A DNA stretch of 53,265 bases, from IMG/VR virus record IMGVR_UViG_3300050505_000145, positions 1 through 53,265 of that record. One strand, given 5' to 3'. The stretch comes from a virus. Taxonomy: Duplodnaviria; Caudoviricetes. Under the pieces are notes generated by a model that worked only from the letters and a program-made list of their open reading frames with translations, had not been told where the DNA came from and ran no database searches. Below are positions 1 to 53,265 of this stretch, in pieces (the stretch's first letter is position 1; each line of letters starts with the position of its first letter). Made by a program: the position numbers and the translations under genes.

Positions 1-314
1 AACATCGCCTTCTCTTCGGCGCGATGCTGTTGCTCCTGCCACGCATCCTCGAGTTGGCAGTGAATCGACTTGGCGATCTCACCGTCGAATTCGAACTTCT
101 TGCTCGGACCGGTCGACGTAACCTCGGCGCGATAGACTCCCTGGAATTCCGTGATCGTCAGGAAGTTCTCCTTGTCGACAGGACCATCCGGCGTTCCGGA
201 CGTCCCGAAGATCTTCCACTCGACGACGACAGTGGGATCCGCACCTTTCGTTGTCCACTCACGACGAGAGACCACGTCAGCGCGATACGGTCCGATCTTG
301 TTGGTAGCAGTCAT
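1..314 (-). CDS. hypothetical protein, 3'-truncated by the window edge (MTATNKIGPYRADVVSRREW...)
   Basis: Not in ORF track; ATG at 314 preceded by GGGAGG-TTAGAAG; frame open to position 1 by manual translation. Confidence 0.8.
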   Translation of the reverse strand, partial: MTATNKIGPYRADVVSRREWTTKGADPTVVVEWKIFGTSGTPDGPVDKENFLTITEFQGVYRAEVTSTGPSKKFEFDGEIAKSIHCQLEDAWQEQQHRAEEKAM

Positions 315-315
315 C

Positions 316-376
316 TTCTAACCTCCCGACGCCCATCACTGGGCGTTTCGGCCTTCCGGCCTCGTCAGGGAAGGAA
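316..376 (-). ncRNA. type I hammerhead ribozyme HHR1; predicted cleavage after GUC between 328 and 327
   Basis: Minus strand: UUCCUUCC CUGACGA GGCC-GGAA-GGCC GAA ACGCCCA-GUGA-UGGGCGU C / GGGAGGUUAGAA; full CUGANGA/GAAA/UH core and three pairable stems. Confidence 0.93.
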
Positions 377-452
377 TCAACCACACGATCCGTCGTTCCA
401 CATATTGGTGGAAATACGGATCTCCGATGGGAAAGAACAGTGATTTGAACAT
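336..452 (-). CDS. possible 38-aa ORF (MFKSLFFPIGDPYFHQYVERRIVWLIPSLTRPEGRNAQ) reading into HHR1
   Basis: ATG overlaps upstream stop (TAATG); stop lies in the HHR1 stem III loop; could instead be a non-coding hairpin. Confidence 0.3.
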   Translation of the reverse strand: MFKSLFFPIGDPYFHQYVERRIVWLIPSLTRPEGRNAQ

Positions 453-697
453 TACACCGTCTCCTCGGTTACCGACGCATGGAACGCATACAGATCAATC
501 GTGATCTGCAGCTGATTCTCCGACTTCGGATCCATCTGCACGAACTGCTTCTGATCCGCGACCAGCTTGTCGCGATAGGCTTTCGCCTCTTCGAGTGACT
601 GGAAGACCTCGAAGGAATCCTGAACAGGTTCCCGCAGGTCGAGCCACTTGAATGTCAGAACCCATAGCGATCCAGGTTTCCGATTGGTAGCACTCAT
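452..697 (-). CDS. hypothetical protein (81 aa)
   Basis: ATG preceded by GGGAGG SD that belongs to HHR2. Confidence 0.85.
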   Translation of the reverse strand: MSATNRKPGSLWVLTFKWLDLREPVQDSFEVFQSLEEAKAYRDKLVADQKQFVQMDPKSENQLQITIDLYAFHASVTEETV

Positions 698-698
698 C

Positions 699-760
699 TT
701 CTAACCTCCCGACCGCGCTCGTCGCGCGGTTTCGCCATTCCTGGCTCATCAGGAGAGGAA
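699..760 (-). ncRNA. type I hammerhead ribozyme HHR2; predicted cleavage between 711 and 710
   Basis: Minus strand: UUCCUCUC CUGAUGA GCCA-GGAA-UGGC GAA ACCGCGC-GACGA-GCGCGGU C / GGGAGGUUAGAA. Confidence 0.95.
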
Positions 761-952
761 CTACGCTGCTTGCTTGAACACCTGCGCGACCGTCGCCATG
801 ACGGTCGTCAGATGCCAGCAGTGACGGTAGAACCGCCATCCGCTGCACGTGCAATAGATGACGCCGTCCTTGCCGAGTCGAACCTCGTGCATCTTGTTCG
901 AGGACTTCGACGCGAACGTCGCCAACACAGTCTTGGTAGCCTTCTTCAACAT
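761..952 (-). CDS. stand-alone SWIM zinc-finger protein
   Basis: CTCSGWRFYRHCWH = CxC-xn-CxH; SD from HHR3. Confidence 0.85.
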   Translation of the reverse strand: MLKKATKTVLATFASKSSNKMHEVRLGKDGVIYCTCSGWRFYRHCWHLTTVMATVAQVFKQAA

Positions 953-953
953 T

Positions 954-1020
954 TTCTGACCTCCCGACGCGGAGTAGACAACTCCGCGTTTCGTCCTTCT
1001 GGACTCCTCAGGAGAGGAAC
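954..1020 (-). ncRNA. type I hammerhead ribozyme HHR3; predicted cleavage between 966 and 965
   Basis: Minus strand: UUCCUCUC CUGAGGA GUCC-AGAA-GGAC GAA ACGCGGAGU-UGUCU-ACUCCGCGU C / GGGAGGUCAGAA. Confidence 0.95.
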
Positions 1021-1464
1021 TTACTTCCGGCGCTTGGGACCGTTCTTCACAGTCACCTCGGTCGGCTGCTCGGCGGGAACGACCTCACCGACGCCTTCCT
1101 TCGGATCGATCACGAAGCCGTCCTTGTCGACGACGTCGCCCTCGACCACGCGCTCCTGGCTCTTGACGGGCTCAGGAGCCGCCGGAGCCTGCGGAACGGA
1201 CGTGAACGAGACGCGACGCGTCCCGCCCTCGTTCGCCTCGCGCGGAACCCAGCCATTGTCCAGGGACTCCTGGACGCGAGCCTTGAACCGCGCCTCCGCC
1301 GCCTCGGCGTTGTCGAAGTTCTCCTGGCAACCGGTGAGCGCCTTCATCCCGGGATTCTTGATGGAGACGCCGACGTTGAAGCCGGTCTTGCCCTCGTGAG
1401 CGTAGACCTTGAGCTTCGAACCGGCCGAACGGAACTTCGCTTCGCGCATGAACTTGGTAGCCAT
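1021..1464 (-). CDS. hypothetical protein, possibly WGR-like domain plus low-complexity tail
   Basis: AAAGGGAG SD; C/G-ending codon bias; FDNAEAAEARF...LDNGW resembles the WGR C-terminal helix (weak). Confidence 0.8.
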   Translation of the reverse strand: MATKFMREAKFRSAGSKLKVYAHEGKTGFNVGVSIKNPGMKALTGCQENFDNAEAAEARFKARVQESLDNGWVPREANEGGTRRVSFTSVPQAPAAPEPVKSQERVVEGDVVDKDGFVIDPKEGVGEVVPAEQPTEVTVKNGPKRRK

Positions 1465-1469
1465 TGTGA

Positions 1470-1895
1470 CACTCCCTTTCGACAGAGGTCGGAATTGACC
1501 TCTGACGCTCCTGGGCTTGTGGAGCCAGGACGCGCTTTACCGACGCTCACACATTGCGAGCGTCGCCACTCAGCTTGGGAGATTGCTACCGCAGCTAGCT
1601 GAACCGACTCGGGGACTCGAGGTCATCGCCATTCCTGGTTACTCAGAAATTTCACCAGGACTTTGGAGGCACTGGCCCATAGGGCGCTGGCTTTCTTCTC
1701 CGGCTTTCCTGCGGATTTCGCAGGCTCGTCCTACCGCGCTTACGTTCAGCGGTCGCCGCTTATTTGGCTCTTGGATTCGGGACAGCCCCGACCCACCAGG
1801 GAGCGCTTAGGTTTTCAGAGAGCCGAGGATTGGCCGCGAGGGCCGCTTACCAATCCCCTTGGGCTAGTCGCCCGCAGGCCCGAACCGAACTTACA
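1470..1895 (-). ncRNA. long structured 5' leader / candidate novel ncRNA
   Basis: No convincing ORF; dense hairpins (CAGAGGUC/GACCUCUG, CGACGCUCGC/GUGAGCGUCG, UCCUGGU/ACCAGGA, CCUGCG/CGCAGG, GGCUCU/AGAGCC) between a promoter and the first SD. Confidence 0.65.
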
Positions 1896-1900
1896 CCACT

Positions 1901-1928
1901 ATCATACCCTACCTGCTGCGAAAGTAAA
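1901..1928 (-). promoter_or_regulatory. sigma70-like promoter of the ribozyme operon
   Basis: TTTACT-N16-TATGAT immediately upstream of the structured leader. Confidence 0.6.
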
Positions 1929-2507
1929 GCTGCTTTATTCAACAAAGTGACTGATTCCTTAGGGATTTGCCAGGCTTTTTGAAGAATGTGGAGTTTTGCT
2001 AAGGAAAATCATCGATGTTTACGAATGTTTACACAATGACTCGGTTTCTAGGCTCCTACCCGTAAGATAGACTGCTGCCTATACTTACGATTTTGAGGGC
2101 TCCCAGCCGACCCCAGCACATCTCCAAACCGCCAACGGCCCTATACCCTTTGGGGTCTCCGTTTGCCTCGCCACGGGCTCCCAATACGGCCTCGGGTTGC
2201 GGAGAGCAGGCCGACGGTTTTCGTGAAAGCCAAACTTATGGGCTATTCGGCAACAAGGAGAGCAGGTCAAGAGTTTTCGTCGACCTACAGAACCGTCGGT
2301 TTGTAAAGCCCAAACGACCGAAAGTTTACACAATCGCTCACTTTCGCATTCGGGCCAGCAGCTCTCCAGAACGGCAATAGCCTACCGTATCATCTAGCTC
2401 GAATTGAGAGGACCTTGGGTCGGTGCAGAGGTCTATCCAAATCTCCTGTGTTTGCTGTCCGAACTATCCGAAAGTCCTGCGTATCTGAAAGAAACAGCAA
2501 ACTTCTC

Positions 2508-2548
2508 GAACGAATCTGATTTATTTCTACAACAAGTCGTAGTATACT
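2508..2548 (+). promoter_or_regulatory. phage promoter motif (GAACGAATC...TCGTAGTATACT)
   Basis: TCGTAGTATACT recurs at 4222 and 51771; ATG lies 7 nt after the -10, suggesting a leaderless mRNA. Confidence 0.65.
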
Positions 2549-2555
2549 AGGTGTA

Positions 2556-2756
2556 ATGAACTTTCAGTTACAAAGTGATCTGACGCGAGCTATCCTGCGA
2601 CGAATCCGCGCCGAACAGGAGAAGACCGAACTGGAAGGCAACTGCTCGAACTGTGAAGTGAAACTCACATCGACGGACATTGCCGTTGGTGAATGCACGT
2701 CGTGTGGTGAACCAATCACATCATTCGATTTCGCGGTGGTTAATGAGCGTCGCTGA
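2556..2756 (+). CDS. small zinc-ribbon protein
   Basis: CSNC...CTSC pair; follows promoter motif. Confidence 0.7.
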   Translation: MNFQLQSDLTRAILRRIRAEQEKTELEGNCSNCEVKLTSTDIAVGECTSCGEPITSFDFAVVNERR

Positions 2757-3654
2757 AGAATCTCTCGAGAAACTCTTCGAAGCAATGGACTTCCTGCGGA
2801 AGGAACAGCGTCAGCCAAAAGTTCTGCTCAATCTTCGTCTAGAAGAACGATTGCAGTGGACCACCGACATCGTTTCACTCGAACGTGCGGATCCGTTCTA
2901 CTGGAACTCGCGAACAGTCAATCTGGTCAACTCCACACTCGACAGCTTCCAGCTCGAGGAAATAGATTGCTCTCGCCACGTTCTGTCGTGTGACGTCGCA
3001 TGGCATTGGTTCGCTGAGAATCCTCCGTTCGAGATCGAGGAAATCTCAAAGACTCGGATGATTCCTGTGCGTGCGATCACGTGGTATTGGTTCGGTCGTT
3101 TCGGCCAACCATATCTTGGCGCGACCGCGTGGGGTCAGTCCGCAGTCTACGATTCGACCGGACTGTTCACCGGACCAGTCCATCCAATCCTCTGGACGTG
3201 CGTCAATGCTGGTGACAAGCTGAGTCAGCGGATCAAGGACGGCGAGCTTCACTTCGTCGGATATACCGACGAGCGAACCGAACTTGAATCACGACTTCTA
3301 ATGAAGTGGGTCGTCGCTTCGTCAACGTTCTTGCGCCAGGAAATCCTTCCGGTCGAGAAGACTGAAGTTTCTCGTCACGCTCGGAAACGGATTGAGAAGC
3401 GTGGTCACAAGACGCGAACGATTCAAGTCGTTCAGTTGCGCAAGACTCATTCGGAACGGACGGAGCCAGATGAAAACCGTGAAGTCTGTCATCGATATCA
3501 AGACTATCGCGGATGGGTTCGCGGTCACGTCCGGAAGCAATGGTATGCGACGCTCGGTGAGCACCTTCCTGTGTTCATCTCGCCTTTCCTCAAAGGTCCT
3601 GAAGGAAAGCCGATCCGACCACGGACCACGCCAATCTTCTCGGTGACGAAATGA
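2743..3654 (+). CDS. conserved phage hypothetical protein
   Basis: Start revised to ATG 2743; C-terminal WVRGHVRKQWY...ISPFLKGP motif common in phage proteins. Confidence 0.8.
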   Translation: MSVAEESLEKLFEAMDFLRKEQRQPKVLLNLRLEERLQWTTDIVSLERADPFYWNSRTVNLVNSTLDSFQLEEIDCSRHVLSCDVAWHWFAENPPFEIEEISKTRMIPVRAITWYWFGRFGQPYLGATAWGQSAVYDSTGLFTGPVHPILWTCVNAGDKLSQRIKDGELHFVGYTDERTELESRLLMKWVVASSTFLRQEILPVEKTEVSRHARKRIEKRGHKTRTIQVVQLRKTHSERTEPDENREVCHRYQDYRGWVRGHVRKQWYATLGEHLPVFISPFLKGPEGKPIRPRTTPIFSVTK

Positions 3655-3842
3655 CCACTCTCAGTCCGTATCTGGAGAGTCGCGTGAAGCGACTGAAGCA
3701 ACTCGCTAATCTGGTGCGCGAGGACGAAATTGGTAATCTCGCGATAGAGGAATTGGATGGATTGGCCGAGTTCCTGGACGAAACGGCGAGAGAGATCGAA
3801 TCACTCGACGCGAAAATTCAGCATCTGCAGGATGAGAAATGA
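3651..3842 (+). CDS. hypothetical coiled-coil protein
   Basis: ATGA-type overlaps with neighbours. Confidence 0.7.
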   Translation: MTTLSPYLESRVKRLKQLANLVREDEIGNLAIEELDGLAEFLDETAREIESLDAKIQHLQDEK

Positions 3843-4177
3843 GTGATGACTCTCCAGTCTGGCATACGCATGTCAAGGTGGTTGACATCCGCTACACAAA
3901 GAAAGATGGTTGGTTTGCCTTGTTCGAGGAGCCAGACGGCACCACAACATGGATGAACCAACCGGTGAAGCCAACAATTGGCGACGAGCAAATCCTCTAC
4001 ATGATCAAAGCGGATTCGGAGGAAAGTCGTCAGATGACTGCGTTGGCCAAACGAGGTGCGTCTCAGGAAGAAGCAGAACAATTTCTGAAGGACGTGTTGG
4101 AGCGCTATGGTGCAGTGTGTCACCATACATGGGACGAAGCACGAGCACTCATCCACAACACGAAACGACCGCATTGA
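3839..4177 (+). CDS. hypothetical protein
   Basis: ATGA overlap with the upstream gene; ends before the next promoter. Confidence 0.7.
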   Translation: MSDDSPVWHTHVKVVDIRYTKKDGWFALFEEPDGTTTWMNQPVKPTIGDEQILYMIKADSEESRQMTALAKRGASQEEAEQFLKDVLERYGAVCHHTWDEARALIHNTKRPH

Positions 4178-4192
4178 TCGTGAAGGAAATCT

Positions 4193-4234
4193 GAACGAAT
4201 CCTGAACCGCGTCCGAGGATTTCGTAGTATACTT
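4193..4234 (+). promoter_or_regulatory. phage promoter motif copy
   Basis: GAACGAATC at the same spacing to TATACT as at 2508; 17-mer GATTTCGTAGTATACTT identical to 51767-51783. Confidence 0.65.
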
Positions 4235-4250
4235 GTAGGCGTATCGGTTC

Positions 4251-4673
4251 ATGACTATCGCGTTCACCGGAACAAGACGTGGGATGACTCCTGCGCAATA
4301 CGAGAGGGTCGGATTCGTCTTCCGACATCTGGCTGCGTCAGAGCTGTCCCATGGTGGTTGTGTCGGAGCGGATCGCGAAGCGCACCAGATTGGTGGTGCA
4401 ATGCGGATCCGAGTCTTTCCGTCCAACGACGAGCAACGCCACTGGGCGCTGCTCGAAGCACGACCAACACCAATCTCAATCGAACATGTGCAAGATCCAC
4501 TGCGAAGAAACAAGATTATGGTGGATCGGAACGATGTTCTCGTTGCAGCACCAGCCAAGATGGGCGAATTGCTTCGGTCTGGGACCTGGATGACCATCCG
4601 ATATGCTCGCAAGATGAAGCGTCCGGTCTACATCTGCTGGCCGGACGGAACTGTCACCGAGGAGAAACGATGA
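4251..4673 (+). CDS. SLOG (DprA/YpsA-like) nucleotide-binding protein
   Basis: IAFTGTR, HGGCVGAD, RRNKIMVD, SGTWMTIRYA motifs. Confidence 0.75.
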   Translation: MTIAFTGTRRGMTPAQYERVGFVFRHLAASELSHGGCVGADREAHQIGGAMRIRVFPSNDEQRHWALLEARPTPISIEHVQDPLRRNKIMVDRNDVLVAAPAKMGELLRSGTWMTIRYARKMKRPVYICWPDGTVTEEKR

Positions 4674-5689
4674 AGTTCTTCTCGTTCCCGTCTAGCTCGA
4701 ATCCGAAGCTCACGCATCAGGTCTCGGTCTATCCTGATGGGAAGATCACCTGCACGTGCATGGGATTCAAGACTCCGACGAAATGCTGGCATGTCAAGCA
4801 GATCGCCGAGAAGGAAGGTCTCACCGTCGTCATTGGTGGTGAACTCATCCGTCCCACTGCTCCAGTCGAGCAACCTCAGAGTCTGTTCGAGTCGTTGGCA
4901 ATCCCCATCAAGCCGATGCTTGCATCTGGGATGAAAGACGATGAGGAGCTGAGCGACTTCGATCCCGACAAGTATGTTGGCGAGATCAAATACGATGGTC
5001 AGCGGATGATCATCCAGCGTGATGACGAAATCACAGCGTGGAGTCGCGCTGGCAACATCCGTCGTTTGTCGTCAAAGATCATCAAAGCTATCGAGGAAAT
5101 GCCATATGGGATCTACGATAGTGAGTTGATGATTCCTGGTGGCGTGAGCACGGATGTCGTCCGTCTGGATCTGCTAGAGAAATCGGAGCTCGTTCTGTTC
5201 GACATCATGCGAGTAGCTGGTCATTCCTGCACCAGCGAACCGCTTCGCGAGCGACGCAAACTCCTCGAAGCTGCAGTCGTCAACATTCCGAAGAAGAGTC
5301 CGGTCACGATCTCCGAGCAGTTCCGTCCGTCAGAGCAAGAACTCAAGAAGATCTGGGATGCTGGTGGTGAGGGAGCTGTCCTGAAGAAGTGGATGTCACA
5401 ATATCAGGATGGATATCGTTCGAAGGACTGGGTCAAGGTCGTCCAGGAATTTGCTGGTGAAGCAGTCATCACCGAGTTTAAGGAAGGACGTCTCGGTCCT
5501 CATTCCATCATCGTCGCCGTCGACAAGGATGGCGTCCAAGTGCGGATGAAGACGCTCAACGATGCGTGGCGAGTGGACTTCGCACTGAATGCTGCGAAGT
5601 ATATCGGACGAACGATTCGGTTCAAGTATCGGGAGAAGACTCGGGACAAGAAGAAATATCGCCATCCGATGGCTGATCATATCCTCTAA
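4670..5689 (+). CDS. ATP-dependent DNA ligase with N-terminal SWIM zinc finger
   Basis: Start revised to ATG 4670 (GAGGAG SD); motif I EIKYDGQR, YDSEL, LFDIM, EGAVLK, RSKDWVK; N-terminal CTC...CWH. Confidence 0.88.
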   Translation: MKFFSFPSSSNPKLTHQVSVYPDGKITCTCMGFKTPTKCWHVKQIAEKEGLTVVIGGELIRPTAPVEQPQSLFESLAIPIKPMLASGMKDDEELSDFDPDKYVGEIKYDGQRMIIQRDDEITAWSRAGNIRRLSSKIIKAIEEMPYGIYDSELMIPGGVSTDVVRLDLLEKSELVLFDIMRVAGHSCTSEPLRERRKLLEAAVVNIPKKSPVTISEQFRPSEQELKKIWDAGGEGAVLKKWMSQYQDGYRSKDWVKVVQEFAGEAVITEFKEGRLGPHSIIVAVDKDGVQVRMKTLNDAWRVDFALNAAKYIGRTIRFKYREKTRDKKKYRHPMADHIL

Positions 5690-6030
5690 CGTTCGGATTC
5701 ATATCGCCATCGTTCGAGTCGTTGGATTCTCTGTCGCAACTCACGATCGCGATTCAGTTGCCACAATTCGACCTGGGATTGCTGACGATTCTTGGTGTCT
5801 GGTGGCGCATACAGAGTCCGATAGATCTGGTCAAGTTCCTCTCGAAGTGCGTTATCTTTGATCTCCCTCGTCTTGATCTCTTGCTGTAATTCAATCGTCA
5901 GAAGTCTTGTACGAAAATCAAGACGATAGAGAATTCGTGCTGCCAGAATAACGAGAGCCAACATCATTCCAGCCATGAAGATTTCGATTGACCAGAGCAT
6001 GATGCGACGAACGACTATCGGTCGAAGCAT
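5686..6030 (-). CDS. membrane-anchored coiled-coil protein (spanin/holin-like candidate)
   Basis: Start revised to 6030 (GAGGAG SD); N-terminal TM then coiled coil; last gene of the late region. Confidence 0.6.
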   Translation of the reverse strand: MLRPIVVRRIMLWSIEIFMAGMMLALVILAARILYRLDFRTRLLTIELQQEIKTREIKDNALREELDQIYRTLYAPPDTKNRQQSQVELWQLNRDRELRQRIQRLERWRYESER

Positions 6031-6329
6031 CGTTGTCTCTCCTCTTGACTCTTCGCGACATTCGAACAAATTCGTTGCAGAAGACGGAATGTTGCTTCAG
6101 ACTGCGTTACTTCTGATTGATACAACAATTGATTCTTCTCGGAAGCAATCCGCAGTGCTGTTAGTTCGGCTTGAATGGCTGGGAGTGTTTGAGCACCAAT
6201 GTAGATCAGATATGAGAGCAGAGTTCCAGGAATCCCAACAATGGCGACCACTCGAGCCCACATGGGAAGACTCGAGAAGATCCCATTCTCTTCACGCGAA
6301 CGACGTTCCGGTCCTTCATATTTCGGCAT
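6015..6329 (-). CDS. single-TM membrane protein (holin-like candidate)
   Basis: MPKYEGPERRS start, TM segment WARVVAIVGIPGTLLSYLIYIG, coiled coil. Confidence 0.6.
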   Translation of the reverse strand: MPKYEGPERRSREENGIFSSLPMWARVVAIVGIPGTLLSYLIYIGAQTLPAIQAELTALRIASEKNQLLYQSEVTQSEATFRLLQRICSNVAKSQEERQRCFDR

Positions 6330-6334
6330 AAAGC

Positions 6335-6363
6335 GGGACCGGCCACGGATGAGAGCCGGTCCC
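6335..6363 (-). terminator. GC-rich hairpin (terminator or processing stem)
   Basis: GGGACCGGC/GCCGGTCCC 9-bp stem, followed by GCTTT on the minus strand. Confidence 0.45.
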
Positions 6364-6407
6364 ATGTCCAAGAAGGTATCTTTGACTACTTCATCTGGAT
6401 CACCTCC

Positions 6408-7256
6408 TCACTCAATCTTCTTCGAACTGACTCCGTTGACAGCATCGACCACCTGCTCCAGATTCAGATGGCCGACGTCGCTCGTCGACTTCTTTCGCCA
6501 CGAATCAATGGAATCGATCACGAGATGCGCTTCGTCGCAGTAAGCACCCATCGCATCCCAAGTCACGAGTCGATTCGGCAATCCCCAGGTGTCGTCGACG
6601 TAGACTCCTTCCTCGGAGTATCCGTTGGCCCACATCGAGTGGCCACCCCACGACCCAGCCATCCACTGACCTGTGAACTGCTTGTCGGGAGGAACATCCC
6701 AGTGCGCCGGCGGATCAACACCCTGCCAGGCGGCTGGCAGATTGAGACAGATCGCGATTCCCTTCGCTTCGGCGAGAGCAAGTGCTGCCTTCATCTGATC
6801 ATGATTCTGCGCGTCGATACGCAGATATGCGTCAATGGTGTAGGGATGTCCCTGATCGTCACGGATGGTGGTGTCTTCCTTCCGCCACTGGTCAAGAGCA
6901 TCCTCTTCGTATGCGCCCTGGTCACCACCACCGTAGAGGCGATTCTCCATGTCCTCGTAGACACGAATGACTTCCTCGTCAGTGATGTTGATGAGTTTAT
7001 GCTGCTCGAGCTCCTCCATCCGAAGAATGGCCATTGCCTGCTTGGCTCGAGTGCAGTCTCCCAACTGGGTGTTCCCGAACGATCGTGGCGGAAGAGCAGG
7101 TTTCTTCTGCCAGTAGATGCAATGCTTCGGGATCTTGATGAACTGGAAGAAGTCGCTGAACTGGAGTGCCTTCCGAGACACTTTCGCCGGCATGCGTCCG
7201 AGTCGTCGTTCCGGAACTACGATCTTCTCGTTGGTGTGTTGCTGTTCATTCGCCAT
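6408..7256 (-). CDS. papain-like (C1-type) cysteine peptidase
   Basis: Start revised to 7256 (GGAGGG SD); GNTQLGDCT (Cys), GGHSM (His), DTWG motifs. Confidence 0.7.
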   Translation of the reverse strand: MANEQQHTNEKIVVPERRLGRMPAKVSRKALQFSDFFQFIKIPKHCIYWQKKPALPPRSFGNTQLGDCTRAKQAMAILRMEELEQHKLINITDEEVIRVYEDMENRLYGGGDQGAYEEDALDQWRKEDTTIRDDQGHPYTIDAYLRIDAQNHDQMKAALALAEAKGIAICLNLPAAWQGVDPPAHWDVPPDKQFTGQWMAGSWGGHSMWANGYSEEGVYVDDTWGLPNRLVTWDAMGAYCDEAHLVIDSIDSWRKKSTSDVGHLNLEQVVDAVNGVSSKKIE

Positions 7257-7277
7257 TAATCCCTCCGTTAGGAATAT

Positions 7278-7323
7278 CGCAGCACCAGCCATCCTTGCTA
7301 CCGTAAGAACGACTGATGCTGCG
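7278..7323 (-). promoter_or_regulatory. 19-bp RNA hairpin with four G-U pairs
   Basis: CGCAGCAUCAGUCGUUCUU / AAGGAUGGCUGGUGCUGCG pairs fully only on the minus strand. Confidence 0.6.
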
Positions 7324-7360
7324 CCCGACGTGACTGAGTGCGAGTCTGGCCACGGCGAGA

Positions 7361-8224
7361 CTAGAGCTGCTTTCCTGCGACGAATGCCGCGAGAGCAGCC
7401 AACCCATATTTCACGATCGGTGAATTCCAGAATTCATCCCACTTGGATTTCACCGCAGCACGAAAGTCAGCAAGATGCTGGTCCACAGCCTGAACTTGCT
7501 GTTGTAACTGATCAAATCTCGCATTGATGGCAGCTTGCGAGATCTGCATATATGCGAGAATCTGAGTCAAATCTGTTGACGGAAGAGGTGGTGGCGGTGG
7601 AGGTGGTGTTGGTGTCGGAATTGGTGTTGGAATCGGAGTCGGGATCGGAGTCGGGACTGGTGTTGGTGTATCGAAGTTGAATGCCACTGGTGTTGCTGCT
7701 GGCCACGTTACCACTACCACATTGCTCCGTTCTTGAACCAACGAAACGTCTTTCTTCCGAGCATCGCCAGCAACCACAAAGAACGCAATTTGCTCACCAG
7801 CTTGTGGTTGACGAGCCATGATTCCGCAATCGTAGGTCCAGTTCGCTGGAATCTGAAACATCTGACGTTCTGGAATCCACTTCAACACGTCATCACCAGC
7901 CGCTTCGAGTGAATACCAATACTCGATTGGACAGGAGACTCGCCATCTGCTCTGAATATTCATCCCGATGCAGAGTGTGTATTGAAGCGCACCATCCCAT
8001 CCCGGAGGAGTTACGTCTGGCCAACGACCAGGACCATCTTTCTTGTCGAAGTCGATGTGAACTCCATCTTTCCCAAGCGTCAAGCTATGGATGAGAGTGG
8101 TGATCGGACGAGAAATCACGTTGGACGGATAACTCGAACAGACATCTGCTCCAGACAGATCTGCACGATCCTGGGCTTCGAGTGGAACGGCAAAGAGAAG
8201 GAAGACAACGATGGTGACTTTCAT
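7361..8224 (-). CDS. exported protein: signal peptide, globular domain, Pro/Thr linker, coiled coil, C-terminal TM
   Basis: MKVTIVVFLLFAVPLEAQ; TPTPVPTPIPTP...PPPPPPP; YGLAALAAFVAG. Confidence 0.75.
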   Translation of the reverse strand: MKVTIVVFLLFAVPLEAQDRADLSGADVCSSYPSNVISRPITTLIHSLTLGKDGVHIDFDKKDGPGRWPDVTPPGWDGALQYTLCIGMNIQSRWRVSCPIEYWYSLEAAGDDVLKWIPERQMFQIPANWTYDCGIMARQPQAGEQIAFFVVAGDARKKDVSLVQERSNVVVVTWPAATPVAFNFDTPTPVPTPIPTPIPTPIPTPTPPPPPPPLPSTDLTQILAYMQISQAAINARFDQLQQQVQAVDQHLADFRAAVKSKWDEFWNSPIVKYGLAALAAFVAGKQL

Positions 8225-8232
8225 GGTAACTC

Positions 8233-11200
8233 CTAATCCGATACCGCGTAGATCCTCCGAACGCTGAGTTTACGGATCGGTCCATTGCTCTTCTTCTGAA
8301 GCACACCAACGAGACACTGGAATCGTCCTGGACTGTTATCGGTGGCTGATCGTGCTGTTGGGAAGTTGAAGGGATTCTGTGATCCTGCTGCTGATGCAGT
8401 GCTAACACGATTCAACACTACTGTGGTGCCATTGACGGTGAATTCTATGCGTCCTGAAAGATATCCATCAACACCAGATGGAATGACGGAGCGAATTCGC
8501 ATCACATAACGTGTAGATGGAGCAATCGGTGTGAGATAAACTGATGATTCATTCTGTGGTGAACCATCAGGTTGTACCACACCAACCCATCCGGGATCAA
8601 TGTTGCCGACGAACGACGCATAGCGAATCGAGACGAGTGATAAGTTCAACGCAGGAATCGCAGTAGGAATAGACCCGAGTTGGTGCAATCCGCAACTGAT
8701 ATGAATGTCAGACAACGACTTCGGTGTAAAGATCTCGAACCAGACATCAAAGTTGTTTTCGAGTAAGTCGTATGGTCCACCACCCATCAACAACTTCGCT
8801 TCGTTGTTGAGTGTGTTATTCGTCGTTAGGACAGCCCAGGTGCCATTGGAAGTCTGTCCGCGATGGTCTCTCCATGGAGGGATTTCATCGTCGTCAAATA
8901 ACCCACTCGTGAGTGTCGGTGAACATCCAGCGCCAACCGCCACAGGTGTATTCGTCGTTGGTGCAATGAAACACCACTGTTCGCGACGCTTCGGGAAATC
9001 CGTGCTGCTGCCAAATCCAGATTGCGAGATCGCTGCATCAACCAATCCAACCATACTGGTCGGACCAGTGGCGCGAGAATCTTTCGAGTCTGACAGATCA
9101 AGAAGAAGATCGTTCAGATCGTAGCGTGCTGCGGAATCTGCACGGATGATATAACGTGGAGATAGAGTATCACTCTCATCGTGGAACTGATTGATGTCTA
9201 CAGATTGAATGATGAAATCACCTTTGCACGGTGGATTCGACAAATCAACGTGCACGATCTTTCCAGATCGTGGCTTTGGATCCCGAGTCGCATAAGTGAT
9301 TTGAACAACAGGATTCGAGAAGAGCTGAAGTTCAGTCAGTCCTCGAGAGATCATCTGCTCGGTAGTCGCAAGATCGTTATCATCGATGGTGTATTCGTGA
9401 ACACCATCAGTTGGCTTTCCCTGACGGTCGAGTTCGACACGACCAACACGACGTTGTGAATCTTTGTCGTCTAATTGGACATAGGGACGAATCGGCGTTC
9501 CGCCACCATATTTCCAATCACCTTGCAGAATCGGATCAACCAGTGGGCGTGCGAGAATAAGATTGGCTTTGCCGACAGTCGCGTCGACAGTGTAATAGTC
9601 CAGTACACGAGAACCAATGATGAATTGTCCAGGTCCCGATGTATTAAACATCGAGACATCACCAACATACACTTTCTGATCCCCGACTGCCGCATCTTTC
9701 GTGACGATCGTGCCTTTCCCTTTTACGATGATTCGATTACGAAGCTGACTCACACTGATCGTCGGAACGAATGGAGGATCTTTCAAGAGATCTGTATTCG
9801 TATCGTTGATATCGTCTGGCTTGAGTTCATCTTCGAGCCATGGACCGTCAACGTGATTTTGTGGAGTATCTGCAACACCAGTCAGCAGTGGTGTACCAAC
9901 TGGAAGATCTCCTGTCCCACCGGTGAGACCTGCGCCAATCTGAATGTTGATGGGACCAGTGCTCGTGTTGTCGATGATGATCCAAACGAGATTCGTGTGA
10001 CCTGGTAAGAAGTCAGGATTGCCAGGAAGTGGAGGATTCGCAGGAATCACCTGCGATGCGTAGATCTTCCGATACACACATGGTACACCATTAATACTCG
10101 GAAAAGTTGGCAACTGGTCGATCGTCGATTGATGCAATCCATCGAGTAGAACCGCAGCAGATGCTGGACTTGGATAAGACTCGGTGTTGTCCTGATAAAC
10201 ACCAGAGATCTTCACAGCCCAATATCCGGGATTCGGTCCCAGTGGGACAGCATTCGTCGAATCAATCAGCGTTGAACTCTGTGTAAACTGCGGAGCAGTC
10301 AGCGGTCCGAATGGTGGATTCACGTTCGCGACAACTGGCGCATCGAAGGTGTGCGATAACGCCAACACAATCGGACCAGTCGTTGTGTTGTCGTTGATAA
10401 GATTAAAACCAGACCATCCCTTACCACCAACATGTGAATCACTGTAGCGATAGTAATAGATGCGCCGAGCTTTCGCAACATAGCCAGTGAGTGCTGGCGC
10501 AAGCGGGATGTTCGTGAACGATGGTCGTTTTGTCGTGAGATAAATGGCGTTAGAGATTGGGCTAAATGCCGACTGGATGAATTGGCCCGTCGTCATGTTC
10601 TCGAGATATGACGCCAGATCTGCCGTTGCGTAGAAGACATCACCTGCGACAAGATGACCAAACAATTCGTACTGAGAAATCTGAACACCATTGGAATGGT
10701 AACCGACCCACCCTCGATTGGTGCCGGCGATCGCTGGGATTGAACTTCGAGTACCACTCAATGAATCAAATCTCGTTGGATTCAATGTATAGGGCATTAT
10801 GAAGTTCTGACCAGCTGCTAGATTATTCGCGATCCGATGCCATGTTGCGCCAGCATCTCGTGATGCGTAGAGATTGACTCCAGACGCACCATTCAATTGA
10901 CTTGGGCAAATAACAGCAGCTCCGATTAATCCAACTCCCGGAAGTTGAGCAGAACTCGTGAATACCCAACTCCCAAACACAGATCCGAAATCGGTCTCAC
11001 CTCCATTGAGGAATGTGCCTGTCGCTTTGAAAGAAACAGTGTCGCCGTTTTGCCATCCAGGAATCGCTTGACCCCAACCTTGCAAGGCTTCAGAAAGTGA
11101 TCGAACAGATCCACCAGTTGGCGGTCCTGTATCAGGAGTGCTAGTAACAGGATACGATGCCGGACCAATAGCAATCTGTCCGGTCAATGCTGCCTCTGCA

Positions 11201-12543
11201 GCTTGATCAGACAATTGAACCATTCCTGTTCCTGGCGCAACAGGACTGAATGATCCCGGCGGAGTCGTGAATGTGATCGCCTTGCCGTAGTAGCTGGCCG
11301 ATGCGAAGACATACCAACCAGGAACGAATCCTTCGCTGGAATCAACTGCTGTGGAACTTTCGGACACCACCATTGGCGTCCCAGGTCCGACTTGTAATGG
11401 AGAAGAAATCAGAACAGGAGTCGCATTCGTTGGCATTCCAGGCAACAATGGCGATGTTTTCTTCTTCATGTGGAAGAAGTGCATATCGCGATCGTAGTCT
11501 AGATACCAATGACCTTCTCCAAGTTGCTGCGCAAGATACGACAAGCATGTTGTGAAATCACTACCACCATCAAAAACAACAGACACTCGTGCAAGATTTG
11601 TTTGGACGTGATTCGTGGAAACCCACGGATGATAACGAGTGCACAAATCAATCACGACATCACTAATCGACGCATTCACATACGTTCCGAATGGACGTCG
11701 ATTGTTCAAGCGCCATGTGTAGTCAATACATGATACTCGCCAGACGACATTCTTTGTATCGTCTTCGTATTCCTGTGTAACATCCTGAACAGTGCCAGCA
11801 AAGACTGTATATCCACGATCAACAAACGATACTTCTTGTAGAACTTCTGGTGGGAGGGCACCACCATCTACTGAGAAGTGACAGGTATTTGGAGCATTGT
11901 TGAGACGATCTTGAATTGAGATTGATGGAACGCGACGAATATTCTGTAGACGGATCTGTTCAGTATATCGGAATCCACTATCGAGTGTTGCGCTTAATCC
12001 GTCAGGAGCTGTGATGACAACATCGACGGATCCGATGGCATGAGGAGGAATCTGCAATGCATAATGCTGACTATCAACAAACACGAGATTCGTTGCAGCG
12101 ACACCACCAAATGTGATCGTGCTGCCTGTGACAAAGTTCTGACCAGTAATAACAGCTTGACGACCACCACCAAGATCTGACCAGTCTGGATCAATATAGA
12201 GAATAGCTGGCGAATAATATGTGAACGCATTATCAAGAGTGAAGCTGTTGCCGTCGAGATTCTGAACAGTAACACTGACGAGTCCTTCATCGTGTGGTGG
12301 AGTAACCGCTGTGATCTGATTTGAATTGACAACGACAACACTTTGCGCATTGTTGCCGCCAATAAGAACAACAGCACCAGCAGCAAATCCACTACCGTTG
12401 ATCGTGATCGCAGTCCCACCAACCGGTCGGCCAGCATTTGGTGTGAGATAGGTTATCGATGGGAGACCACTAGCAGACCACGGAACATAAGTCTGGCCAA
12501 GGAAACCCGGTCCTCGGCCAGGCTTTCTGAAGATTCGACCCAC
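8233..12543 (-). CDS. large tail tip / host-specificity protein with two IPT/TIG domains and Fn3-like inserts
   Basis: 1436 aa downstream of tape measure; PSITYLTPNAG...GGTAITINGSGF and GGGRQAVITGQNF IPT repeats. Confidence 0.8.
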   Translation of the reverse strand: MGRIFRKPGRGPGFLGQTYVPWSASGLPSITYLTPNAGRPVGGTAITINGSGFAAGAVVLIGGNNAQSVVVVNSNQITAVTPPHDEGLVSVTVQNLDGNSFTLDNAFTYYSPAILYIDPDWSDLGGGRQAVITGQNFVTGSTITFGGVAATNLVFVDSQHYALQIPPHAIGSVDVVITAPDGLSATLDSGFRYTEQIRLQNIRRVPSISIQDRLNNAPNTCHFSVDGGALPPEVLQEVSFVDRGYTVFAGTVQDVTQEYEDDTKNVVWRVSCIDYTWRLNNRRPFGTYVNASISDVVIDLCTRYHPWVSTNHVQTNLARVSVVFDGGSDFTTCLSYLAQQLGEGHWYLDYDRDMHFFHMKKKTSPLLPGMPTNATPVLISSPLQVGPGTPMVVSESSTAVDSSEGFVPGWYVFASASYYGKAITFTTPPGSFSPVAPGTGMVQLSDQAAEAALTGQIAIGPASYPVTSTPDTGPPTGGSVRSLSEALQGWGQAIPGWQNGDTVSFKATGTFLNGGETDFGSVFGSWVFTSSAQLPGVGLIGAAVICPSQLNGASGVNLYASRDAGATWHRIANNLAAGQNFIMPYTLNPTRFDSLSGTRSSIPAIAGTNRGWVGYHSNGVQISQYELFGHLVAGDVFYATADLASYLENMTTGQFIQSAFSPISNAIYLTTKRPSFTNIPLAPALTGYVAKARRIYYYRYSDSHVGGKGWSGFNLINDNTTTGPIVLALSHTFDAPVVANVNPPFGPLTAPQFTQSSTLIDSTNAVPLGPNPGYWAVKISGVYQDNTESYPSPASAAVLLDGLHQSTIDQLPTFPSINGVPCVYRKIYASQVIPANPPLPGNPDFLPGHTNLVWIIIDNTSTGPINIQIGAGLTGGTGDLPVGTPLLTGVADTPQNHVDGPWLEDELKPDDINDTNTDLLKDPPFVPTISVSQLRNRIIVKGKGTIVTKDAAVGDQKVYVGDVSMFNTSGPGQFIIGSRVLDYYTVDATVGKANLILARPLVDPILQGDWKYGGGTPIRPYVQLDDKDSQRRVGRVELDRQGKPTDGVHEYTIDDNDLATTEQMISRGLTELQLFSNPVVQITYATRDPKPRSGKIVHVDLSNPPCKGDFIIQSVDINQFHDESDTLSPRYIIRADSAARYDLNDLLLDLSDSKDSRATGPTSMVGLVDAAISQSGFGSSTDFPKRREQWCFIAPTTNTPVAVGAGCSPTLTSGLFDDDEIPPWRDHRGQTSNGTWAVLTTNNTLNNEAKLLMGGGPYDLLENNFDVWFEIFTPKSLSDIHISCGLHQLGSIPTAIPALNLSLVSIRYASFVGNIDPGWVGVVQPDGSPQNESSVYLTPIAPSTRYVMRIRSVIPSGVDGYLSGRIEFTVNGTTVVLNRVSTASAAGSQNPFNFPTARSATDNSPGRFQCLVGVLQKKSNGPIRKLSVRRIYAVSD

Positions 12544-12546
12544 GGA

Positions 12547-13104
12547 TTAATTGTCCATCGAAACAGACAACTGATGCAGCGTCACACTGCCTGTTGTCAA
12601 TGTTTGCGTGAAGAACAGATCGAAGGCCTCTTGGATCGTCGCGTCAAAGTTGCCGCCAACTGCCGGCGCAGAGTTCCACGGCAACATCGCCGTAATCGCA
12701 CCATGCGGAACCGCTGCAGCAACACCGGAAACGTTCGGAGACGTCCACTTCCCCTGCCCGAAGAAATTTGCCGCGTTCCCGGCGGTGCGTAGGGTCAGCA
12801 GAATCTCAAGTTCCCAACTCTGATTCGTGTATGCGTTCGCTCCGTCGAGCGCAATCGCAAGACTGTCAAACACCACTGTGCCGCCGAGACGAACATCGAA
12901 TCGAGCAGTTCCCGGAGATGTCACGACTGTGCTGATCCGACCCCACGCTTTGATGCAGAGTTGCTGACCGATTGTGTCGAAGAATCCTGGCTGAAAGGCA
13001 AACTTCGACTGCGTCGGCAACAACGACGTCGCCGCTGCTGCTGTAATTGCCGCTCCATCGACTGGAGCGATCTTGATAACTTCACGCCATGATTGATGCG
13101 ACAT
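12547..13104 (-). CDS. minor tail protein (hypothetical)
   Basis: Between tape measure and tail tip; AGGAG SD. Confidence 0.7.
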   Translation of the reverse strand: MSHQSWREVIKIAPVDGAAITAAAATSLLPTQSKFAFQPGFFDTIGQQLCIKAWGRISTVVTSPGTARFDVRLGGTVVFDSLAIALDGANAYTNQSWELEILLTLRTAGNAANFFGQGKWTSPNVSGVAAAVPHGAITAMLPWNSAPAVGGNFDATIQEAFDLFFTQTLTTGSVTLHQLSVSMDN

Positions 13105-13113
13105 TGGTAGCTC

Positions 13114-15573
13114 CTAAGCTGCTGGGAACAGACGTTGAGATTTCAATTGACGCATGATAATATCACTGATCTTTCGAGCGCTGTCTTCTGCTGTTCCATT
13201 CACATAGATATGATTCGTTATCGCAACACTGTTCGAAGCAGCAGATGGTGGTGACGTTCCGTGTGGATAGACAGCACTCCCGATTGGCATTCGAACAACT
13301 TCAGGACCACCTTCGCCAACCATGACGTCAACAACACCACCAGATTGGAATCCGGGGATCTTGGGACCTTGTGGTGGCGGAAGAGGACCACTCGAACCGG
13401 ATTTCATGTTCGCGAAAATCGCAAGAATCTCTTGGAACGAATATCCTTGCTGGGCCAACCGATAGGCCATGTTCATGTCGATATTCGATCCCTGACCAGA
13501 AGGATTCCATCCGCCGGACGTTATGACATTCTGCAGTGCTTGTTGGAAGTTCTGTGACGTGACGTTGAATGAACCACCGAGTGCTCGAGTCTTCGCGATT
13601 TGCGCGTCCAAGTCTTTATCGAGTTTGTCGAGATAAGTCAGATAGTTCTGCGCACCGTCAGCTGCTGCCTTATGCGCAATGACCGACTCGTGTCCATAGT
13701 TTCGGATAGCATCTTGCAGATCCATGATCTTCTGCTTTTGCGCATCCCAAACATCTCGTGAGAAGGTGAGACTGCTGCCAAACATCTTGTCCCACACATC
13801 TTGCGCATCTTTCAATTGACCTTCGAGCACTTCACGAGATTTCTCTCGAACTGATGACCAGTCCTTGTTCAGTGCTTCAGTCTTTTCGGCAGCAATTGAG
13901 TTGATGAGATTGTATTGCTTGGTCCACTCATCACCAACTGCTTTGATGTTGTCAATTGCGGTTTCGCGCCACAGCTCGATCTTATTCTTCTGATGTTGTA
14001 ACGATGTTGTCGAGTTCTGATCAAGCAGATCGTAATACTCATCCCACAGTTTTGTGGATTCAACAACGACCTGATCCTGATATTTCAATTCCTCGGCAAC
14101 TGCCTTGACTTGATGCTGCGTTGCACCAAGATAGATTGCGATCTTGTCTTGTGCAACACCTGCCTTAACAAGCAACTCTATGTTTTCAAGAAGTGACTGA
14201 TCCATCTGGTCGATTGTTTCACGCCAACCAGCACCAGCACTCTCGACTTCTTTCTGAGCTTCGGTGTATTTCTTTGTTTCCTTGTCGAGTTCCTTGAATC
14301 CTTCCTTGAGTTGATTGACTTGCTGAGATGTGAGACCAAGTGCTTTGGCGATATTGTCAGTGCTGACACCAGCATCAACCATGTCTTTCGCGAGACCCTT
14401 GGTTGCGTCATCGATGCCTGATATGTCAACACCTTCAAATGCTTTGTTTACAGCATCCCAGGCATCAGCATATCGAACAGCTTCAGCTTCTGCTGATCTC
14501 AGTTCCGCAGCAAGATCGTGGACTTCATCGACTGTCAAACCTGTTTGCTCAGCAACAACTTTCTGATTGAAGCCAAGTTTTAACATGCTTGTTGCGACGA
14601 TTTCAGCTTGCTCGCCAAGATCCTTGCTCTCTTCCGATGCATCTTTCCACAACTTGTTGACTGTATCCTGAACAGCAGCAAGTCGTTCTTCTTCGTTTGC
14701 TGTTTCGCCGAAAAGTCCTTTAAGTGCTACCCATCCACCAGATATGAGACCACCAAGATCCGCGATATGTTCGAACGCGAGAACAGTTCGAGAAGCCACT
14801 TCGATGAGAGCTGTCATTGCTGGTAACAACGAAACACCAATCGTTGTCACCATAGTTTGGAATTCCACTCCAAGAGTTTTGGTTGACTCCTGGAATTCCT
14901 CACTTGCTTTCACGTCTTCGTCGGTCCACACATAGGCAACTTCTTTGGCCTTCTCTTGCAGATCATCGAAGTTCTTCAGAAGGAATGGCATATTCTCGCG
15001 AGCGCCACGACCCATGACTGCGATTGCATCAGACATGAGGGTGGTGCTGCCAGCGGAATTGTGCATCGCTTCCGAGAGCAACTTGATTCGTTCGGTAGGA
15101 TCTGAATCACGGAACGCATCAGCACTGACACCGAGATGGCCAAGTGCCGCATCAAACTTTTCAGCTGCTGGTCCAGTCGCGTCCATACGACGCTGCATCT
15201 GGAACAACATGTTCTGGAGACTGTCAAGACTACTTCCACCAATTTGCGCAGTCGCAGCAAGCTGTCCAACACTGTCGACTGCAGCACCAGTCAGACGAGA
15301 GAAGTTGAGAACATTCTCACCAGCTTCCGATGCCTTCTCTGCGAACTCGAAGCACGCAACAGCAGCACCAGTGAGAGCCGCGCCGACACCAAGAACACCA
15401 GTGCCGAATTCAGCAAACTTCTCACCCATCCCGCCGACAACTTCAGATACCTCGCCAAATCCCGGGATGACACGATCGACGAAGTTCTTGACTCCGTCAA
15501 ACGCTTTACTGAGAACAGCTGTCCAGTCGTCGATCAGTTCGAGTCGACCAGATGCGTTTCCAACTTCTGCCAT
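13114..15573 (-). CDS. tape measure protein
   Basis: 819 aa, helical Ala/Glu-rich; follows G/GT chaperones; C-terminal FQSGG...VGEGGPEVV motif. Confidence 0.9.
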   Translation of the reverse strand: MAEVGNASGRLELIDDWTAVLSKAFDGVKNFVDRVIPGFGEVSEVVGGMGEKFAEFGTGVLGVGAALTGAAVACFEFAEKASEAGENVLNFSRLTGAAVDSVGQLAATAQIGGSSLDSLQNMLFQMQRRMDATGPAAEKFDAALGHLGVSADAFRDSDPTERIKLLSEAMHNSAGSTTLMSDAIAVMGRGARENMPFLLKNFDDLQEKAKEVAYVWTDEDVKASEEFQESTKTLGVEFQTMVTTIGVSLLPAMTALIEVASRTVLAFEHIADLGGLISGGWVALKGLFGETANEEERLAAVQDTVNKLWKDASEESKDLGEQAEIVATSMLKLGFNQKVVAEQTGLTVDEVHDLAAELRSAEAEAVRYADAWDAVNKAFEGVDISGIDDATKGLAKDMVDAGVSTDNIAKALGLTSQQVNQLKEGFKELDKETKKYTEAQKEVESAGAGWRETIDQMDQSLLENIELLVKAGVAQDKIAIYLGATQHQVKAVAEELKYQDQVVVESTKLWDEYYDLLDQNSTTSLQHQKNKIELWRETAIDNIKAVGDEWTKQYNLINSIAAEKTEALNKDWSSVREKSREVLEGQLKDAQDVWDKMFGSSLTFSRDVWDAQKQKIMDLQDAIRNYGHESVIAHKAAADGAQNYLTYLDKLDKDLDAQIAKTRALGGSFNVTSQNFQQALQNVITSGGWNPSGQGSNIDMNMAYRLAQQGYSFQEILAIFANMKSGSSGPLPPPQGPKIPGFQSGGVVDVMVGEGGPEVVRMPIGSAVYPHGTSPPSAASNSVAITNHIYVNGTAEDSARKISDIIMRQLKSQRLFPAA

Positions 15574-15870
15574 CTAGGATGCCTTCTTCTTGGAAAGCAA
15601 CGCATTACTGACGTAGATCCACGAATCAATCATGCGTTCCTGATACTCAACAGACTGCTTCATTTCTGGTGCCGGTCGGTTGAGAGGATCGTCACCAAAG
15701 TGAAGCAAGAAGTCTTCAACTCGCCAGCGATTATTTCCTTTCGTCGCGATGTGGTACAACGCCTCGACAATCTGCGCAGAGTGATAACTCGCACGAGTGT
15801 CAGAGTCGGGATTAAGTTCACGATATACTCGCCACTCGAGGAACTGTTTCCACGAGAGTTCCTCGAGCAT
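15574..15870 (-). CDS. tail assembly chaperone, C-terminal (GT) frame
   Basis: -1 frame is open from the slippery site (KKSLGRGSLRREAYDLAHFLGRVDVDRMLEELSW...). Confidence 0.8.
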   Translation of the reverse strand: MLEELSWKQFLEWRVYRELNPDSDTRASYHSAQIVEALYHIATKGNNRWRVEDFLLHFGDDPLNRPAPEMKQSVEYQERMIDSWIYVSNALLSKKKAS

Positions 15871-15881
15871 CCGATCTACAT

Positions 15882-16316
15882 CTACGCGACCGAGGAAATG
15901 GGCGAGGTCGTAGGCCTCGCGGCGGAGGCTGCCTCGCCCAAGCGATTTTTTAGTTGCTGTAATTGCTCCGGCAACATGCCGTTGAGTCGCATCGCGACTC
16001 GTTGCAGACGATCGAGCGGTTCCATGCTCTTGGTCCGAAGCTCAGCAATCGCTTGCTCGAATTCCTCGTCGTTGGTGAACGGGAACAAGCGATTGCCTTG
16101 GTCATCGTGAGCACAGAAAACAAACATCACGAACATTCCATCGCTCTTCGGTCGATTCGACATGATGTTCGTAAGCTTGATAATGTCGCCAGCCTGGAGA
16201 CGATGGAGGCGAACCATCCCAGATTCGCCGTTCGAGTCTGGCCACTCGGGAACTATCTCGTCCTGGTAAGGCAGATCCCTCGCACCGATGATGTCTTGCC
16301 GAGTGAGAAAGCCCAT
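15882..16316 (-). CDS. tail assembly chaperone (G frame)
   Basis: LTRQDI...VPEW motif; between tail tube and tape measure. Confidence 0.85.
   Translation of the reverse strand: MGFLTRQDIIGARDLPYQDEIVPEWPDSNGESGMVRLHRLQAGDIIKLTNIMSNRPKSDGMFVMFVFCAHDDQGNRLFPFTNDEEFEQAIAELRTKSMEPLDRLQRVAMRLNGMLPEQLQQLKNRLGEAASAARPTTSPISSVA
15945..15951 (-). other. programmed -1 frameshift slippery site A-AAA-AAT
   Basis: X XXY YYZ heptamer in the G frame; downstream ORF is in the -1 frame. Confidence 0.8.
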
Positions 16317-16325
16317 CGTTTCCTC

Positions 16326-16832
16326 CTAGGAACTGGCGCCGATGATCGCGATGTCGAAGTCGACTCCACTTCCCGACGAACTGTTCGCAAGATGGAGGAT
16401 GTCGCCGGTGCCGGCGGTGACTGGCCACCCAGTGGCGTCTGGTGCGATCATCGCCAGAATTCCTCCTGGCTTGACCGCGACTGTGTGAGCAGCCGCACCG
16501 AATGGCCCGACGAACTGGTTTGATGCCGCATTGCCGACAACGACGTTGTTCACGTTGGCGGCAGCGGCAATGATGATGATCGCCTTCACGCGAACCATCG
16601 TGATGACCGCTCCGAAGATGTCGGTCAACGAGCCAGCGAGATCAAGATCCTGCGTTCCGCTGGCAGCGATCGTGAAATGGTTGCTGTAGAGACGATCGGC
16701 CTGATTCAGACCAGAACCGTTGGCGAACGCAACGTCCGTCCGACGATCGATCTTGCCAGAACTGTCGGCTAAGCCGACCGTATTGGTCAGAACCAGGTTC
16801 ATGACGAGCGAAAGTTTTCCGGTCAGTATCAT
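16326..16832 (-). CDS. virion structural protein (tail-associated)
   Basis: AGGAG SD; Ala/Gly/Thr-rich beta protein next to tail tube. Confidence 0.7.
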   Translation of the reverse strand: MILTGKLSLVMNLVLTNTVGLADSSGKIDRRTDVAFANGSGLNQADRLYSNHFTIAASGTQDLDLAGSLTDIFGAVITMVRVKAIIIIAAAANVNNVVVGNAASNQFVGPFGAAAHTVAVKPGGILAMIAPDATGWPVTAGTGDILHLANSSSGSGVDFDIAIIGASS

Positions 16833-16856
16833 GTTGACTCGCTCCTTTGTTCAGAC

Positions 16857-17270
16857 TTACGCCTCGACAACGACGCTGGCCCAGGTCAGAGCGAGACTTG
16901 CACCCTGCTTCGCATCGACCGGAGCAGGATCGAACTTGAACATCTGGACGTATGCGTCTCCGGTTCGAGTCTTGCCGGACGGAAAGAGAATGCGCCACGC
17001 GTTCTTCACGTTGTTGGTGATGTCGGCGAGGATGTTGATGTGAGTCGCGTCGCTCGCGACGTAGTTGATCTTCAGCGTCGGATCGGCCTGACGAAGAAGA
17101 CCGAGCACGTGGGATTCCGATCCGTCGTTGTGGGTTGACGTTTCGATCTTGTTTCGGCTCATCCCACCAGGATCGACTTCGGTGATCTCACCGATCGTCA
17201 CCCACGCCGTCGTTCCAGCACCAGCCGAACGCTGAACGACGATTCCAGTTGCTGTGACGGCATTGCTCAT
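16857..17270 (-). CDS. major tail tube protein
   Basis: WVTIGEITEV.PGGMSR..IETSTH...GL pattern of lambda V-like tube proteins; GGAGG SD. Confidence 0.8.
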   Translation of the reverse strand: MSNAVTATGIVVQRSAGAGTTAWVTIGEITEVDPGGMSRNKIETSTHNDGSESHVLGLLRQADPTLKINYVASDATHINILADITNNVKNAWRILFPSGKTRTGDAYVQMFKFDPAPVDAKQGASLALTWASVVVEA

Positions 17271-17431
17271 TGATCTCCTCCCTTAGACGAATTGACTGGT
17301 GGCATCGGATTGATACCATTCGCTCTTAGCAAATCCTGGAGACGTTCGAGTTCGGCTGACATCTTGGCGATCTGCAACGTCAGTTCGCCAATCATCAGCT
17401 TCGCGAAATAGTCGGTGTCCTTCTTCAACAT
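17267..17431 (-). CDS. 54-aa coiled-coil protein (MLKKDTDYFAKLMIGELTLQIAK...)
   Basis: Not in ORF track; TAATG and ATGA overlaps with both neighbours. Confidence 0.65.
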   Translation of the reverse strand: MLKKDTDYFAKLMIGELTLQIAKMSAELERLQDLLRANGINPMPPVNSSKGGDQ

Positions 17432-18318
17432 TACGTTCCAACTGGCGCAGATGCTTGGCTCGTGATGATTCCTGCTGTATCAATCACGAGATATCGTTTG
17501 CCCGTAGCAGCGGAAGCAATTGCGTTCGCCAATGCCTTGATACCAGTAACACTCTGACCACCAAGCACCAACTGGTCAGACGCATTGATGTAAGGCAATT
17601 CGATGTAGCCACTTCCTGCTGCGTTGAGTTGCTTCGCCCAATAGTAGTTGTTTGCTGCGATCGTCATCAACGCGCTGTTGATGATCTGCATCTGGGCTTG
17701 CGACCACTTGAAGTATTGCGTTCCGTTCGGACCAAGATAACTGAAACCAACTGCTTGAATGTTGACGGTCGCATCGGTCAGATAACCGCCGTTCGTGCGA
17801 TTGATCTGAATCTGAATCGGACGGAAGCTAGCACCAGTCGCGTCGTAATACTGCCAGTGCGCTTCGATGAATGGACCAGGATTCCCACCACCTGGTGCGT
17901 AATATGGCTCGATGCGATATTCAAATGCTGGCTGCGTTTGGTCAGCACGACCACCACCTGGCGTCGTGTTGTAACCCATCGTGAAAACATGATTTCCACG
18001 ATTAGAATCTCCCGGATTGGCCACATAGCCAATACAGAAGTTGAAGTGACCAACAGCACCGTGGTCACCAATTTTCGCCTGAAGGAACTGACCAATGCCA
18101 GTGGCTGGAATCGGCAACTTCGGACCAGCAGTCCAACTGACACCATCGGAAGCAACGGTCGAGTCGCGTTGAAGAAGATATCCATCCGCTGCTGATTGGT
18201 TGTCGAACACTCGAGTCAGAAGATCTGCGATCGCGTTCCACTCTGACGGCTGCAACTTTGACAGATCAGTCGCAGGATCCGGCTTCGTCGAATGGAACAA
18301 AGCAGGAACTAAGGTCAT
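17431..18318 (-). CDS. fibre-like structural protein
   Basis: Start revised to 18318; HSTKPD...LQPSEWNA N-terminus; Gly/aromatic-rich body. Confidence 0.65.
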   Translation of the reverse strand: MTLVPALFHSTKPDPATDLSKLQPSEWNAIADLLTRVFDNQSAADGYLLQRDSTVASDGVSWTAGPKLPIPATGIGQFLQAKIGDHGAVGHFNFCIGYVANPGDSNRGNHVFTMGYNTTPGGGRADQTQPAFEYRIEPYYAPGGGNPGPFIEAHWQYYDATGASFRPIQIQINRTNGGYLTDATVNIQAVGFSYLGPNGTQYFKWSQAQMQIINSALMTIAANNYYWAKQLNAAGSGYIELPYINASDQLVLGGQSVTGIKALANAIASAATGKRYLVIDTAGIITSQASAPVGT

Positions 18319-18319
18319 G

Positions 18320-18778
18320 TTAGATCCACGAATTGTTGCCTGTATCAACCCAACCAGTATCGAACCACTCGATTCCTGGCTCTATCGTCGCATCGAAGTT
18401 GAACGCGATTCGCACTCGCTTTCCAGTCTCATCCAGTCCCATCGGGAACGGAGTTTGACGCATATGTGTATCGCGCCACTTGTGACCATTAACGATTGCG
18501 TTTCGAATCGGGAAGACCACGCTCCAAATCGCCCATGCTCTGGCGACCGCAAGATCAAACGATTCAGCACGGACCATCACTTGCATCGATGGTTTGATCC
18601 ATGCTGGTTGACTATAATCGTTGTGGATAAGTTCGGGAGCAGAGCCACCAGTTTCGACGAACGACGTAAAAGGACCAGCACCACCAGGAATGACTGCTTT
18701 CGGACCCTGAAAGAGATTTGTGCCGTAAGTCCCGAGATTGTTTTGTTGCACCAACTGAATGAAGTCCTCAGCAAACAT
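18320..18778 (-). CDS. tail terminator / minor capsid-type joining protein
   Basis: ETGG, PSMQVMVRA, PFPMGLDE..R..IAFNF; position after gp10-like gene. Confidence 0.75.
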   Translation of the reverse strand: MFAEDFIQLVQQNNLGTYGTNLFQGPKAVIPGGAGPFTSFVETGGSAPELIHNDYSQPAWIKPSMQVMVRAESFDLAVARAWAIWSVVFPIRNAIVNGHKWRDTHMRQTPFPMGLDETGKRVRIAFNFDATIEPGIEWFDTGWVDTGNNSWI

Positions 18779-18779
18779 C

Positions 18780-19172
18780 TCAGCCTTCGAACATCTTCGC
18801 CATGTTCAATCGTCGCGCAACACGATCTGCAAGATACGGAGCACTTTCACGCAGAGGATTCTCGATGTATTTCGGACCACCCACTGCGTGGAATGCATCA
18901 AGATCTTCGTGAACGATCAGTGCATAGTCATCTTGCGCAGGATCAGTCGCAACAAGTACATAGATCCGATTGCCTTCCTGCATCGGACCTTCGAGGTGAA
19001 TTCCGTCACGAAGATTTCCTGTATCGACAGGAGTCACTGCTTGGCATTCCGCGACTTCGATCAATCCTTCCTCTACCAGAGCATCAGCAAACTGTTGCGG
19101 AGCGACAACCATTGCTCGTCGCAAACCTCTCAACATTTTGCTGGCGTCGATCTTGAAGTCAACCTTAGCCAA
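18780..19172 (-). CDS. HK97 gp10-like tail completion protein
   Basis: TPVDTGNLR, YALIVHE, KYIENPL. Confidence 0.85.
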   Translation of the reverse strand: MAKVDFKIDASKMLRGLRRAMVVAPQQFADALVEEGLIEVAECQAVTPVDTGNLRDGIHLEGPMQEGNRIYVLVATDPAQDDYALIVHEDLDAFHAVGGPKYIENPLRESAPYLADRVARRLNMAKMFEG

Positions 19173-19527
19173 GAAACACCTGTGTCAGCACAGGAAGAGT
19201 CGCACTTGATTCAACATACGGACCTGACATGTCAAGAATCGGGCCAGTCGTTCCATCTGGCAACGTGATCCGATCCTGATCGTTGACGATCACAGTCGGA
19301 TCCAGAAACGTCACTGATGCTCGACTCACCGTGAGTTCGCCTTCGGCAGTTCGTACTTGACGTCGTTCCCAATTGACAATCGCTGGCCGATGAACAGGAG
19401 CAGCGAAAGTATGGTCGCCAGATCCTGTTTCACCAGTGTACGATTCGTGAATTACCGTTGGTTGCATGTCACTCGTCAGACTGTTCGCCACTCCGACGAG
19501 CTTACGGATTGCCGTCCCGAGTCCCAC
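19165..19527 (-). CDS. head closure / head-tail joining protein
   Basis: Start revised to GTG 19527 (GGAGG SD); DRITLPDG motif. Confidence 0.7.
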   Translation of the reverse strand: MGLGTAIRKLVGVANSLTSDMQPTVIHESYTGETGSGDHTFAAPVHRPAIVNWERRQVRTAEGELTVSRASVTFLDPTVIVNDQDRITLPDGTTGPILDMSGPYVESSATLPVLTQVFLG

Positions 19528-20107
19528 CCATTGCCTCCAGAACGAATGGACGACGAACCATTGGACGCTTATACCACGATGGCACAAGAAGTTGTCGAAC
19601 GAGATCCGGAACAGCAGCTGATTTCCACTGATATTCCGGACCTGTTTCAAGATTGTCTGCGTCGCGAAGATCGATTGAACTGCCTTTCGCACCACTATCG
19701 GAGAAGCGGAGATTGACCGGACCCGCACCCAATCCGGTGAGACCGAACTTGCGAATCGCATCATCCTCAGTTCGATCTTCGTCAATCATCTGCAAACTAA
19801 ATTCAGCAGTCGCGTTCTTGAGTTCAACCGGAAGAGTCATCGTGCCAATTGCTCGACCATTCCGATTGACTTGACCTTGCATCGGCCACGGAAGTGCTTG
19901 CGCATCGGTTGTAGGAATGCCAGTCCAGACGAAATAAGCGTTGATCGCGCGAGTTCCTTCGATTGCCGCAACAGTGAGAACAGCATCACTTGCTGCTGCA
20001 ACTGCTGCAGAGACGTGACTCTTTGTAGCAATGTAGTCCTTGAACTCCTGCAGAGTGATGTAACTGTTTGCAGAAGCGCCAGCAGGAGTTGCGTCAATTG
20101 TTGGCAT
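19502..20107 (-). CDS. head-tail connector (DnaT-like family)
   Basis: ANSYITL, QALPWP, LPVELKNATAE motifs. Confidence 0.8.
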   Translation of the reverse strand: MPTIDATPAGASANSYITLQEFKDYIATKSHVSAAVAAASDAVLTVAAIEGTRAINAYFVWTGIPTTDAQALPWPMQGQVNRNGRAIGTMTLPVELKNATAEFSLQMIDEDRTEDDAIRKFGLTGLGAGPVNLRFSDSGAKGSSIDLRDADNLETGPEYQWKSAAVPDLVRQLLVPSWYKRPMVRRPFVLEAMGGTRDGNP

Positions 20108-20114
20108 ACGCTAA

Positions 20115-20147
20115 GGGAGTCAACGATCTCGCACGTCGTTGACTCCC
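20115..20147 (-). terminator. 12-bp hairpin after the capsid genes (terminator/attenuator)
   Basis: GGGAGTCAACGA/TCGTTGACTCCC; no long U-tract. Confidence 0.5.
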
Positions 20148-20154
20148 ATTCCTC

Positions 20155-20736
20155 CTACAACCGCTGAGCGGTGCCAGCGGGATCCGCAGTGATCGTCCCG
20201 TGAGAGTAGTCCTCCGTTGCGATCCGCTGGAGGCCAGCACCGACGCCAGCTGCCTTGGCTTCCGCAGAAGCCTTGTCGGCCTGTGCCCGAAGCGACTCTT
20301 CGGATGGTTCGACAGTCTTCGCTGCCTCGATTCGAGCACGCTCGTTCGCGGAACGAGGCTTGAACTCGTCCTTGTCGTCGACAGCTTCGAACTTGTCGCG
20401 AAAGGCACGAGCCTGATGCTCGTTGAGATGGACGACCTCGCCGGGGAGGATGAGTCCACGACCAGCTTCGAAGTGACTGCCGAAACCGTCCTTGAGACGA
20501 AACGCCTTCGTCTTCGGTTCCTGCGGCTGCTCACCGACGTGGCCCATTCCCGACGAACCACGATCTTCCATGCCGGCACGCGACGACGTCTGGCTTTCGC
20601 GAGAAGCCTTCGCGTCCTTCTCGGCTGCCTCGCGAGCAGCCTTCTCCGATGCTTCCTTCGCAGCAGCCTCCTTCGCCGGATCGGGATTCTTGTCGCCGAC
20701 AGTGGCAGGCGGCGACGAATTCTTGGCTTCGGTCAT
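20155..20736 (-). CDS. Ala/Glu/Lys-rich hypothetical protein
   Basis: Start revised to 20736 (GGGAGG SD), directly after the capsid gene. Confidence 0.7.
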   Translation of the reverse strand: MTEAKNSSPPATVGDKNPDPAKEAAAKEASEKAAREAAEKDAKASRESQTSSRAGMEDRGSSGMGHVGEQPQEPKTKAFRLKDGFGSHFEAGRGLILPGEVVHLNEHQARAFRDKFEAVDDKDEFKPRSANERARIEAAKTVEPSEESLRAQADKASAEAKAAGVGAGLQRIATEDYSHGTITADPAGTAQRL

Positions 20737-20746
20737 GATTCCTCCC

Positions 20747-21781
20747 CTACGACATGTGGACGATGCCCGACCGCGCGTTGATGTCCGCACGAACGAGCGG
20801 GACGCCGATCTGGAACGCCTTGAAGTTGATGTGGAACCCACCCTGGATATCCCACTGAACAGTCTGGAGCGGTTCGCCCTGGACCCAGACCACAGTGTCC
20901 TCGGACATCTGGACCAGAACGACGTTGTTCGCCGGCAACTGATCGACGACCTGAATCTTCTGCAGTCCGTCAATCTGAAGCAAACGCTGGCGAATCGTGA
21001 GCGTCGAGTTCGCCTTGAAGTCGGCATCAAGACCGACGTTCGAGTTCCGTGGAACGTAGAGAACCCACGGACCATACTGACGAGCAGTGACCGACGCACT
21101 GATCATCGCCAGCACGTCGTTCAGGATGTCGGTTCCGGTCTTCGCAGCCTGAACCCAGTTGCCGTTCGTGCCGAACGTCATCGTGTTGCGATTCGGGTGG
21201 GTGGTGTATCCGTAGATCGGAACACCGACGAACACCTTGCCACCCTGGAATAGCATCTGCTCGGCCATCTGACCGACGACCGTGCCGGCGATGCGCGAAC
21301 CAGCAGTGTCAAGCGGTTCGCCACGCGTCCGCGACGCTGTGAGCGTCCGAAGGTTCAGATACCAGTCCTTGTGAGTGATCGGGAGAGGCAGCGAAGCGAG
21401 TTCGAACTCGAGCCGATCCATCTCGGTTCGAGTGACGCCATCCATGGAGACCGTCGCCGGATCCATGAATCCCATCTTCTCGTACGAGAGGAGCGTCTTG
21501 CCGAGTGAATTCGCAACCGGCCTCACGAGACCGGCGGAGATGAGATCGGCGACCCCACGAAGCTGGATCGTTGCGGCCTGGACGATCGACTGATCGAAGA
21601 TACGCCACTCATCCGCGAGCAACGTATCGTTGGTCCGGAGAACAGAAGCATTCAGTGGCCGACCTTCGGCCGCTGCACGCGCCATCTGCTCTCCTGCCCA
21701 CCGACCACTGGCCGCGTTGTAGAACACGCGGCCCTCGTCGACTCCGCCTCCACTCAAGTCGTGGGAAGCGATTCCTTCCAT
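20747..21781 (-). CDS. major capsid protein (HK97 fold, linocin_M18/encapsulin-like family)
   Basis: PLPITHKDW, IYGYTTHPNR, YGPWVLYV motifs; head-module position; strong codon bias. Confidence 0.9.
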   Translation of the reverse strand: MEGIASHDLSGGGVDEGRVFYNAASGRWAGEQMARAAAEGRPLNASVLRTNDTLLADEWRIFDQSIVQAATIQLRGVADLISAGLVRPVANSLGKTLLSYEKMGFMDPATVSMDGVTRTEMDRLEFELASLPLPITHKDWYLNLRTLTASRTRGEPLDTAGSRIAGTVVGQMAEQMLFQGGKVFVGVPIYGYTTHPNRNTMTFGTNGNWVQAAKTGTDILNDVLAMISASVTARQYGPWVLYVPRNSNVGLDADFKANSTLTIRQRLLQIDGLQKIQVVDQLPANNVVLVQMSEDTVVWVQGEPLQTVQWDIQGGFHINFKAFQIGVPLVRADINARSGIVHMS

Positions 21782-21817
21782 CTGATCTTCTCCTCTTCTA
21801 GCGCGGAATCGCGCTTC

Positions 21818-22270
21818 CTAGATGATCTCGGCGCGGATGAACGATTCGGCGCCGAGTGCTCCACCAGACGACTCGAGCGAACGAGCGAGAATGACTCCGG
21901 TCGTGAACTTGCGGAGTGTTCCGTCACCGGCCGACTCGAGCTTGTCGCCGGCAACGATGTTCACACCAGCTGCGCATCGCACGTTGACACGCATGCCAGG
22001 AGCGAACGAACCGATCTTGACCGTGTCGCCAACGGCATAGTTCGCCGCCGGAGCATAGACCGACTTGTGCGAATCGTCGACGCCAGCACCCATCTCGTCA
22101 CGTTCGAGTGCGAAAGTGCGCTGGCAAAGACCTCCGGCCACCGCGTGCGGTGCAACCGACGTGACTCCGTCAACGAGATGTCCCGGCTTGATGGTCGCCG
22201 AGGCAACGCCGTCCTCGTTGATGATCGGTTCTCCTCGAAGAACGATCACTCGCTTGTTGGCAACCGCCAT
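21818..22270 (-). CDS. capsid decoration / cement protein
   Basis: IKPGHLV, YAVGDTV, GDKLESAGDGTL; directly upstream of the capsid gene. Confidence 0.75.
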   Translation of the reverse strand: MAVANKRVIVLRGEPIINEDGVASATIKPGHLVDGVTSVAPHAVAGGLCQRTFALERDEMGAGVDDSHKSVYAPAANYAVGDTVKIGSFAPGMRVNVRCAAGVNIVAGDKLESAGDGTLRKFTTGVILARSLESSGGALGAESFIRAEII

Positions 22271-22300
22271 TGCATGCTCTCCTTTCTGCTGAGGACGACG

Positions 22301-24433
22301 TTACTTCGTCGCCTGGTTTCCGTTACCTGCCGACTTCGCCGGCAGACCATCGCGTGCACGAATCGCGTCTTCGAGACTCGGCGGAGCCGGGACCGTGTTC
22401 TGCTTCGCGTCGCGCGGGACGCCAGCGCCACGACCGGAGTAGTCGACCGGAGCTGCTGTCGACTTGACGAGCTTGTCAAGGTTCTCGAGCTCCTCGATCG
22501 ACATCGTCTTGAGTTTGTCCTCGGAATAGACGGACTGTGCCGTCTTGAGACCGGCGACGAGCTCGTCCTTCTTCTTCTGATCCGCAGTCTTCTGCCGCGA
22601 GACCATATCGCGAATCGACGCCGGAGCGGTCTTGAGCCACTCTTCTTCGGTCTGAGGCTGCTTCGCTGCTTCGTCGGCCGCTGCCTTGTCGGCTGCCGCC
22701 TTGTCCGCTGCTGCCTTCTCGTCGGCAGCTTTCTTGTCCGCCGCTGCCTTGAGATCGTTGGCCTGCTTCTCGAACGTCTCGAGAAGACCATCCGACGCCG
22801 CCTCGAGCACCTTCGGCTCCTTGACGGTGTTGTGGGGATGCGCGAGCAACGCCTTGATCCTTTCTGCCCTTGTCATGCTGTCTCCCTTCGCGGCTCCACA
22901 GCCGCATCCATGCTCCGCAGCCGCTCTCGGAGCAGCACATTCTGCACCGAGCTTGACGGAGTTGTCGTGCATACTCTGAATTGCTTCCTGATCTTTCTTC
23001 GAGTGTCGAGCTCCCTTGGCGTAACGAGGATCTTCGTTCCCATTGGCGTTCATCTCTTCGAGCATGTCCTCAAGCAACATGCCAGAACAGATGTCGCCAA
23101 TGCCGTAGACGGCGGACATCATCTGCGAGCAGTAGCTGAGAAGCGAACGCACTCGCGCATTCTCGACTTCCTCCTCAGCATCCTCCTGAGCAGCAGTCTC
23201 GGTCGGATTCTCCTGCTCGTCAGCAATGAGATCGGCGATGAGTTTTTTCGCCGACGCAGCATTGGTGGTGACCTGGTCAATCAGGCCAGAGAGAGTGTTG
23301 TACTGAATGAGTTCGGCTGCTTCCTCAGCAGCTGCCTCTTCAGGTGAATCCTGCAGACCGACGAGCACGGCCGCAAGATTCTTGATCCGTTCGCGGAAGG
23401 TCTTGCGCTTGTCATCGGCCATTGAAGCTCCTTGCGCACTTCGTTTGTCCGCTTGTTTTTCGTGGTGGTACATCATCCGTCGATGATATTTCGCTGCTTG
23501 TTCATGATGATTGATTGCTTCAGTCTTGCTTCCTTCTTTACTGCTTTTCACAGCTTCTTTGCTGTGATCAGCAGCTGAAGCATTATCATCATGACCACCA
23601 AGAGAACCAGTTCCTTTGGAAGTCTTCACAGCATCTTGTGTAACAGAATTCGCTTCTTTCGTCGATACAGCAGCATTCGGGCTTCCATTTGCATGGTCTT
23701 GAGAAGCTTGCTCGTGAGCTTCTGCAGCATCTTTATGAGCACGAGCAGCATCTTTATGACCAGCTTTGGTATCACCACTTGGGTGAGGTCCGCTACCTGG
23801 TCCTCCTGCTGTAATCAACGACATTCCTTTCGCCGTCACCAGATGGACCATCGCGTTTCGTGGCGTTCCGCATCCCATGGCGACGGAACACGCACCGATG
23901 TCACCTTCGGGAAGCAACGCCAGATGATCTGGAACGATAGATCGCCAAATCGCATTGTATCGCTTTCCGTTGTAGGTTCCTGCTTTCTCCTCAGCAACCA
24001 CGTAGCAACCGACCGAGACTTCGATCGTTTCGCCTCGCTTGATTCGCTCGAGGATTCGAAGTGCGTCATCGCCGACTTCCTTCGCGCGATCGGGATCCAA
24101 CCACGCTTCCATCTCGAGCTTGCGGTCCTTGGCCTCGGCATTGAACACAAGACCGAACGCGTGCTGCTCGAGTGTTCGTGGTGTATTGCCTGAGACTTGA
24201 GTTCCGCCGTCCTCTGGATGGCCAGCGAACGTCGGTCGTCCGTTCCATCCTTGAGGAGCCATGTGGAATTCCTCCGCGAGCACGAGCTCGGGAGTTTCCG
24301 CATTGATGGGATAGATGACACCTTCGACGAGAGCAACGACCGGCACCACCACGTGTTCCTTCTTCTGGAACACAGCAGTCCTGATGGTTCCCGTCGCACC
24401 TCGGAGATGCAGATTGCGAAGCACTCGTTTCAT
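22301..24433 (-). CDS. DUF2213-type prohead protease fused to scaffold
   Basis: GHP, EVSVG, PDHLALLP..GACS...GCG; helical acidic C-terminus; SD-preceded internal ATGs at 23422 and 22876. Confidence 0.82.
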   Translation of the reverse strand: MKRVLRNLHLRGATGTIRTAVFQKKEHVVVPVVALVEGVIYPINAETPELVLAEEFHMAPQGWNGRPTFAGHPEDGGTQVSGNTPRTLEQHAFGLVFNAEAKDRKLEMEAWLDPDRAKEVGDDALRILERIKRGETIEVSVGCYVVAEEKAGTYNGKRYNAIWRSIVPDHLALLPEGDIGACSVAMGCGTPRNAMVHLVTAKGMSLITAGGPGSGPHPSGDTKAGHKDAARAHKDAAEAHEQASQDHANGSPNAAVSTKEANSVTQDAVKTSKGTGSLGGHDDNASAADHSKEAVKSSKEGSKTEAINHHEQAAKYHRRMMYHHEKQADKRSAQGASMADDKRKTFRERIKNLAAVLVGLQDSPEEAAAEEAAELIQYNTLSGLIDQVTTNAASAKKLIADLIADEQENPTETAAQEDAEEEVENARVRSLLSYCSQMMSAVYGIGDICSGMLLEDMLEEMNANGNEDPRYAKGARHSKKDQEAIQSMHDNSVKLGAECAAPRAAAEHGCGCGAAKGDSMTRAERIKALLAHPHNTVKEPKVLEAASDGLLETFEKQANDLKAAADKKAADEKAAADKAAADKAAADEAAKQPQTEEEWLKTAPASIRDMVSRQKTADQKKKDELVAGLKTAQSVYSEDKLKTMSIEELENLDKLVKSTAAPVDYSGRGAGVPRDAKQNTVPAPPSLEDAIRARDGLPAKSAGNGNQATK

Positions 24434-24576
24434 ACTGCTCGTCCTTGCAGAAGACGAATGAGAATCACGATGATAACAACCAGCAAGAGAAGATGGATCG
24501 CACTTCCCACTCCATAGGCGAAACCACCTGCCCAGAGAATGAGAAGAATGATCAGCAGTGCAATGATCGGATCCAT
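24430..24576 (-). CDS. 48-aa membrane protein, lmo0937/DUF5670-like
   Basis: Not in ORF track; MDPIIALLIILLILWAGGFAYGVGSAIHLLLLVVIIVILIRLLQGRAV; GAGG SD; ATGA overlap. Confidence 0.75.
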   Translation of the reverse strand: MDPIIALLIILLILWAGGFAYGVGSAIHLLLLVVIIVILIRLLQGRAV

Positions 24577-24583
24577 AACAGCC

Positions 24584-25354
24584 TCACGGGATGTTGGTTC
24601 CCGTTAACGCGATGTACATCGAACCTTGCGAGAAGTTCGTGACAGTTCCGTTGCCGATGTTGCCAGTGCCGGACGTCATGCGCAACACGATATTCGTCGA
24701 CGCGGTCCACGACGGAAGATCACCGATTTCGGTCGGAGTCGTTGATGGTGCCAACGAAGCACCCAATTGTGCAGCTGTGGTTCCGAACTGACCAGTCGCT
24801 GCATCAGCATCGACCGATAGCAGATATTGGTTGCCACCCGCAGTCTTGCCGATCACGAACGACAGTGTCGACGTCGTGCAAACTGACGCACACGCGAACG
24901 TCGTCGTAAGATCAACCATCACGTGCTGCACAAACGTCCGCGGATTAGTGGTAAAGATCGTGACGTCACATGTTACGGCAGCACAGACAAACGCAGTTCG
25001 GTCAACAGTTTCGGCGATCGTGAACGTGCGCGAAGTTGGTGTTGCATTCGCATTCGGTGAAATCGCGCCACCAGCACCAAATCCGAATCCTGTTGACGAT
25101 GGAAAGATATTGCCGGCCTGAATGTTTCCACCAGCAATAATGCTCCCACCAAGATACATATGCCGTGGTCGAGTTGCACCACTAGCACCAATGTCGTAGA
25201 TGTTGTCTGGTGAGAAAGTAAGTGGCTGATTCAATGGCGACGAGATGCCATTGTTTCGAGCACCACCACCATTCAATCGCTGTGCAATTGCCGGCGCGAT
25301 GGCAATACCGAGAATCGCGATTGCGATCGAGATCTTCAGTTGCAAACGATCCAT
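24584..25354 (-). CDS. signal-peptide-bearing beta-rich protein
   Basis: Start revised to 25354; ISIAIAILGIAIAPAIAQ signal; YDIGASGATRPR motif seen in fibre proteins. Confidence 0.7.
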   Translation of the reverse strand: MDRLQLKISIAIAILGIAIAPAIAQRLNGGGARNNGISSPLNQPLTFSPDNIYDIGASGATRPRHMYLGGSIIAGGNIQAGNIFPSSTGFGFGAGGAISPNANATPTSRTFTIAETVDRTAFVCAAVTCDVTIFTTNPRTFVQHVMVDLTTTFACASVCTTSTLSFVIGKTAGGNQYLLSVDADAATGQFGTTAAQLGASLAPSTTPTEIGDLPSWTASTNIVLRMTSGTGNIGNGTVTNFSQGSMYIALTGTNIP

Positions 25355-25773
25355 GTGCTCACCGTTCCGCCAACGATGGCGGTTGAGATTCGCGTGCGAA
25401 CGGCACGATGAACGCCAGTAATCTGATAGACGTCTTCTTTGTTCGCAGCAGTCCAGCTGACCACCTGCTCCGATGCCCAAGTGCCAGCGAATGCATCCTG
25501 ATCGGCAGTCTCGATCGTGACCGCACCGGCGGACGTGCCGGTGCTCCAGATCACGTAGACAGCAGTCTCGCGACACCGAACCATGTCAGCAGCGGACGCG
25601 ACGACCGACGTTCCGCCAGCTGATTGGGCATTCAGCAGCTGCGCATTGACACGATTGTCTTCCACCGCTCGAAGTCGGTCAACAGACGACAGGAAGAAGA
25701 CATTGATGAGAGTGACCACCACTGCGATGGTCAGTGGAATGAAATCCAGTGCTCGTAAGATCTTCTTCAACAT
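25336..25773 (-). CDS. N-terminal TM protein with small beta domain
   Basis: Start revised to 25773 (AGGAGG SD). Confidence 0.7.
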   Translation of the reverse strand: MLKKILRALDFIPLTIAVVVTLINVFFLSSVDRLRAVEDNRVNAQLLNAQSAGGTSVVASAADMVRCRETAVYVIWSTGTSAGAVTIETADQDAFAGTWASEQVVSWTAANKEDVYQITGVHRAVRTRISTAIVGGTVSTWIVCN

Positions 25774-25781
25774 CCTTCCTC

Positions 25782-27062
25782 CTATACGATCGGATATCCG
25801 ACCGCACCAGTGTCGCCTGGCTTCAGATCCACCACCGTATCCGGTGCGAACGTCGTTGCTTTCACGGCATCCCAACCCGACGCACCACCATCGATCTTGA
25901 CTCCGTATTTCGTAACCGGGAGCACTGCGTTCCGGACGGTCAGACCAACTGGTGGTTTGATGAAATAGAATTGAGCCTGCAGATTCTTTCCAGCTGCCGT
26001 GAACCCATCGATCGTGACTTTCTGCGGACCCTTGTTGAACAAGAAGATCCGACCCTGTCCCTTCCAGGGACCAGTGGGATCAAGATCCGATGCCATCACG
26101 TTGCGGATGGTGATGTCCATGAGCGGACCAGACGGATTCGTATCGTCCTGCCCAAGCAGATTAAACGCACCACCACCGAATCGCATGAGGCAACGTTCGA
26201 GTAGAACTCGTTGAACCGATGAGAACGGAGCCGTGTTGTTCTGGTTCCGTGGTGTGAGCAAGCAGACATATCCGGTGGATCCACCAGAGATTCCTGCATA
26301 TTCCATCACGGTATCCTGAACGGTCACGTCGACAGCATTCTTCAGCTCGAGCGCCGTCTTAATCTGGGCTCCGAGAGTGTACCAGTTGGGGTTCTTGGAG
26401 AGGATGCACTTTTGAATCTGGATCTTCTGTGGTGTTCGCGAAGGGTTAGCAGGATCAGCACCGCCAAAGAGAATAGACTGAGCACCACCACCGAGATAAC
26501 TGTTGTTGACCAAGAGGCCATTAGTTCCATCCCAGCCGCCGATGGCAGCGGCATCACGACCGACGAGCCAACACTCGTCGATGAATGAATCAGTGATAAT
26601 GGCGTCAGTGCCGTGAGGACAGAATCCACGATGCTGACCTTTCGCTGGGTCGCCGATGCTGACACACTGTTCGAAGACGAACCGGAGACCGTTGTCCACA
26701 ACAATGGTCTGCTGCGGATCGGTCGATTTAAAGCACATACCACGGAAGATTGCGTCCGTGGCCTTGTTGGTCAGAGTCTGACCAGAACTAATGATCGTGA
26801 CGGGACAGAGATTCGGTGTGATACGACCTGGTGGCAGGATGAGATTGCTTTCCCACGTCAGACGCTTCGTGGAGTTCAGCACTCCGTTGTAGGTTCCGGG
26901 TTCGAGTTGAAGTGTTGACCCTTCGGGTGCTGAATCATGGACCGATTGAAGAAGAGCACCAGCAGTAACCGGAATGATATTGTTCGTCGGCGGAGGTGGC
27001 GGTGGTGCTTGGAGTTCAACCAGAGCTTGTTGTAGCAGTTGGATCGCTTTGTCGACGCTCAT
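25782..27062 (-). CDS. right-handed beta-helix (pectin lyase-like) protein, candidate depolymerase
   Basis: LQLEPGTY, ILFGGADP, KTALELKNA, LTPRNQ, FNLLGQD. Confidence 0.75.
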   Translation of the reverse strand: MSVDKAIQLLQQALVELQAPPPPPPTNNIIPVTAGALLQSVHDSAPEGSTLQLEPGTYNGVLNSTKRLTWESNLILPPGRITPNLCPVTIISSGQTLTNKATDAIFRGMCFKSTDPQQTIVVDNGLRFVFEQCVSIGDPAKGQHRGFCPHGTDAIITDSFIDECWLVGRDAAAIGGWDGTNGLLVNNSYLGGGAQSILFGGADPANPSRTPQKIQIQKCILSKNPNWYTLGAQIKTALELKNAVDVTVQDTVMEYAGISGGSTGYVCLLTPRNQNNTAPFSSVQRVLLERCLMRFGGGAFNLLGQDDTNPSGPLMDITIRNVMASDLDPTGPWKGQGRIFLFNKGPQKVTIDGFTAAGKNLQAQFYFIKPPVGLTVRNAVLPVTKYGVKIDGGASGWDAVKATTFAPDTVVDLKPGDTGAVGYPIV

Positions 27063-27292
27063 GATTCCTTCAGATAAACATCAGCAGCAGCACGCACTGC
27101 TTCGATTGATTTCCGACTTTCACGAGTGAAGCCACCAACACCATCTGGCCAGATTTGCGTGTTGGCACCCTTGAGCATTGCTGACTGCTGACATGCAAGA
27201 ACAAGGTAAGCGAATGCTTCTTCCGGCATGTTGATCAATTCAATCAGCAACGGTCGCCGACGGAGATCGATGTAAACGACTTCTTCCATCAC
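27059..27292 (-). CDS. hypothetical protein
   Basis: 4-nt overlaps with both neighbours. Confidence 0.6.
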   Translation of the reverse strand: MMEEVVYIDLRRRPLLIELINMPEEAFAYLVLACQQSAMLKGANTQIWPDGVGGFTRESRKSIEAVRAAADVYLKES

Positions 27293-27861
27293 GCGACCTT
27301 TCGCTGATATGCCTTACCAGTGAAACCGAACCGAGGTGTGATCGGAACACGACGAATCGTCGAGACCTCCTCAGTCAGGAACGCAAGTGCTCGGTTGTGC
27401 CATCCCTTGCGCCACTGCATCTGAGTTGAATCGCTGTAGATGATTTGTTCGTAATAGAGCAACCGAGATCCGACATAGAGCTCGTTCCAGTTGCGCGAAT
27501 TGGCGAGAGCCTTCGTCTCAGGACCGATTCCGCCGTCAACTCGAGCAAGAATCAATTGCTGGAGCATCATGATCGCACGACGCACACCAGCATTAACGCC
27601 GAAATCGATGCAGTTGAGACGAATCTGATCAGAGAGATGATCGAACGGACGGATGTTCTGCGTGCGATAGATTTCACCAACCTCGTCTCGAGTGAGATTG
27701 CGCACATCGTTCGCGGTAAGCGAAAAATCGTGGCGCCAGATCCGAAGGTCATCAAGCGTGATCCCGAACTTCGTCGGTCCACCACGATCGTTGGAATCGT
27801 TAGTGAACTCAGATCCCTCGTGGGAAAGGATCATGTTGATGATGGCTTCGTCGGAGATCAT
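27289..27861 (-). CDS. endolysin, glycoside hydrolase family 108
   Basis: HEG..FTNDSNDRGGPTKFGIT; DFGVNAG; VDGGIGPET; GWHNR. Confidence 0.9.
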   Translation of the reverse strand: MISDEAIINMILSHEGSEFTNDSNDRGGPTKFGITLDDLRIWRHDFSLTANDVRNLTRDEVGEIYRTQNIRPFDHLSDQIRLNCIDFGVNAGVRRAIMMLQQLILARVDGGIGPETKALANSRNWNELYVGSRLLYYEQIIYSDSTQMQWRKGWHNRALAFLTEEVSTIRRVPITPRFGFTGKAYQRKVA

Positions 27862-28379
27862 CGGTCCTGCTTCCTTCTTGACGGAGTTTGTCCTTCGTTC
27901 GGAATCGGCGGAACCATCTTCCCGTCGGGAATATCATCTGTACGAACTGGCGTCGCACTGCCTTCGCGCGCCGCCAGAATCGACATCATCTTGGCAAGAA
28001 CAGTCTGAAGTTCCTCATTCTTGGCCAAGAGAGTGGACAACTGCCCATCGGTCTGAATCTTGATCTCTTGAGCCTGTTCCTTGACTGCTTGCACCGTTGT
28101 ATGGATGTCGTCTGCACGTTTCGCAGCGATATCTGCTTTCGTTGCGGCAACGTTTGCTTTCCCTTCAATCACATTAGTTCGGTCTACCAGAGTCTTGCGG
28201 TTTTCTTGAGTCCGGATCGCCGTAACGATCGTTCCGATTAGAGTAGCGATAGAGATGATGAGCTGAGGGATAGACGCGATGAAGATCTGCATCGGTGACA
28301 GTGGAGTCGTCGTAAGAACTTGAGGAGGTGTCGCCACAACTTGCTCGGCGACAAAGAGCAGCATGAACATATACATCAT
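27858..28379 (-). CDS. membrane/coiled-coil protein (holin-like candidate)
   Basis: Start revised to 28379; hydrophobic segments then coiled coil; directly upstream of endolysin. Confidence 0.6.
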   Translation of the reverse strand: MMYMFMLLFVAEQVVATPPQVLTTTPLSPMQIFIASIPQLIISIATLIGTIVTAIRTQENRKTLVDRTNVIEGKANVAATKADIAAKRADDIHTTVQAVKEQAQEIKIQTDGQLSTLLAKNEELQTVLAKMMSILAAREGSATPVRTDDIPDGKMVPPIPNEGQTPSRRKQDR

Positions 28380-29047
28380 GATTGCTGCCTTGTTCCACCT
28401 TTCAGAAGCTCCGTCCATGCCCGATCAACCCACCAGTGAAAGCATGTGGGATCGTTCAGGAGCTTCGAGTGTTCAACGTTCGCGATCTTGTCGTTGAGAT
28501 CTGCCATCGTGAACTCAGATCGATACTGCCATCCACCATCAAACCACTCTCCTTCCGCTTGGATGCGATCGAACGTCTTATCGACCACATGGATCCACGT
28601 GCCTAGAATGCGCTTGCGACCGATTTCGAGCGGGATCTTCATGTCGTCGCGAACAGGAGTGCCGAACGTGATAAGATTGCGAATCTCGAGACCAGTTGCG
28701 AGCGCATAGAAGACGACCTGACCACCGTGCGAATGCGCAATAAGATTCCGATCATCGATTGGAGTCTTGGCGAAATCGAAGTAGATCTGAAGATTGGCAC
28801 CAGCAGCTTGCCATTCTTTGCGACCTGGTCGCCAGAAGACACCACTAAGTGCCGTGTCCCAGACAAACGGAGTTTCGGGATGAAGCTGTTGCAGATTGTA
28901 GTCGGCAAGAAAGTGCGTAAGAGCTGAGGTCTTCTGCCACCAGAGCGGAGCACCAGCAAGTCGCTTGAGCGGAATGTCAGTCCACGAGTTAGTGCCTTGC
29001 ACGGGCACAAACATCGTCTGCTTGACGTTCGACACGTTACGAATCAT
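28376..29047 (-). CDS. alpha/beta hydrolase (lipase/esterase-like)
   Basis: Start revised to 29047; IAHSHGG nucleophile elbow, LITFGTP, distal D and EHS. Confidence 0.8.
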   Translation of the reverse strand: MIRNVSNVKQTMFVPVQGTNSWTDIPLKRLAGAPLWWQKTSALTHFLADYNLQQLHPETPFVWDTALSGVFWRPGRKEWQAAGANLQIYFDFAKTPIDDRNLIAHSHGGQVVFYALATGLEIRNLITFGTPVRDDMKIPLEIGRKRILGTWIHVVDKTFDRIQAEGEWFDGGWQYRSEFTMADLNDKIANVEHSKLLNDPTCFHWWVDRAWTELLKGGTRQQS

Positions 29048-29388
29048 ACCCACTCGATTTGACCGTTCCGGACAAAGAAATGTGCACCACATCCTGGTGG
29101 CTGGAGATGGATTGACGACGAATTCGCGACGAGAGACAGATCATGAAGACCAGTTCCTCGCATCGACCACCGACCAGGACCAGGTGACAAGGTCAGCGGA
29201 ACCTGTGGTTCCCAGCAGATGACTGAGTGGACGCCTCGTCGATCCTTTCCTGTGTCGAGATAGCATTTCGGGCAGATAAACTCAACACCATCTGCCTCTT
29301 CCATCTTCGGCACTACTTTCCAGTGCACATCATCGAGTCGCTTGATGAACATCGGTTGGAGTTCGACGAACGGAAAGGACTCAGGCAA
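29044..29388 (-). CDS. DUF6527-like Cys/His protein
   Basis: FICPKC, W...G...LSL..S, GC.AHFFVRNG.IEW. Confidence 0.6.
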   Translation of the reverse strand: MPESFPFVELQPMFIKRLDDVHWKVVPKMEEADGVEFICPKCYLDTGKDRRGVHSVICWEPQVPLTLSPGPGRWSMRGTGLHDLSLVANSSSIHLQPPGCGAHFFVRNGQIEWV

Positions 29389-30787
29389 CTTTCTTCCTCT
29401 TCAGATAAGCCATCCGCTCACGAGCAGTCAGAGCATAGAATTTCTTCTTCATCCATCGCTTCTGAGCTGCTTTAGCAGCACGCGACGCTGCCTCAAACAG
29501 AGCGGCTGGATTCTCGGCTTCGTCGAGAGGATCAAGACCAAGGATCCGATCACGAATTTCGTTGGCCGTAACGACAGTCCCAGCGAAGTTGTGATTGATG
29601 GCTGCCCACTGATTGGCAATCTCGGCTCGCTGACCCTCGTCCAGATTCTGGATCTCAGGCCATCGAATTTCGTACGTCGTTGGTTTGGGCAACACACCAA
29701 AGTCTACCATCCGATTCACGAACGGACGGACGACCTGCGGGCCAGCATATCCACGACGACGATCAATGACTCGTTCCTGCCAGTTCGAGTGATCCTGAAC
29801 GGAAGCGAGACGACCTTGTTCCGAACCGAGAAGGATCCTCTGCGGGATTCCCGTGCCGGCGGAGATGAGTGAGATGATTGCTTCAACAGGTGACTTGAAA
29901 TCGGCGACATTAGATCCGAGATCTTTGATCGTCATCCCGCGCGTGCGCAGGATTCGCTTGAGTCCGTGCTCGTATTCGTCGATCTGAGTCTGCAGATCTG
30001 CAGTGGCAGCTGGATCAAGATCCATCTCGGGATCAATGTCGAACTGCTTGCCGCCATCAACACGCTTCCAGAATGCCTCGGCACCACCACCGACGACCTT
30101 GATGAGATCGTGGGCAACGAGATTCCAGCAGCGTTCGAGTCGAGGGATGCCATGGGAATGAGAGTCTAGGAGTCCGTCGGCAATGTGAAAAACTCGCGTC
30201 CAGTCGACAGGACGACCACGTTCGTCGCGCGACTGATTCAGCAACGCAGTTTCCGTGATCCGACGCAAGCCATACACAGATGGCATGCCAAATCGCGGAC
30301 TGGCGGAATCAAGATCGCTCTTCTGGATTGGTGAGTCTTCCTCGGAGTATGGTGTGAAATAAGCCAGTTGTTGGAATGAACAGCGAAGGAGAGGAGTCGA
30401 AAGATCACCAGGTGCGCCGACGAGGAGAATCGCGTAGTGACCCAACCCAGCGAGTGTATCAGCACGTTCGAACAGGGACCACATCTGGAACTTCTCGTCC
30501 AGCAGATTCCATGCTGTTTCGAACGCAGTGATGTTCTCGGGATCGTTGTCCTCGATGAGCTCACCACCAGCACGCCACGTAGCCTTCGGCATCGCTTCCA
30601 CGATGCGCGCAGCCACCGCATTTCGTCGGAACTCTTCGCGATATTGCGCTTGACTGATGACTCGTTCGTAGCCGAGTGCCTTGTAGTAGTCTCGATTCCG
30701 ACCGAATCCACGACCAATCAGTGCCGCGAGGTCAGCACGTGACATGAGCGAAGAGACCAGAGTGCGGAAGTTCAGCACTTTTGCCAT
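29381..30787 (-). CDS. portal protein (DUF1073-type)
   Basis: After terminase; RFGMP..Y, VDWTRV, TGIPQRILLGSEQG. Confidence 0.88.
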   Translation of the reverse strand: MAKVLNFRTLVSSLMSRADLAALIGRGFGRNRDYYKALGYERVISQAQYREEFRRNAVAARIVEAMPKATWRAGGELIEDNDPENITAFETAWNLLDEKFQMWSLFERADTLAGLGHYAILLVGAPGDLSTPLLRCSFQQLAYFTPYSEEDSPIQKSDLDSASPRFGMPSVYGLRRITETALLNQSRDERGRPVDWTRVFHIADGLLDSHSHGIPRLERCWNLVAHDLIKVVGGGAEAFWKRVDGGKQFDIDPEMDLDPAATADLQTQIDEYEHGLKRILRTRGMTIKDLGSNVADFKSPVEAIISLISAGTGIPQRILLGSEQGRLASVQDHSNWQERVIDRRRGYAGPQVVRPFVNRMVDFGVLPKPTTYEIRWPEIQNLDEGQRAEIANQWAAINHNFAGTVVTANEIRDRILGLDPLDEAENPAALFEAASRAAKAAQKRWMKKKFYALTARERMAYLKRKKVA

Positions 30788-30788
30788 A

Positions 30789-32369
30789 TCACCAGGTCGC
30801 GGAGTATCGTTTCTTCTTCGGAGGTTCCGGAGCGACCGAGAGCATTACTGCCTCGGCACGATTCGGCGACGGAATCCCACGATTCTTTGCTTCTCCTTTG
30901 CTCTCGATCTGAATCTTGCCGGACGAGAGTCGCTTGTAGCGAATCTCGACCAGCTCGCCAGCTAGATCATCATCAAAAGCATCGATGTCGATGAGTCCTT
31001 TCTCGAACAACGTGCGCAGCCACCAGTACAACTGAGCTCGAAGATTCATGAATCCCTCGGGATCCATTCCTTCTTCGATGTCGAAGCACTCAGCAGGCCA
31101 TGGTGCCTCACCGACATTGATGCCGATGACTGGTTGCTTGAGCTCCTTGGCACGGTCAGCGATGCCACGACCGATACCAATCATGTCGACTTTCGCGAGA
31201 GTTGCATTCTTGCTCTTGAGGAAACCAATCAGTAGACCACACGTCTGCATCGTGTCGGGATTGTGATCCTCGTTGATAATGCGCACCACTCCACCACGAC
31301 GATGAGCAACAGTGGACGCATCACCACCAGCACCGACGTCCTGACCGAGATGATTAGCTCCTTCGGGTTTCAGTGTGCGAGTCTGAGCAGCACGAATCCA
31401 AGAAATCGGGATGAGACCACCAGAATCAGCATGCTCCGGAAAGAGACCGAGGATCTTGCTCTGCCAATAGGGATTCGTGTCCTCTGATCGCGCTCCTTCA
31501 GGAGGAACGCACTTGACTCCCTGCGCTGGCTCGCATGGCTGTCCGTCTCGGTCAACCCAGATCCAGTTCGATGCCCACTTGCGTCGTTTCTCTTCGACGT
31601 ATGTGTGACCAATCAGCAGTTGACTGAGGTGCTCGGGGATTGGTTCACCTGTGAAGTTGGGAGTGTCGAAAGCACTGAACTCGACGACAGCCCACCCGGA
31701 TCCTGGCTTGCTGGCTTCGAAGAACTCGCCAGAGGGATCGTCAGGATTTCCTGTGACGACGATCTTGCTGTTGTCGTTGGCGATGAGCGAATCCGCGGCC
31801 TCCCAAAGAGGACCACGAATACCATTTCCTTCATCGAAGATGACCAGAACGAAGAGAGCATGGATGCCTTGAAACGCATCGGGATTGTACTCGTCAGGTT
31901 TCCGCCCGAATGCGACGAGTTCCTCCTTGTCGCCGACAGGCAGATACCACTCGGTCTTGTTGGTTCGTCCCGCTAATTTCCCGCGCGTATGCGCGCGCCT
32001 GATCTCGCGCCATAATATAGCCTTGACCTGGCTTGCTGTAGGCGCGGACGTGACAACGAATGCTGAGCCAACGGGATGACTGTCGATCCACCACGCTGCC
32101 AACAATGCGTCAACGTAAGACTTGCCCATCTCATGGCAGGTCTTGATCGCTGTCCGCCGATTCATGGCAACAGTTGTAAGAATCTTGCGCTGACCAGACC
32201 ACAGGAATGCCTTCATCCGATGTTCTGCCCACAGATCCGGGTCACGAACATACTGCCGACGAAGGATTTCCTTCTCTATCCTGTGATACTGTTCACGAAT
32301 CTCTTCGAAAGACGGTGGTGGAGTGATGGAGGTCGGGATCTCGAGGATTGAGCTCGAGGAAGTGGTCAA
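30789..32369 (-). CDS. terL: terminase large subunit
   Basis: CHEMGKS Walker A, IFDEG Walker B, TGNP, GQDVG nuclease Asp, SPNRAEA. Confidence 0.92.
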   Translation of the reverse strand: MTTSSSSILEIPTSITPPPSFEEIREQYHRIEKEILRRQYVRDPDLWAEHRMKAFLWSGQRKILTTVAMNRRTAIKTCHEMGKSYVDALLAAWWIDSHPVGSAFVVTSAPTASQVKAILWREIRRAHTRGKLAGRTNKTEWYLPVGDKEELVAFGRKPDEYNPDAFQGIHALFVLVIFDEGNGIRGPLWEAADSLIANDNSKIVVTGNPDDPSGEFFEASKPGSGWAVVEFSAFDTPNFTGEPIPEHLSQLLIGHTYVEEKRRKWASNWIWVDRDGQPCEPAQGVKCVPPEGARSEDTNPYWQSKILGLFPEHADSGGLIPISWIRAAQTRTLKPEGANHLGQDVGAGGDASTVAHRRGGVVRIINEDHNPDTMQTCGLLIGFLKSKNATLAKVDMIGIGRGIADRAKELKQPVIGINVGEAPWPAECFDIEEGMDPEGFMNLRAQLYWWLRTLFEKGLIDIDAFDDDLAGELVEIRYKRLSSGKIQIESKGEAKNRGIPSPNRAEAVMLSVAPEPPKKKRYSATW

Positions 32370-32731
32370 TGAACGCTCGTTGCTGCTTCTTTCCGCAACA
32401 TCTTTGCGACGCGCTCTGCTCGCTCTGCAAGTTGCTCATCTGTCAGCGAGGAAAGATCTTCAGGCAACTCCTCGATCGCGATCGTGGACTTCGGCCCATA
32501 TCCTGCTCGGTCGAGGATCGCTGTTGCTGCCTTGATGACATCCGGCCAGTCCGCCTTCACCATCGCCTTGTCAAGTGCCTCGATGGCTTTGCCAGCGGAC
32601 AACTGGAATCGTTCCTTGATTTGTTTCTTGGTGAGTGGAGTTTCGGCCGTGTCCTTGGTCCGTGCTTCCGTGGAGGAAGTTGAGGGTCTGTCTTTCAAGA
32701 CCTCAAACAAGGACGATTTTGACGGCTCCAC
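32366..32731 (-). CDS. terS: terminase small subunit (probable)
   Basis: KAATAILDRAG, DLSSLTDEQL; directly upstream of terL. Confidence 0.65.
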   Translation of the reverse strand: MEPSKSSLFEVLKDRPSTSSTEARTKDTAETPLTKKQIKERFQLSAGKAIEALDKAMVKADWPDVIKAATAILDRAGYGPKSTIAIEELPEDLSSLTDEQLAERAERVAKMLRKEAATSVH

Positions 32732-32894
32732 ACGTCCAGCTTAGTTGCTGTTCTTGTGGAAGTAAAGAACAAAGTTTCTTGTTTATGTGGAAAAGTTTGC
32801 AGAGCAATGTTTCTTTCAACAAAATTTCTTCGTTCGAGCAAGTGGTGAGAAGTTCTGAGGAACTCAAGATCACCTCAAGAGGTTCGATTGAAGT

Positions 32895-33105
32895 TTCTGG
32901 TAACGAGTTGAAAGGCTCGAGAGGTTACGAAGGAGTTACGTGGGATCGATTCTGAAGGACCGGTTTTCGGTCCTTTTTATTCTTTGTAACCTTGTAACTA
33001 TTGTAACTGAAAGAAATAAAGTATAGCAGAGGAAAAGGCTGGGAAGTAAAAGAGAGTGGGGTAAGTTTGGAAGCCGGGTTGGTTACCGCTTACACGGTTA
33101 CGACA
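32895..33105. repeat. cluster of GTAAC/GTTAC repeats in an AT-rich gap; candidate replication origin
   Basis: ttgtaac x3 at 32984-33007; gttac at 32924, 32935, 33082, 33097; near the primase gene. Confidence 0.5.
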
Positions 33106-33111
33106 AAGGTT

Positions 33112-33528
33112 TCACAACTCGAACCTTCCTTTCGGTCGTGGAATTTCAATCTCAAATAGACTCATCGGATTTCTAACAATACCACCATTCTCCTTCTTCA
33201 ATCGTTCCCACTCACCAGCATAGTCTGGTGTCTTATCTATCTCATCCGAAATCTCCAACATTTCTCTCAAAACCATCTTCAATATCCGCAAAAATTCCTC
33301 TCGTGCAGAATGATCATCTTGAAATGCTAAATCAAACCACTCGCGCAACTGGTCTCGGTTTACTGGTAACGTGAAGATCATCTTATCAAATGTCTTCTTC
33401 TTAATATGACAATTGTCGCAAAGAACAACCTTGTTTGCTGGAAGGTCACTTCCTCCATGTATTTTCAAAACACGATAATCATTATGCTTCCCTTCTCTTC
33501 CACAAACTTCACATTTAGCGTTCGTCAT
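33112..33528 (-). CDS. HNH endonuclease-like protein (degenerate)
   Basis: CEVC...GG....NKVVLCDNCH; DY in place of the usual DH. Confidence 0.65.
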   Translation of the reverse strand: MTNAKCEVCGREGKHNDYRVLKIHGGSDLPANKVVLCDNCHIKKKTFDKMIFTLPVNRDQLREWFDLAFQDDHSAREEFLRILKMVLREMLEISDEIDKTPDYAGEWERLKKENGGIVRNPMSLFEIEIPRPKGRFEL

Positions 33529-35537
33529 TCTTCCTCCAATCTCTCCTGCTTCTCCCTCTTATTCACCCACATCTTCATCACTTTCCCGCCACCAACTGGT
33601 CTCATCGCCTGTCTCTTGAATCCGAATCTATCCATGATCGTCGTTATTCTCTTCTGATCAATATTACTCCTTCTATCAATCGGAATCTTGAGCACTCCCC
33701 ACAAGTCATCCCAAGATGCTCTGTCCTTCCCATCAAGAAATTGGTCCAGAACTCCTTCCCAAGGATCCTCTTCTCTTCTTCTCTCTTGCTGTAGTTCCGC
33801 AAGCCAATAGAGACTCGGATCCAATCGAATACTCTCACCAGCTTCTTCTCTATGAACTGCTTCAGCCCAAATCTGATCCCGAGCTTCCTTCAATCCTCGA
33901 ATATCAAACTGCTTGATCTGCATCGGCCAGAAGCGTCTGTTGCCTGTTGAATCTTTCAGATATACATGATCATTCGTCGTTCCAATCACTATCCACTGTC
34001 TCGGATACTCAGTCAACAATCTATCATAAGAAAGTCTCGCACCATCAACCTGCCTCGATAGCATGGCTTTCAGATGCTCGACTTGACTTGCCCTCATTCC
34101 AGAGAGATCAGCTGCTTCGATGATCCACTTTCCTCGTGTTCGTTCAATCACCACTTTCGAATCAACATTCAGGGGAAGATCATCGGAGAACCAACTCTCA
34201 TCTGGACAAAGAGTTCGCAACGCACTTGATTTGTACTGGCCTTGCTCCGATTCTAGAATCAAGAGTTCGTCAAACTTGCATCCCGGTTGCCTCACTCGGC
34301 GAACTGCTGCTATCAACACCATCGAGGAAACTGCTCTGGTGTATTCAGAATCTGCTGCTCCAGCATAATCAATCAGCCACGTATCAAGTCGTGGTGTTTC
34401 GTCCCATCTCAATGTCTTCAAATAATCTAACACTGGATGATATGTTTGCTTCCGGACAAGATTCGCTAGGACTGTATGATAGAAATCCTTGGTTGGACGG
34501 AAATGGAATCGTTGGTCGATGTCGAGCCATATCTGGTCAACAACATAATCCTCGAGCCTGCCGACATAGCCATTGTAATGCACTTGCGGAGACTGTGCAA
34601 ATGCGTTGAAACTCAAGGTGATGTCGAGTTTCTGGATCGCTCTGCGGATATTTTCTTGATGGTCTTTCAGGATATGGTCTTTATGATCAACAAGGAATGG
34701 ATTCCCACCGAGCCAATCTTGTGCACGATGGACGATTTGTTTGGCTCGGTCATCATTTCCGAGAGTCGCAATGAGTTGCTTCGTTCCTTGAACTGGCTGG
34801 CCATTCTGAAGCTTGTCAGCAGTTGTTCTAACTGTAAGAGGAACATCATTAATGTTGTTGTGAGTTGCATTAGCAATCGATTCGCCAATCAGAATTGTAT
34901 CTTCAACAGAAAGACCACATTCAAGAAGGAAGCCAGCAAGTTGCAATCGTGTTTCATGGATAAATGCACGATGACCAAGATTCTTCAAGAACAAACACGT
35001 GACTGCGCACAAAATCACAGAATGTTCAAGATTTTCTAGATGTGTGATTTCAAGATGCGCAATCTTGGACGATAGTTCAAGTTTCTCGCCAGACGGATGA
35101 ATTGATGGTGGAATCATGGTCTGATGACCATAACTCCCGTCTGCCTTGGTTCCTCGCATTTCGAGGAAAGTGACTCCATCTACATTCTCGAATGCTCGCT
35201 TGACAACTGGTTTCGGAGTGGTGTAGAATGCGTGGCCACGTTCACCACGGACCCACATCACTCCTGTTAATGGGAAGAATCGTGCGGAAAGTGCAATCGC
35301 TTCTGGCGAGTCAAAGTCAATGTCGACGAGATATCGGCCTGGCTTAATTTCAGTTCCAAGGATTACACCAATGTTATCATGATCTTCATCAAATTGTCGA
35401 AGATCATATTCTTTCTCAGGCCAATTCTTTTCTCGCGGACCTTTCCATGTAAGTTGCTCACCCTCTTTTCGCGGCCAATAGATTAGACGGAATCCTCTAT
35501 CTACATAACTCTGAAGCCAGTCTGGTAGCTCCGGCAC
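33525..35537 (-). CDS. bifunctional primase-polymerase fused to VirE-like helicase
   Basis: NIGV, VDIDFD, GHAFY, PPSIHPSG; HPVLDYL..WD..PRL, PGCKFD, QGQYKS, DSTGNRRFWP. Confidence 0.9.
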   Translation of the reverse strand: MPELPDWLQSYVDRGFRLIYWPRKEGEQLTWKGPREKNWPEKEYDLRQFDEDHDNIGVILGTEIKPGRYLVDIDFDSPEAIALSARFFPLTGVMWVRGERGHAFYTTPKPVVKRAFENVDGVTFLEMRGTKADGSYGHQTMIPPSIHPSGEKLELSSKIAHLEITHLENLEHSVILCAVTCLFLKNLGHRAFIHETRLQLAGFLLECGLSVEDTILIGESIANATHNNINDVPLTVRTTADKLQNGQPVQGTKQLIATLGNDDRAKQIVHRAQDWLGGNPFLVDHKDHILKDHQENIRRAIQKLDITLSFNAFAQSPQVHYNGYVGRLEDYVVDQIWLDIDQRFHFRPTKDFYHTVLANLVRKQTYHPVLDYLKTLRWDETPRLDTWLIDYAGAADSEYTRAVSSMVLIAAVRRVRQPGCKFDELLILESEQGQYKSSALRTLCPDESWFSDDLPLNVDSKVVIERTRGKWIIEAADLSGMRASQVEHLKAMLSRQVDGARLSYDRLLTEYPRQWIVIGTTNDHVYLKDSTGNRRFWPMQIKQFDIRGLKEARDQIWAEAVHREEAGESIRLDPSLYWLAELQQERRREEDPWEGVLDQFLDGKDRASWDDLWGVLKIPIDRRSNIDQKRITTIMDRFGFKRQAMRPVGGGKVMKMWVNKREKQERLEEE

Positions 35538-35582
35538 GATGGTCGCCTCGTCGTTTCACTGCTGAATTGCCCATTGGGTAGA

Positions 35583-35685
35583 TTGCCGATTGGGGAATCC
35601 AAGAACTGTGATTGGGGTGGGCAGTCCTAACATTCCTCTATCTTACAAGGAATGACGCGCGTCCGCATAATGCCCCAATCGGCAA
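35583..35685 (-). promoter_or_regulatory. structured 5' UTR of the primase gene
   Basis: 13-bp inverted repeat TTGCCGATTGGGG/CCCCAATCGGCAA, alternative partner at 35610-35617, inner CATTCCT/AGGAATG hairpin. Confidence 0.5.
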
Positions 35686-35688
35686 GTC

Positions 35689-35717
35689 ATTCTACCGTAA
35701 ATCTGGCCAAATGTAAA
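35689..35717 (-). promoter_or_regulatory. sigma70-like promoter for primase
   Basis: TTTACA-N17-TAGAAT. Confidence 0.7.
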
Positions 35718-35937
35718 TACCCTAACGTTCATGACAACATTGCATCAGAAAGATTTTATGTTCTACGTGGTGGCGACGCCGAATGTTTCTCGTCTGGTGC
35801 TGACTAGATAAATCACTCCAGACTCTTCACCCGAATAATTCTTTCATCACCCGTATTTTCTAGTAGCGCGCACGCGTGCTCGCGCGTATACTATAGGTAT
35901 CGATCGCGTATTACTTTCATTCAAGGAGATCAGAACA

Positions 35938-36309
35938 ATGCAGCTCACGGCAACACTTCACAAGCGGCACGAGAAGGGTGGAGCAACGTTCCTTCTGCCG
36001 GGCACTCGCGCTCGCGTCATCATCTCGCGCAAGGCATTCGCCGACAGTGGCGCTCCGGAGAGCATCACGCTCGAGTCCGATGCATTCCGGGAGGCCAACG
36101 AGAAGGAGAAGGCTCGTGCCGAGCGTCTCGCGAAGAAGGCCGCGGAGACGTCGCCCGAGGCTCTCGCCGAGCGCATCGCGAAGACCCAGCGGAAGCTCGA
36201 GCGGCTCCAGAAGATGGCCGAGTCGAATGCGTCGCAGGGATCGTCGAGCGCTCCGCTGCCGGGCACCGGTGGCAACGTCGAGCAGCCGTTCGCCCAGGCG
36301 TCGGCCTAG
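35938..36309 (+). CDS. hypothetical protein, probably highly expressed
   Basis: AAGGAG SD, TATACT at 35887, strong codon bias, downstream hairpins. Confidence 0.8.
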   Translation: MQLTATLHKRHEKGGATFLLPGTRARVIISRKAFADSGAPESITLESDAFREANEKEKARAERLAKKAAETSPEALAERIAKTQRKLERLQKMAESNASQGSSSAPLPGTGGNVEQPFAQASA

Positions 36310-36371
36310 CTCGTCGTCGACATGTTCGCAAGTTGGTCAGGACGCTGGGTTGGTAGCCCTCACGTCTTGAC

Positions 36372-36409
36372 GCTGGCTCGCCGGAACAAACTCCCTCCGG
36401 CGAGCCAGC
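36372..36409 (+). terminator. 14-bp hairpin, probable terminator
   Basis: GCTGGCTCGCCGGA/TCCGGCGAGCCAGC; weak pyrimidine tail. Confidence 0.6.
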
Positions 36410-36447
36410 ACCATTTCCTCTCCTAATCTCCGGATTGGATGTGTCTC

Positions 36448-36756
36448 ATGGCCTTCAAGCTCACTGCCGAGGAAGCGAAAACTTTTGAGGATCTCAGGGG
36501 GACCTACAATCAGACCAAGGAACTGCTACAGCACGCAGTCGACAACTACAACGAGATCCTGACTCAACTCGCAGAATTTCGTGATTCGTTGCTCGAACGA
36601 CTGCAAGGTGAATTCGACGAGAAGTCTGAGAAGTGGCAGGAATCAGACAAAGGCAGCGCCGTCGGCGCGATGATCGACGAGTGGGAGAATCTGAATCTGG
36701 AGGAAATCGACCAGGACGTGTTGATCCTGGAGGATCTCACCATCAGCGCCGAATAG
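36448..36756 (+). CDS. acidic hypothetical phage protein
   Basis: FDEKSEKWQESDKG motif recurrent in phage proteins. Confidence 0.75.
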   Translation: MAFKLTAEEAKTFEDLRGTYNQTKELLQHAVDNYNEILTQLAEFRDSLLERLQGEFDEKSEKWQESDKGSAVGAMIDEWENLNLEEIDQDVLILEDLTISAE

Positions 36757-36765
36757 ACTTGAGTC

Positions 36766-38763
36766 GTGACTCAATCGCAAAGTCTCTTTGATCTCATCCG
36801 TCCGGATTATCCACAATCCCAGTGGAAACCAGAAGACCCTCCCATCCTGGATGGTATCAATGAAATCTTTCTCGATTTTGAGACCGATGGAGTTAGATGG
36901 TGGGGAGGTTCGAAGCCATTTGGATGTGGCTGGTTCCTCCCAGACGGTCGATCCGGATATCTTGGCTGGGGTCACCGAAACTTCGACGGTCCGCAACATG
37001 ATGAAGCAATTTGCAAGAGATGGTTTCACGAACAGGTTCGTGGCAAACGGATCACGAATCTCGCAACGAAATTCGAGGTCCACATGGCTCGTGTTTGGGG
37101 CGTGGACCTTGAAGAGCAAAGGAACCAGGTTTCTGACGTTGCACATTATGCTGCTCTTCTAGACGATCATCGTCAAGAATTCTCACTCGCTTCACTTTGT
37201 CGCGATTTCCTCCCTCCTGATGAACAGAAAGTCTTGGTGGTTGATGGATGGAAGCTCGATCCTGCACGGATGGCTTACTATCCTCCTGGCATGATTGCTG
37301 TTCGAGCGGTGGGAGATGTTCGCCAAGTCAAGTTACTCCGAGATATCTTCTGGCCTAAGATGACTCAACTCGGGTTGCAGAAAGTGCGACAACTAGAGGA
37401 TGAGATCATCTACGTCGTATGCGAGATGGAGAAGAACGGAGCGAAGATTGATGTTGAACTCCTCGACCGCTGGGTGACGGAGACTCAACGCATTATCGAG
37501 AAAGGATATCGTCGGCTCTACGAACTGACAGGATTCCGTCTCAACGTCAATTCTTCTTCTGACATGGCTCGGTTGTGGACGAAGATTGGAATCCCACTCG
37601 AATACACGGCACCAAGTGCGTCACATCCGGAAGGGCAACCGAGTTTCACTACCGACATCCTCAAGAAACATCGCCATCATTCCGAAGAAACTGAAATCGC
37701 ATTCACTATCAGCAAGCTCATGGATTTGCGCAACAGCTATCTGTTGCCCTATGCGCAGTTGGTAGATCGGTCAACTGGAATCCTTCGTTTCGCAATGCAT
37801 CAGCTTCCATCTCAGAAAGATGAGTGGAATGAAAGAGACACAGCTGGTACTATTTCAGGCCGATTTTCTTCTACGAGACTTACGAAGGCACCTGTTGAAG
37901 GATTCGGCATTCAGCGGACGATTAAACCCGCAAAGCAAAGAACTATGTTTGGCTACGATGAAGAAGATGATTCGCACGATGATGAATTGTTCATCATCCG
38001 TCGTCTTCACGTGCCGGACAAGACGGACCATCCTAATGCTCTATTCCTATCCGCTGATGCGATGCAAATTGAGTATCGTCTCTTCGCGGAAGAAACGAAG
38101 TCAGACCGACTCGCGAGGATCTACGAAGAAAATCCGAAAGCGAGCTTCCACAAAGAAACGCACAAGATGTGGAAGGTCTACAAGCCAGATCTGACCTATC
38201 GACGCAACAAAGACACGAATTTCGCGCAGATCTACGGAGCAGGAACTCGGAAGAAAGCATGGATGCTGGGATTCATCACGAAGCAACGTTATCTGGAATT
38301 ACTTCATGATGACAACTGGCGTGATGCTCCAGATCTGAAGGAAGCATTTGAGGTTGAAGCACTTTACAACAGGATGATTCCCGAAGTCAAGCCAATGATG
38401 AAGAAAGCGGAGGAGTTGGCGAAGAATCGGGGATACATCAAGTCCATCTTGGGTCGACGAAGCACGTTTCCTGGTGGTGAACGAGCGCACAAGGCTCTGA
38501 ACACTCGAATCCAGCCAAGTGCTGCTGATATCATGAAGCAGAAGCTTGTCGAGCTCCACAAAGTATCGCGTCAGATTGGATTCCTGCTTCGTTACACTGT
38601 TCATGATGAAGTGGATGGTGACGCAAGAGGTGGAATCGAAACTGTTCGTGAGGTGCACAAGATCCTGAATCGGCAGTCATTCAAGACCAGAATTCCAATT
38701 CTGTGGGAGACGAATTACGGTCCGAACTGGCGTGACATTCAGGAATACAACGAAGCAGCATGA
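36766..38763 (+). CDS. polA: DNA polymerase family A with 3'-5' exonuclease
   Basis: DFET, TISGRFSS, ADAMQIEYR (A), KDTNFAQIYG (B), TVHDEV (C). Confidence 0.95.
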   Translation: MTQSQSLFDLIRPDYPQSQWKPEDPPILDGINEIFLDFETDGVRWWGGSKPFGCGWFLPDGRSGYLGWGHRNFDGPQHDEAICKRWFHEQVRGKRITNLATKFEVHMARVWGVDLEEQRNQVSDVAHYAALLDDHRQEFSLASLCRDFLPPDEQKVLVVDGWKLDPARMAYYPPGMIAVRAVGDVRQVKLLRDIFWPKMTQLGLQKVRQLEDEIIYVVCEMEKNGAKIDVELLDRWVTETQRIIEKGYRRLYELTGFRLNVNSSSDMARLWTKIGIPLEYTAPSASHPEGQPSFTTDILKKHRHHSEETEIAFTISKLMDLRNSYLLPYAQLVDRSTGILRFAMHQLPSQKDEWNERDTAGTISGRFSSTRLTKAPVEGFGIQRTIKPAKQRTMFGYDEEDDSHDDELFIIRRLHVPDKTDHPNALFLSADAMQIEYRLFAEETKSDRLARIYEENPKASFHKETHKMWKVYKPDLTYRRNKDTNFAQIYGAGTRKKAWMLGFITKQRYLELLHDDNWRDAPDLKEAFEVEALYNRMIPEVKPMMKKAEELAKNRGYIKSILGRRSTFPGGERAHKALNTRIQPSAADIMKQKLVELHKVSRQIGFLLRYTVHDEVDGDARGGIETVREVHKILNRQSFKTRIPILWETNYGPNWRDIQEYNEAA

Positions 38764-38910
38764 ACTTCCCGATTGAACCACATCCGTATCTGTGTCAAGT
38801 AGAAGGATGTAAACATCTCGGGCAAGAAATCATAGATTTTCATGAGAAAGGCAAGATGCGTGTTTGTCTCTATCATTACGTGGTGTTGATGATTCCAGCA
38901 GTAAAGCAAG

Positions 38911-39309
38911 ATGGACGAAAAATCTCTCAAAGCTGATCTCGTTCGGGAATTGCGTTCCCGTGTTCCTTGGGTCGTTCTCCGTCTGGAAACTGGGCAGACA
39001 ACATCTGGTGTTCCTGATATTGTCGTTGTCGGCAATCATTACACATCATGGTGGGAAGTCAAATACGCGGATCCAGATTTCACGTCCAAGGGCATTCAAG
39101 AACTCACATGCCTCCGTCTTGCGAAACACGGATTTTGCCGGTACATCATCTACTCGAAGGTGGACGACAACAAAGAAATCTACATCGTTCCTCCATCTGA
39201 GTTCGCGAAGTGGCAACAATCTGTGAATCGTCGAGCAGGATTTGACCACAACTGGGTGTGCGATTACATTATCCGTGCACATCAACACCAATTTGAGAGT
39301 GACAAATGA
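38911..39309 (+). CDS. VRR-NUC / Holliday junction resolvase-like nuclease
   Basis: E...GVPD...WWEVK PD-(D/E)xK pattern. Confidence 0.75.
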   Translation: MDEKSLKADLVRELRSRVPWVVLRLETGQTTSGVPDIVVVGNHYTSWWEVKYADPDFTSKGIQELTCLRLAKHGFCRYIIYSKVDDNKEIYIVPPSEFAKWQQSVNRRAGFDHNWVCDYIIRAHQHQFESDK

Positions 39310-39491
39310 CTCCATCGCGTGCACTGCTATGGGCACTTTTCGCAGCGAACCACAAGCCAGATCCTCATTCGGATGCGCTTGGTTCCACACAAGCCGCGCA
39401 GCATGCGGATCGTTTGCTCGAAGAATTTGACCAACGATTCAAGCTCGTCGAAATCCCAACTGGTTCACAGATGGCGTATCGCGAGACCTAA
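39306..39491 (+). CDS. hypothetical protein
   Basis: 4-nt overlap with the upstream gene; fills the gap. Confidence 0.6.
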   Translation: MTPSRALLWALFAANHKPDPHSDALGSTQAAQHADRLLEEFDQRFKLVEIPTGSQMAYRET

Positions 39492-39492
39492 C

Positions 39493-40461
39493 ATGAATCA
39501 CTTCCAACATTTCTTCGATTTCTGCATGTACGAGAGACTCACCGGAGGTCCAGATCCTCACATGCAAGCAGTCGTCGAAATGTCTCGAGACTGTGATTTC
39601 GTCGAGAAAGTCTGGCGATCCATGCTCTACGTCGGATTCTACAATGTGCCGTCGGCCGAAGCCATGTGGACGCATGTGTTTCCCGAGAATCATGAGGATC
39701 CGAAATCAACCGAGGAATGGCTCAAGGAATATTGGCCTGGTCTTCGCACTCGTCGCGAACGTCGAACAGTAAAATCACCGGAACGGATGTCGGACTACCT
39801 CTGGGGATTCAAGAACGTTGTCAGAGAACTCCAGACTCTCAAAGATGCTGAGTTCGAGGAAGTGTGGGACTTCGCGAAAGATATGTATCATGTCGGCCGA
39901 TACGCAGCGACTAAATTGTGCGAGATCTGGCATCGGATGGATCTCATCTCTGCTGAATGCCCTGATATTCGTGCCGACGGAGGATGGAGTCCTCGCGAAG
40001 CACTGAATCTGATCTACGATCGAAACGATGACTGTCGACTTAATTCGCACGCAGCCATAAAGAACGCAGAGGAACTTGCTGCCGATAATTACAAGAAGAT
40101 TCGTGAGCACGGACTTCAGATTTCGCGATTCGAGCAAGAAGTCATGCTCTGCGAATACAAGGAATCCTACAAGACGCATCGTCAATATCCGGGACGAAGT
40201 CTCGACTCCGAGCTTGGCTACGAGATGGAAATCGCTGGCTGGTGGGGAACGAAGTCAGATTTCAAGAGTCAGCATCTCGAAGTCCGCAAGATCGTGAGTC
40301 CTCCGTGGGCTCTCGGTGAGATCAGCGGATGGGATGGCGTGCGCAAAGATCTTGGCTATGTGTTGGCGAATTATGGCTACACGTGGTCTGACGCAATCTA
40401 TGATTTCAAGGCAACAACGAATCTCAAGAATCCTGTGAGGCGACCATGTCCACTCGCTTGA
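39493..40461 (+). CDS. amino acid:DNA transferase (aGPT-Pplase2 family), thymidine hypermodification
   Basis: Start revised to 39493; PDP, ERR, VGRYAATKLCE, EVMLCEYK...YPG; cluster context. Confidence 0.72.
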   Translation: MNHFQHFFDFCMYERLTGGPDPHMQAVVEMSRDCDFVEKVWRSMLYVGFYNVPSAEAMWTHVFPENHEDPKSTEEWLKEYWPGLRTRRERRTVKSPERMSDYLWGFKNVVRELQTLKDAEFEEVWDFAKDMYHVGRYAATKLCEIWHRMDLISAECPDIRADGGWSPREALNLIYDRNDDCRLNSHAAIKNAEELAADNYKKIREHGLQISRFEQEVMLCEYKESYKTHRQYPGRSLDSELGYEMEIAGWWGTKSDFKSQHLEVRKIVSPPWALGEISGWDGVRKDLGYVLANYGYTWSDAIYDFKATTNLKNPVRRPCPLA

Positions 40462-40907
40462 TTGAACTCCATCCGCGTCTTTTCATTCGTGGACACACGA
40501 GAGGAATTCTCTCGACAGTGATGCTTCGCGAAATCCACGAGAAGGATATCGGGAAGGTGTTGAACGTCGCCATCATTGCTGACGACTTCCTCGAACGTGC
40601 GTGCCAAACAGTCGGAATCGTCTACAAACATGTTCCTCTGCGGGATAGTCGTTTGCAGGAGATTCCAACTCAGGTCACCGATCTCATCAACGAGGTTGCT
40701 GAAACGATGGAATACACCGGAGTCCTGGTTCACTGCGATTCCGGATACAATCGGTCCGCACTCATTGCTATCCCTGCCTGTTCTGAAGTCACAGGAGTTC
40801 CACCAGGAGAGATCATCGACCGAATTCGTCTTCAACGTCCGCGACTGTTACACAATCCGCGATTCGAGCATTTCGTGAGGAATTATGGCCAAGCAACTGC
40901 GCGCTGA
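40446..40907 (+). CDS. dual-specificity / Cys-based phosphatase
   Basis: VLVHCDSGYNRS = HCX5R. Confidence 0.9.
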   Translation: MSTRLIELHPRLFIRGHTRGILSTVMLREIHEKDIGKVLNVAIIADDFLERACQTVGIVYKHVPLRDSRLQEIPTQVTDLINEVAETMEYTGVLVHCDSGYNRSALIAIPACSEVTGVPPGEIIDRIRLQRPRLLHNPRFEHFVRNYGQATAR

Positions 40908-41874
40908 TGAAGGTGGCACTCCGTGGTGCCTTCAGCCTGAATTGGTTCGTGGTTGCTCGATGCGCCACGGATCCGGTCCTGGTGGTCTCTGCCATTTCTG
41001 CGGGATCACAGCGATTCGTGAAGGACCAGGCAACTACGAATACATGTCTCTCACGACTGCCGAACGAATCGCATCTCAGGCTGCCGACTGGTGTCCGAAA
41101 ATCCGTGTCGAGTATGCGATGCGTGGCGAACCACTGATGCATCCGAAACATCTTGAAATCTTCAAGATGTTCCGAAAGTATCTGCCTGAAGCCAGCATCA
41201 TGGTTACCACGAATGGTGACACTCTGCGGAATCGGATGCAGGACGCAGTCGAGAAGATCTTCGAGACAGGATTGAATTTCATCTTGCTCGATACCTACTA
41301 TCCGAAAGAACGACGCGATCAACTTCGTGAGCAAGCGTGGGCTCTGAAAGATGTGCGAGTTGTTGACTATTTCGACGAGATGATGCCAGCTGGTGAAAGT
41401 CCGTATGCTCGGCACAATACGTGGCAGAGGACTATCATCTTGATGGATGATTTGTCAGTTCGAGATGGTGAACATCAAAGTCGTCTCGTCAAGACTCATG
41501 CTGGAAGTAATCAGACCAAGCAAATTCGTGAACCACTCCATCGCAACTGTGGTCGACCATTTCGTGAGATGACGTTCACGACTGAAGGCAATCTCACGCT
41601 CTGCTGCGACGACTGGCGGATGGAGTATATTATCGGCAACGTCAACACGTTCACGCTCGAGGAGCTCTGGAAACATCCCAAGATGGAAGCCGCTCGAGCT
41701 CGGCTTCTGCAACACGATCGGAACTGGGGTCCGTGTCGCGAATGTGATGCTCCGTCAGCTCCACGCAGCGGACTTCTTCCTCACTACGATCCGCCAACTC
41801 CAGAGCAGATTGCGCTGACCGAATCTGCTTACAATCACAGGAAACCGATATGGCTGAAACCGACCAAATCCTGA
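40885..41874 (+). CDS. radical SAM enzyme with SPASM/twitch domain
   Basis: C-x11-C-x2-C, RGEPLMHP, TTNG, CGRPF, LCCDDW, GN, CRECD. Confidence 0.85.
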   Translation: MAKQLRADEGGTPWCLQPELVRGCSMRHGSGPGGLCHFCGITAIREGPGNYEYMSLTTAERIASQAADWCPKIRVEYAMRGEPLMHPKHLEIFKMFRKYLPEASIMVTTNGDTLRNRMQDAVEKIFETGLNFILLDTYYPKERRDQLREQAWALKDVRVVDYFDEMMPAGESPYARHNTWQRTIILMDDLSVRDGEHQSRLVKTHAGSNQTKQIREPLHRNCGRPFREMTFTTEGNLTLCCDDWRMEYIIGNVNTFTLEELWKHPKMEAARARLLQHDRNWGPCRECDAPSAPRSGLLPHYDPPTPEQIALTESAYNHRKPIWLKPTKS

Positions 41875-42623
41875 AGGATACGGTCATCATCATTCCGACG
41901 AAACGAGCAACTCCGTTGCGCACTTTGCAACTGTTGCTACAGCAAAACATTTCGTTGCCGATCATCATTCAATCAGATCCACGAACACTTGAAGCGAACA
42001 AGACCATCGCCAATTCCCAGATTCGAGTGGTTGAAGGAAAAGTCGGAATGATTCCGCAATCTCTTGAGTGCTATCGGCAAGCATTCAAGGCAGGATTTCG
42101 GTTCTACTTCCGACTCGATGATGACTGGCATGCGAATATGTTCGTGAACAAGCAAGGACCAATTCCGTGGATTGAAGCCATCACAGAAGCGCGGAAGTGT
42201 GCTGAAGCACTCGGAACATCACTCAACGGATTTCAGAATACGGCACGCAAGGATTGGCTCGGAACTGGTTTCAAGCGAACATTCGGTTTGATCACTGGTG
42301 GTGCGCAACTATGTGCAGCATGCGAAGATCCTTCCTTCTTCCTCGACGAAAATCTGCCGGCATACGAAGATGTCTACCGTTCGGCAGCACATCGTGAGAA
42401 AGATGGTTGTCTGGGTCGAGTCGCTGCGATCGGTGTTGACAAACGAGAAGCACTTCGCGATTCGTCGATGAACAAATCGAAGGAAGTGCAAGAAGAAGCG
42501 AAGCGGATCATTCTGTCACGATTTCCTGATACAGTCACGTGCAACGGATATCGCACTCTTGACGGTGGCTTGCAGACGATTCCAAACTGGCGACTGGTTC
42601 GCGGACCGAAATGGAGATGGTGA
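41850..42623 (+). CDS. TAGT/GREB1-like GT-A glycosyltransferase
   Basis: IIIPTKR, RLDDD, YEDVY motifs; DNA-modification context. Confidence 0.7.
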   Translation: MAETDQILKDTVIIIPTKRATPLRTLQLLLQQNISLPIIIQSDPRTLEANKTIANSQIRVVEGKVGMIPQSLECYRQAFKAGFRFYFRLDDDWHANMFVNKQGPIPWIEAITEARKCAEALGTSLNGFQNTARKDWLGTGFKRTFGLITGGAQLCAACEDPSFFLDENLPAYEDVYRSAAHREKDGCLGRVAAIGVDKREALRDSSMNKSKEVQEEAKRIILSRFPDTVTCNGYRTLDGGLQTIPNWRLVRGPKWRW

Positions 42624-43078
42624 TGATACTTATCCAAGACGTCTTGTGTCCGTCGTGCGGAAATCATACGCTTTCTGTGAACAATGAACATCAATTGGTC
42701 TGCACAGCGCTCGAATGCAAGGATCCTGGTGCTGCGAGAAATATGCTGCACGAACCGTTGGTCTCAATGAATAGGCAACTGACATCTCGCTTCCACATCC
42801 ACGCAGATCTGAGAACAGCGAAGATCTCGGTCATCAAGACGTCCAACGGTCAGGAAGTGCCGGAAGAGGAACCACTCGTTCTGCTCCGTGCTCGTGATCG
42901 TCTGGCGATCCCGACACTCGAAGCCTATGGCAAGATCGTCGCCGAAACCGAATATTCGGATCCGATTGCGAAGGAGGAGCATCTGCTCAGCAACAAAGCA
43001 ACGATTGCGAAATTCCGTGCGTTTGCTGAGAAGTATCCGGAACGCATGAAATTGCCGAACATTACGCGAGGTAAATGA
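42611..43078 (+). CDS. hypothetical protein (Zn ribbon plus EPxxLLRARD domain)
   Basis: CPSC...C...C; EEPLVLLRARDRLA. Confidence 0.7.
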   Translation: MEMVMILIQDVLCPSCGNHTLSVNNEHQLVCTALECKDPGAARNMLHEPLVSMNRQLTSRFHIHADLRTAKISVIKTSNGQEVPEEEPLVLLRARDRLAIPTLEAYGKIVAETEYSDPIAKEEHLLSNKATIAKFRAFAEKYPERMKLPNITRGK

Positions 43079-43608
43079 TGTTCGTTGACAAGCGAACTCT
43101 TGAATCGTTGTCGTCGTTCGCGGCCAACGCACGCCTGATCGCGATGACTCGGCCAACGCATCGTGGTCAAGGTCTGCCAGATGCACCGTGCACTCATTTC
43201 CATGCTGCAACAGGAACTCTGATCATCTTCACTCGAGATGAAGGCATGCATTCGAGTGGGTGGTTTAAGAATCCTGATTACGACAAATGTCTTCACTTGT
43301 CGTTGTCGTTTGCTGATCCAGTCACTCATCAGCGACGTCCGTTCGACGAAAAGCTGGCCGATGCGTGGGTTGATGCATTCTTCCCGAACGACAAGAAACT
43401 CGTGTGGATGGAATCTGCAAAGATGCCAACCGCCAGAGCAATCGTGACGCACTATCGTGTCTTCTGCGACGAAAACTGGCAGCCGATTCTTCCGCGAGGC
43501 GAAGTCTACTCGACTGAGTTCACCGAGAAAGGATGGAAATCATGGTCTGAACAACATCCCGATCAACCGAACGCATATCATCTTCAATACGAGGATCCTG
43601 ACAAATGA
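43075..43608 (+). CDS. conserved hypothetical protein
   Basis: Chained overlaps; HSSGWFKNPDY..CLHLSLSF. Confidence 0.75.
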   Translation: MMFVDKRTLESLSSFAANARLIAMTRPTHRGQGLPDAPCTHFHAATGTLIIFTRDEGMHSSGWFKNPDYDKCLHLSLSFADPVTHQRRPFDEKLADAWVDAFFPNDKKLVWMESAKMPTARAIVTHYRVFCDENWQPILPRGEVYSTEFTEKGWKSWSEQHPDQPNAYHLQYEDPDK

Positions 43609-44060
43609 CCTGTACAATTATCGGCATCATAGTTTCATGCGTCGGTCTTCAACCACTCTCACCACAAGAAGCAGCGGACGCGCTGCAGAAAGTGAGTCCG
43701 CCATATGTCGCCACAACCTGGGATCCCATTCCTTTCGCTTGGCCCGAAGTGCCGGATATGCGGACGTGGATACCACAGCGAAGCACACTGTCCGATGAAT
43801 CGTGGCGACTTCCTAATCTCCGACGGCTCGACGGCACCTCTATCTTCGAACCACCAACAGTCTACGGAGATATCTATGGACGTTATGCTCATCGCCGAAG
43901 AGATTTCTTTACTCAAGGTCAATTTGGTCAACGCCCTCCGCACGCAACTCGAGATCTTCAAACAGAAGACAGGAATCCATCCGTCGGCAATCACAGTGAA
44001 AGTCATCGAAGTAACAGCGTATCCGGGTCATCGGCGGGAGTTCGAAGTCGGCAGCGTTGA
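43605..44060 (+). CDS. hypothetical protein (3' half overlaps the next gene)
   Basis: ATGA coupling, hydrophobic N-terminus; low-complexity tail. Confidence 0.45.
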   Translation: MTCTIIGIIVSCVGLQPLSPQEAADALQKVSPPYVATTWDPIPFAWPEVPDMRTWIPQRSTLSDESWRLPNLRRLDGTSIFEPPTVYGDIYGRYAHRRRDFFTQGQFGQRPPHATRDLQTEDRNPSVGNHSESHRSNSVSGSSAGVRSRQR

Positions 44061-44079
44061 GCTTGATTTCAAGTTCTAG
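43876..44079 (+). CDS. 67-aa hypothetical protein (MDVMLIAEEI...)
   Basis: GGAG SD; ends just before the SD of the cold-shock gene. Confidence 0.55.
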   Translation: MDVMLIAEEISLLKVNLVNALRTQLEIFKQKTGIHPSAITVKVIEVTAYPGHRREFEVGSVELDFKF

Positions 44080-44087
44080 GAGGCGAC

Positions 44088-44303
44088 ATGGCGGCGATGC
44101 ATGGTACGATTCGACGAGTGATCATCGACAAGGGATTCGGTTTCATCAAGGGTGATGACGGTCGCGAATACTTCTTCCACAAAAGCAATCTCCGGAACGC
44201 GGAGATCACCGAGATGACTCAGGACGACAAGGTCACGTTCGAGGATGATCTGGAACATGCTCAGCGCGGACCGAGAGCGAAGAACGTCTATCTCGAGTCA
44301 TGA
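44088..44303 (+). CDS. cold-shock domain protein
   Basis: KGFGFI (RNP1), YFFH (RNP2), GPRAKNV; AGGAGG SD. Confidence 0.95.
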   Translation: MAAMHGTIRRVIIDKGFGFIKGDDGREYFFHKSNLRNAEITEMTQDDKVTFEDDLEHAQRGPRAKNVYLES

Positions 44304-44884
44304 CTAACTGGTTGCAGACGACATTTACTGGCAAGCATATCGACCCAACCGATCTTCGACACGAGGATATCTGCATCGAAGATATCGCACATGCGCTGGC
44401 ATTGTGCAATCGGTTTGCTGGCCATTCGAAGAAGCCGATCAGCGTCGCGCAACACTCAGTCTATGTCGTTCGCGTGGTGGAGAAAGATCCATTTGCGCAA
44501 GCGAAATGGATCCGGCTCCAAGCACTTCTGCACGATGCAGCAGAAGCATATCTCGGTGACATCACGAGATGGATCAAGAGAACAGCATTTCTTGATGGAT
44601 ATCGACTCCTCGAACACGAAGTGCAGAGTCGAATCTACCAGAGATTTGATCTTCCGATGGGTCTTCATCCTTCTATCACCAAAGCCGATCGAGTGATGGT
44701 CCGCTTTGAAGCGAGGAAAGCATTCGGCAAGGATTTTGTGATTGATGAACATCACGGACCAGGTGATGGTGAATTTCCAGCGATGACCAAAGAGGAAGAA
44801 GATCTGGTTGGGCACTGGTCGTTCTGGGATTGGAAGTGGTCAGAGCAACTCTTTCTCGATTATTTCAGGATGATCACAACATGA
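44300..44884 (+). CDS. HD-domain 5'-deoxynucleotidase (YfdR-like)
   Basis: DIAHALA...RFAGH, SVAQHS, LLHDAAEAYLGD. Confidence 0.9.
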   Translation: MTNWLQTTFTGKHIDPTDLRHEDICIEDIAHALALCNRFAGHSKKPISVAQHSVYVVRVVEKDPFAQAKWIRLQALLHDAAEAYLGDITRWIKRTAFLDGYRLLEHEVQSRIYQRFDLPMGLHPSITKADRVMVRFEARKAFGKDFVIDEHHGPGDGEFPAMTKEEEDLVGHWSFWDWKWSEQLFLDYFRMITT

Positions 44885-45309
44885 AGGTTATTGATCCTGG
44901 CCACGTCTACGAACTCCAGTGGCTTGATGGTGAACCAGAAGTCGCGGAACTGAACGATCCAGAACAAGAAGTATCGCGACCATTTCGCACCAACACACTT
45001 CAGTTCGTGAAACGCGAAGGACCAGGATATCCTGGCAATGTCTACCATCATCCAGGAACTACAATACAGGAAGTCCTTCGCGTACTGATTGACCGAGTGA
45101 AATATCTCAACAATCAGATTCCTGACAAACGAAATGACGGAGTAATTCTTCAATTACAATGTGCGATCTGGTTGCTTGAAGATCGAGCGGCACAACGTCA
45201 TGGTCGTGATTTCAGCAAAATCACACCATACAAAATCGAGAATCGTCCGACTTGTTCAAAGTGCCTCCACATCGGATGCGACGGCCAATGTCATCCGGAT
45301 CAAAGATAG
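44881..45309 (+). CDS. Tad1/Acb2-like helical-hairpin protein (candidate immune-signal sponge)
   Basis: Start revised to 44881; GHVY, LQF, GTT.QEVL..LIDR, RN, A...L..R...R pattern. Confidence 0.5.
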   Translation: MKVIDPGHVYELQWLDGEPEVAELNDPEQEVSRPFRTNTLQFVKREGPGYPGNVYHHPGTTIQEVLRVLIDRVKYLNNQIPDKRNDGVILQLQCAIWLLEDRAAQRHGRDFSKITPYKIENRPTCSKCLHIGCDGQCHPDQR

Positions 45310-45325
45310 TTACAGCAACGTTTCT

Positions 45326-45367
45326 GCAACGTTTCTTCTAGCTTTTCACAAGAAAACGTAGTAGAAT
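45326..45367 (+). promoter_or_regulatory. variant phage promoter motif (CAACG...CGTAGTAGAAT)
   Basis: Intergenic; CGTAG directly before a TAGAAT -10, as in the other copies. Confidence 0.55.
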
Positions 45368-45385
45368 ATAGGCACCAGTAAAGTC

Positions 45386-45973
45386 ATGATAATCAATCTA
45401 AGAGGAACGTCCGGTTCTGGCAAGAGTTTCATCGTGCGTGAACTGATGAAGAACTACCAGGTCCGTGAACCAATGTTCCGTTCTGGTAGAAAGCAGCCAG
45501 TCGGTTACAGGTTCTATCGTGAACCAGGAAGTTTGGTTCGTCCTCTCTACGTTCCTGGCCACTACGAAACAGCATGTGGTGGTTGCGATACTCTCAACGG
45601 TCTCGATTACATCTACGAACTCATCGAAGCGCCGGCCAAGATGGGATGGGATGTAATCTACGAAGGTCTCATTGTGGCCAGTGATGTGATCCGATGCTGT
45701 GATCTCAAACGTCGGTATCAGTTGATGGTCATCGAACTCAATACTCCACTCAACGTCTGCATCGCGAGCATCCAAGCACGTCGAGATGAACGCGGCTCCG
45801 TCCAGGAGATGAAAGAATCCACCATCAAGACGGCTCACAAGAAGATGGAAGGAGTTAAGAATCAGCGTTCGCGTTTCCGCGACGCAGGAGTTGATTTCCG
45901 TCTTCTTAATCGCGAAGATGCATTGAATGCAGTCATGGAGGCAATGGGTTGGCCGTCGACGATCAGCGTCTGA
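45386..45973 (+). CDS. P-loop kinase component of the 5-hmdU DNA kinase system
   Basis: IINLRGTSGSGKS, GHYETACGGCDT, YEGL; adjacent to the helical domain gene. Confidence 0.8.
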   Translation: MIINLRGTSGSGKSFIVRELMKNYQVREPMFRSGRKQPVGYRFYREPGSLVRPLYVPGHYETACGGCDTLNGLDYIYELIEAPAKMGWDVIYEGLIVASDVIRCCDLKRRYQLMVIELNTPLNVCIASIQARRDERGSVQEMKESTIKTAHKKMEGVKNQRSRFRDAGVDFRLLNREDALNAVMEAMGWPSTISV

Positions 45974-46800
45974 AATTCTTCGCAACCGCACGCGAACGAT
46001 ATCAGATCAAACTGAGACGTGAACAAGGATTTCCTTGGCCATGGACCAAGGATGGTGTATTTCAGGAATATCGTTTCTGCAACGTTCATCGTGAAGACGA
46101 CAAAACAACCGTCTGGTTCCGCGACAACGTGCGATTTCCTCTCTGCGTTCAACGCAATTATCTGAAGATCGTCGAAGCAACTGTCATCTTTCGTTGGTTT
46201 AATCGTATCGAAACTGGTGAAGTTATTCGAGATTTGTTGCTGAACGGATGGAACCAAGACGAAGCGAATCGACGTCTCGCTCATGTCAAGCCATTGGTCA
46301 CTGGCGCATACATGATCAAGACGTTGACCGGAAAGAACAAGCTTGATGGAATCCTCGAATGTGTTCGAGTGGCCAGAATCCTTCTACCAGACATGGTCAA
46401 GCTCTGGGGAAACTCACTTCGTCGTGCGTGGATGGATCTTCAGGATATTCCATATCTTGGACCATTCATGGCATACGAAGTGGTGACTGATTTGCGATGG
46501 ACTCCGATGTTGGAGGATGCAGTCGATATCATGAGTTGGGCCAATCTTGGTCCTGGTGCAACTCATGGTATGGGTCGCATTCTTCGTGACGACTCACGAG
46601 CATTTCATCGTGGTTCACAAACTGACCAATGTGAGATGCTGAAAGAATGCGAGAATCTGTTAGCCATGAGTCAGAATCCACACTATTGGCCAGCAGATTG
46701 GAAACAATGGGAGATGCGCGAAGTCGAACATTGGCTTTGTGAATACGACAAGTACAGTCGTGGTGCGCAAGGTCAGAGACTGAAGCGTCGGTATCTCTAA
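45949..46800 (+). CDS. 5-hmdU DNA kinase helical domain (aGPT-Pplase1 family)
   Basis: PWTKD...YRFCNVHREDD, FRWFN, GPFMAYEVVTDL, GPGA, EHWLCEYDKY. Confidence 0.88.
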   Translation: MAVDDQRLKFFATARERYQIKLRREQGFPWPWTKDGVFQEYRFCNVHREDDKTTVWFRDNVRFPLCVQRNYLKIVEATVIFRWFNRIETGEVIRDLLLNGWNQDEANRRLAHVKPLVTGAYMIKTLTGKNKLDGILECVRVARILLPDMVKLWGNSLRRAWMDLQDIPYLGPFMAYEVVTDLRWTPMLEDAVDIMSWANLGPGATHGMGRILRDDSRAFHRGSQTDQCEMLKECENLLAMSQNPHYWPADWKQWEMREVEHWLCEYDKYSRGAQGQRLKRRYL

Positions 46801-47039
46801 TGTTCAAAGTCGGCGACCGCGTCATCAAATCCACGTGGGATGAACTGCGTCCTTTCAAACGTGGGAAAATCAATCGTGTCTATTCATCTACACCATCTGG
46901 CACTGGACAGAAATTCATCATGTATTCGGTAATGTGGGATGGTGAAACCACAGAAGATCACGGTTACATTGAAGGTGGTCAACTGAAACCAGAACCACCA
47001 ATCTTGGCATCACCATTCTTTCCGGAGACACGATCATGA
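46800..47039 (+). CDS. small SH3-like hypothetical protein
   Basis: MFKVGDRV...YSVMWD; chained overlaps. Confidence 0.65.
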   Translation: MFKVGDRVIKSTWDELRPFKRGKINRVYSSTPSGTGQKFIMYSVMWDGETTEDHGYIEGGQLKPEPPILASPFFPETRS

Positions 47040-48133
47040 TCGTTCGTGAAATTCCACAGATGGTAGTGATTGATGCACGCAATGTGCACGAAGTATTGCC
47101 AATTGCTGTCAGTCACCTGATCTTACATGGTGACGAACGCGATAGTCGGAACGGAAAAGTCATCCTCACTCCATATCCAGTCACGACAATCTATCGGAAA
47201 CCACTCGAACGCGTGCTGTTCTGGCCAGAACGCGACGCCAATCCGTTCTTTCATCTCTATGAAAGTCTGTGGATGTTGAACGGACGCAATGATGCTGGAT
47301 CCGTCGCTCGCTATGCAAAGAACATGATCAACTACAGCGACGACGGAAAAACCATCCACGATGCGTATGGCTACCGATGGCGTAAGTGGTTCGAATTCGA
47401 TCAACTTGAACCGATTGCTGAAGAACTTCGCGTCCATCGCGATAGTCGTCGTTGTGTGCTCCAGATGTGGGATCCCACATCTGATCTCGGCAAGAATGGC
47501 AAAGCATTTCCGTGCAATCTCTGCCTAACATTTCAACGTGATCAAGAAGGTCGGCTCGACATGACTCTGTTCTGTCGATCCAACGATATCATCTGGGGAG
47601 CGTATGGCGCCAACGCTGTACACTTCTCAGTTCTCCTCGAATATATGGCAATCTGGATCGGCTGCCCAGTCGGTGTCTTCCGTCAGATTTCAGTAAACTG
47701 GCACGCATATCTTGAATCATTTGACCAAGTCAAGTCATTGACAGATGGTATTGGATCACCGAATCCATACGATGGGCAAGTTCAGCATCTGCCGATGATT
47801 CTACCGATGTCAACATTTGAGCATCCGTCGGCAACTATCCGACGACTGGATGATCAGATTACCGAAATCTTACTGCAAGCGGACACGCATTTCGGGCTCG
47901 AGCGAATTAGACCACGAAATCCGAATCCGTGGCAGGAAATGGTCTTGAAAGTGCTGCAAGCCCATGAAGCATGGAAAGAGTTACCAGCTCCAGAGCGATT
48001 CACGCAAGCACTCCTCGAATTGAATGCTGCTGGTCATGCAGCAGACAGACCAGTTGATTGGGTATTCGCAGCCAACGAATGGATTCTTCGTCGTCAGAAG
48101 ATCTGGGAAGAGAAGGTCAAACGTGCGAATTGA
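47036..48133 (+). CDS. thymidylate synthase homologue, probable dUMP hydroxymethylase
   Basis: SRNG, RDANPFFH..E, AYGYRW, PCN, RSNDIIWGAYGANAVHF; context. Confidence 0.85.
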   Translation: MIVREIPQMVVIDARNVHEVLPIAVSHLILHGDERDSRNGKVILTPYPVTTIYRKPLERVLFWPERDANPFFHLYESLWMLNGRNDAGSVARYAKNMINYSDDGKTIHDAYGYRWRKWFEFDQLEPIAEELRVHRDSRRCVLQMWDPTSDLGKNGKAFPCNLCLTFQRDQEGRLDMTLFCRSNDIIWGAYGANAVHFSVLLEYMAIWIGCPVGVFRQISVNWHAYLESFDQVKSLTDGIGSPNPYDGQVQHLPMILPMSTFEHPSATIRRLDDQITEILLQADTHFGLERIRPRNPNPWQEMVLKVLQAHEAWKELPAPERFTQALLELNAAGHAADRPVDWVFAANEWILRRQKIWEEKVKRAN

Positions 48134-48335
48134 AACAGTGAAGGAAATCAGTCTCAATCTCCGTCGCATTGCACGTGATGTTGAGCAGACTGCAGTTGGC
48201 AGCAGTCGTGTGAGAATGTACAACGAACTCGCCGAAGCGATCCGAAACGAAGCTGACAAAGTTGACATGATCGCCAACTTTGTTGGATCCGCACAATTTC
48301 GTGTGACCAAAGATGGAGATCCGAACAAAAGCTGA
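48123..48335 (+). CDS. hypothetical protein
   Basis: GTG start after AAGG; fills the gap. Confidence 0.55.
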   Translation: MRIETVKEISLNLRRIARDVEQTAVGSSRVRMYNELAEAIRNEADKVDMIANFVGSAQFRVTKDGDPNKS

Positions 48336-48858
48336 ATTCTTCGACCTCTGGCATCGAGGAGTTCTCGGCAACCGAACACGACTAACCCAAGATCCTGATA
48401 TCGCTTGGTCATGGGAAGTTCCCGAATATGGATTTCGTATGGCACAACGTGGTGGCGGTGGTGGAATGTGGCGAGGTGTTACACGAGATATATTCTGGAC
48501 TGAAGTCCATTTGTGGGATTCACTTCACGGACTAGGCAATTATTTCATCGATGATCGCGTTCCTGATTCACATCAAACGATTCAAGGCGAGGTGTGTCGA
48601 ACATTTCGTGGTCTTGAAGGCTTTATTGGCGCTAGTCATTTTCCTATGCGTGTGGCGATGTCACAAGGCATACTCAAACCACGTTCACCAGTCGAAACGT
48701 TCGTTCTACTCAACTCGTTCATGGATCCTCCATCACGTGATGATCTGGACGCACTCCTTGATCTCTTTCCTGATGCGACAATAGAATTTACGTGTTTTGA
48801 TTGTCCAGTTGGTGTCCTTCGTCGAAACACCATCTTCTGGGAAACGAGGAACTACTGA
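48313..48858 (+). CDS. hypothetical protein
   Basis: Long ORF within the operon. Confidence 0.7.
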   Translation: MEIRTKAEFFDLWHRGVLGNRTRLTQDPDIAWSWEVPEYGFRMAQRGGGGGMWRGVTRDIFWTEVHLWDSLHGLGNYFIDDRVPDSHQTIQGEVCRTFRGLEGFIGASHFPMRVAMSQGILKPRSPVETFVLLNSFMDPPSRDDLDALLDLFPDATIEFTCFDCPVGVLRRNTIFWETRNY

Positions 48859-48971
48859 TGCTACGATTCATTCTGTGGCTCTCACGCAAATGGCACGACT
48901 GGAAGGATATGCGAATGTCTGATAGTCTGCCAATCCGTTCGGAGTGGCGAGAATATCCACCACACCGATGA
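48858..48971 (+). CDS. 37-aa ORF (MLRFILWLSRKWHDWK...)
   Basis: Not in ORF track; GAGG SD, TGATG coupling. Confidence 0.45.
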   Translation: MLRFILWLSRKWHDWKDMRMSDSLPIRSEWREYPPHR

Positions 48972-49108
48972 CTGAACCAGGATGGTGGGCATTTCTTGCG
49001 TATCGACGTTGGCCACACGTTGAACGCTGGATGGATGTGAGAACAGGACAGATTGTAGAATTCATCCGACTGATGCCGCATCGATATGCGAATCCACGAC
49101 ATTCTTGA
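48968..49108 (+). CDS. 46-aa ORF (MTEPGWWAFLAYRRW...)
   Basis: Not in ORF track; ATGA coupling. Confidence 0.4.
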   Translation: MTEPGWWAFLAYRRWPHVERWMDVRTGQIVEFIRLMPHRYANPRHS

Positions 49109-49868
49109 ACTGACTCGACCTCTCATCGCTGTCGATGTTGAGACCACACTCCGAACTCATCGGATTGTGGAACTCGGTTTTGTGGTCGAGTATCCAGACA
49201 AACGGAAACCAAAGGAATGGTGTTCCTACATCAATCCTGGTGAACCGATTGAGCCAGGAGCAACAGAGATTCACGGCATCAATGATGAGATGGTGGCGAA
49301 AGCTCCACGATTTCATCAGATTGCTGCGAATCTAGCAACAGGATTCCAGAATTGTGACTACTGCGGTTACAACATCGTCTTCGACATGGATGTGATTCAG
49401 GACGAGATGGATCGTTCTGGAGTGCGTTGGTCGTTCGACGGTGCCCGACTCCTCGATTCCTACAAATTATGGGGAGTCGCAAAGAAACGACGATTGGTGG
49501 ATGCGGTTGAAGAATATCTTGGCCGAAAGCCAACAGATCAGCATCGAGCGGCTGGTGATGCCAAAGATGCACTTGAAGTCGCAATTGCGCAACTCCAACG
49601 TCATCCTGATGTGCTTCCTGCCGATCTGCAACTTCTGCACGACATGTGTTTCAACAAGAATTCTAATCGTATCGACAAGAAAGGCAAGTTCCTCTGGAAA
49701 GATGGTCGTTGCGTGATGGGATTCGGAAAGCACAAGGAGATCTGGATCGAGAAAGTGCTCGAAAGAGATCGTGGATATCTGGAGTGGATTGTCCGCGATG
49801 ATGGATTTCTATCTGATGCGAAGAAGATTGCATCAGATGCTCTTCATGGAGTTTTCCCAACCAAATGA
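49086..49868 (+). CDS. DEDDh 3'-5' exonuclease (DnaQ-like) with C-terminal FGKH domain
   Basis: DVETT, YNIVFD, HRAAGDA; FGKHK...YLEW. Confidence 0.9.
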   Translation: MRIHDILELTRPLIAVDVETTLRTHRIVELGFVVEYPDKRKPKEWCSYINPGEPIEPGATEIHGINDEMVAKAPRFHQIAANLATGFQNCDYCGYNIVFDMDVIQDEMDRSGVRWSFDGARLLDSYKLWGVAKKRRLVDAVEEYLGRKPTDQHRAAGDAKDALEVAIAQLQRHPDVLPADLQLLHDMCFNKNSNRIDKKGKFLWKDGRCVMGFGKHKEIWIEKVLERDRGYLEWIVRDDGFLSDAKKIASDALHGVFPTK

Positions 49869-49874
49869 GGAATT

Positions 49875-50096
49875 ATGTTTTCAGTTCGACAGAAGCGTGA
49901 GATTGCTGACGCAGTTCAACGGATTCTACGTGAGACAAACCATCCTGAGTTACCAACTGGTGAGATTCAGTTCCTACTTCGTGTCGAAGGCGCTGAATCA
50001 TGGTCATGGGCAGAAATCCGAAACAATGGTGCAGTCATCACACCAGATGTGAATTTGTGGAACGAACTACAAGATAAACCGAACTCACATGAATGA
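49875..50096 (+). CDS. hypothetical protein
   Basis: GAGG SD. Confidence 0.7.
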   Translation: MFSVRQKREIADAVQRILRETNHPELPTGEIQFLLRVEGAESWSWAEIRNNGAVITPDVNLWNELQDKPNSHE

Positions 50097-51753
50097 CGAA
50101 CTCGTAGTCCCCGCCAAGAAAGTCCAAGACACTCCTGAAACTCTACTCCTCCGAGAGAAATTTCATCTTGAGCGATGCCGATTCCGACCATGGGCTCACC
50201 AAGTCATCGGAATCAAGAAATTGCTCGAGAATCCATATTTCGCACTCTTCGATGAGATGGGTGCCGGCAAGACACTTCAAGTTATCGCAGCTGCACAGCT
50301 CTTATTCCTCGCGAGGATAATTGATCATGTTATAGTTGTCGCACCAGCAGCAACTCGTCTCGTGTGGTACGATCCTGAACTTGGTGAGCTCGCGAAACAT
50401 CTCTGGGAAGAACTCCCGAGTCAGATCACTCTCTATCACGGCAAATGGCGAACATGGAAATGGATTCCGCAGTTCGCCAATCGTCGTCTCTATTGGACAA
50501 TCACCAATTACGAATATCTTCGGAACAAGAAACACCTCGAACCTCTTGTTCCGTTGATGAAACGATCAACTCTGCTCGTTCTCGACGAATCAACAGCCAT
50601 CAAAAGCAGTAAGTCTCTGCAGACCAAAGGAGTCCGCACGATCCGAAAGAAAGTGGGTCGAGTGATTCTCCTGAATGGAACACCAATCGCCAACTCACCG
50701 ATGGATATGTTCAGTCAGGGTAACATGATGCATCCGGACATCCTTGACTGTCCAACCAAGGAGATGTTTCGTGGACGATATCAGATGCGAACATCGAAAG
50801 AAACTCGCGATGGTCACATCTACAAGATCAATCTCGGATGGCAGAACATAGAGGATCTACAGCAACGATTTGCGCCATACGTGCTTCGTCGTCTGAAAGA
50901 GAACTGCGTCGATCTTCCGCCAAAGCTCCCTCCAGTGGTGATTCCGGTTACACTCTCGCCAGCAACATGGAAACGCTACAAGGAGATGAAAGATGAAATG
51001 GTTCTCTGGCTGAAGAGTCCAGAAGCAGTTTCGGCGGCAGCGCAAGCAGTCGTGAAAGCCATGCGTCTGTCGCAGATCACATCAGGATTTATCGGAGGTC
51101 TTGAAGAATCACCACTCCAAGATGAAATCCAGGAAGAAATGAAAGATGAAACCCGACCGGATTTCATCCCATTCACTGAAAGGTCACGAAGACCAGTAGA
51201 TCCTGTCCGTGAACTGAGTTCTGAGAAACAGGATGTGTTCATCGAGTGGCTGAAGATCCGTCTTGAAGAAGATTCTGCATTCAAAGCACTCGTTCGCATC
51301 CGATTCCGTCCTGAACTTGCTCGAGCCGCTGCGAAGCTCCGAGATGAGTTCCCAAATCTTGATGTTGGTGAACTCCGTGGCGGTCTTGAAAAACGTGAAG
51401 CAGTTCGATTGCTACATCCCATGACTGCTGATAAAACACGACCAGCAGTCGTGCTCGCAACATCAGCAGGTGCTTTTGGTTACAACTTTACTGGCTCTCA
51501 TACAATCGTCAAGATGTCACGCGACTACAGCTATTTCATCGAGAAACAATTCGATGATCGCGTTCATCGTGAAGGTCAGATTCACGCAGTCAGTTACTTC
51601 CACATGATTGCTGAAGGACCGAATGGTCAACGCACCATCGATCACATCATCGACAAAGCACAACGACGAAAAGAAGAGATCGCGACATGGACAACGAATG
51701 CATGGATCCAAGAATTGGAGGATGAATCTCCGAAAGAATCACAAAGTTCGTGA
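50089..51753 (+). CDS. SNF2-family helicase
   Basis: DEMGAGKT, LDEST, NGTPIAN, RRLK...DLPPK, DRVHREGQ. Confidence 0.9.
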   Translation: MNDELVVPAKKVQDTPETLLLREKFHLERCRFRPWAHQVIGIKKLLENPYFALFDEMGAGKTLQVIAAAQLLFLARIIDHVIVVAPAATRLVWYDPELGELAKHLWEELPSQITLYHGKWRTWKWIPQFANRRLYWTITNYEYLRNKKHLEPLVPLMKRSTLLVLDESTAIKSSKSLQTKGVRTIRKKVGRVILLNGTPIANSPMDMFSQGNMMHPDILDCPTKEMFRGRYQMRTSKETRDGHIYKINLGWQNIEDLQQRFAPYVLRRLKENCVDLPPKLPPVVIPVTLSPATWKRYKEMKDEMVLWLKSPEAVSAAAQAVVKAMRLSQITSGFIGGLEESPLQDEIQEEMKDETRPDFIPFTERSRRPVDPVRELSSEKQDVFIEWLKIRLEEDSAFKALVRIRFRPELARAAAKLRDEFPNLDVGELRGGLEKREAVRLLHPMTADKTRPAVVLATSAGAFGYNFTGSHTIVKMSRDYSYFIEKQFDDRVHREGQIHAVSYFHMIAEGPNGQRTIDHIIDKAQRRKEEIATWTTNAWIQELEDESPKESQSS

Positions 51754-51766
51754 TAGCGTTCAGAAC

Positions 51767-51783
51767 GATTTCGTAGTATACTT
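51767..51783 (+). promoter_or_regulatory. phage promoter motif copy
   Basis: GATTTCGTAGTATACTT identical to 4218-4234; intergenic. Confidence 0.65.
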
Positions 51784-51853
51784 AGTCGTTGAGTTTTCGG
51801 CGAGGTTCGCCGACTCACCCAGCCAACCGAAGAGTCTGGCAGGAGCGTGTGAC

Positions 51854-52420
51854 GTGGGTAAGTACGATCATCTGACCCTCCCTCGTCTTCAAGCAGTTCC
51901 CGACTTCGAAGATTCCACCAAACACGAACGCGTCAAAGCAGTTAAGCAGAAGATCGTCAAGAAAGAAATCGGTGTTGACGATCTTGTCAAGGCAATCCAC
52001 AATCTTGGCGAGATGACGAAAATGCTGAATCGCGGTTCGGTGATTCAAGCCTACAGCTTGGCTGCCGAATACTCGAAGACTCGCTACATCAAGGATGCTC
52101 TCAAGGGTGTCCTGAAAGAGATCAACGACCATGTTGAAGCCTACAAGCAATTGCTTGTTGACCAATACGAGGTCGAGGCAACGAAATCTCTCAAGCTCGC
52201 CACCGACGACACCATCCGCATCCAGTATGAACCATGGCTCTCAGTCGATGAGAAGTCAGAGTTCCGGAAGTGGTGCGTTCGTCATGGCTATGAGCAGCAA
52301 CTCGCGCTTCCGTGGCCAACAGCAAACTCTATTGCGAAAGATCTGCTACTCTCGGGACAGAACGAACCTGACGGAACTCGTGCTTACATGATCACGAAAG
52401 TGGTCTTCACGAAAGGATGA
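51854..52420 (+). CDS. conserved phage replication-module protein
   Basis: Start revised to GTG 51854 (AGGAG SD). Confidence 0.7.
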   Translation: MGKYDHLTLPRLQAVPDFEDSTKHERVKAVKQKIVKKEIGVDDLVKAIHNLGEMTKMLNRGSVIQAYSLAAEYSKTRYIKDALKGVLKEINDHVEAYKQLLVDQYEVEATKSLKLATDDTIRIQYEPWLSVDEKSEFRKWCVRHGYEQQLALPWPTANSIAKDLLLSGQNEPDGTRAYMITKVVFTKG

Positions 52421-53217
52421 ACATGGCCGACGATCCGAAGCCAGATGCTCTGATGGAACTCCCGACCGTCTCGATGGCGCGACCGAGTTTCATCCCTCAC
52501 ACACACGAAGGAACGGAGGAAATTGACGCGAACGAGATTCGTCTCCCACGGCTTGCCATCGCTCAGAGCGTGTCTCCGGAGATGATTCCGGACTCTTCAA
52601 GTTACATCGAAGGTCTGAAGCTCTACGATCTGTTCAACGATCTCACCCAGGAGATCTACGGACGTGGTCCCATCACTTTCATCCCCGCTCGACGCGACGT
52701 CGTTCGCATTGAGTTCATTCCGAGGAAAGAGGGTGGTGGCGTCCGGGATTTCAACGTTCCCGTCGGTGATCCTCGGAACGATTGGTCTACCGATCCAGAA
52801 ACTGGTGAACGCAAGAAGCCGAAGGCGACGAAGTTCGTTGAATTCGTGATCCAGATGTTCCGCAAAGGCGTCAATCCGATGCCAATCGTGCTGTCCATCA
52901 AATGCACAAACAAGTTCGCGAGTCGTGCTGCGGATCGTCTGACTGGCTTCATCAAGTTCAGCGATGCGCCGATCTACTCAGGTGTCTACACTGTTGAAGC
53001 CAAGAGCGAGAAGTCTGATTCTGGTCCGTATGGCGTCTACGTCATCAAGCGTGCCGGATTCGTCCAAGACAAGAATCTCCTCGACTACATGGCAGTCTTC
53101 CACGAGAATCTCAAGGGTAAGCAGATCGTGGTCGACCGCGACGAAAGCATGGACGACGCATCCGACGACGCGACGTTCGATGTGGATCACGATACCGACG
53201 AAGTCAAGATGGCGTGA
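52417..53217 (+). CDS. putative ssDNA-binding protein
   Basis: GTEEI...IRLPRLAIAQ..SPE N-terminus, acidic C-terminal tail, position near helicase. Confidence 0.55.
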   Translation: MNMADDPKPDALMELPTVSMARPSFIPHTHEGTEEIDANEIRLPRLAIAQSVSPEMIPDSSSYIEGLKLYDLFNDLTQEIYGRGPITFIPARRDVVRIEFIPRKEGGGVRDFNVPVGDPRNDWSTDPETGERKKPKATKFVEFVIQMFRKGVNPMPIVLSIKCTNKFASRAADRLTGFIKFSDAPIYSGVYTVEAKSEKSDSGPYGVYVIKRAGFVQDKNLLDYMAVFHENLKGKQIVVDRDESMDDASDDATFDVDHDTDEVKMA

Positions 53218-53265
53218 AGATCGTCCGTCCATGTCTACGAACCTGCGTTGGTCAACTCCAACGAC

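What the first reader, a model, noticed from the sequence alone, without database searches (positions are those of the whole stretch)
328..965. Ribozyme-bounded units could circularise into single-gene circular mRNAs
Seen: the 3' strands (GGGAGGU[U/C]AGAA) and 5' strands (UUCCU[CU/UC]C) of stem I are nearly identical across copies. The 255-nt unit 965-711 (SWIM gene) and the 383-nt unit 710-328 can therefore pair their own 5' end with their own 3' half-ribozyme and rebuild a full hammerhead across the ends. Known: this tandem topology yields circles in viroids and retrozymes, and RtcB ligates 5'-OH to cyclic phosphate. Inference: the phage may make exonuclease-resistant circular mRNAs or shuffled units.
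Basis: inference. Interest (0 to 1): 0.85.

Follow-up and report, generated by a model that had tools for sequence, protein, structure and literature searches.

The report
Five-hammerhead array cutting a phage operon
A soil phage places a self-cutting hammerhead RNA in front of each of several tiny genes so that every cut starts exactly at that gene's ribosome-binding site; RNA circles are chemically possible but nothing found here shows that the phage makes or needs them.

Summary
Three canonical type I hammerheads lie on the minus strand and cut at 966|965, 711|710 and 328|327.

Two metagenome contigs of the same phage run past the window's end and show two more hammerheads. The real object is therefore a five-ribozyme array bounding four small-gene units.

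In all five copies the 3' strand of stem I is GGGAGG. That hexamer is the Shine-Dalgarno site of the next gene, 5-7 nt before its ATG. Stems II and III covary freely between copies.

The end-to-end compatibility is therefore explained by the ribosome-site constraint. In 35 other tandem phage arrays only 14 of 76 units are fully compatible. A reverse-direction control scores the same as the forward direction. Similar hammerheads that mask the ribosome site also occur singly in complete phage genomes.

Most likely the array cuts a polycistronic transcript into single-gene mRNAs and unmasks each ribosome site. Circular mRNAs remain possible but untested. No RNA data exist, and no RtcB was found in the window. 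The circle idea and the gene-flanking arrays were already published in 2011.

The parts
954..1019 (-). Hammerhead HH1, type I. It cleaves between 966 and 965. The stem I 3' strand GGGAGG (965..960) is the ribosome-binding site of gene B.
   Evidence: 81.4 bits; Rfam RF00163, 23.9 bits, below the gathering score of 34.
699..760 (-). Hammerhead HH2, type I. It cleaves between 711 and 710. GGGAGG (710..705) is the ribosome-binding site of gene C.
   Evidence: 87.9 bits.
316..376 (-). Hammerhead HH3, type I. It cleaves between 328 and 327. GGGAGG (327..322) is the ribosome-binding site of gene D.
   Evidence: 85.4 bits.
1021..1464 (-). Gene A, 147 aa, the first gene of the operon. It has no hammerhead in front. 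Its stop codon lies 1 nt before the 5' strand of HH1.
   Evidence: no family at threshold.
761..952 (-). Gene B, 63 aa, with a CxC...CxH SWIM-like zinc motif that is below the family threshold. Its stop codon abuts HH2.
   Evidence: SWIM 13.1 bits against cut-off 19.6; PHROG zinc finger, E 0.0056.
452..697 (-). Gene C, 81 aa, unknown function.
336..452 (-). 38-aa open frame that runs into HH3. It is doubtful as a gene.
   Evidence: no family.
3..314 (-). Gene D, cut off by the contig end. It is 119 aa in the longer contig L144 (3581..3940).
711..965 (-). Ribozyme-bounded unit 1, 255 nt: the 5'-OH ribosome site, gene B and the body of HH2.
328..710 (-). Ribozyme-bounded unit 2, 383 nt: gene C, the doubtful small frame and the body of HH3.
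1465..1928 (-). Probable long structured leader of the operon. A promoter-like site lies at 1928..1901.
   Evidence: consensus match only; no open frames; fold z-score -3.0.

Best explanation
The window holds the first three of five tandem type I hammerhead ribozymes in a phage operon of very small genes. The operon is transcribed leftward, from about 1900 to beyond position 1.

Each ribozyme sits between a stop codon and the next start codon. In four of the five junctions the stop lies 0-3 nt before stem I or overlaps it by 1 nt; before HH3 there is a 75-nt gap.

In each copy the 3' strand of stem I is the next gene's Shine-Dalgarno site (GGGAGG). Self-cleavage cuts the polycistronic RNA into one- or two-gene mRNAs. 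Each begins with a 5'-OH at the first G of its ribosome site. Each ends in a compact ribozyme body carrying a 2',3'-cyclic phosphate.

Before cleavage the ribosome site is hidden in stem I. After cleavage the short stem I can open and translation can start. A ribosome finishing the upstream gene could also unwind stem I.

The interchangeable stem I strands follow from all copies having to carry the same ribosome site. They may also let gene cassettes recombine at the ribozymes without breaking them.

What is shown here: ribozyme anatomy, covariation, array extent, ribosome-site placement and the comparative statistics. What is inferred: actual cleavage, unmasking of the ribosome site, and linear RNAs as the main products.
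For: Anatomy and array extent:
- The core and three helices are complete in 5 of 5 copies.
- Across the five copies 97.9% of cells pair. Ten of 19 pairs change on both sides, with 0 of 500 shuffles as high. Nine of the 11 pairs in stems II/III covary. The six proximal stem I pairs never change on the 3' side.
- Contigs L144 and L145 are 99.2% identical to the window (21 differences in 2600 nt). They show HH4 and HH5 downstream, at 45.3 and 61.8 bits.

Ribosome-site placement:
- GGGAGG is followed by ATG after 7, 7, 7, 5 and 7 nt.
- The same hexamer serves as the ribosome site of genes that have no ribozyme, for example at 17282.
- The predicted unpaired probability of the hexamer rises from 0.06-0.26 in the precursor to 0.25-0.97 in the released 3' product.
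- Net stem I binding is weak, -1.6 to -9.8 kcal/mol.

Conservation:
- None of the 34 variant places listed inside the array fall in the 320 nt of ribozymes, out of 1725 nt. The naive binomial P is about 0.001, but the variants are linked.
- None of the 13 differences between window and L144 in positions 1-1464 fall in HH1-3.

Comparison with other hammerheads:
- Of 247 unique type I hammerheads found by my script, 100 have a ribosome site and start codon within 36 nt after the cut, and 9 have it inside stem I.
- Single hammerheads of the in-stem-I design occur in complete phage genomes G006 and G007, one hit each.

Literature:
- Perreault 2011 showed cleavage of three such arrays in vitro, and of one in E. 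coli, and proposed processing into single-gene mRNAs (passages).
- Synthetic type I hammerheads with the ribosome site in an extended stem I control translation in E. coli by cleavage (passages in PMC7445771).
Against: - No RNA data exist for this phage, so neither cleavage nor product topology has been observed (one search listed no RNA holder).
- Rfam's own models do not reach threshold. RF00163 scored 23.9 bits for HH1 against a gathering score of 34, and gave no hit for HH2 or HH3.
- Unmasking of the ribosome site rests only on thermodynamic prediction, and is small for HH3 (0.20 to 0.25).
- HH4 uses an AUC triplet and a 6-nt loop II, and scores lowest.
- In other arrays neighbouring hammerheads share stem I (identity 0.67 against 0.35 between arrays) more than they share stems II/III (0.59/0.52 against 0.49/0.42). 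The ribosome-site argument cannot explain that, because most of those stems are not ribosome sites. Some further constraint on stem I exists that I have not identified.
Confidence: 0.66

Rival explanations
1. After double cleavage each unit pairs its 5' GGGAGG with the stem I strand of its own 3' ribozyme. It is then closed into a circular single-gene mRNA, either by the reverse hammerhead reaction or by host RtcB. The circle resists exonucleases and is translated from its internal ribosome site.
For: - All four units of the five-ribozyme array are 6/6 compatible. This is the only one of 16 arrays with three or more hammerheads for which that holds.
- The lowest-energy and centroid folds of both window units join the ends.
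- Unit sizes of 255-434 nt lie within or just above the 170-400 nt range of type I hammerhead retrozyme circles. RtcB circularises such monomers 30-80% in vitro (PMC7229834).
- Engineered ribozyme-flanked mRNAs are circularised by native RtcB and translated in E. coli, with an estimated efficiency of at least 18% (PMC12628768).
Against: - Compatibility is fully accounted for by the ribosome-site hexamer. The spacer beyond it differs in HH4 and HH5.
- There is no directional signal in 76 units of other arrays: forward mean 4.54 against reverse 4.41, with forward higher in 24 and lower in 19. Only 14 of 76 are 6/6.
- Solitary hammerheads of the same design exist.
- The circle would rebuild an active ribozyme and would again hide the ribosome site. 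No rod-like competing fold is predicted. In the engineered Tornado system the ribozymes cut themselves off the two ends of the coding RNA (PMC12628768); that the finished circle therefore carries no ribozyme is recalled from the design and was not in a passage I read.
- Hammerhead self-ligation of retrozyme monomers was only 1-3%.
- No RtcB and no RNA ligase family was found in the 53-kb contig, which is 69% complete. The host is unknown.
- Perreault 2011 could not detect circles from such arrays, with data not shown.
Confidence: 0.12
2. Cassette modularity at the DNA level. The uniform junction made of ribozyme plus ribosome site is kept because it lets small genes be swapped, lost or gained by recombination inside the ribozymes. 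Any chimeric ribozyme that results still pairs and still provides a ribosome site. This can hold alongside the processing function.
For: - One DNA contig of run X5 (depth 17.3) reads the 5' half of HH5, then 14 other letters that complete a different 7-bp stem III, then the 3' strand of HH4 and gene E. It also carries a joint 4009 to 4339 (tables 5 and 5c).
- Contigs of four runs break around HH4 (table 8), and the window's own contig ends there.
- Neighbouring hammerheads in other arrays share stem I but not the inner stems, equally in both directions.
- Perreault 2011 notes that the genes between clustered hammerheads are not constant.
Against: - This rests on one short contig, laid at 80% likeness with 30 letters on the shorter side. 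It could come from a related phage or from an assembly path.
- No recombinase or other specific mechanism was identified.
- Conserved stretches of 10-14 nt are short for homologous recombination.
Confidence: 0.12
3. The hammerheads cleave poorly or not at all in vivo. They act mainly as stem-loops that hide the ribosome site, so that each gene is translated only when a ribosome finishing the upstream gene unwinds stem I (translational coupling).
For: - In four of the five junctions the stop codon lies 0-3 nt before the stem I 5' strand or overlaps it by 1 nt.
- The ribosome site is predicted to be mostly paired in the precursor.
Against: - All 15 core positions are canonical in 5 of 5 copies, and none of the listed variants fall in the ribozymes. 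A plain masking hairpin would not need the catalytic core.
- Arrays of this kind cleaved efficiently when tested (Perreault 2011).
Confidence: 0.06

Closest known systems
Clustered hammerhead ribozymes flanking single genes or short gene blocks in prophages (Perreault et al. 2011, PLoS Comput Biol, PMC3088659; passages read)
   Same: Several hammerheads on one strand bound individual small phage genes of varying identity. Processing of a polycistronic RNA into single-gene mRNAs was proposed, and circular or spliced products were mentioned as an alternative.
   Different: Here all five are type I and all carry the downstream gene's Shine-Dalgarno hexamer as the stem I 3' strand, so every stem I is interchangeable. 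The units are very short (255-434 nt). That paper's main text does not contain the words Shine, ribosome binding or RBS. Its figures and supplementary alignments could not be seen.
Synthetic type I hammerhead switches with the Shine-Dalgarno site in an extended stem I (E. coli aptazyme platform; PMC7445771, passages read)
   Same: The ribosome site is paired in stem I of a type I hammerhead in the 5' UTR, and cleavage makes it accessible, which controls translation.
   Different: Those are engineered, single, ligand-controlled, and use an extended stem I. Here the design is natural, repeated five times in an operon, and the ribosome site starts at position 1.1, directly at the cut. No aptamer is present.
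Retrozymes and viroid-like circular RNAs with tandem hammerheads (Cervera and de la Pena 2020, PMC7229834; de la Pena 2020 review, PMC7761336)
   Same: Tandem type I hammerheads a few hundred nt apart. The monomer ends rebuild the ribozyme, and the 5'-OH and cyclic phosphate ends are substrates of RtcB-type ligases.
   Different: Retrozyme units are repeats of one non-coding, highly self-paired sequence. Here each unit is a different protein-coding gene with a branched fold, lies in a DNA phage, and no circles have been seen.
Tornado-type engineered circular mRNAs in E. coli (PMC12628768, passages read)
   Same: A coding RNA with ribosome site and stop codon lies between two self-cleaving ribozymes, and native RtcB can close it.
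   Different: In Tornado the ribozymes cut themselves off the ends of the coding RNA (PMC12628768); that purpose-built ligation stems remain and that the circle is ribozyme-free is recalled, not from a passage read. Here ligation would rebuild a complete, active hammerhead and bury the ribosome site again.
Ribozyme insulators of synthetic biology (RiboJ; recalled, no call made)
   Same: A self-cleaving ribozyme in front of a gene gives a fixed 5' end that does not depend on upstream sequence.
   Different: RiboJ is an engineered single part with an added hairpin. The comparison rests on recall only.

Membership tests
Hammerhead ribozyme, type I (Rfam RF00163, clan CL00010) | Conserved catalytic core: C3 U4 G5 A6 N7 G8 A9, G12 A13 A14, the A15.1-U16.1 pair, and H17 at the cut | tested here: met
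   Present in 5 of 5 copies. The triplet is GUC in four copies and AUC in HH4.
Hammerhead ribozyme, type I (Rfam RF00163, clan CL00010) | Three helices around the core, with stems II and III closed by loops and stem I open (type I topology), supported by covariation | tested here: met
   97.9% of cells pair. Ten of 19 pairs change on both sides, with 0 of 500 shuffles as high, and slid controls pair at 39-48%.
Hammerhead ribozyme, type I (Rfam RF00163, clan CL00010) | Score at or above Rfam's gathering threshold | tested here: not met
   No match at gathering. HH1 scored 23.9 bits against 34, and HH2 and HH3 were not listed. My own model gave 81-88 bits. I read this as a gap in the Rfam seed for long-stem-III phage forms. 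It is not evidence against the fold.
Hammerhead ribozyme, type I (Rfam RF00163, clan CL00010) | Site-specific self-cleavage giving 5'-OH and 2',3'-cyclic phosphate ends | not testable with these tools
   No RNA run holds the sequence. This needs in vitro transcription.
Clustered prophage hammerhead arrays (Perreault 2011) | Two or more hammerheads on one strand bounding single genes or short gene blocks of a phage | tested here: met
   Five hammerheads bound four units of one or two small genes. The window is a siphovirus-like phage contig with portal, tail tube and DNA polymerase genes. In the loci fetched, 35 other non-redundant arrays of 2-9 hammerheads were found.
Retrozyme or viroid-like circular RNA | Unit ends rebuild the hammerhead (identical repeat ends) | tested here: met
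   6/6 stem I pairs in 4 of 4 units, and equal cofold energies.
Retrozyme or viroid-like circular RNA | Non-coding, highly self-paired (rod-like) unit that competes with the ribozyme fold | tested here: not met
   The units are protein-coding and fold into branched structures in which stems II and III of the ribozyme persist.
Retrozyme or viroid-like circular RNA | Circular RNA observed (back-junctions, RNase R resistance) | not testable with these tools
   No RNA holder was listed.
Ribozyme-plus-RtcB circular mRNA (Tornado-like) | An RtcB-type ligase is available | tested here: inconclusive
   PF01139 is absent from the 53-kb contig, which is 69% complete, and no RNA ligase family appears among 23 Pfam families. 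The host is unknown, and many bacteria carry RtcB (10 of 14 control genomes).
Ribozyme-plus-RtcB circular mRNA (Tornado-like) | The ribozymes are removed from the ligated product so that it cannot cut itself again (recalled as a defining feature; the passages read state only that the ribozymes self-cleave at both ends) | tested here: not met
   Each unit keeps the whole ribozyme body, so joining the ends restores an intact hammerhead.

The most novel reading that the evidence does not exclude
In an RtcB-bearing host the four ribozyme-bounded units are closed into small translatable circles. That would make this phage operon the first natural source of ribozyme-made circular mRNAs in bacteria. 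The uniform stem I, which doubles as the ribosome site, would serve both as the ligation splint and as the translation start signal. The same uniformity would allow units to be religated in new orders.
Probability: 0.1. Interest if true: 0.85.

Novelty: new variant of a known kind. Interest (0 to 1): 0.42.

Why it matters
What clustered hammerheads do in phages has been an open question since 2011 (review PMC6765202: 'additional work is needed').

This array is a compact test case. It has five canonical ribozymes in 1.5 kb. Each is fused to a ribosome site, so that cleavage, translation start and possible end-joining all act on the same six nucleotides.

If cleavage unmasks the ribosome site, this is a natural counterpart of the ribozyme insulators and switches built in synthetic biology. 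If circles form, it would be a new route to stable mRNAs in bacteria.

The census made here adds two points for the field. Arrays of up to nine type I hammerheads exist in viral contigs. Neighbouring hammerheads share stem I but not the inner stems, and that pattern is not explained.

Tried and rejected
- RNA evidence: the look-up of sequencing runs listed no RNA holder, only six DNA runs from rhizosphere metagenomes. Back-junctions therefore could not be looked for.
- Rfam: nothing at gathering score.
- RtcB (PF01139): no match in the window.
- Relatives by protein: the search for related loci with the 147-aa and 81-aa proteins found none in viral contigs.
- Exact stem I plus core pattern: 0 other viral contigs.
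- A loose pattern returned mostly chance hits. Eight of the 80 listed loci held a real hammerhead.
I did not pursue it.
- Whole-genome covariance-model scans scored only 150 of several thousand candidates and missed a hammerhead I already knew of. I dropped that route and wrote my own pattern-and-pairing detector.
- I considered gene conversion as the reason for the shared stem I. I rejected it because the two stem I strands flank the diverged stems II and III.
- I checked for an endless reading frame in a circle. Units of 255 and 387 nt are multiples of three, but every gene has a stop codon.
- Not used: complex prediction, structure prediction and protein homology searches. The small proteins are not the question here.

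Full report
WHAT IS THERE

The window is an IMG/VR virus contig of 53,265 bases, linear, estimated 69% complete. Read on the minus strand, its left end holds three intergenic elements with the full type I hammerhead (HH) layout. The order is: stem I 5' strand, CUGANGA, a 4-bp stem II with a tetraloop, GAAA, a 7-9 bp stem III, GUC, then the stem I 3' strand.
- HH1 is 1019..954, cut at 966|965.
- HH2 is 760..699, cut at 711|710.
- HH3 is 376..316, cut at 328|327.

The signal is far above chance. A core pattern matched 3 times against 0 in 100 shuffles. A covariance model built from the three copies scored them at 81-88 bits, with the next window hit at 12 bits. Rfam itself does not reach threshold: there was nothing at gathering score, and HH1 alone scored 23.9 bits against 34 for RF00163.

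THE ARRAY IS LARGER THAN THE WINDOW

A metagenome scan for the ribozyme's 3' half found two contigs, L144 and L145. They are 99.2% identical to the window, with 21 differences in 2600 nt, and they continue past window position 1.

They carry two more hammerheads, HH4 (45.3 bits, AUC triplet) and HH5 (61.8 bits). The operon reads as follows:
- gene A (147 aa), then HH1
- gene B (63 aa, SWIM-like but below threshold), then HH2
- gene C (81 aa), then HH3
- gene D (119 aa), then HH4
- genes E (67 aa) and F (41 aa), then HH5
- gene G (63 aa)

After gene G come a hairpin and then genes on the opposite strand. The cut-to-cut distances are 255, 383, 434 and 387 nt. None of the small proteins reaches a family threshold.

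THE KEY ANATOMICAL POINT

In 5 of 5 copies the stem I 3' strand is GGGAGG. It begins at the cut and is followed by ATG after 5-7 nt. GGGAGG is also the ribosome site of genes in this phage that have no ribozyme.

Across the five copies 9 of the 11 pairs in stems II and III change on both sides. The six proximal stem I pairs never change on the 3' side, and change only C/U opposite G on the 5' side. HH4 and HH5 have other spacers.

So what all copies share, and what makes their ends interchangeable, is the ribosome-binding hexamer.

In four of the five junctions the upstream stop codon lies 0-3 nt before the stem I 5' strand or overlaps it by 1 nt. Gene C's stop is 75 nt before HH3.

TESTS OF THE CIRCLE IDEA

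The idea is physically permitted. Each ribozyme body binds any of the three 3' strands equally, with net binding of -1.6, -5.8 and -9.8 kcal/mol. The lowest-energy and centroid folds of both units join their own ends.

Ribozyme-made ends are RtcB substrates. Type I retrozyme monomers of 170-400 nt are circularised 30-80% by RtcB but only 1-3% by self-ligation (PMC7229834, passages). Engineered ribozyme-flanked mRNAs are circularised by native RtcB and translated in E. coli (PMC12628768, passages).

Several results weigh against it being the purpose of the array.

(a) The ribosome site explains the compatibility.

(b) Comparative census. I fetched about 400 loci, 3.5 Mb in total. They came from patterns that require a GNAA-capped 4-bp stem II in at least one hammerhead per locus. 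I scanned them with my own detector, which requires at least 5 of 6 stem I pairs within each ribozyme.
- The detector recovered all five known copies. It found 349 type I hammerheads, 247 of them unique.
- There were 59 arrays of two or more. I dropped 23 as redundant, meaning half or more of their members had already been seen. I did not use the 162 singles. Some of the 36 arrays kept are homologous arrays of related phages, so they are not independent.
- In the 35 other arrays, the 76 neighbouring units have closure scores of 6/6 in 14, 5/6 in 31, 4/6 in 19 and 3 or fewer in 12. The mean is 4.54.
- The reverse pairing (3' strand of the downstream ribozyme with 5' strand of the upstream one) has no role in circles. 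Its mean is 4.41, with forward higher in 24, lower in 19 and equal in 33.
- The baseline between arrays is 2.8.
- Of the 16 arrays with three or more hammerheads, only this one is 6/6 throughout.

Compatibility of neighbours therefore decays while pairing within each ribozyme is kept by compensatory change. No directional selection for closure is visible.

(c) Hammerheads with the ribosome site in stem I also occur alone. These are L018, L080, L043, L032, L069, L126 and L125 by eye, and L178, L069 and L126 by script. Two of them lie in genomes rated complete that have a single hit each, G006 and G007.

(d) A closed unit would contain a complete ribozyme, and no rod-like alternative fold is predicted.

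(e) No RtcB and no RNA ligase family was found among 23 Pfam families from 55 open frames. Only an ATP-dependent DNA ligase was found.

(f) No RNA data exist.

(g) Perreault et al. 2011 described clustered hammerheads flanking single prophage genes and showed that three arrays cleave. They mentioned circular or spliced products but could not detect them, with data not shown.

MOST LIKELY MECHANISM

The array cuts a polycistronic transcript into single-gene mRNAs that begin with a 5'-OH exactly at the ribosome site. It thereby releases that site from stem I. The predicted unpaired probability of the hexamer is 0.06-0.26 before cleavage and 0.25-0.97 after.

This mirrors engineered type I hammerheads with the ribosome site in stem I (PMC7445771). 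Purifying selection on the ribozymes is suggested by two counts:
- 0 of 34 listed variant places inside the array fall in the 320 ribozyme nucleotides.
- 0 of 13 differences between window and L144 fall in HH1-3.

The variants are linked, so these are not independent trials.

WHAT REMAINS UNEXPLAINED

In other arrays neighbours share stem I (identity 0.67 against 0.35 between arrays) much more than stems II or III (0.59 and 0.52 against 0.49 and 0.42). Most of those stem I sequences are not ribosome sites.

Gene conversion cannot do this, because the stem I strands lie outside the diverged inner stems.

One DNA contig in run X5 has a different ribozyme in front of gene E. It carries the HH5-like 5' half and a new stem III. 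This hints that genes are exchanged at the ribozymes. A uniform stem I would make such chimeras functional. That reading is compatible with the main one.

PRIOR WORK AND NOVELTY

Arrays of this kind, and the circle speculation, are in print.

I found no paper describing natural hammerheads whose stem I is the ribosome site. That rests on full-text searches, and on word searches of Perreault 2011. Subscription journals and supplements were not covered.

This scan noted a similar masking arrangement with type II hammerheads on other DNA (e1-6129560). I did not check it.

I rate this a new variant of a known kind and of moderate interest. The circle reading stays open at about 10%.

Noticed in passing
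L144:3944-4013 and L144:4338-4398 (just beyond window position 1, minus-strand downstream): Two further hammerheads, HH4 and HH5, with genes E, F and G (small CxxC zinc-ribbon-like proteins). The window's contig ends about 50 nt before HH4, at a place where contigs of four runs also break.
   Followed up: yes
window 1465-2555, minus strand: About 1.1 kb without credible open frames lies upstream of the operon. It is GC-rich and predicted to be structured (z-score -3.0 for 1465-1900). A promoter-like site lies at 1928..1901. No Rfam match up to E 10. This could be a long leader or an undescribed RNA.
   Followed up: partly
window 1461-1454, 937-930, 691-684, 308-301 (minus strand): The octamer GCTACCAA recurs 3-15 nt after the ATG of genes A, B, C and D, giving Ala-Thr-Lys/Asn near each N-terminus. 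It is absent from genes E-G. It could be a trace of cassette duplication or a shared signal.
   Followed up: no
L144:4000-4370, run X5 (tables 5 and 5c): One DNA contig (depth 17.3) joins 4009 to 4339. It reads the 5' half of HH5, then 14 other letters, then the 3' strand of HH4 and gene E. So a strain variant has a different or chimeric hammerhead before gene E. A second allele of gene E with 8 changes in 142 nt occurs in three runs.
   Followed up: partly
L210 (minus strand), L248 (minus strand), L215, L273 and others (viral contigs): Arrays of up to nine type I hammerheads spaced 340-2900 nt apart. Neighbours share stem I (for example xTCTAA/TTAGAx) but not stems II and III. This sharing of stem I is unexplained.
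   Followed up: partly
window 2680-53214 (members of alignment A6; exact genes not resolved): The phage encodes a DNA hypermodification set: the 5-hmdU DNA kinase helical domain, an amino acid:DNA transferase, a thymidylate synthase homologue and radical SAM/SPASM. It also encodes a VapE-like primase/helicase, a family A DNA polymerase, a SNF2 helicase, an ATP-dependent DNA ligase and lambda-like tail genes.
   Followed up: no
L124:11877-13700 and L127/L134 (G003, G004): In these arrays the ribosome site lies outside the ribozyme. A leader of 15-25 nt after the cut (for example AACCTTAGNTGGAGA in L124) is repeated in front of each gene. The repeated module there is ribozyme plus leader plus ribosome site.
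   Followed up: partly

What the first reader, a model, noticed from the sequence alone, without database searches (positions are those of the whole stretch)
39493..48133. Thymidine hypermodification cluster with an unusual tailoring set
Seen: dUMP hydroxymethylase-like TS, P-loop kinase plus aGPT-Pplase1 helical gene, aGPT-Pplase2-like transferase, and a tightly overlapping run transferase-phosphatase-radical SAM-glycosyltransferase. Known: M6, ViI and PaMx11-type phages make 5-hmdU DNA, phosphorylate it, attach Gly or Ser, then tailor it with rSAM, PLP decarboxylase, flavin or acetyltransferase enzymes. No PLP, flavin or acetyltransferase gene is recognisable in this window, though the window is incomplete. 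Inference: a new modified base, possibly glycosylated, or two modifications on one genome.
Basis: partly seen in the sequence, partly recalled or inferred. Interest (0 to 1): 0.8.

Follow-up and report, generated by a model that had tools for sequence, protein, structure and literature searches.

The report
Sugar-type thymine hypermodification gene cluster
A soil phage carries genes that rebuild the thymines of its DNA with a transferase that is always partnered with a phosphatase, plus a radical enzyme and a sugar-adding enzyme, which points to a DNA decoration that has not been described.

Summary
The cluster matches no characterised pathway. It has no homologue of the M6 PLP or rSAM genes, and none of the PaMx11 flavin or acetyltransferase genes.

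New points:
- The transferase belongs to a separate ADDT (aGPT-Pplase2) clade. A Cys-phosphatase (DSP) lies beside it in 46 of 46 IMG/VR loci and is fused to it in 19 of 252 proteins.
- In the one close relative without a DSP, a HAD phosphatase sits next to the transferase.
- 20 of the 46 loci also carry myo-inositol-1-phosphate synthase, usually directly upstream.
- The rSAM is BtrN-like, with a twitch auxiliary cluster, not M6-like. In 76 of 85 rows its family sits with a glycosyltransferase or with ADDT-DSP.
- The 257-aa gene is a divergent TAGT-like GT-A enzyme.

Best reading: 5-hmdU is phosphorylated, then substituted by a phosphorylated sugar or cyclitol-like ligand. The ligand is then dephosphorylated, oxidised and glycosylated. 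The product itself is inferred, not shown. The record is about 69% complete.

The parts
39493..40461 (+). Divergent ADDT / aGPT-Pplase2-family transferase (322 aa from the ATG; a GTG at 39319 is also open)
   Evidence: Pfam PF18724 E 1.4e-8, 35.2 bits against a 26.2 cut-off. AF2 pLDDT 93.7. Best PDB fold match is PaMx11 gp46/PUGT 8z2n, prob 1.0, TM 0.54-0.61, 12% identity.
40446..40907 (+). Dual-specificity (Cys) phosphatase, partner of the transferase
   Evidence: Pfam DSPc E 5.3e-10. HCDSGYNRS = HCX5R(S) and an Asp in PLRDS. A DSP lies next to ADDT in 46 of 46 loci. Fusions seen.
40885..41874 (+). BtrN-like radical SAM enzyme with one twitch-type auxiliary cluster
   Evidence: Pfam Radical_SAM + SPASM. 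Invariant C24, C36, C39, C222, C240, C241, C284 and C287 in 28 relatives. Profile against the PDB: BtrN, E 7.6e-21, with the auxiliary Cys residues aligned.
41850..42623 (+). Divergent TAGT-like GT-A glycosyltransferase (257 aa)
   Evidence: 9 of 18 family members hit PF20691 at E<=1, best 4.9e-5. hhalign against a TAGT cluster: 84%, E 8e-6. AF2 pLDDT 91.9. Foldseek finds GT-A enzymes at E about 1e-6. The DDD motif at 90-92 is invariant.
42611..44303 (+). Four small ORFs (155, 177, 151 and 71 aa) of unknown function, probably not part of the pathway
   Evidence: No Pfam family above cut-off. Singletons in the all-against-all clustering of 79 related loci. ESM Atlas gave nothing for the 177-aa ORF.
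44300..44884 (+). HD-domain deoxynucleoside 5'-monophosphate phosphatase (pool control)
   Evidence: phrog_318 E 2.3e-44. The same gene lies next to the TS homologue in PaMx11, M6 and PhiJL001.
45386..45973 (+). P-loop kinase half of the split 5-hmdU DNA kinase
   Evidence: AAA_33 E 3.1e-6; HMUDK_HMUD1 0.002, below its cut-off. 46% identical to the PaMx11 gp49 ORF, E 2e-32.
45949..46800 (+). HMUDK helical domain / aGPT-Pplase1 half of the kinase
   Evidence: PF18723 E 2.4e-38. 49% identical to PhiJL001 gp19 and 48% to PaMx11 gp50.
46800..47039 (+). 79-aa ORF between the kinase and the TS homologue, unknown
   Evidence: ORF only; no Pfam hit.
47036..48133 (+). Thymidylate-synthase homologue, inferred to be a dUMP hydroxymethylase
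   Evidence: PF00303 E 5.8e-21. 46-47% identical to the TS homologues of PaMx11 and M6 and 39% to that of PhiJL001. The hydroxymethylase activity is inferred from those relatives.
38911..39309 (+). 132-aa ORF conserved upstream of the transferase in relatives, unknown
   Evidence: tblastn matches in L004, L007 and L008. No Pfam hit.

Best explanation
This is a thymidine-hypermodification operon of the 5-hmdU type, but with a new downstream branch.

Steps supported by homology to tested enzymes:
- The TS homologue makes 5-hm-dUMP, and the HD phosphatase trims the competing pool.
- 5-hmdU enters the DNA.
- The split kinase (P-loop plus helical domain) makes 5-phosphomethyl-dU in DNA.
- A base-flipping ADDT-family transferase replaces that phosphate with a nucleophile.

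Inferred steps:
- In this transferase clade the nucleophile is not a plain amino acid. It is a phosphorylated polyol, sugar or cyclitol. In many relatives it would be inositol phosphate made by a phage synthase; in this phage it would be a host metabolite.
- The coupled Cys-phosphatase removes the ligand's phosphate, either just before or just after transfer.
- The BtrN-like radical SAM enzyme then oxidises a hydroxyl of the appended group.
- The TAGT-like GT-A enzyme adds a sugar from a host NDP-sugar, either to that group or to left-over 5-hmdU.

The expected product is a carbohydrate-type hypermodified thymine that is not among the known bases.
For: The shared front end is present, at 46-49% identity to PaMx11, M6 and PhiJL001. 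The ADDT passes Pfam's cut-off, and its best fold match is the solved 5-PmdU glycinyltransferase.

**Transferase-phosphatase coupling**
- The 46 loci were retrieved with ADDT motifs alone. A DSP domain lies downstream of ADDT in 46 of 46, within 71 nt in 36 of them.
- 9 of 10 long homologues are ADDT-DSP fusions by Pfam.
- 19 of 252 collected clade proteins are fusions by local HMM, always in the order ADDT then DSP.
- The catalytic CX5R motif is kept in 42 of 43 unique DSP domains.
- Control loci (M6, PaMx11, PhiJL001 and two actinophages) have no DSP at E<=0.01.
- L007 is a close relative without a DSP. It has a HAD_2 phosphatase (E 9e-14) directly upstream of its ADDT.

**Ligand**
- Myo-inositol-1-phosphate synthase (PF01658, E 5.7e-36) occurs in 20 of the 46 loci, mostly abutting ADDT, and is spread over several ADDT clades.
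- In L097 and L104 the gene order is MIPS-rSAM-ADDT-DSP-kinase.

**rSAM**
- The closest solved protein is BtrN, a cyclitol dehydrogenase (as I recall its function), at E 7.6e-21. The SAM-cluster Cys residues align, and an invariant Cys of the family lies at or next to each of the four conserved BtrN Cys positions of the C-terminal domain.
- Of 85 family rows, 61 share a locus with a TAGT, 9 with ADDT-DSP (3 have both), and 9 more with a putative GT-B. Only 9 have none of these.

**GT**. L007 adds a GT2, a weak GT64-like gene and a SAM methyltransferase.
Against: - No MIPS gene is in the window or in its own ADDT clade of WIN, L087, L088 and L089. The sugar or cyclitol ligand is therefore extrapolated from other clades.
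- The DSP profile matches only generic protein DUSPs in the PDB and says nothing about substrate.
- HAD phosphatases can act on nucleic-acid phosphates as well as on sugar phosphates, so L007 shows that a phosphatase is needed, not what it acts on.
- BtrN likeness is at profile level and does not fix the reaction.
- The window GT itself is below Pfam's TAGT threshold.
- The record is about 69% complete, so further pathway genes could lie in the missing part.
- All evidence is gene content. No chemistry, no reads that could show modification, and no cultured phage.
Confidence: 0.5

Rival explanations
1. Two modifications, with the phosphatase as an eraser. ADDT attaches an ordinary amino acid at some sites. 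DSP hydrolyses the 5-PmdU that was not used, returning it to 5-hmdU. The GT then glycosylates that 5-hmdU (base-J-like) and the rSAM tailors the sugar.
For: TAGT and rSAM co-occur in many loci that have the kinase and TS but no ADDT. They can therefore work on 5-hmdU-derived DNA without an ADDT product. PhiJL001 has kinase helical domain, TAGT and TS only.
Against: An eraser that competes with the transferase for the same substrate is an odd fusion partner, yet 19 fusions exist. DSP is kept in 42 of the 46 ADDT loci that have no TAGT. This reading does not explain MIPS in 20 of 46 loci. M6, PaMx11 and the actinophage systems need no phosphatase.
Confidence: 0.2
2. The phosphatase, and perhaps the rSAM, make the activated sugar donor for the glycosyltransferase and do not act on the DNA adduct. 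The HAD phosphatase of the arabinosyl-5-hydroxycytosine pathway works this way.
For: PMC13326640 (passages read) describes a HAD phosphatase in phage NDP-sugar synthesis. L007 has a HAD phosphatase and several GTs.
Against: The window has no sugar kinase or nucleotidyltransferase among the 49 ORFs scanned. DSP tracks ADDT, not the GT: 46 of 46 loci have a DSP and only 4 of 46 have a TAGT. DSP is fused to ADDT.
Confidence: 0.08
3. An amino-acid pathway that is completed by genes missing from this 69%-complete record, such as a PLP decarboxylase. The product would be a known base (5-NedU, 5-NeOmdU or 5-AcNmdU), and the phosphatase, rSAM and GT would be accessory.
For: The record is a linear fragment. 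The front end is shared with M6 and PaMx11.
Against: In M6 and PaMx11 the tailoring genes sit inside the cluster. Here those positions are taken by DSP, rSAM and GT. L088 shows a complete ADDT-DSP-HD-kinase-TS block with no other enzyme. The ADDT is not detectably similar in sequence to the glycine transferase.
Confidence: 0.07
4. The phosphatase, rSAM and GT have nothing to do with DNA. They would serve host take-over, or modify phage or host proteins or the cell surface, and lie here by chance.
For: DSP-fold enzymes are mostly protein phosphatases. Phage GTs can serve seroconversion (my own knowledge).
Against: The translational overlaps place them inside the modification operon. There are ADDT-DSP fusions. 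The rSAM family is linked to the kinase helical domain in 50 of 79 loci and to the TS homologue in 49 of 79.
Confidence: 0.04

Closest known systems
Pseudomonas phage PaMx11 pathway (5-AcNmdU; gp46 PUGT, gp47 flavin lyase, gp48 acetyltransferase)
   Same: TS homologue, HD phosphatase, and a kinase split into P-loop and helical genes (46-48% identity). The transferase has the same fold.
   Different: No flavin or acetyltransferase gene. The transferase is 12% identical and is not found by HMM. It is coupled to a phosphatase. rSAM and GT are added.
Pseudomonas phage M6 pathway (5-NedU; SPL-like rSAM isomerase gp53, PLP decarboxylase gp52)
   Same: 5-hmdU, kinase and Pplase2 logic. A radical SAM enzyme is among the tailoring genes.
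   Different: M6 gp53 is spore-photoproduct-lyase-like (PMC8989533, section 18 passages). This rSAM is BtrN-like with a twitch domain. No window match to the M6 tailoring ORFs.
Salmonella phage ViI pathway (O-linked serine, 5-NeOmdU)
   Same: It shows that a Pplase2 can use a hydroxyl as the nucleophile (PMC13458397 introduction passage). A sugar or cyclitol ligand would need this.
   Different: The ViI ligand is serine, followed by a PLP decarboxylase. It has no phosphatase, rSAM or GT.
TET/5mYOX-associated glycosyltransferases (TAGT) of phages that glycosylate 5hmC
   Same: The window GT is a distant TAGT relative with a GT-A fold and a DXD-type motif. The rSAM family also sits in TET + TAGT loci.
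   Different: Here the hydroxymethyl base comes from a TS homologue, so it is uracil and not cytosine. The main texts I searched do not mention an rSAM partner.
BtrN, the radical SAM dehydrogenase of butirosin (aminocyclitol) biosynthesis, PDB 4m7t
   Same: SAM-cluster motif region. An invariant Cys lies at or next to each of the four conserved BtrN Cys positions, with similar spacing.
   Different: Low identity. The window clade has an 8-residue insert, giving CX11CX2C. The substrate would be DNA-bound or a free cyclitol or sugar, and is unknown.
Oligosaccharide-hypermodified thymines of SP-15, YerA41 and Carin-5
   Same: Thymine carries a linker with sugars and a phosphate (PMC12686479 passages).
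   Different: Those are large myoviruses with other gene sets (NDP-sugar genes, UDG-fused polymerase). No ADDT-DSP pair is reported in the passages read.

Membership tests
5-hmdU-type thymidine hypermodification system (Lee et al. 2018, 2021) | A source of 5-hmdU: a TS-homologue dUMP hydroxymethylase or a TET/JBP dioxygenase | tested here: met
   PF00303 E 5.8e-21. 46-47% identical to the PaMx11 and M6 homologues. Hydroxymethylase rather than methylase activity is inferred and cannot be tested here.
5-hmdU-type thymidine hypermodification system (Lee et al. 2018, 2021) | 5-hmdU DNA kinase: P-loop kinase plus HMUDK helical (aGPT-Pplase1) domain | tested here: met
   PF18723 E 2.4e-38. The P-loop gene is 46% identical to the PaMx11 kinase ORF. 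It is split into two overlapping genes, as in PaMx11.
5-hmdU-type thymidine hypermodification system (Lee et al. 2018, 2021) | aGPT-Pplase2 / ADDT transferase | tested here: met
   PF18724, 35.2 bits against a 26.2 cut-off. Top PDB fold match is PUGT 8z2n. A weak hhalign (prob 20%) puts Y137, K141, E216 and C220 opposite PUGT W146, K150, E243 and C247.
5-hmdU-type thymidine hypermodification system (Lee et al. 2018, 2021) | A hypermodified thymine present in virion DNA | not testable with these tools
   Only assembled contigs of metagenome runs are held, with no raw or long reads.
M6-type (5-NedU) pathway | SPL-like rSAM isomerase and PLP decarboxylase | tested here: not met
   tblastn of the M6 cluster ORFs against the window finds only kinase, TS, PolA, SNF2 and a gp34-like gene. 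No PLP family in 49 ORFs.
PaMx11-type (5-AcNmdU) pathway | Flavin-dependent lyase and acetyltransferase | tested here: not met
   No tblastn match of the PaMx11 gp46-gp48 ORFs in the window. No such Pfam family found.
Twitch-domain radical SAM enzymes (BtrN type) | Three-Cys SAM-cluster motif plus four Cys for one auxiliary 4Fe-4S cluster | tested here: met
   C24, C36, C39, C222, C240/241, C284 and C287 are invariant in 28 sequences. Aligned with BtrN in both domains. The motif is CX11CX2C in the window clade and CX3CX2C in most relatives.
Twitch-domain radical SAM enzymes (BtrN type) | Dehydrogenation of a secondary alcohol of a cyclitol or sugar | not testable with these tools
   Inferred only, from likeness to BtrN and from gene neighbours.
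TAGT (PF20691) glycosyltransferases | Match to the family profile | tested here: inconclusive
   The window protein has no hit at E<=1. 9 of 18 family members hit, best 4.9e-5. hhalign against three TAGT clusters: 84%, 48% and 1.4%.
TAGT (PF20691) glycosyltransferases | GT-A fold with an acidic metal/NDP-sugar motif | tested here: met
   AF2 pLDDT 91.9. Foldseek finds GnT-I, GalNAc-T2, WrtF, TarS and SpsA at E about 1e-6. D90-D91-D92 are invariant.
Dual-specificity / PTP-fold Cys phosphatases | HCX5R(S/T) loop and a general-acid Asp | tested here: met
   HCDSGYNRS, and an Asp in PLRDS. CX5R is kept in 42 of 43 unique domains. Pfam DSPc is above its cut-off.

The most novel reading that the evidence does not exclude
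The DSP-coupled clade of 'amino acid:DNA transferases' does not transfer amino acids at all. It would be a sugar- or cyclitol-phosphate:DNA transferase that builds ether- or amine-linked inositol or sugar groups on the 5-methylene of thymine. The fused or adjacent Cys-phosphatase deprotects these groups, a BtrN-like radical SAM dehydrogenase oxidises them, and glycosyltransferases extend them. This would be a new chemical class of DNA base modification, spread over hundreds of uncultured phage lineages. The window would be a variant that draws its ligand from the host.
Probability: 0.35. Interest if true: 0.9.

Novelty: new variant of a known kind. Interest (0 to 1): 0.8.

Why it matters
Phage DNA hypermodifications decide whether restriction enzymes, CRISPR nucleases and sequencing chemistries can act on the DNA. 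They are also a source of enzymes that write chemistry onto DNA.

As listed in August 2026 (PMC13458397), the tailoring enzymes of the thymidine pathways are rSAM isomerases, PLP decarboxylases, flavin lyases and acetyltransferases. This cluster adds three classes that none of the papers I could search links to these pathways:
- a Cys-phosphatase bound to its own transferase clade,
- a BtrN-like radical SAM enzyme,
- a TAGT-like glycosyltransferase acting in a 5-hmdU setting.

The comparative data make a concrete idea testable: a phosphorylated sugar or cyclitol as ligand. The test needs four or five soluble proteins and 5-hmdU DNA.

The clade is large, with 233 clusters at 50% identity at E<=1e-30. 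It has no cultured member in the phage collection searched.

Tried and rejected
- **DNA search:** megablast of the cluster against 50,697 phage records found no match.
- **rSAM and GT against phage records:** the rSAM gave one 23% hit and the GT none.
- **ADDT against the PDB by sequence:** nothing with the single sequence or with the profile. Only the fold search found PUGT.
- **Profile of the 344-aa neighbour family 'C6':** only a weak MshA-like hit, E 0.67. I call it a putative GT-B and no more.
- **DSP profile against the PDB:** generic DUSP and PRL hits, no substrate clue. ESM Atlas for the DSP gave only DSP families, and nothing for the 177-aa ORF.
- **Complex prediction of ADDT with DSP:** no verdict, score 0.08 against a mark of 0.32. 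This is not evidence either way.
- **Bacterial and archaeal genome contigs with the ADDT alignment:** no relative found.
- **Promoter and terminator scan of 35500-49200:** counts near the shuffled expectation, so not informative.
- **Sequencing runs:** six rhizosphere metagenome runs hold the stretch, as contigs only. No RNA holder is listed and there are no raw or long reads, so I did not lay reads. Neither expression nor modification signals can be read.
- **Terminal repeats:** none at the ends of the record.
- **PNK-like repair pair (kinase + phosphatase):** considered and rejected. The kinase is the PaMx11/M6-type 5-hmdU kinase, and the phosphatase is fused to the transferase, not to the kinase.
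- **Literature:** searches, and passages read. None links a phosphatase, inositol-phosphate synthase or a BtrN-like rSAM with thymidine hypermodification. One search was badly aimed and gave nothing useful.
- **Not seen:** Iyer et al. 2013 (NAR 41:7635), which defined TAGT and aGPT-Pplase, is not held. It may mention such neighbours. The supplements, including Figure 2 and the SI of Lee et al. 2021, were also not seen and may show similar contigs.

Full report
**What is in the window**

The window is the whole record held: 53,265 bp, one linear contig of a virus record, with a CheckV completeness estimate of 69%. It is a tailed-phage genome.

- A leftward block holds terminase (526 aa, up to 39% identity to phage terminases), portal, a GH108 endolysin, a TIG-domain tail protein, a PrimPol/VapE primase and an HNH gene.
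- A rightward block from about 35.9 kb holds PolA, the cluster in question, an exonuclease, an SNF2 helicase and Pam3 gp33/gp34-like genes.
- No phage record resembles the cluster at the DNA level.
- The stretch is held by assemblies of rhizosphere metagenome runs.

**Check of the observation**

| Gene | Coordinates | Evidence |
|---|---|---|
| ADDT | 39493-40461 | PF18724, 35.2 bits, cut-off 26.2 |
| DSP phosphatase | 40446-40907 | DSPc, E 5.3e-10 |
| Radical SAM + SPASM | 40885-41874 | E 1.5e-8 and 3.4e-11 |
| 257-aa gene | 41850-42623 | no Pfam hit of its own |
| Four small ORFs | 42611-44303 | unknown |
| HD dNMP phosphatase | 44300-44884 | phrog_318, E 2.3e-44 |
| P-loop kinase | 45386-45973 | AAA_33, E 3.1e-6 |
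| HMUDK helical domain | 45949-46800 | E 2.4e-38 |
| TS homologue | 47036-48133 | E 5.8e-21 |

The first four genes overlap by 16, 23 and 25 nt. The kinase halves and the TS homologue are 46-49% identical to those of PaMx11, M6 and PhiJL001. The split of the kinase into two genes is the same as in PaMx11.

**The glycosyltransferase call**

The 257-aa protein has no Pfam, PHROG or phage-record match of its own. Its family has 17 members in the large protein collection, none named. The following support the call:

- 9 of 18 aligned members match TAGT (PF20691) at E<=1, best 4.9e-5.
- Profile-profile comparison with three TAGT clusters from related loci gives 84% (E 8e-6), 48% and 1.4% probability.
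- The AF2 model (pLDDT 91.9) matches GT-A glycosyltransferases: GnT-I, GalNAc-T2, WrtF, TarS, RmlT and SpsA at E about 1e-6.
- A DDD motif is invariant.

So it is a GT-A enzyme and a distant TAGT relative.

**The radical SAM enzyme**

It has 64 relatives in the protein collection, none with an informative name. In 28 aligned sequences C24, C36 and C39 are invariant. Most relatives have the canonical CX3CX2C; the window's clade has an 8-residue insert that gives CX11CX2C. C222, C240, C241, C284 and C287 are also invariant.

The profile's best solved match is BtrN at E 7.6e-21. The alignment covers the SAM-cluster region and the C-terminal domain. In that domain an invariant Cys of the family lies at or next to each of the four conserved BtrN Cys positions. 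That these are BtrN's auxiliary-cluster ligands, and that BtrN dehydrogenates an aminocyclitol, is my recollection of the BtrN literature, not a call.

M6 gp53 is described as spore-photoproduct-lyase-like (PMC8989533, section 18 passages), and the M6 rSAM ORF has no match in the window. This is therefore a different rSAM lineage.

**Where the rSAM family lives**

A motif scan of IMG/VR found 182 stretches that encode relatives, and 80 loci were kept. In 79 loci (the window's twin contig and duplicates left out), tblastn with window proteins found:

- the kinase helical domain in 50,
- the TS homologue in 49,
- the window-type ADDT in 3,
- DSP in 2,
- the 257-aa GT in 2.

Clustering of 1,635 ORFs showed that the commonest neighbour is a 267-aa family, which lies within three genes in 36 cases. 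That family is TAGT (E 5.2e-17). An iterated TAGT HMM finds it in 52 of 80 sources. Other neighbours are a Tet_JBP dioxygenase, a second rSAM, an FkbM-type methyltransferase and a 344-aa family without a Pfam match.

On the rSAM tree of 85 rows:

- 61 share a locus with a TAGT,
- 9 share a locus with ADDT-DSP (3 have both),
- 9 more have only the 344-aa putative GT-B,
- 9 have none of these, and some of those loci are short.

The rSAM therefore follows enzymes that put a carbohydrate-like group on a hydroxymethyl pyrimidine.

**The transferase and its phosphatase**

The window ADDT passes Pfam's cut-off but is far from the characterised enzymes.

- PaMx11 gp46 scores 97 bits on the same model.
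- The window protein, its 30-sequence profile and a local HMM of its clade do not find gp46.
- Its AF2 model (pLDDT 93.7) has gp46/PUGT (8z2n) as the best PDB match, at prob 1.0, TM 0.54-0.61 and 12% identity, ahead of HhH DNA glycosylases.
- A weak hhalign (20% probability) puts Y137, K141, E216 and C220 opposite W146, K150, E243 and C247. Those four residues are named as DNA-contacting in passages of PMC11472151.

Among 138 homologues, ten are 480-535 aa long. Pfam shows ADDT followed by DSPc in 9 of those 10.

A scan of IMG/VR using ADDT motifs alone gave 46 loci. A DSP domain lies downstream of ADDT in 46 of 46. It is within 71 nt in 36 loci and 211-980 nt away in the other ten; in one locus (L089) the rSAM sits between them. 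Several of these loci are identical copies: 42 different ADDT sequences among 47 rows.

The CX5R loop is kept in 42 of 43 unique DSP domains, and the window has HCDSGYNRS. Of 252 clade proteins collected from two searches, 19 are fusions, always in the order ADDT-DSP. The clade holds 233 clusters at 50% identity at E<=1e-30.

Controls have no DSP at E<=0.01. These are M6, PaMx11, PhiJL001 and two actinophage ParB-TET-Pplase2-kinase systems whose Pplase2 does match the clade HMM. No record in the phage collection has a close relative of the pair.

The one close relative that lacks a DSP is L007, whose rSAM is 64-65% identical to the window's. It has a HAD_2 phosphatase (E 9e-14) directly upstream of its ADDT. 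It also has a GT2, a weak GT64-like gene and a SAM methyltransferase.

**What the phosphatase may act on**

A 362-aa family directly upstream of ADDT is myo-inositol-1-phosphate synthase (PF01658, E 5.7e-36). Its HMM finds it in 20 of the 46 loci, spread over several well-supported ADDT clades. In L097 and L104 the order is MIPS-rSAM-ADDT-DSP-kinase.

A phage that makes a phosphorylated cyclitol next to a transferase-phosphatase pair, and sometimes next to a BtrN-like enzyme, suggests three things. The ligand would be the phosphorylated cyclitol, the DSP would remove its phosphate, and the rSAM would oxidise the cyclitol. The ViI enzyme shows that a Pplase2 can use a hydroxyl nucleophile (PMC13458397 passage).

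The window has no MIPS, and neither does its own ADDT clade of WIN, L087, L088 and L089. For this phage the ligand would have to come from the host, and its nature is extrapolated. L088 shows that ADDT-DSP plus HD, kinase and TS can stand alone. The rSAM and GT of the window are therefore add-ons.

**Known pathways ruled out**

ORFs of the M6 and PaMx11 clusters were searched against the window by tblastn. Only kinase, TS, PolA, SNF2 and a gp34-like gene match. The tailoring ORFs do not. Pfam scans of 49 window ORFs show no PLP, flavin or acetyltransferase family. The missing third of the genome remains a caveat.

**Mechanism and odds**

- **Shown by homology to tested enzymes:** supply of 5-hmdU, phosphorylation in DNA, and displacement of the phosphate by an ADDT-fold enzyme.
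- **Inferred from gene linkage:** the phosphatase works with the transferase on one substrate chain. I rate this as very likely.
- **Inferred more weakly:** the ligand is a phosphorylated sugar or cyclitol, about 0.45-0.5 for this phage and higher for the MIPS clades. The rSAM is a dehydrogenase of that group or of a sugar. The GT adds a hexose to it or to residual 5-hmdU.
- **Main rival (0.2):** the DSP is an eraser of unused 5-PmdU, which would give two modifications.
- **Lesser rivals:** donor synthesis, a known base completed by missing genes, or no link to DNA.

**Novelty**

The front end is known. The branch is not described in any paper I could search or read. That branch is a DSP-coupled ADDT clade, a BtrN-like rSAM, a TAGT in a 5-hmdU setting, and MIPS in relatives. 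The passages read were.

Iyer et al. 2013 and all supplements could not be seen and may bear on this. I file the finding as a new variant of a known kind. There is a fair chance that the chemistry, a carbohydrate or cyclitol joined to thymine by a Pplase2, is new in kind.

Noticed in passing
L001:10349-11167 (PhiJL001 gp22): The cultured marine phage PhiJL001 has a strong TAGT (local HMM E 2e-65) between its kinase helical gene gp19 and its TS homologue gp24. It has no ADDT or rSAM in the stretch read. It probably glycosylates 5-hmdU and could be tested directly.
   Followed up: partly
L136:1897-2889 and 5986-7272 (Ralstonia phage RP13): An aGPT-Pplase1-like ORF (E 9e-36) lies 3 kb upstream of a myo-inositol-1-phosphate synthase gene in a cultured phage said to carry a thymine modification. 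This is a possible cultured model for an inositol-linked base.
   Followed up: partly
L135:5207-10621 (Stenotrophomonas phage Moby): An inositol-phosphate synthase gene sits inside a FolE/QueC/TGT/QueE 7-deazaguanine cluster. 16 Stenotrophomonas phage records share the gene. Its role there is unexplained.
   Followed up: no
L097:2373-6315 and L104:5980-10216: The gene order is MIPS-rSAM-ADDT-DSP-kinase. This pairs a sugar-phosphate cyclase with a BtrN-like rSAM, the same pairing as in aminocyclitol antibiotic pathways.
   Followed up: partly
protein P0293 (761 aa), P0203 (637 aa): P0293 is a tandem ADDT-ADDT protein. P0203 is an ADDT-DSP fusion with an extra 138-residue N-terminal part of unknown nature.
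   Followed up: no
L116:1595-2342: Two DSP domains lie in tandem after ADDT. The second lacks the catalytic Cys (ISYFGKNRA). A 716-aa protein with a TAGT domain follows.
   Followed up: no
L025:8894-9928 and 20 other loci (family 'C6', about 344 aa): This family has no Pfam match and is a frequent neighbour of the rSAM. It has GG and E-x7-E-like motifs and a weak MshA-like PDB hit (E 0.67). It is probably a GT-B glycosyltransferase.
   Followed up: partly
L096:7198-7992; L041:9016-9744: FkbM-type methyltransferases lie next to ADDT in one locus and next to the rSAM in the other. This suggests O-methylation of the appended group in some lineages.
   Followed up: no
window 39493-42623 against L086/L003/L005 (IMG/VR twin contig): In a near-identical 26.8-kb contig the ADDT is 98% identical, while the rSAM and GT are 100% identical. 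The small differences are concentrated in the transferase.
   Followed up: no
window 4358-5689 (+), 33112-33528 (-), 33525-35537 (-): An ATP-dependent DNA ligase, an HNH endonuclease and a PrimPol/VapE primase. These are ordinary replication genes. No dCMP deaminase or ribonucleotide reductase was seen, unlike in PaMx11 and PhiJL001.
   Followed up: no
L106/L107:9482-10432: The P-loop kinase downstream of an ADDT-DSP fusion is detected in three pieces in different ORFs. This could be frameshifts or assembly errors.
   Followed up: no
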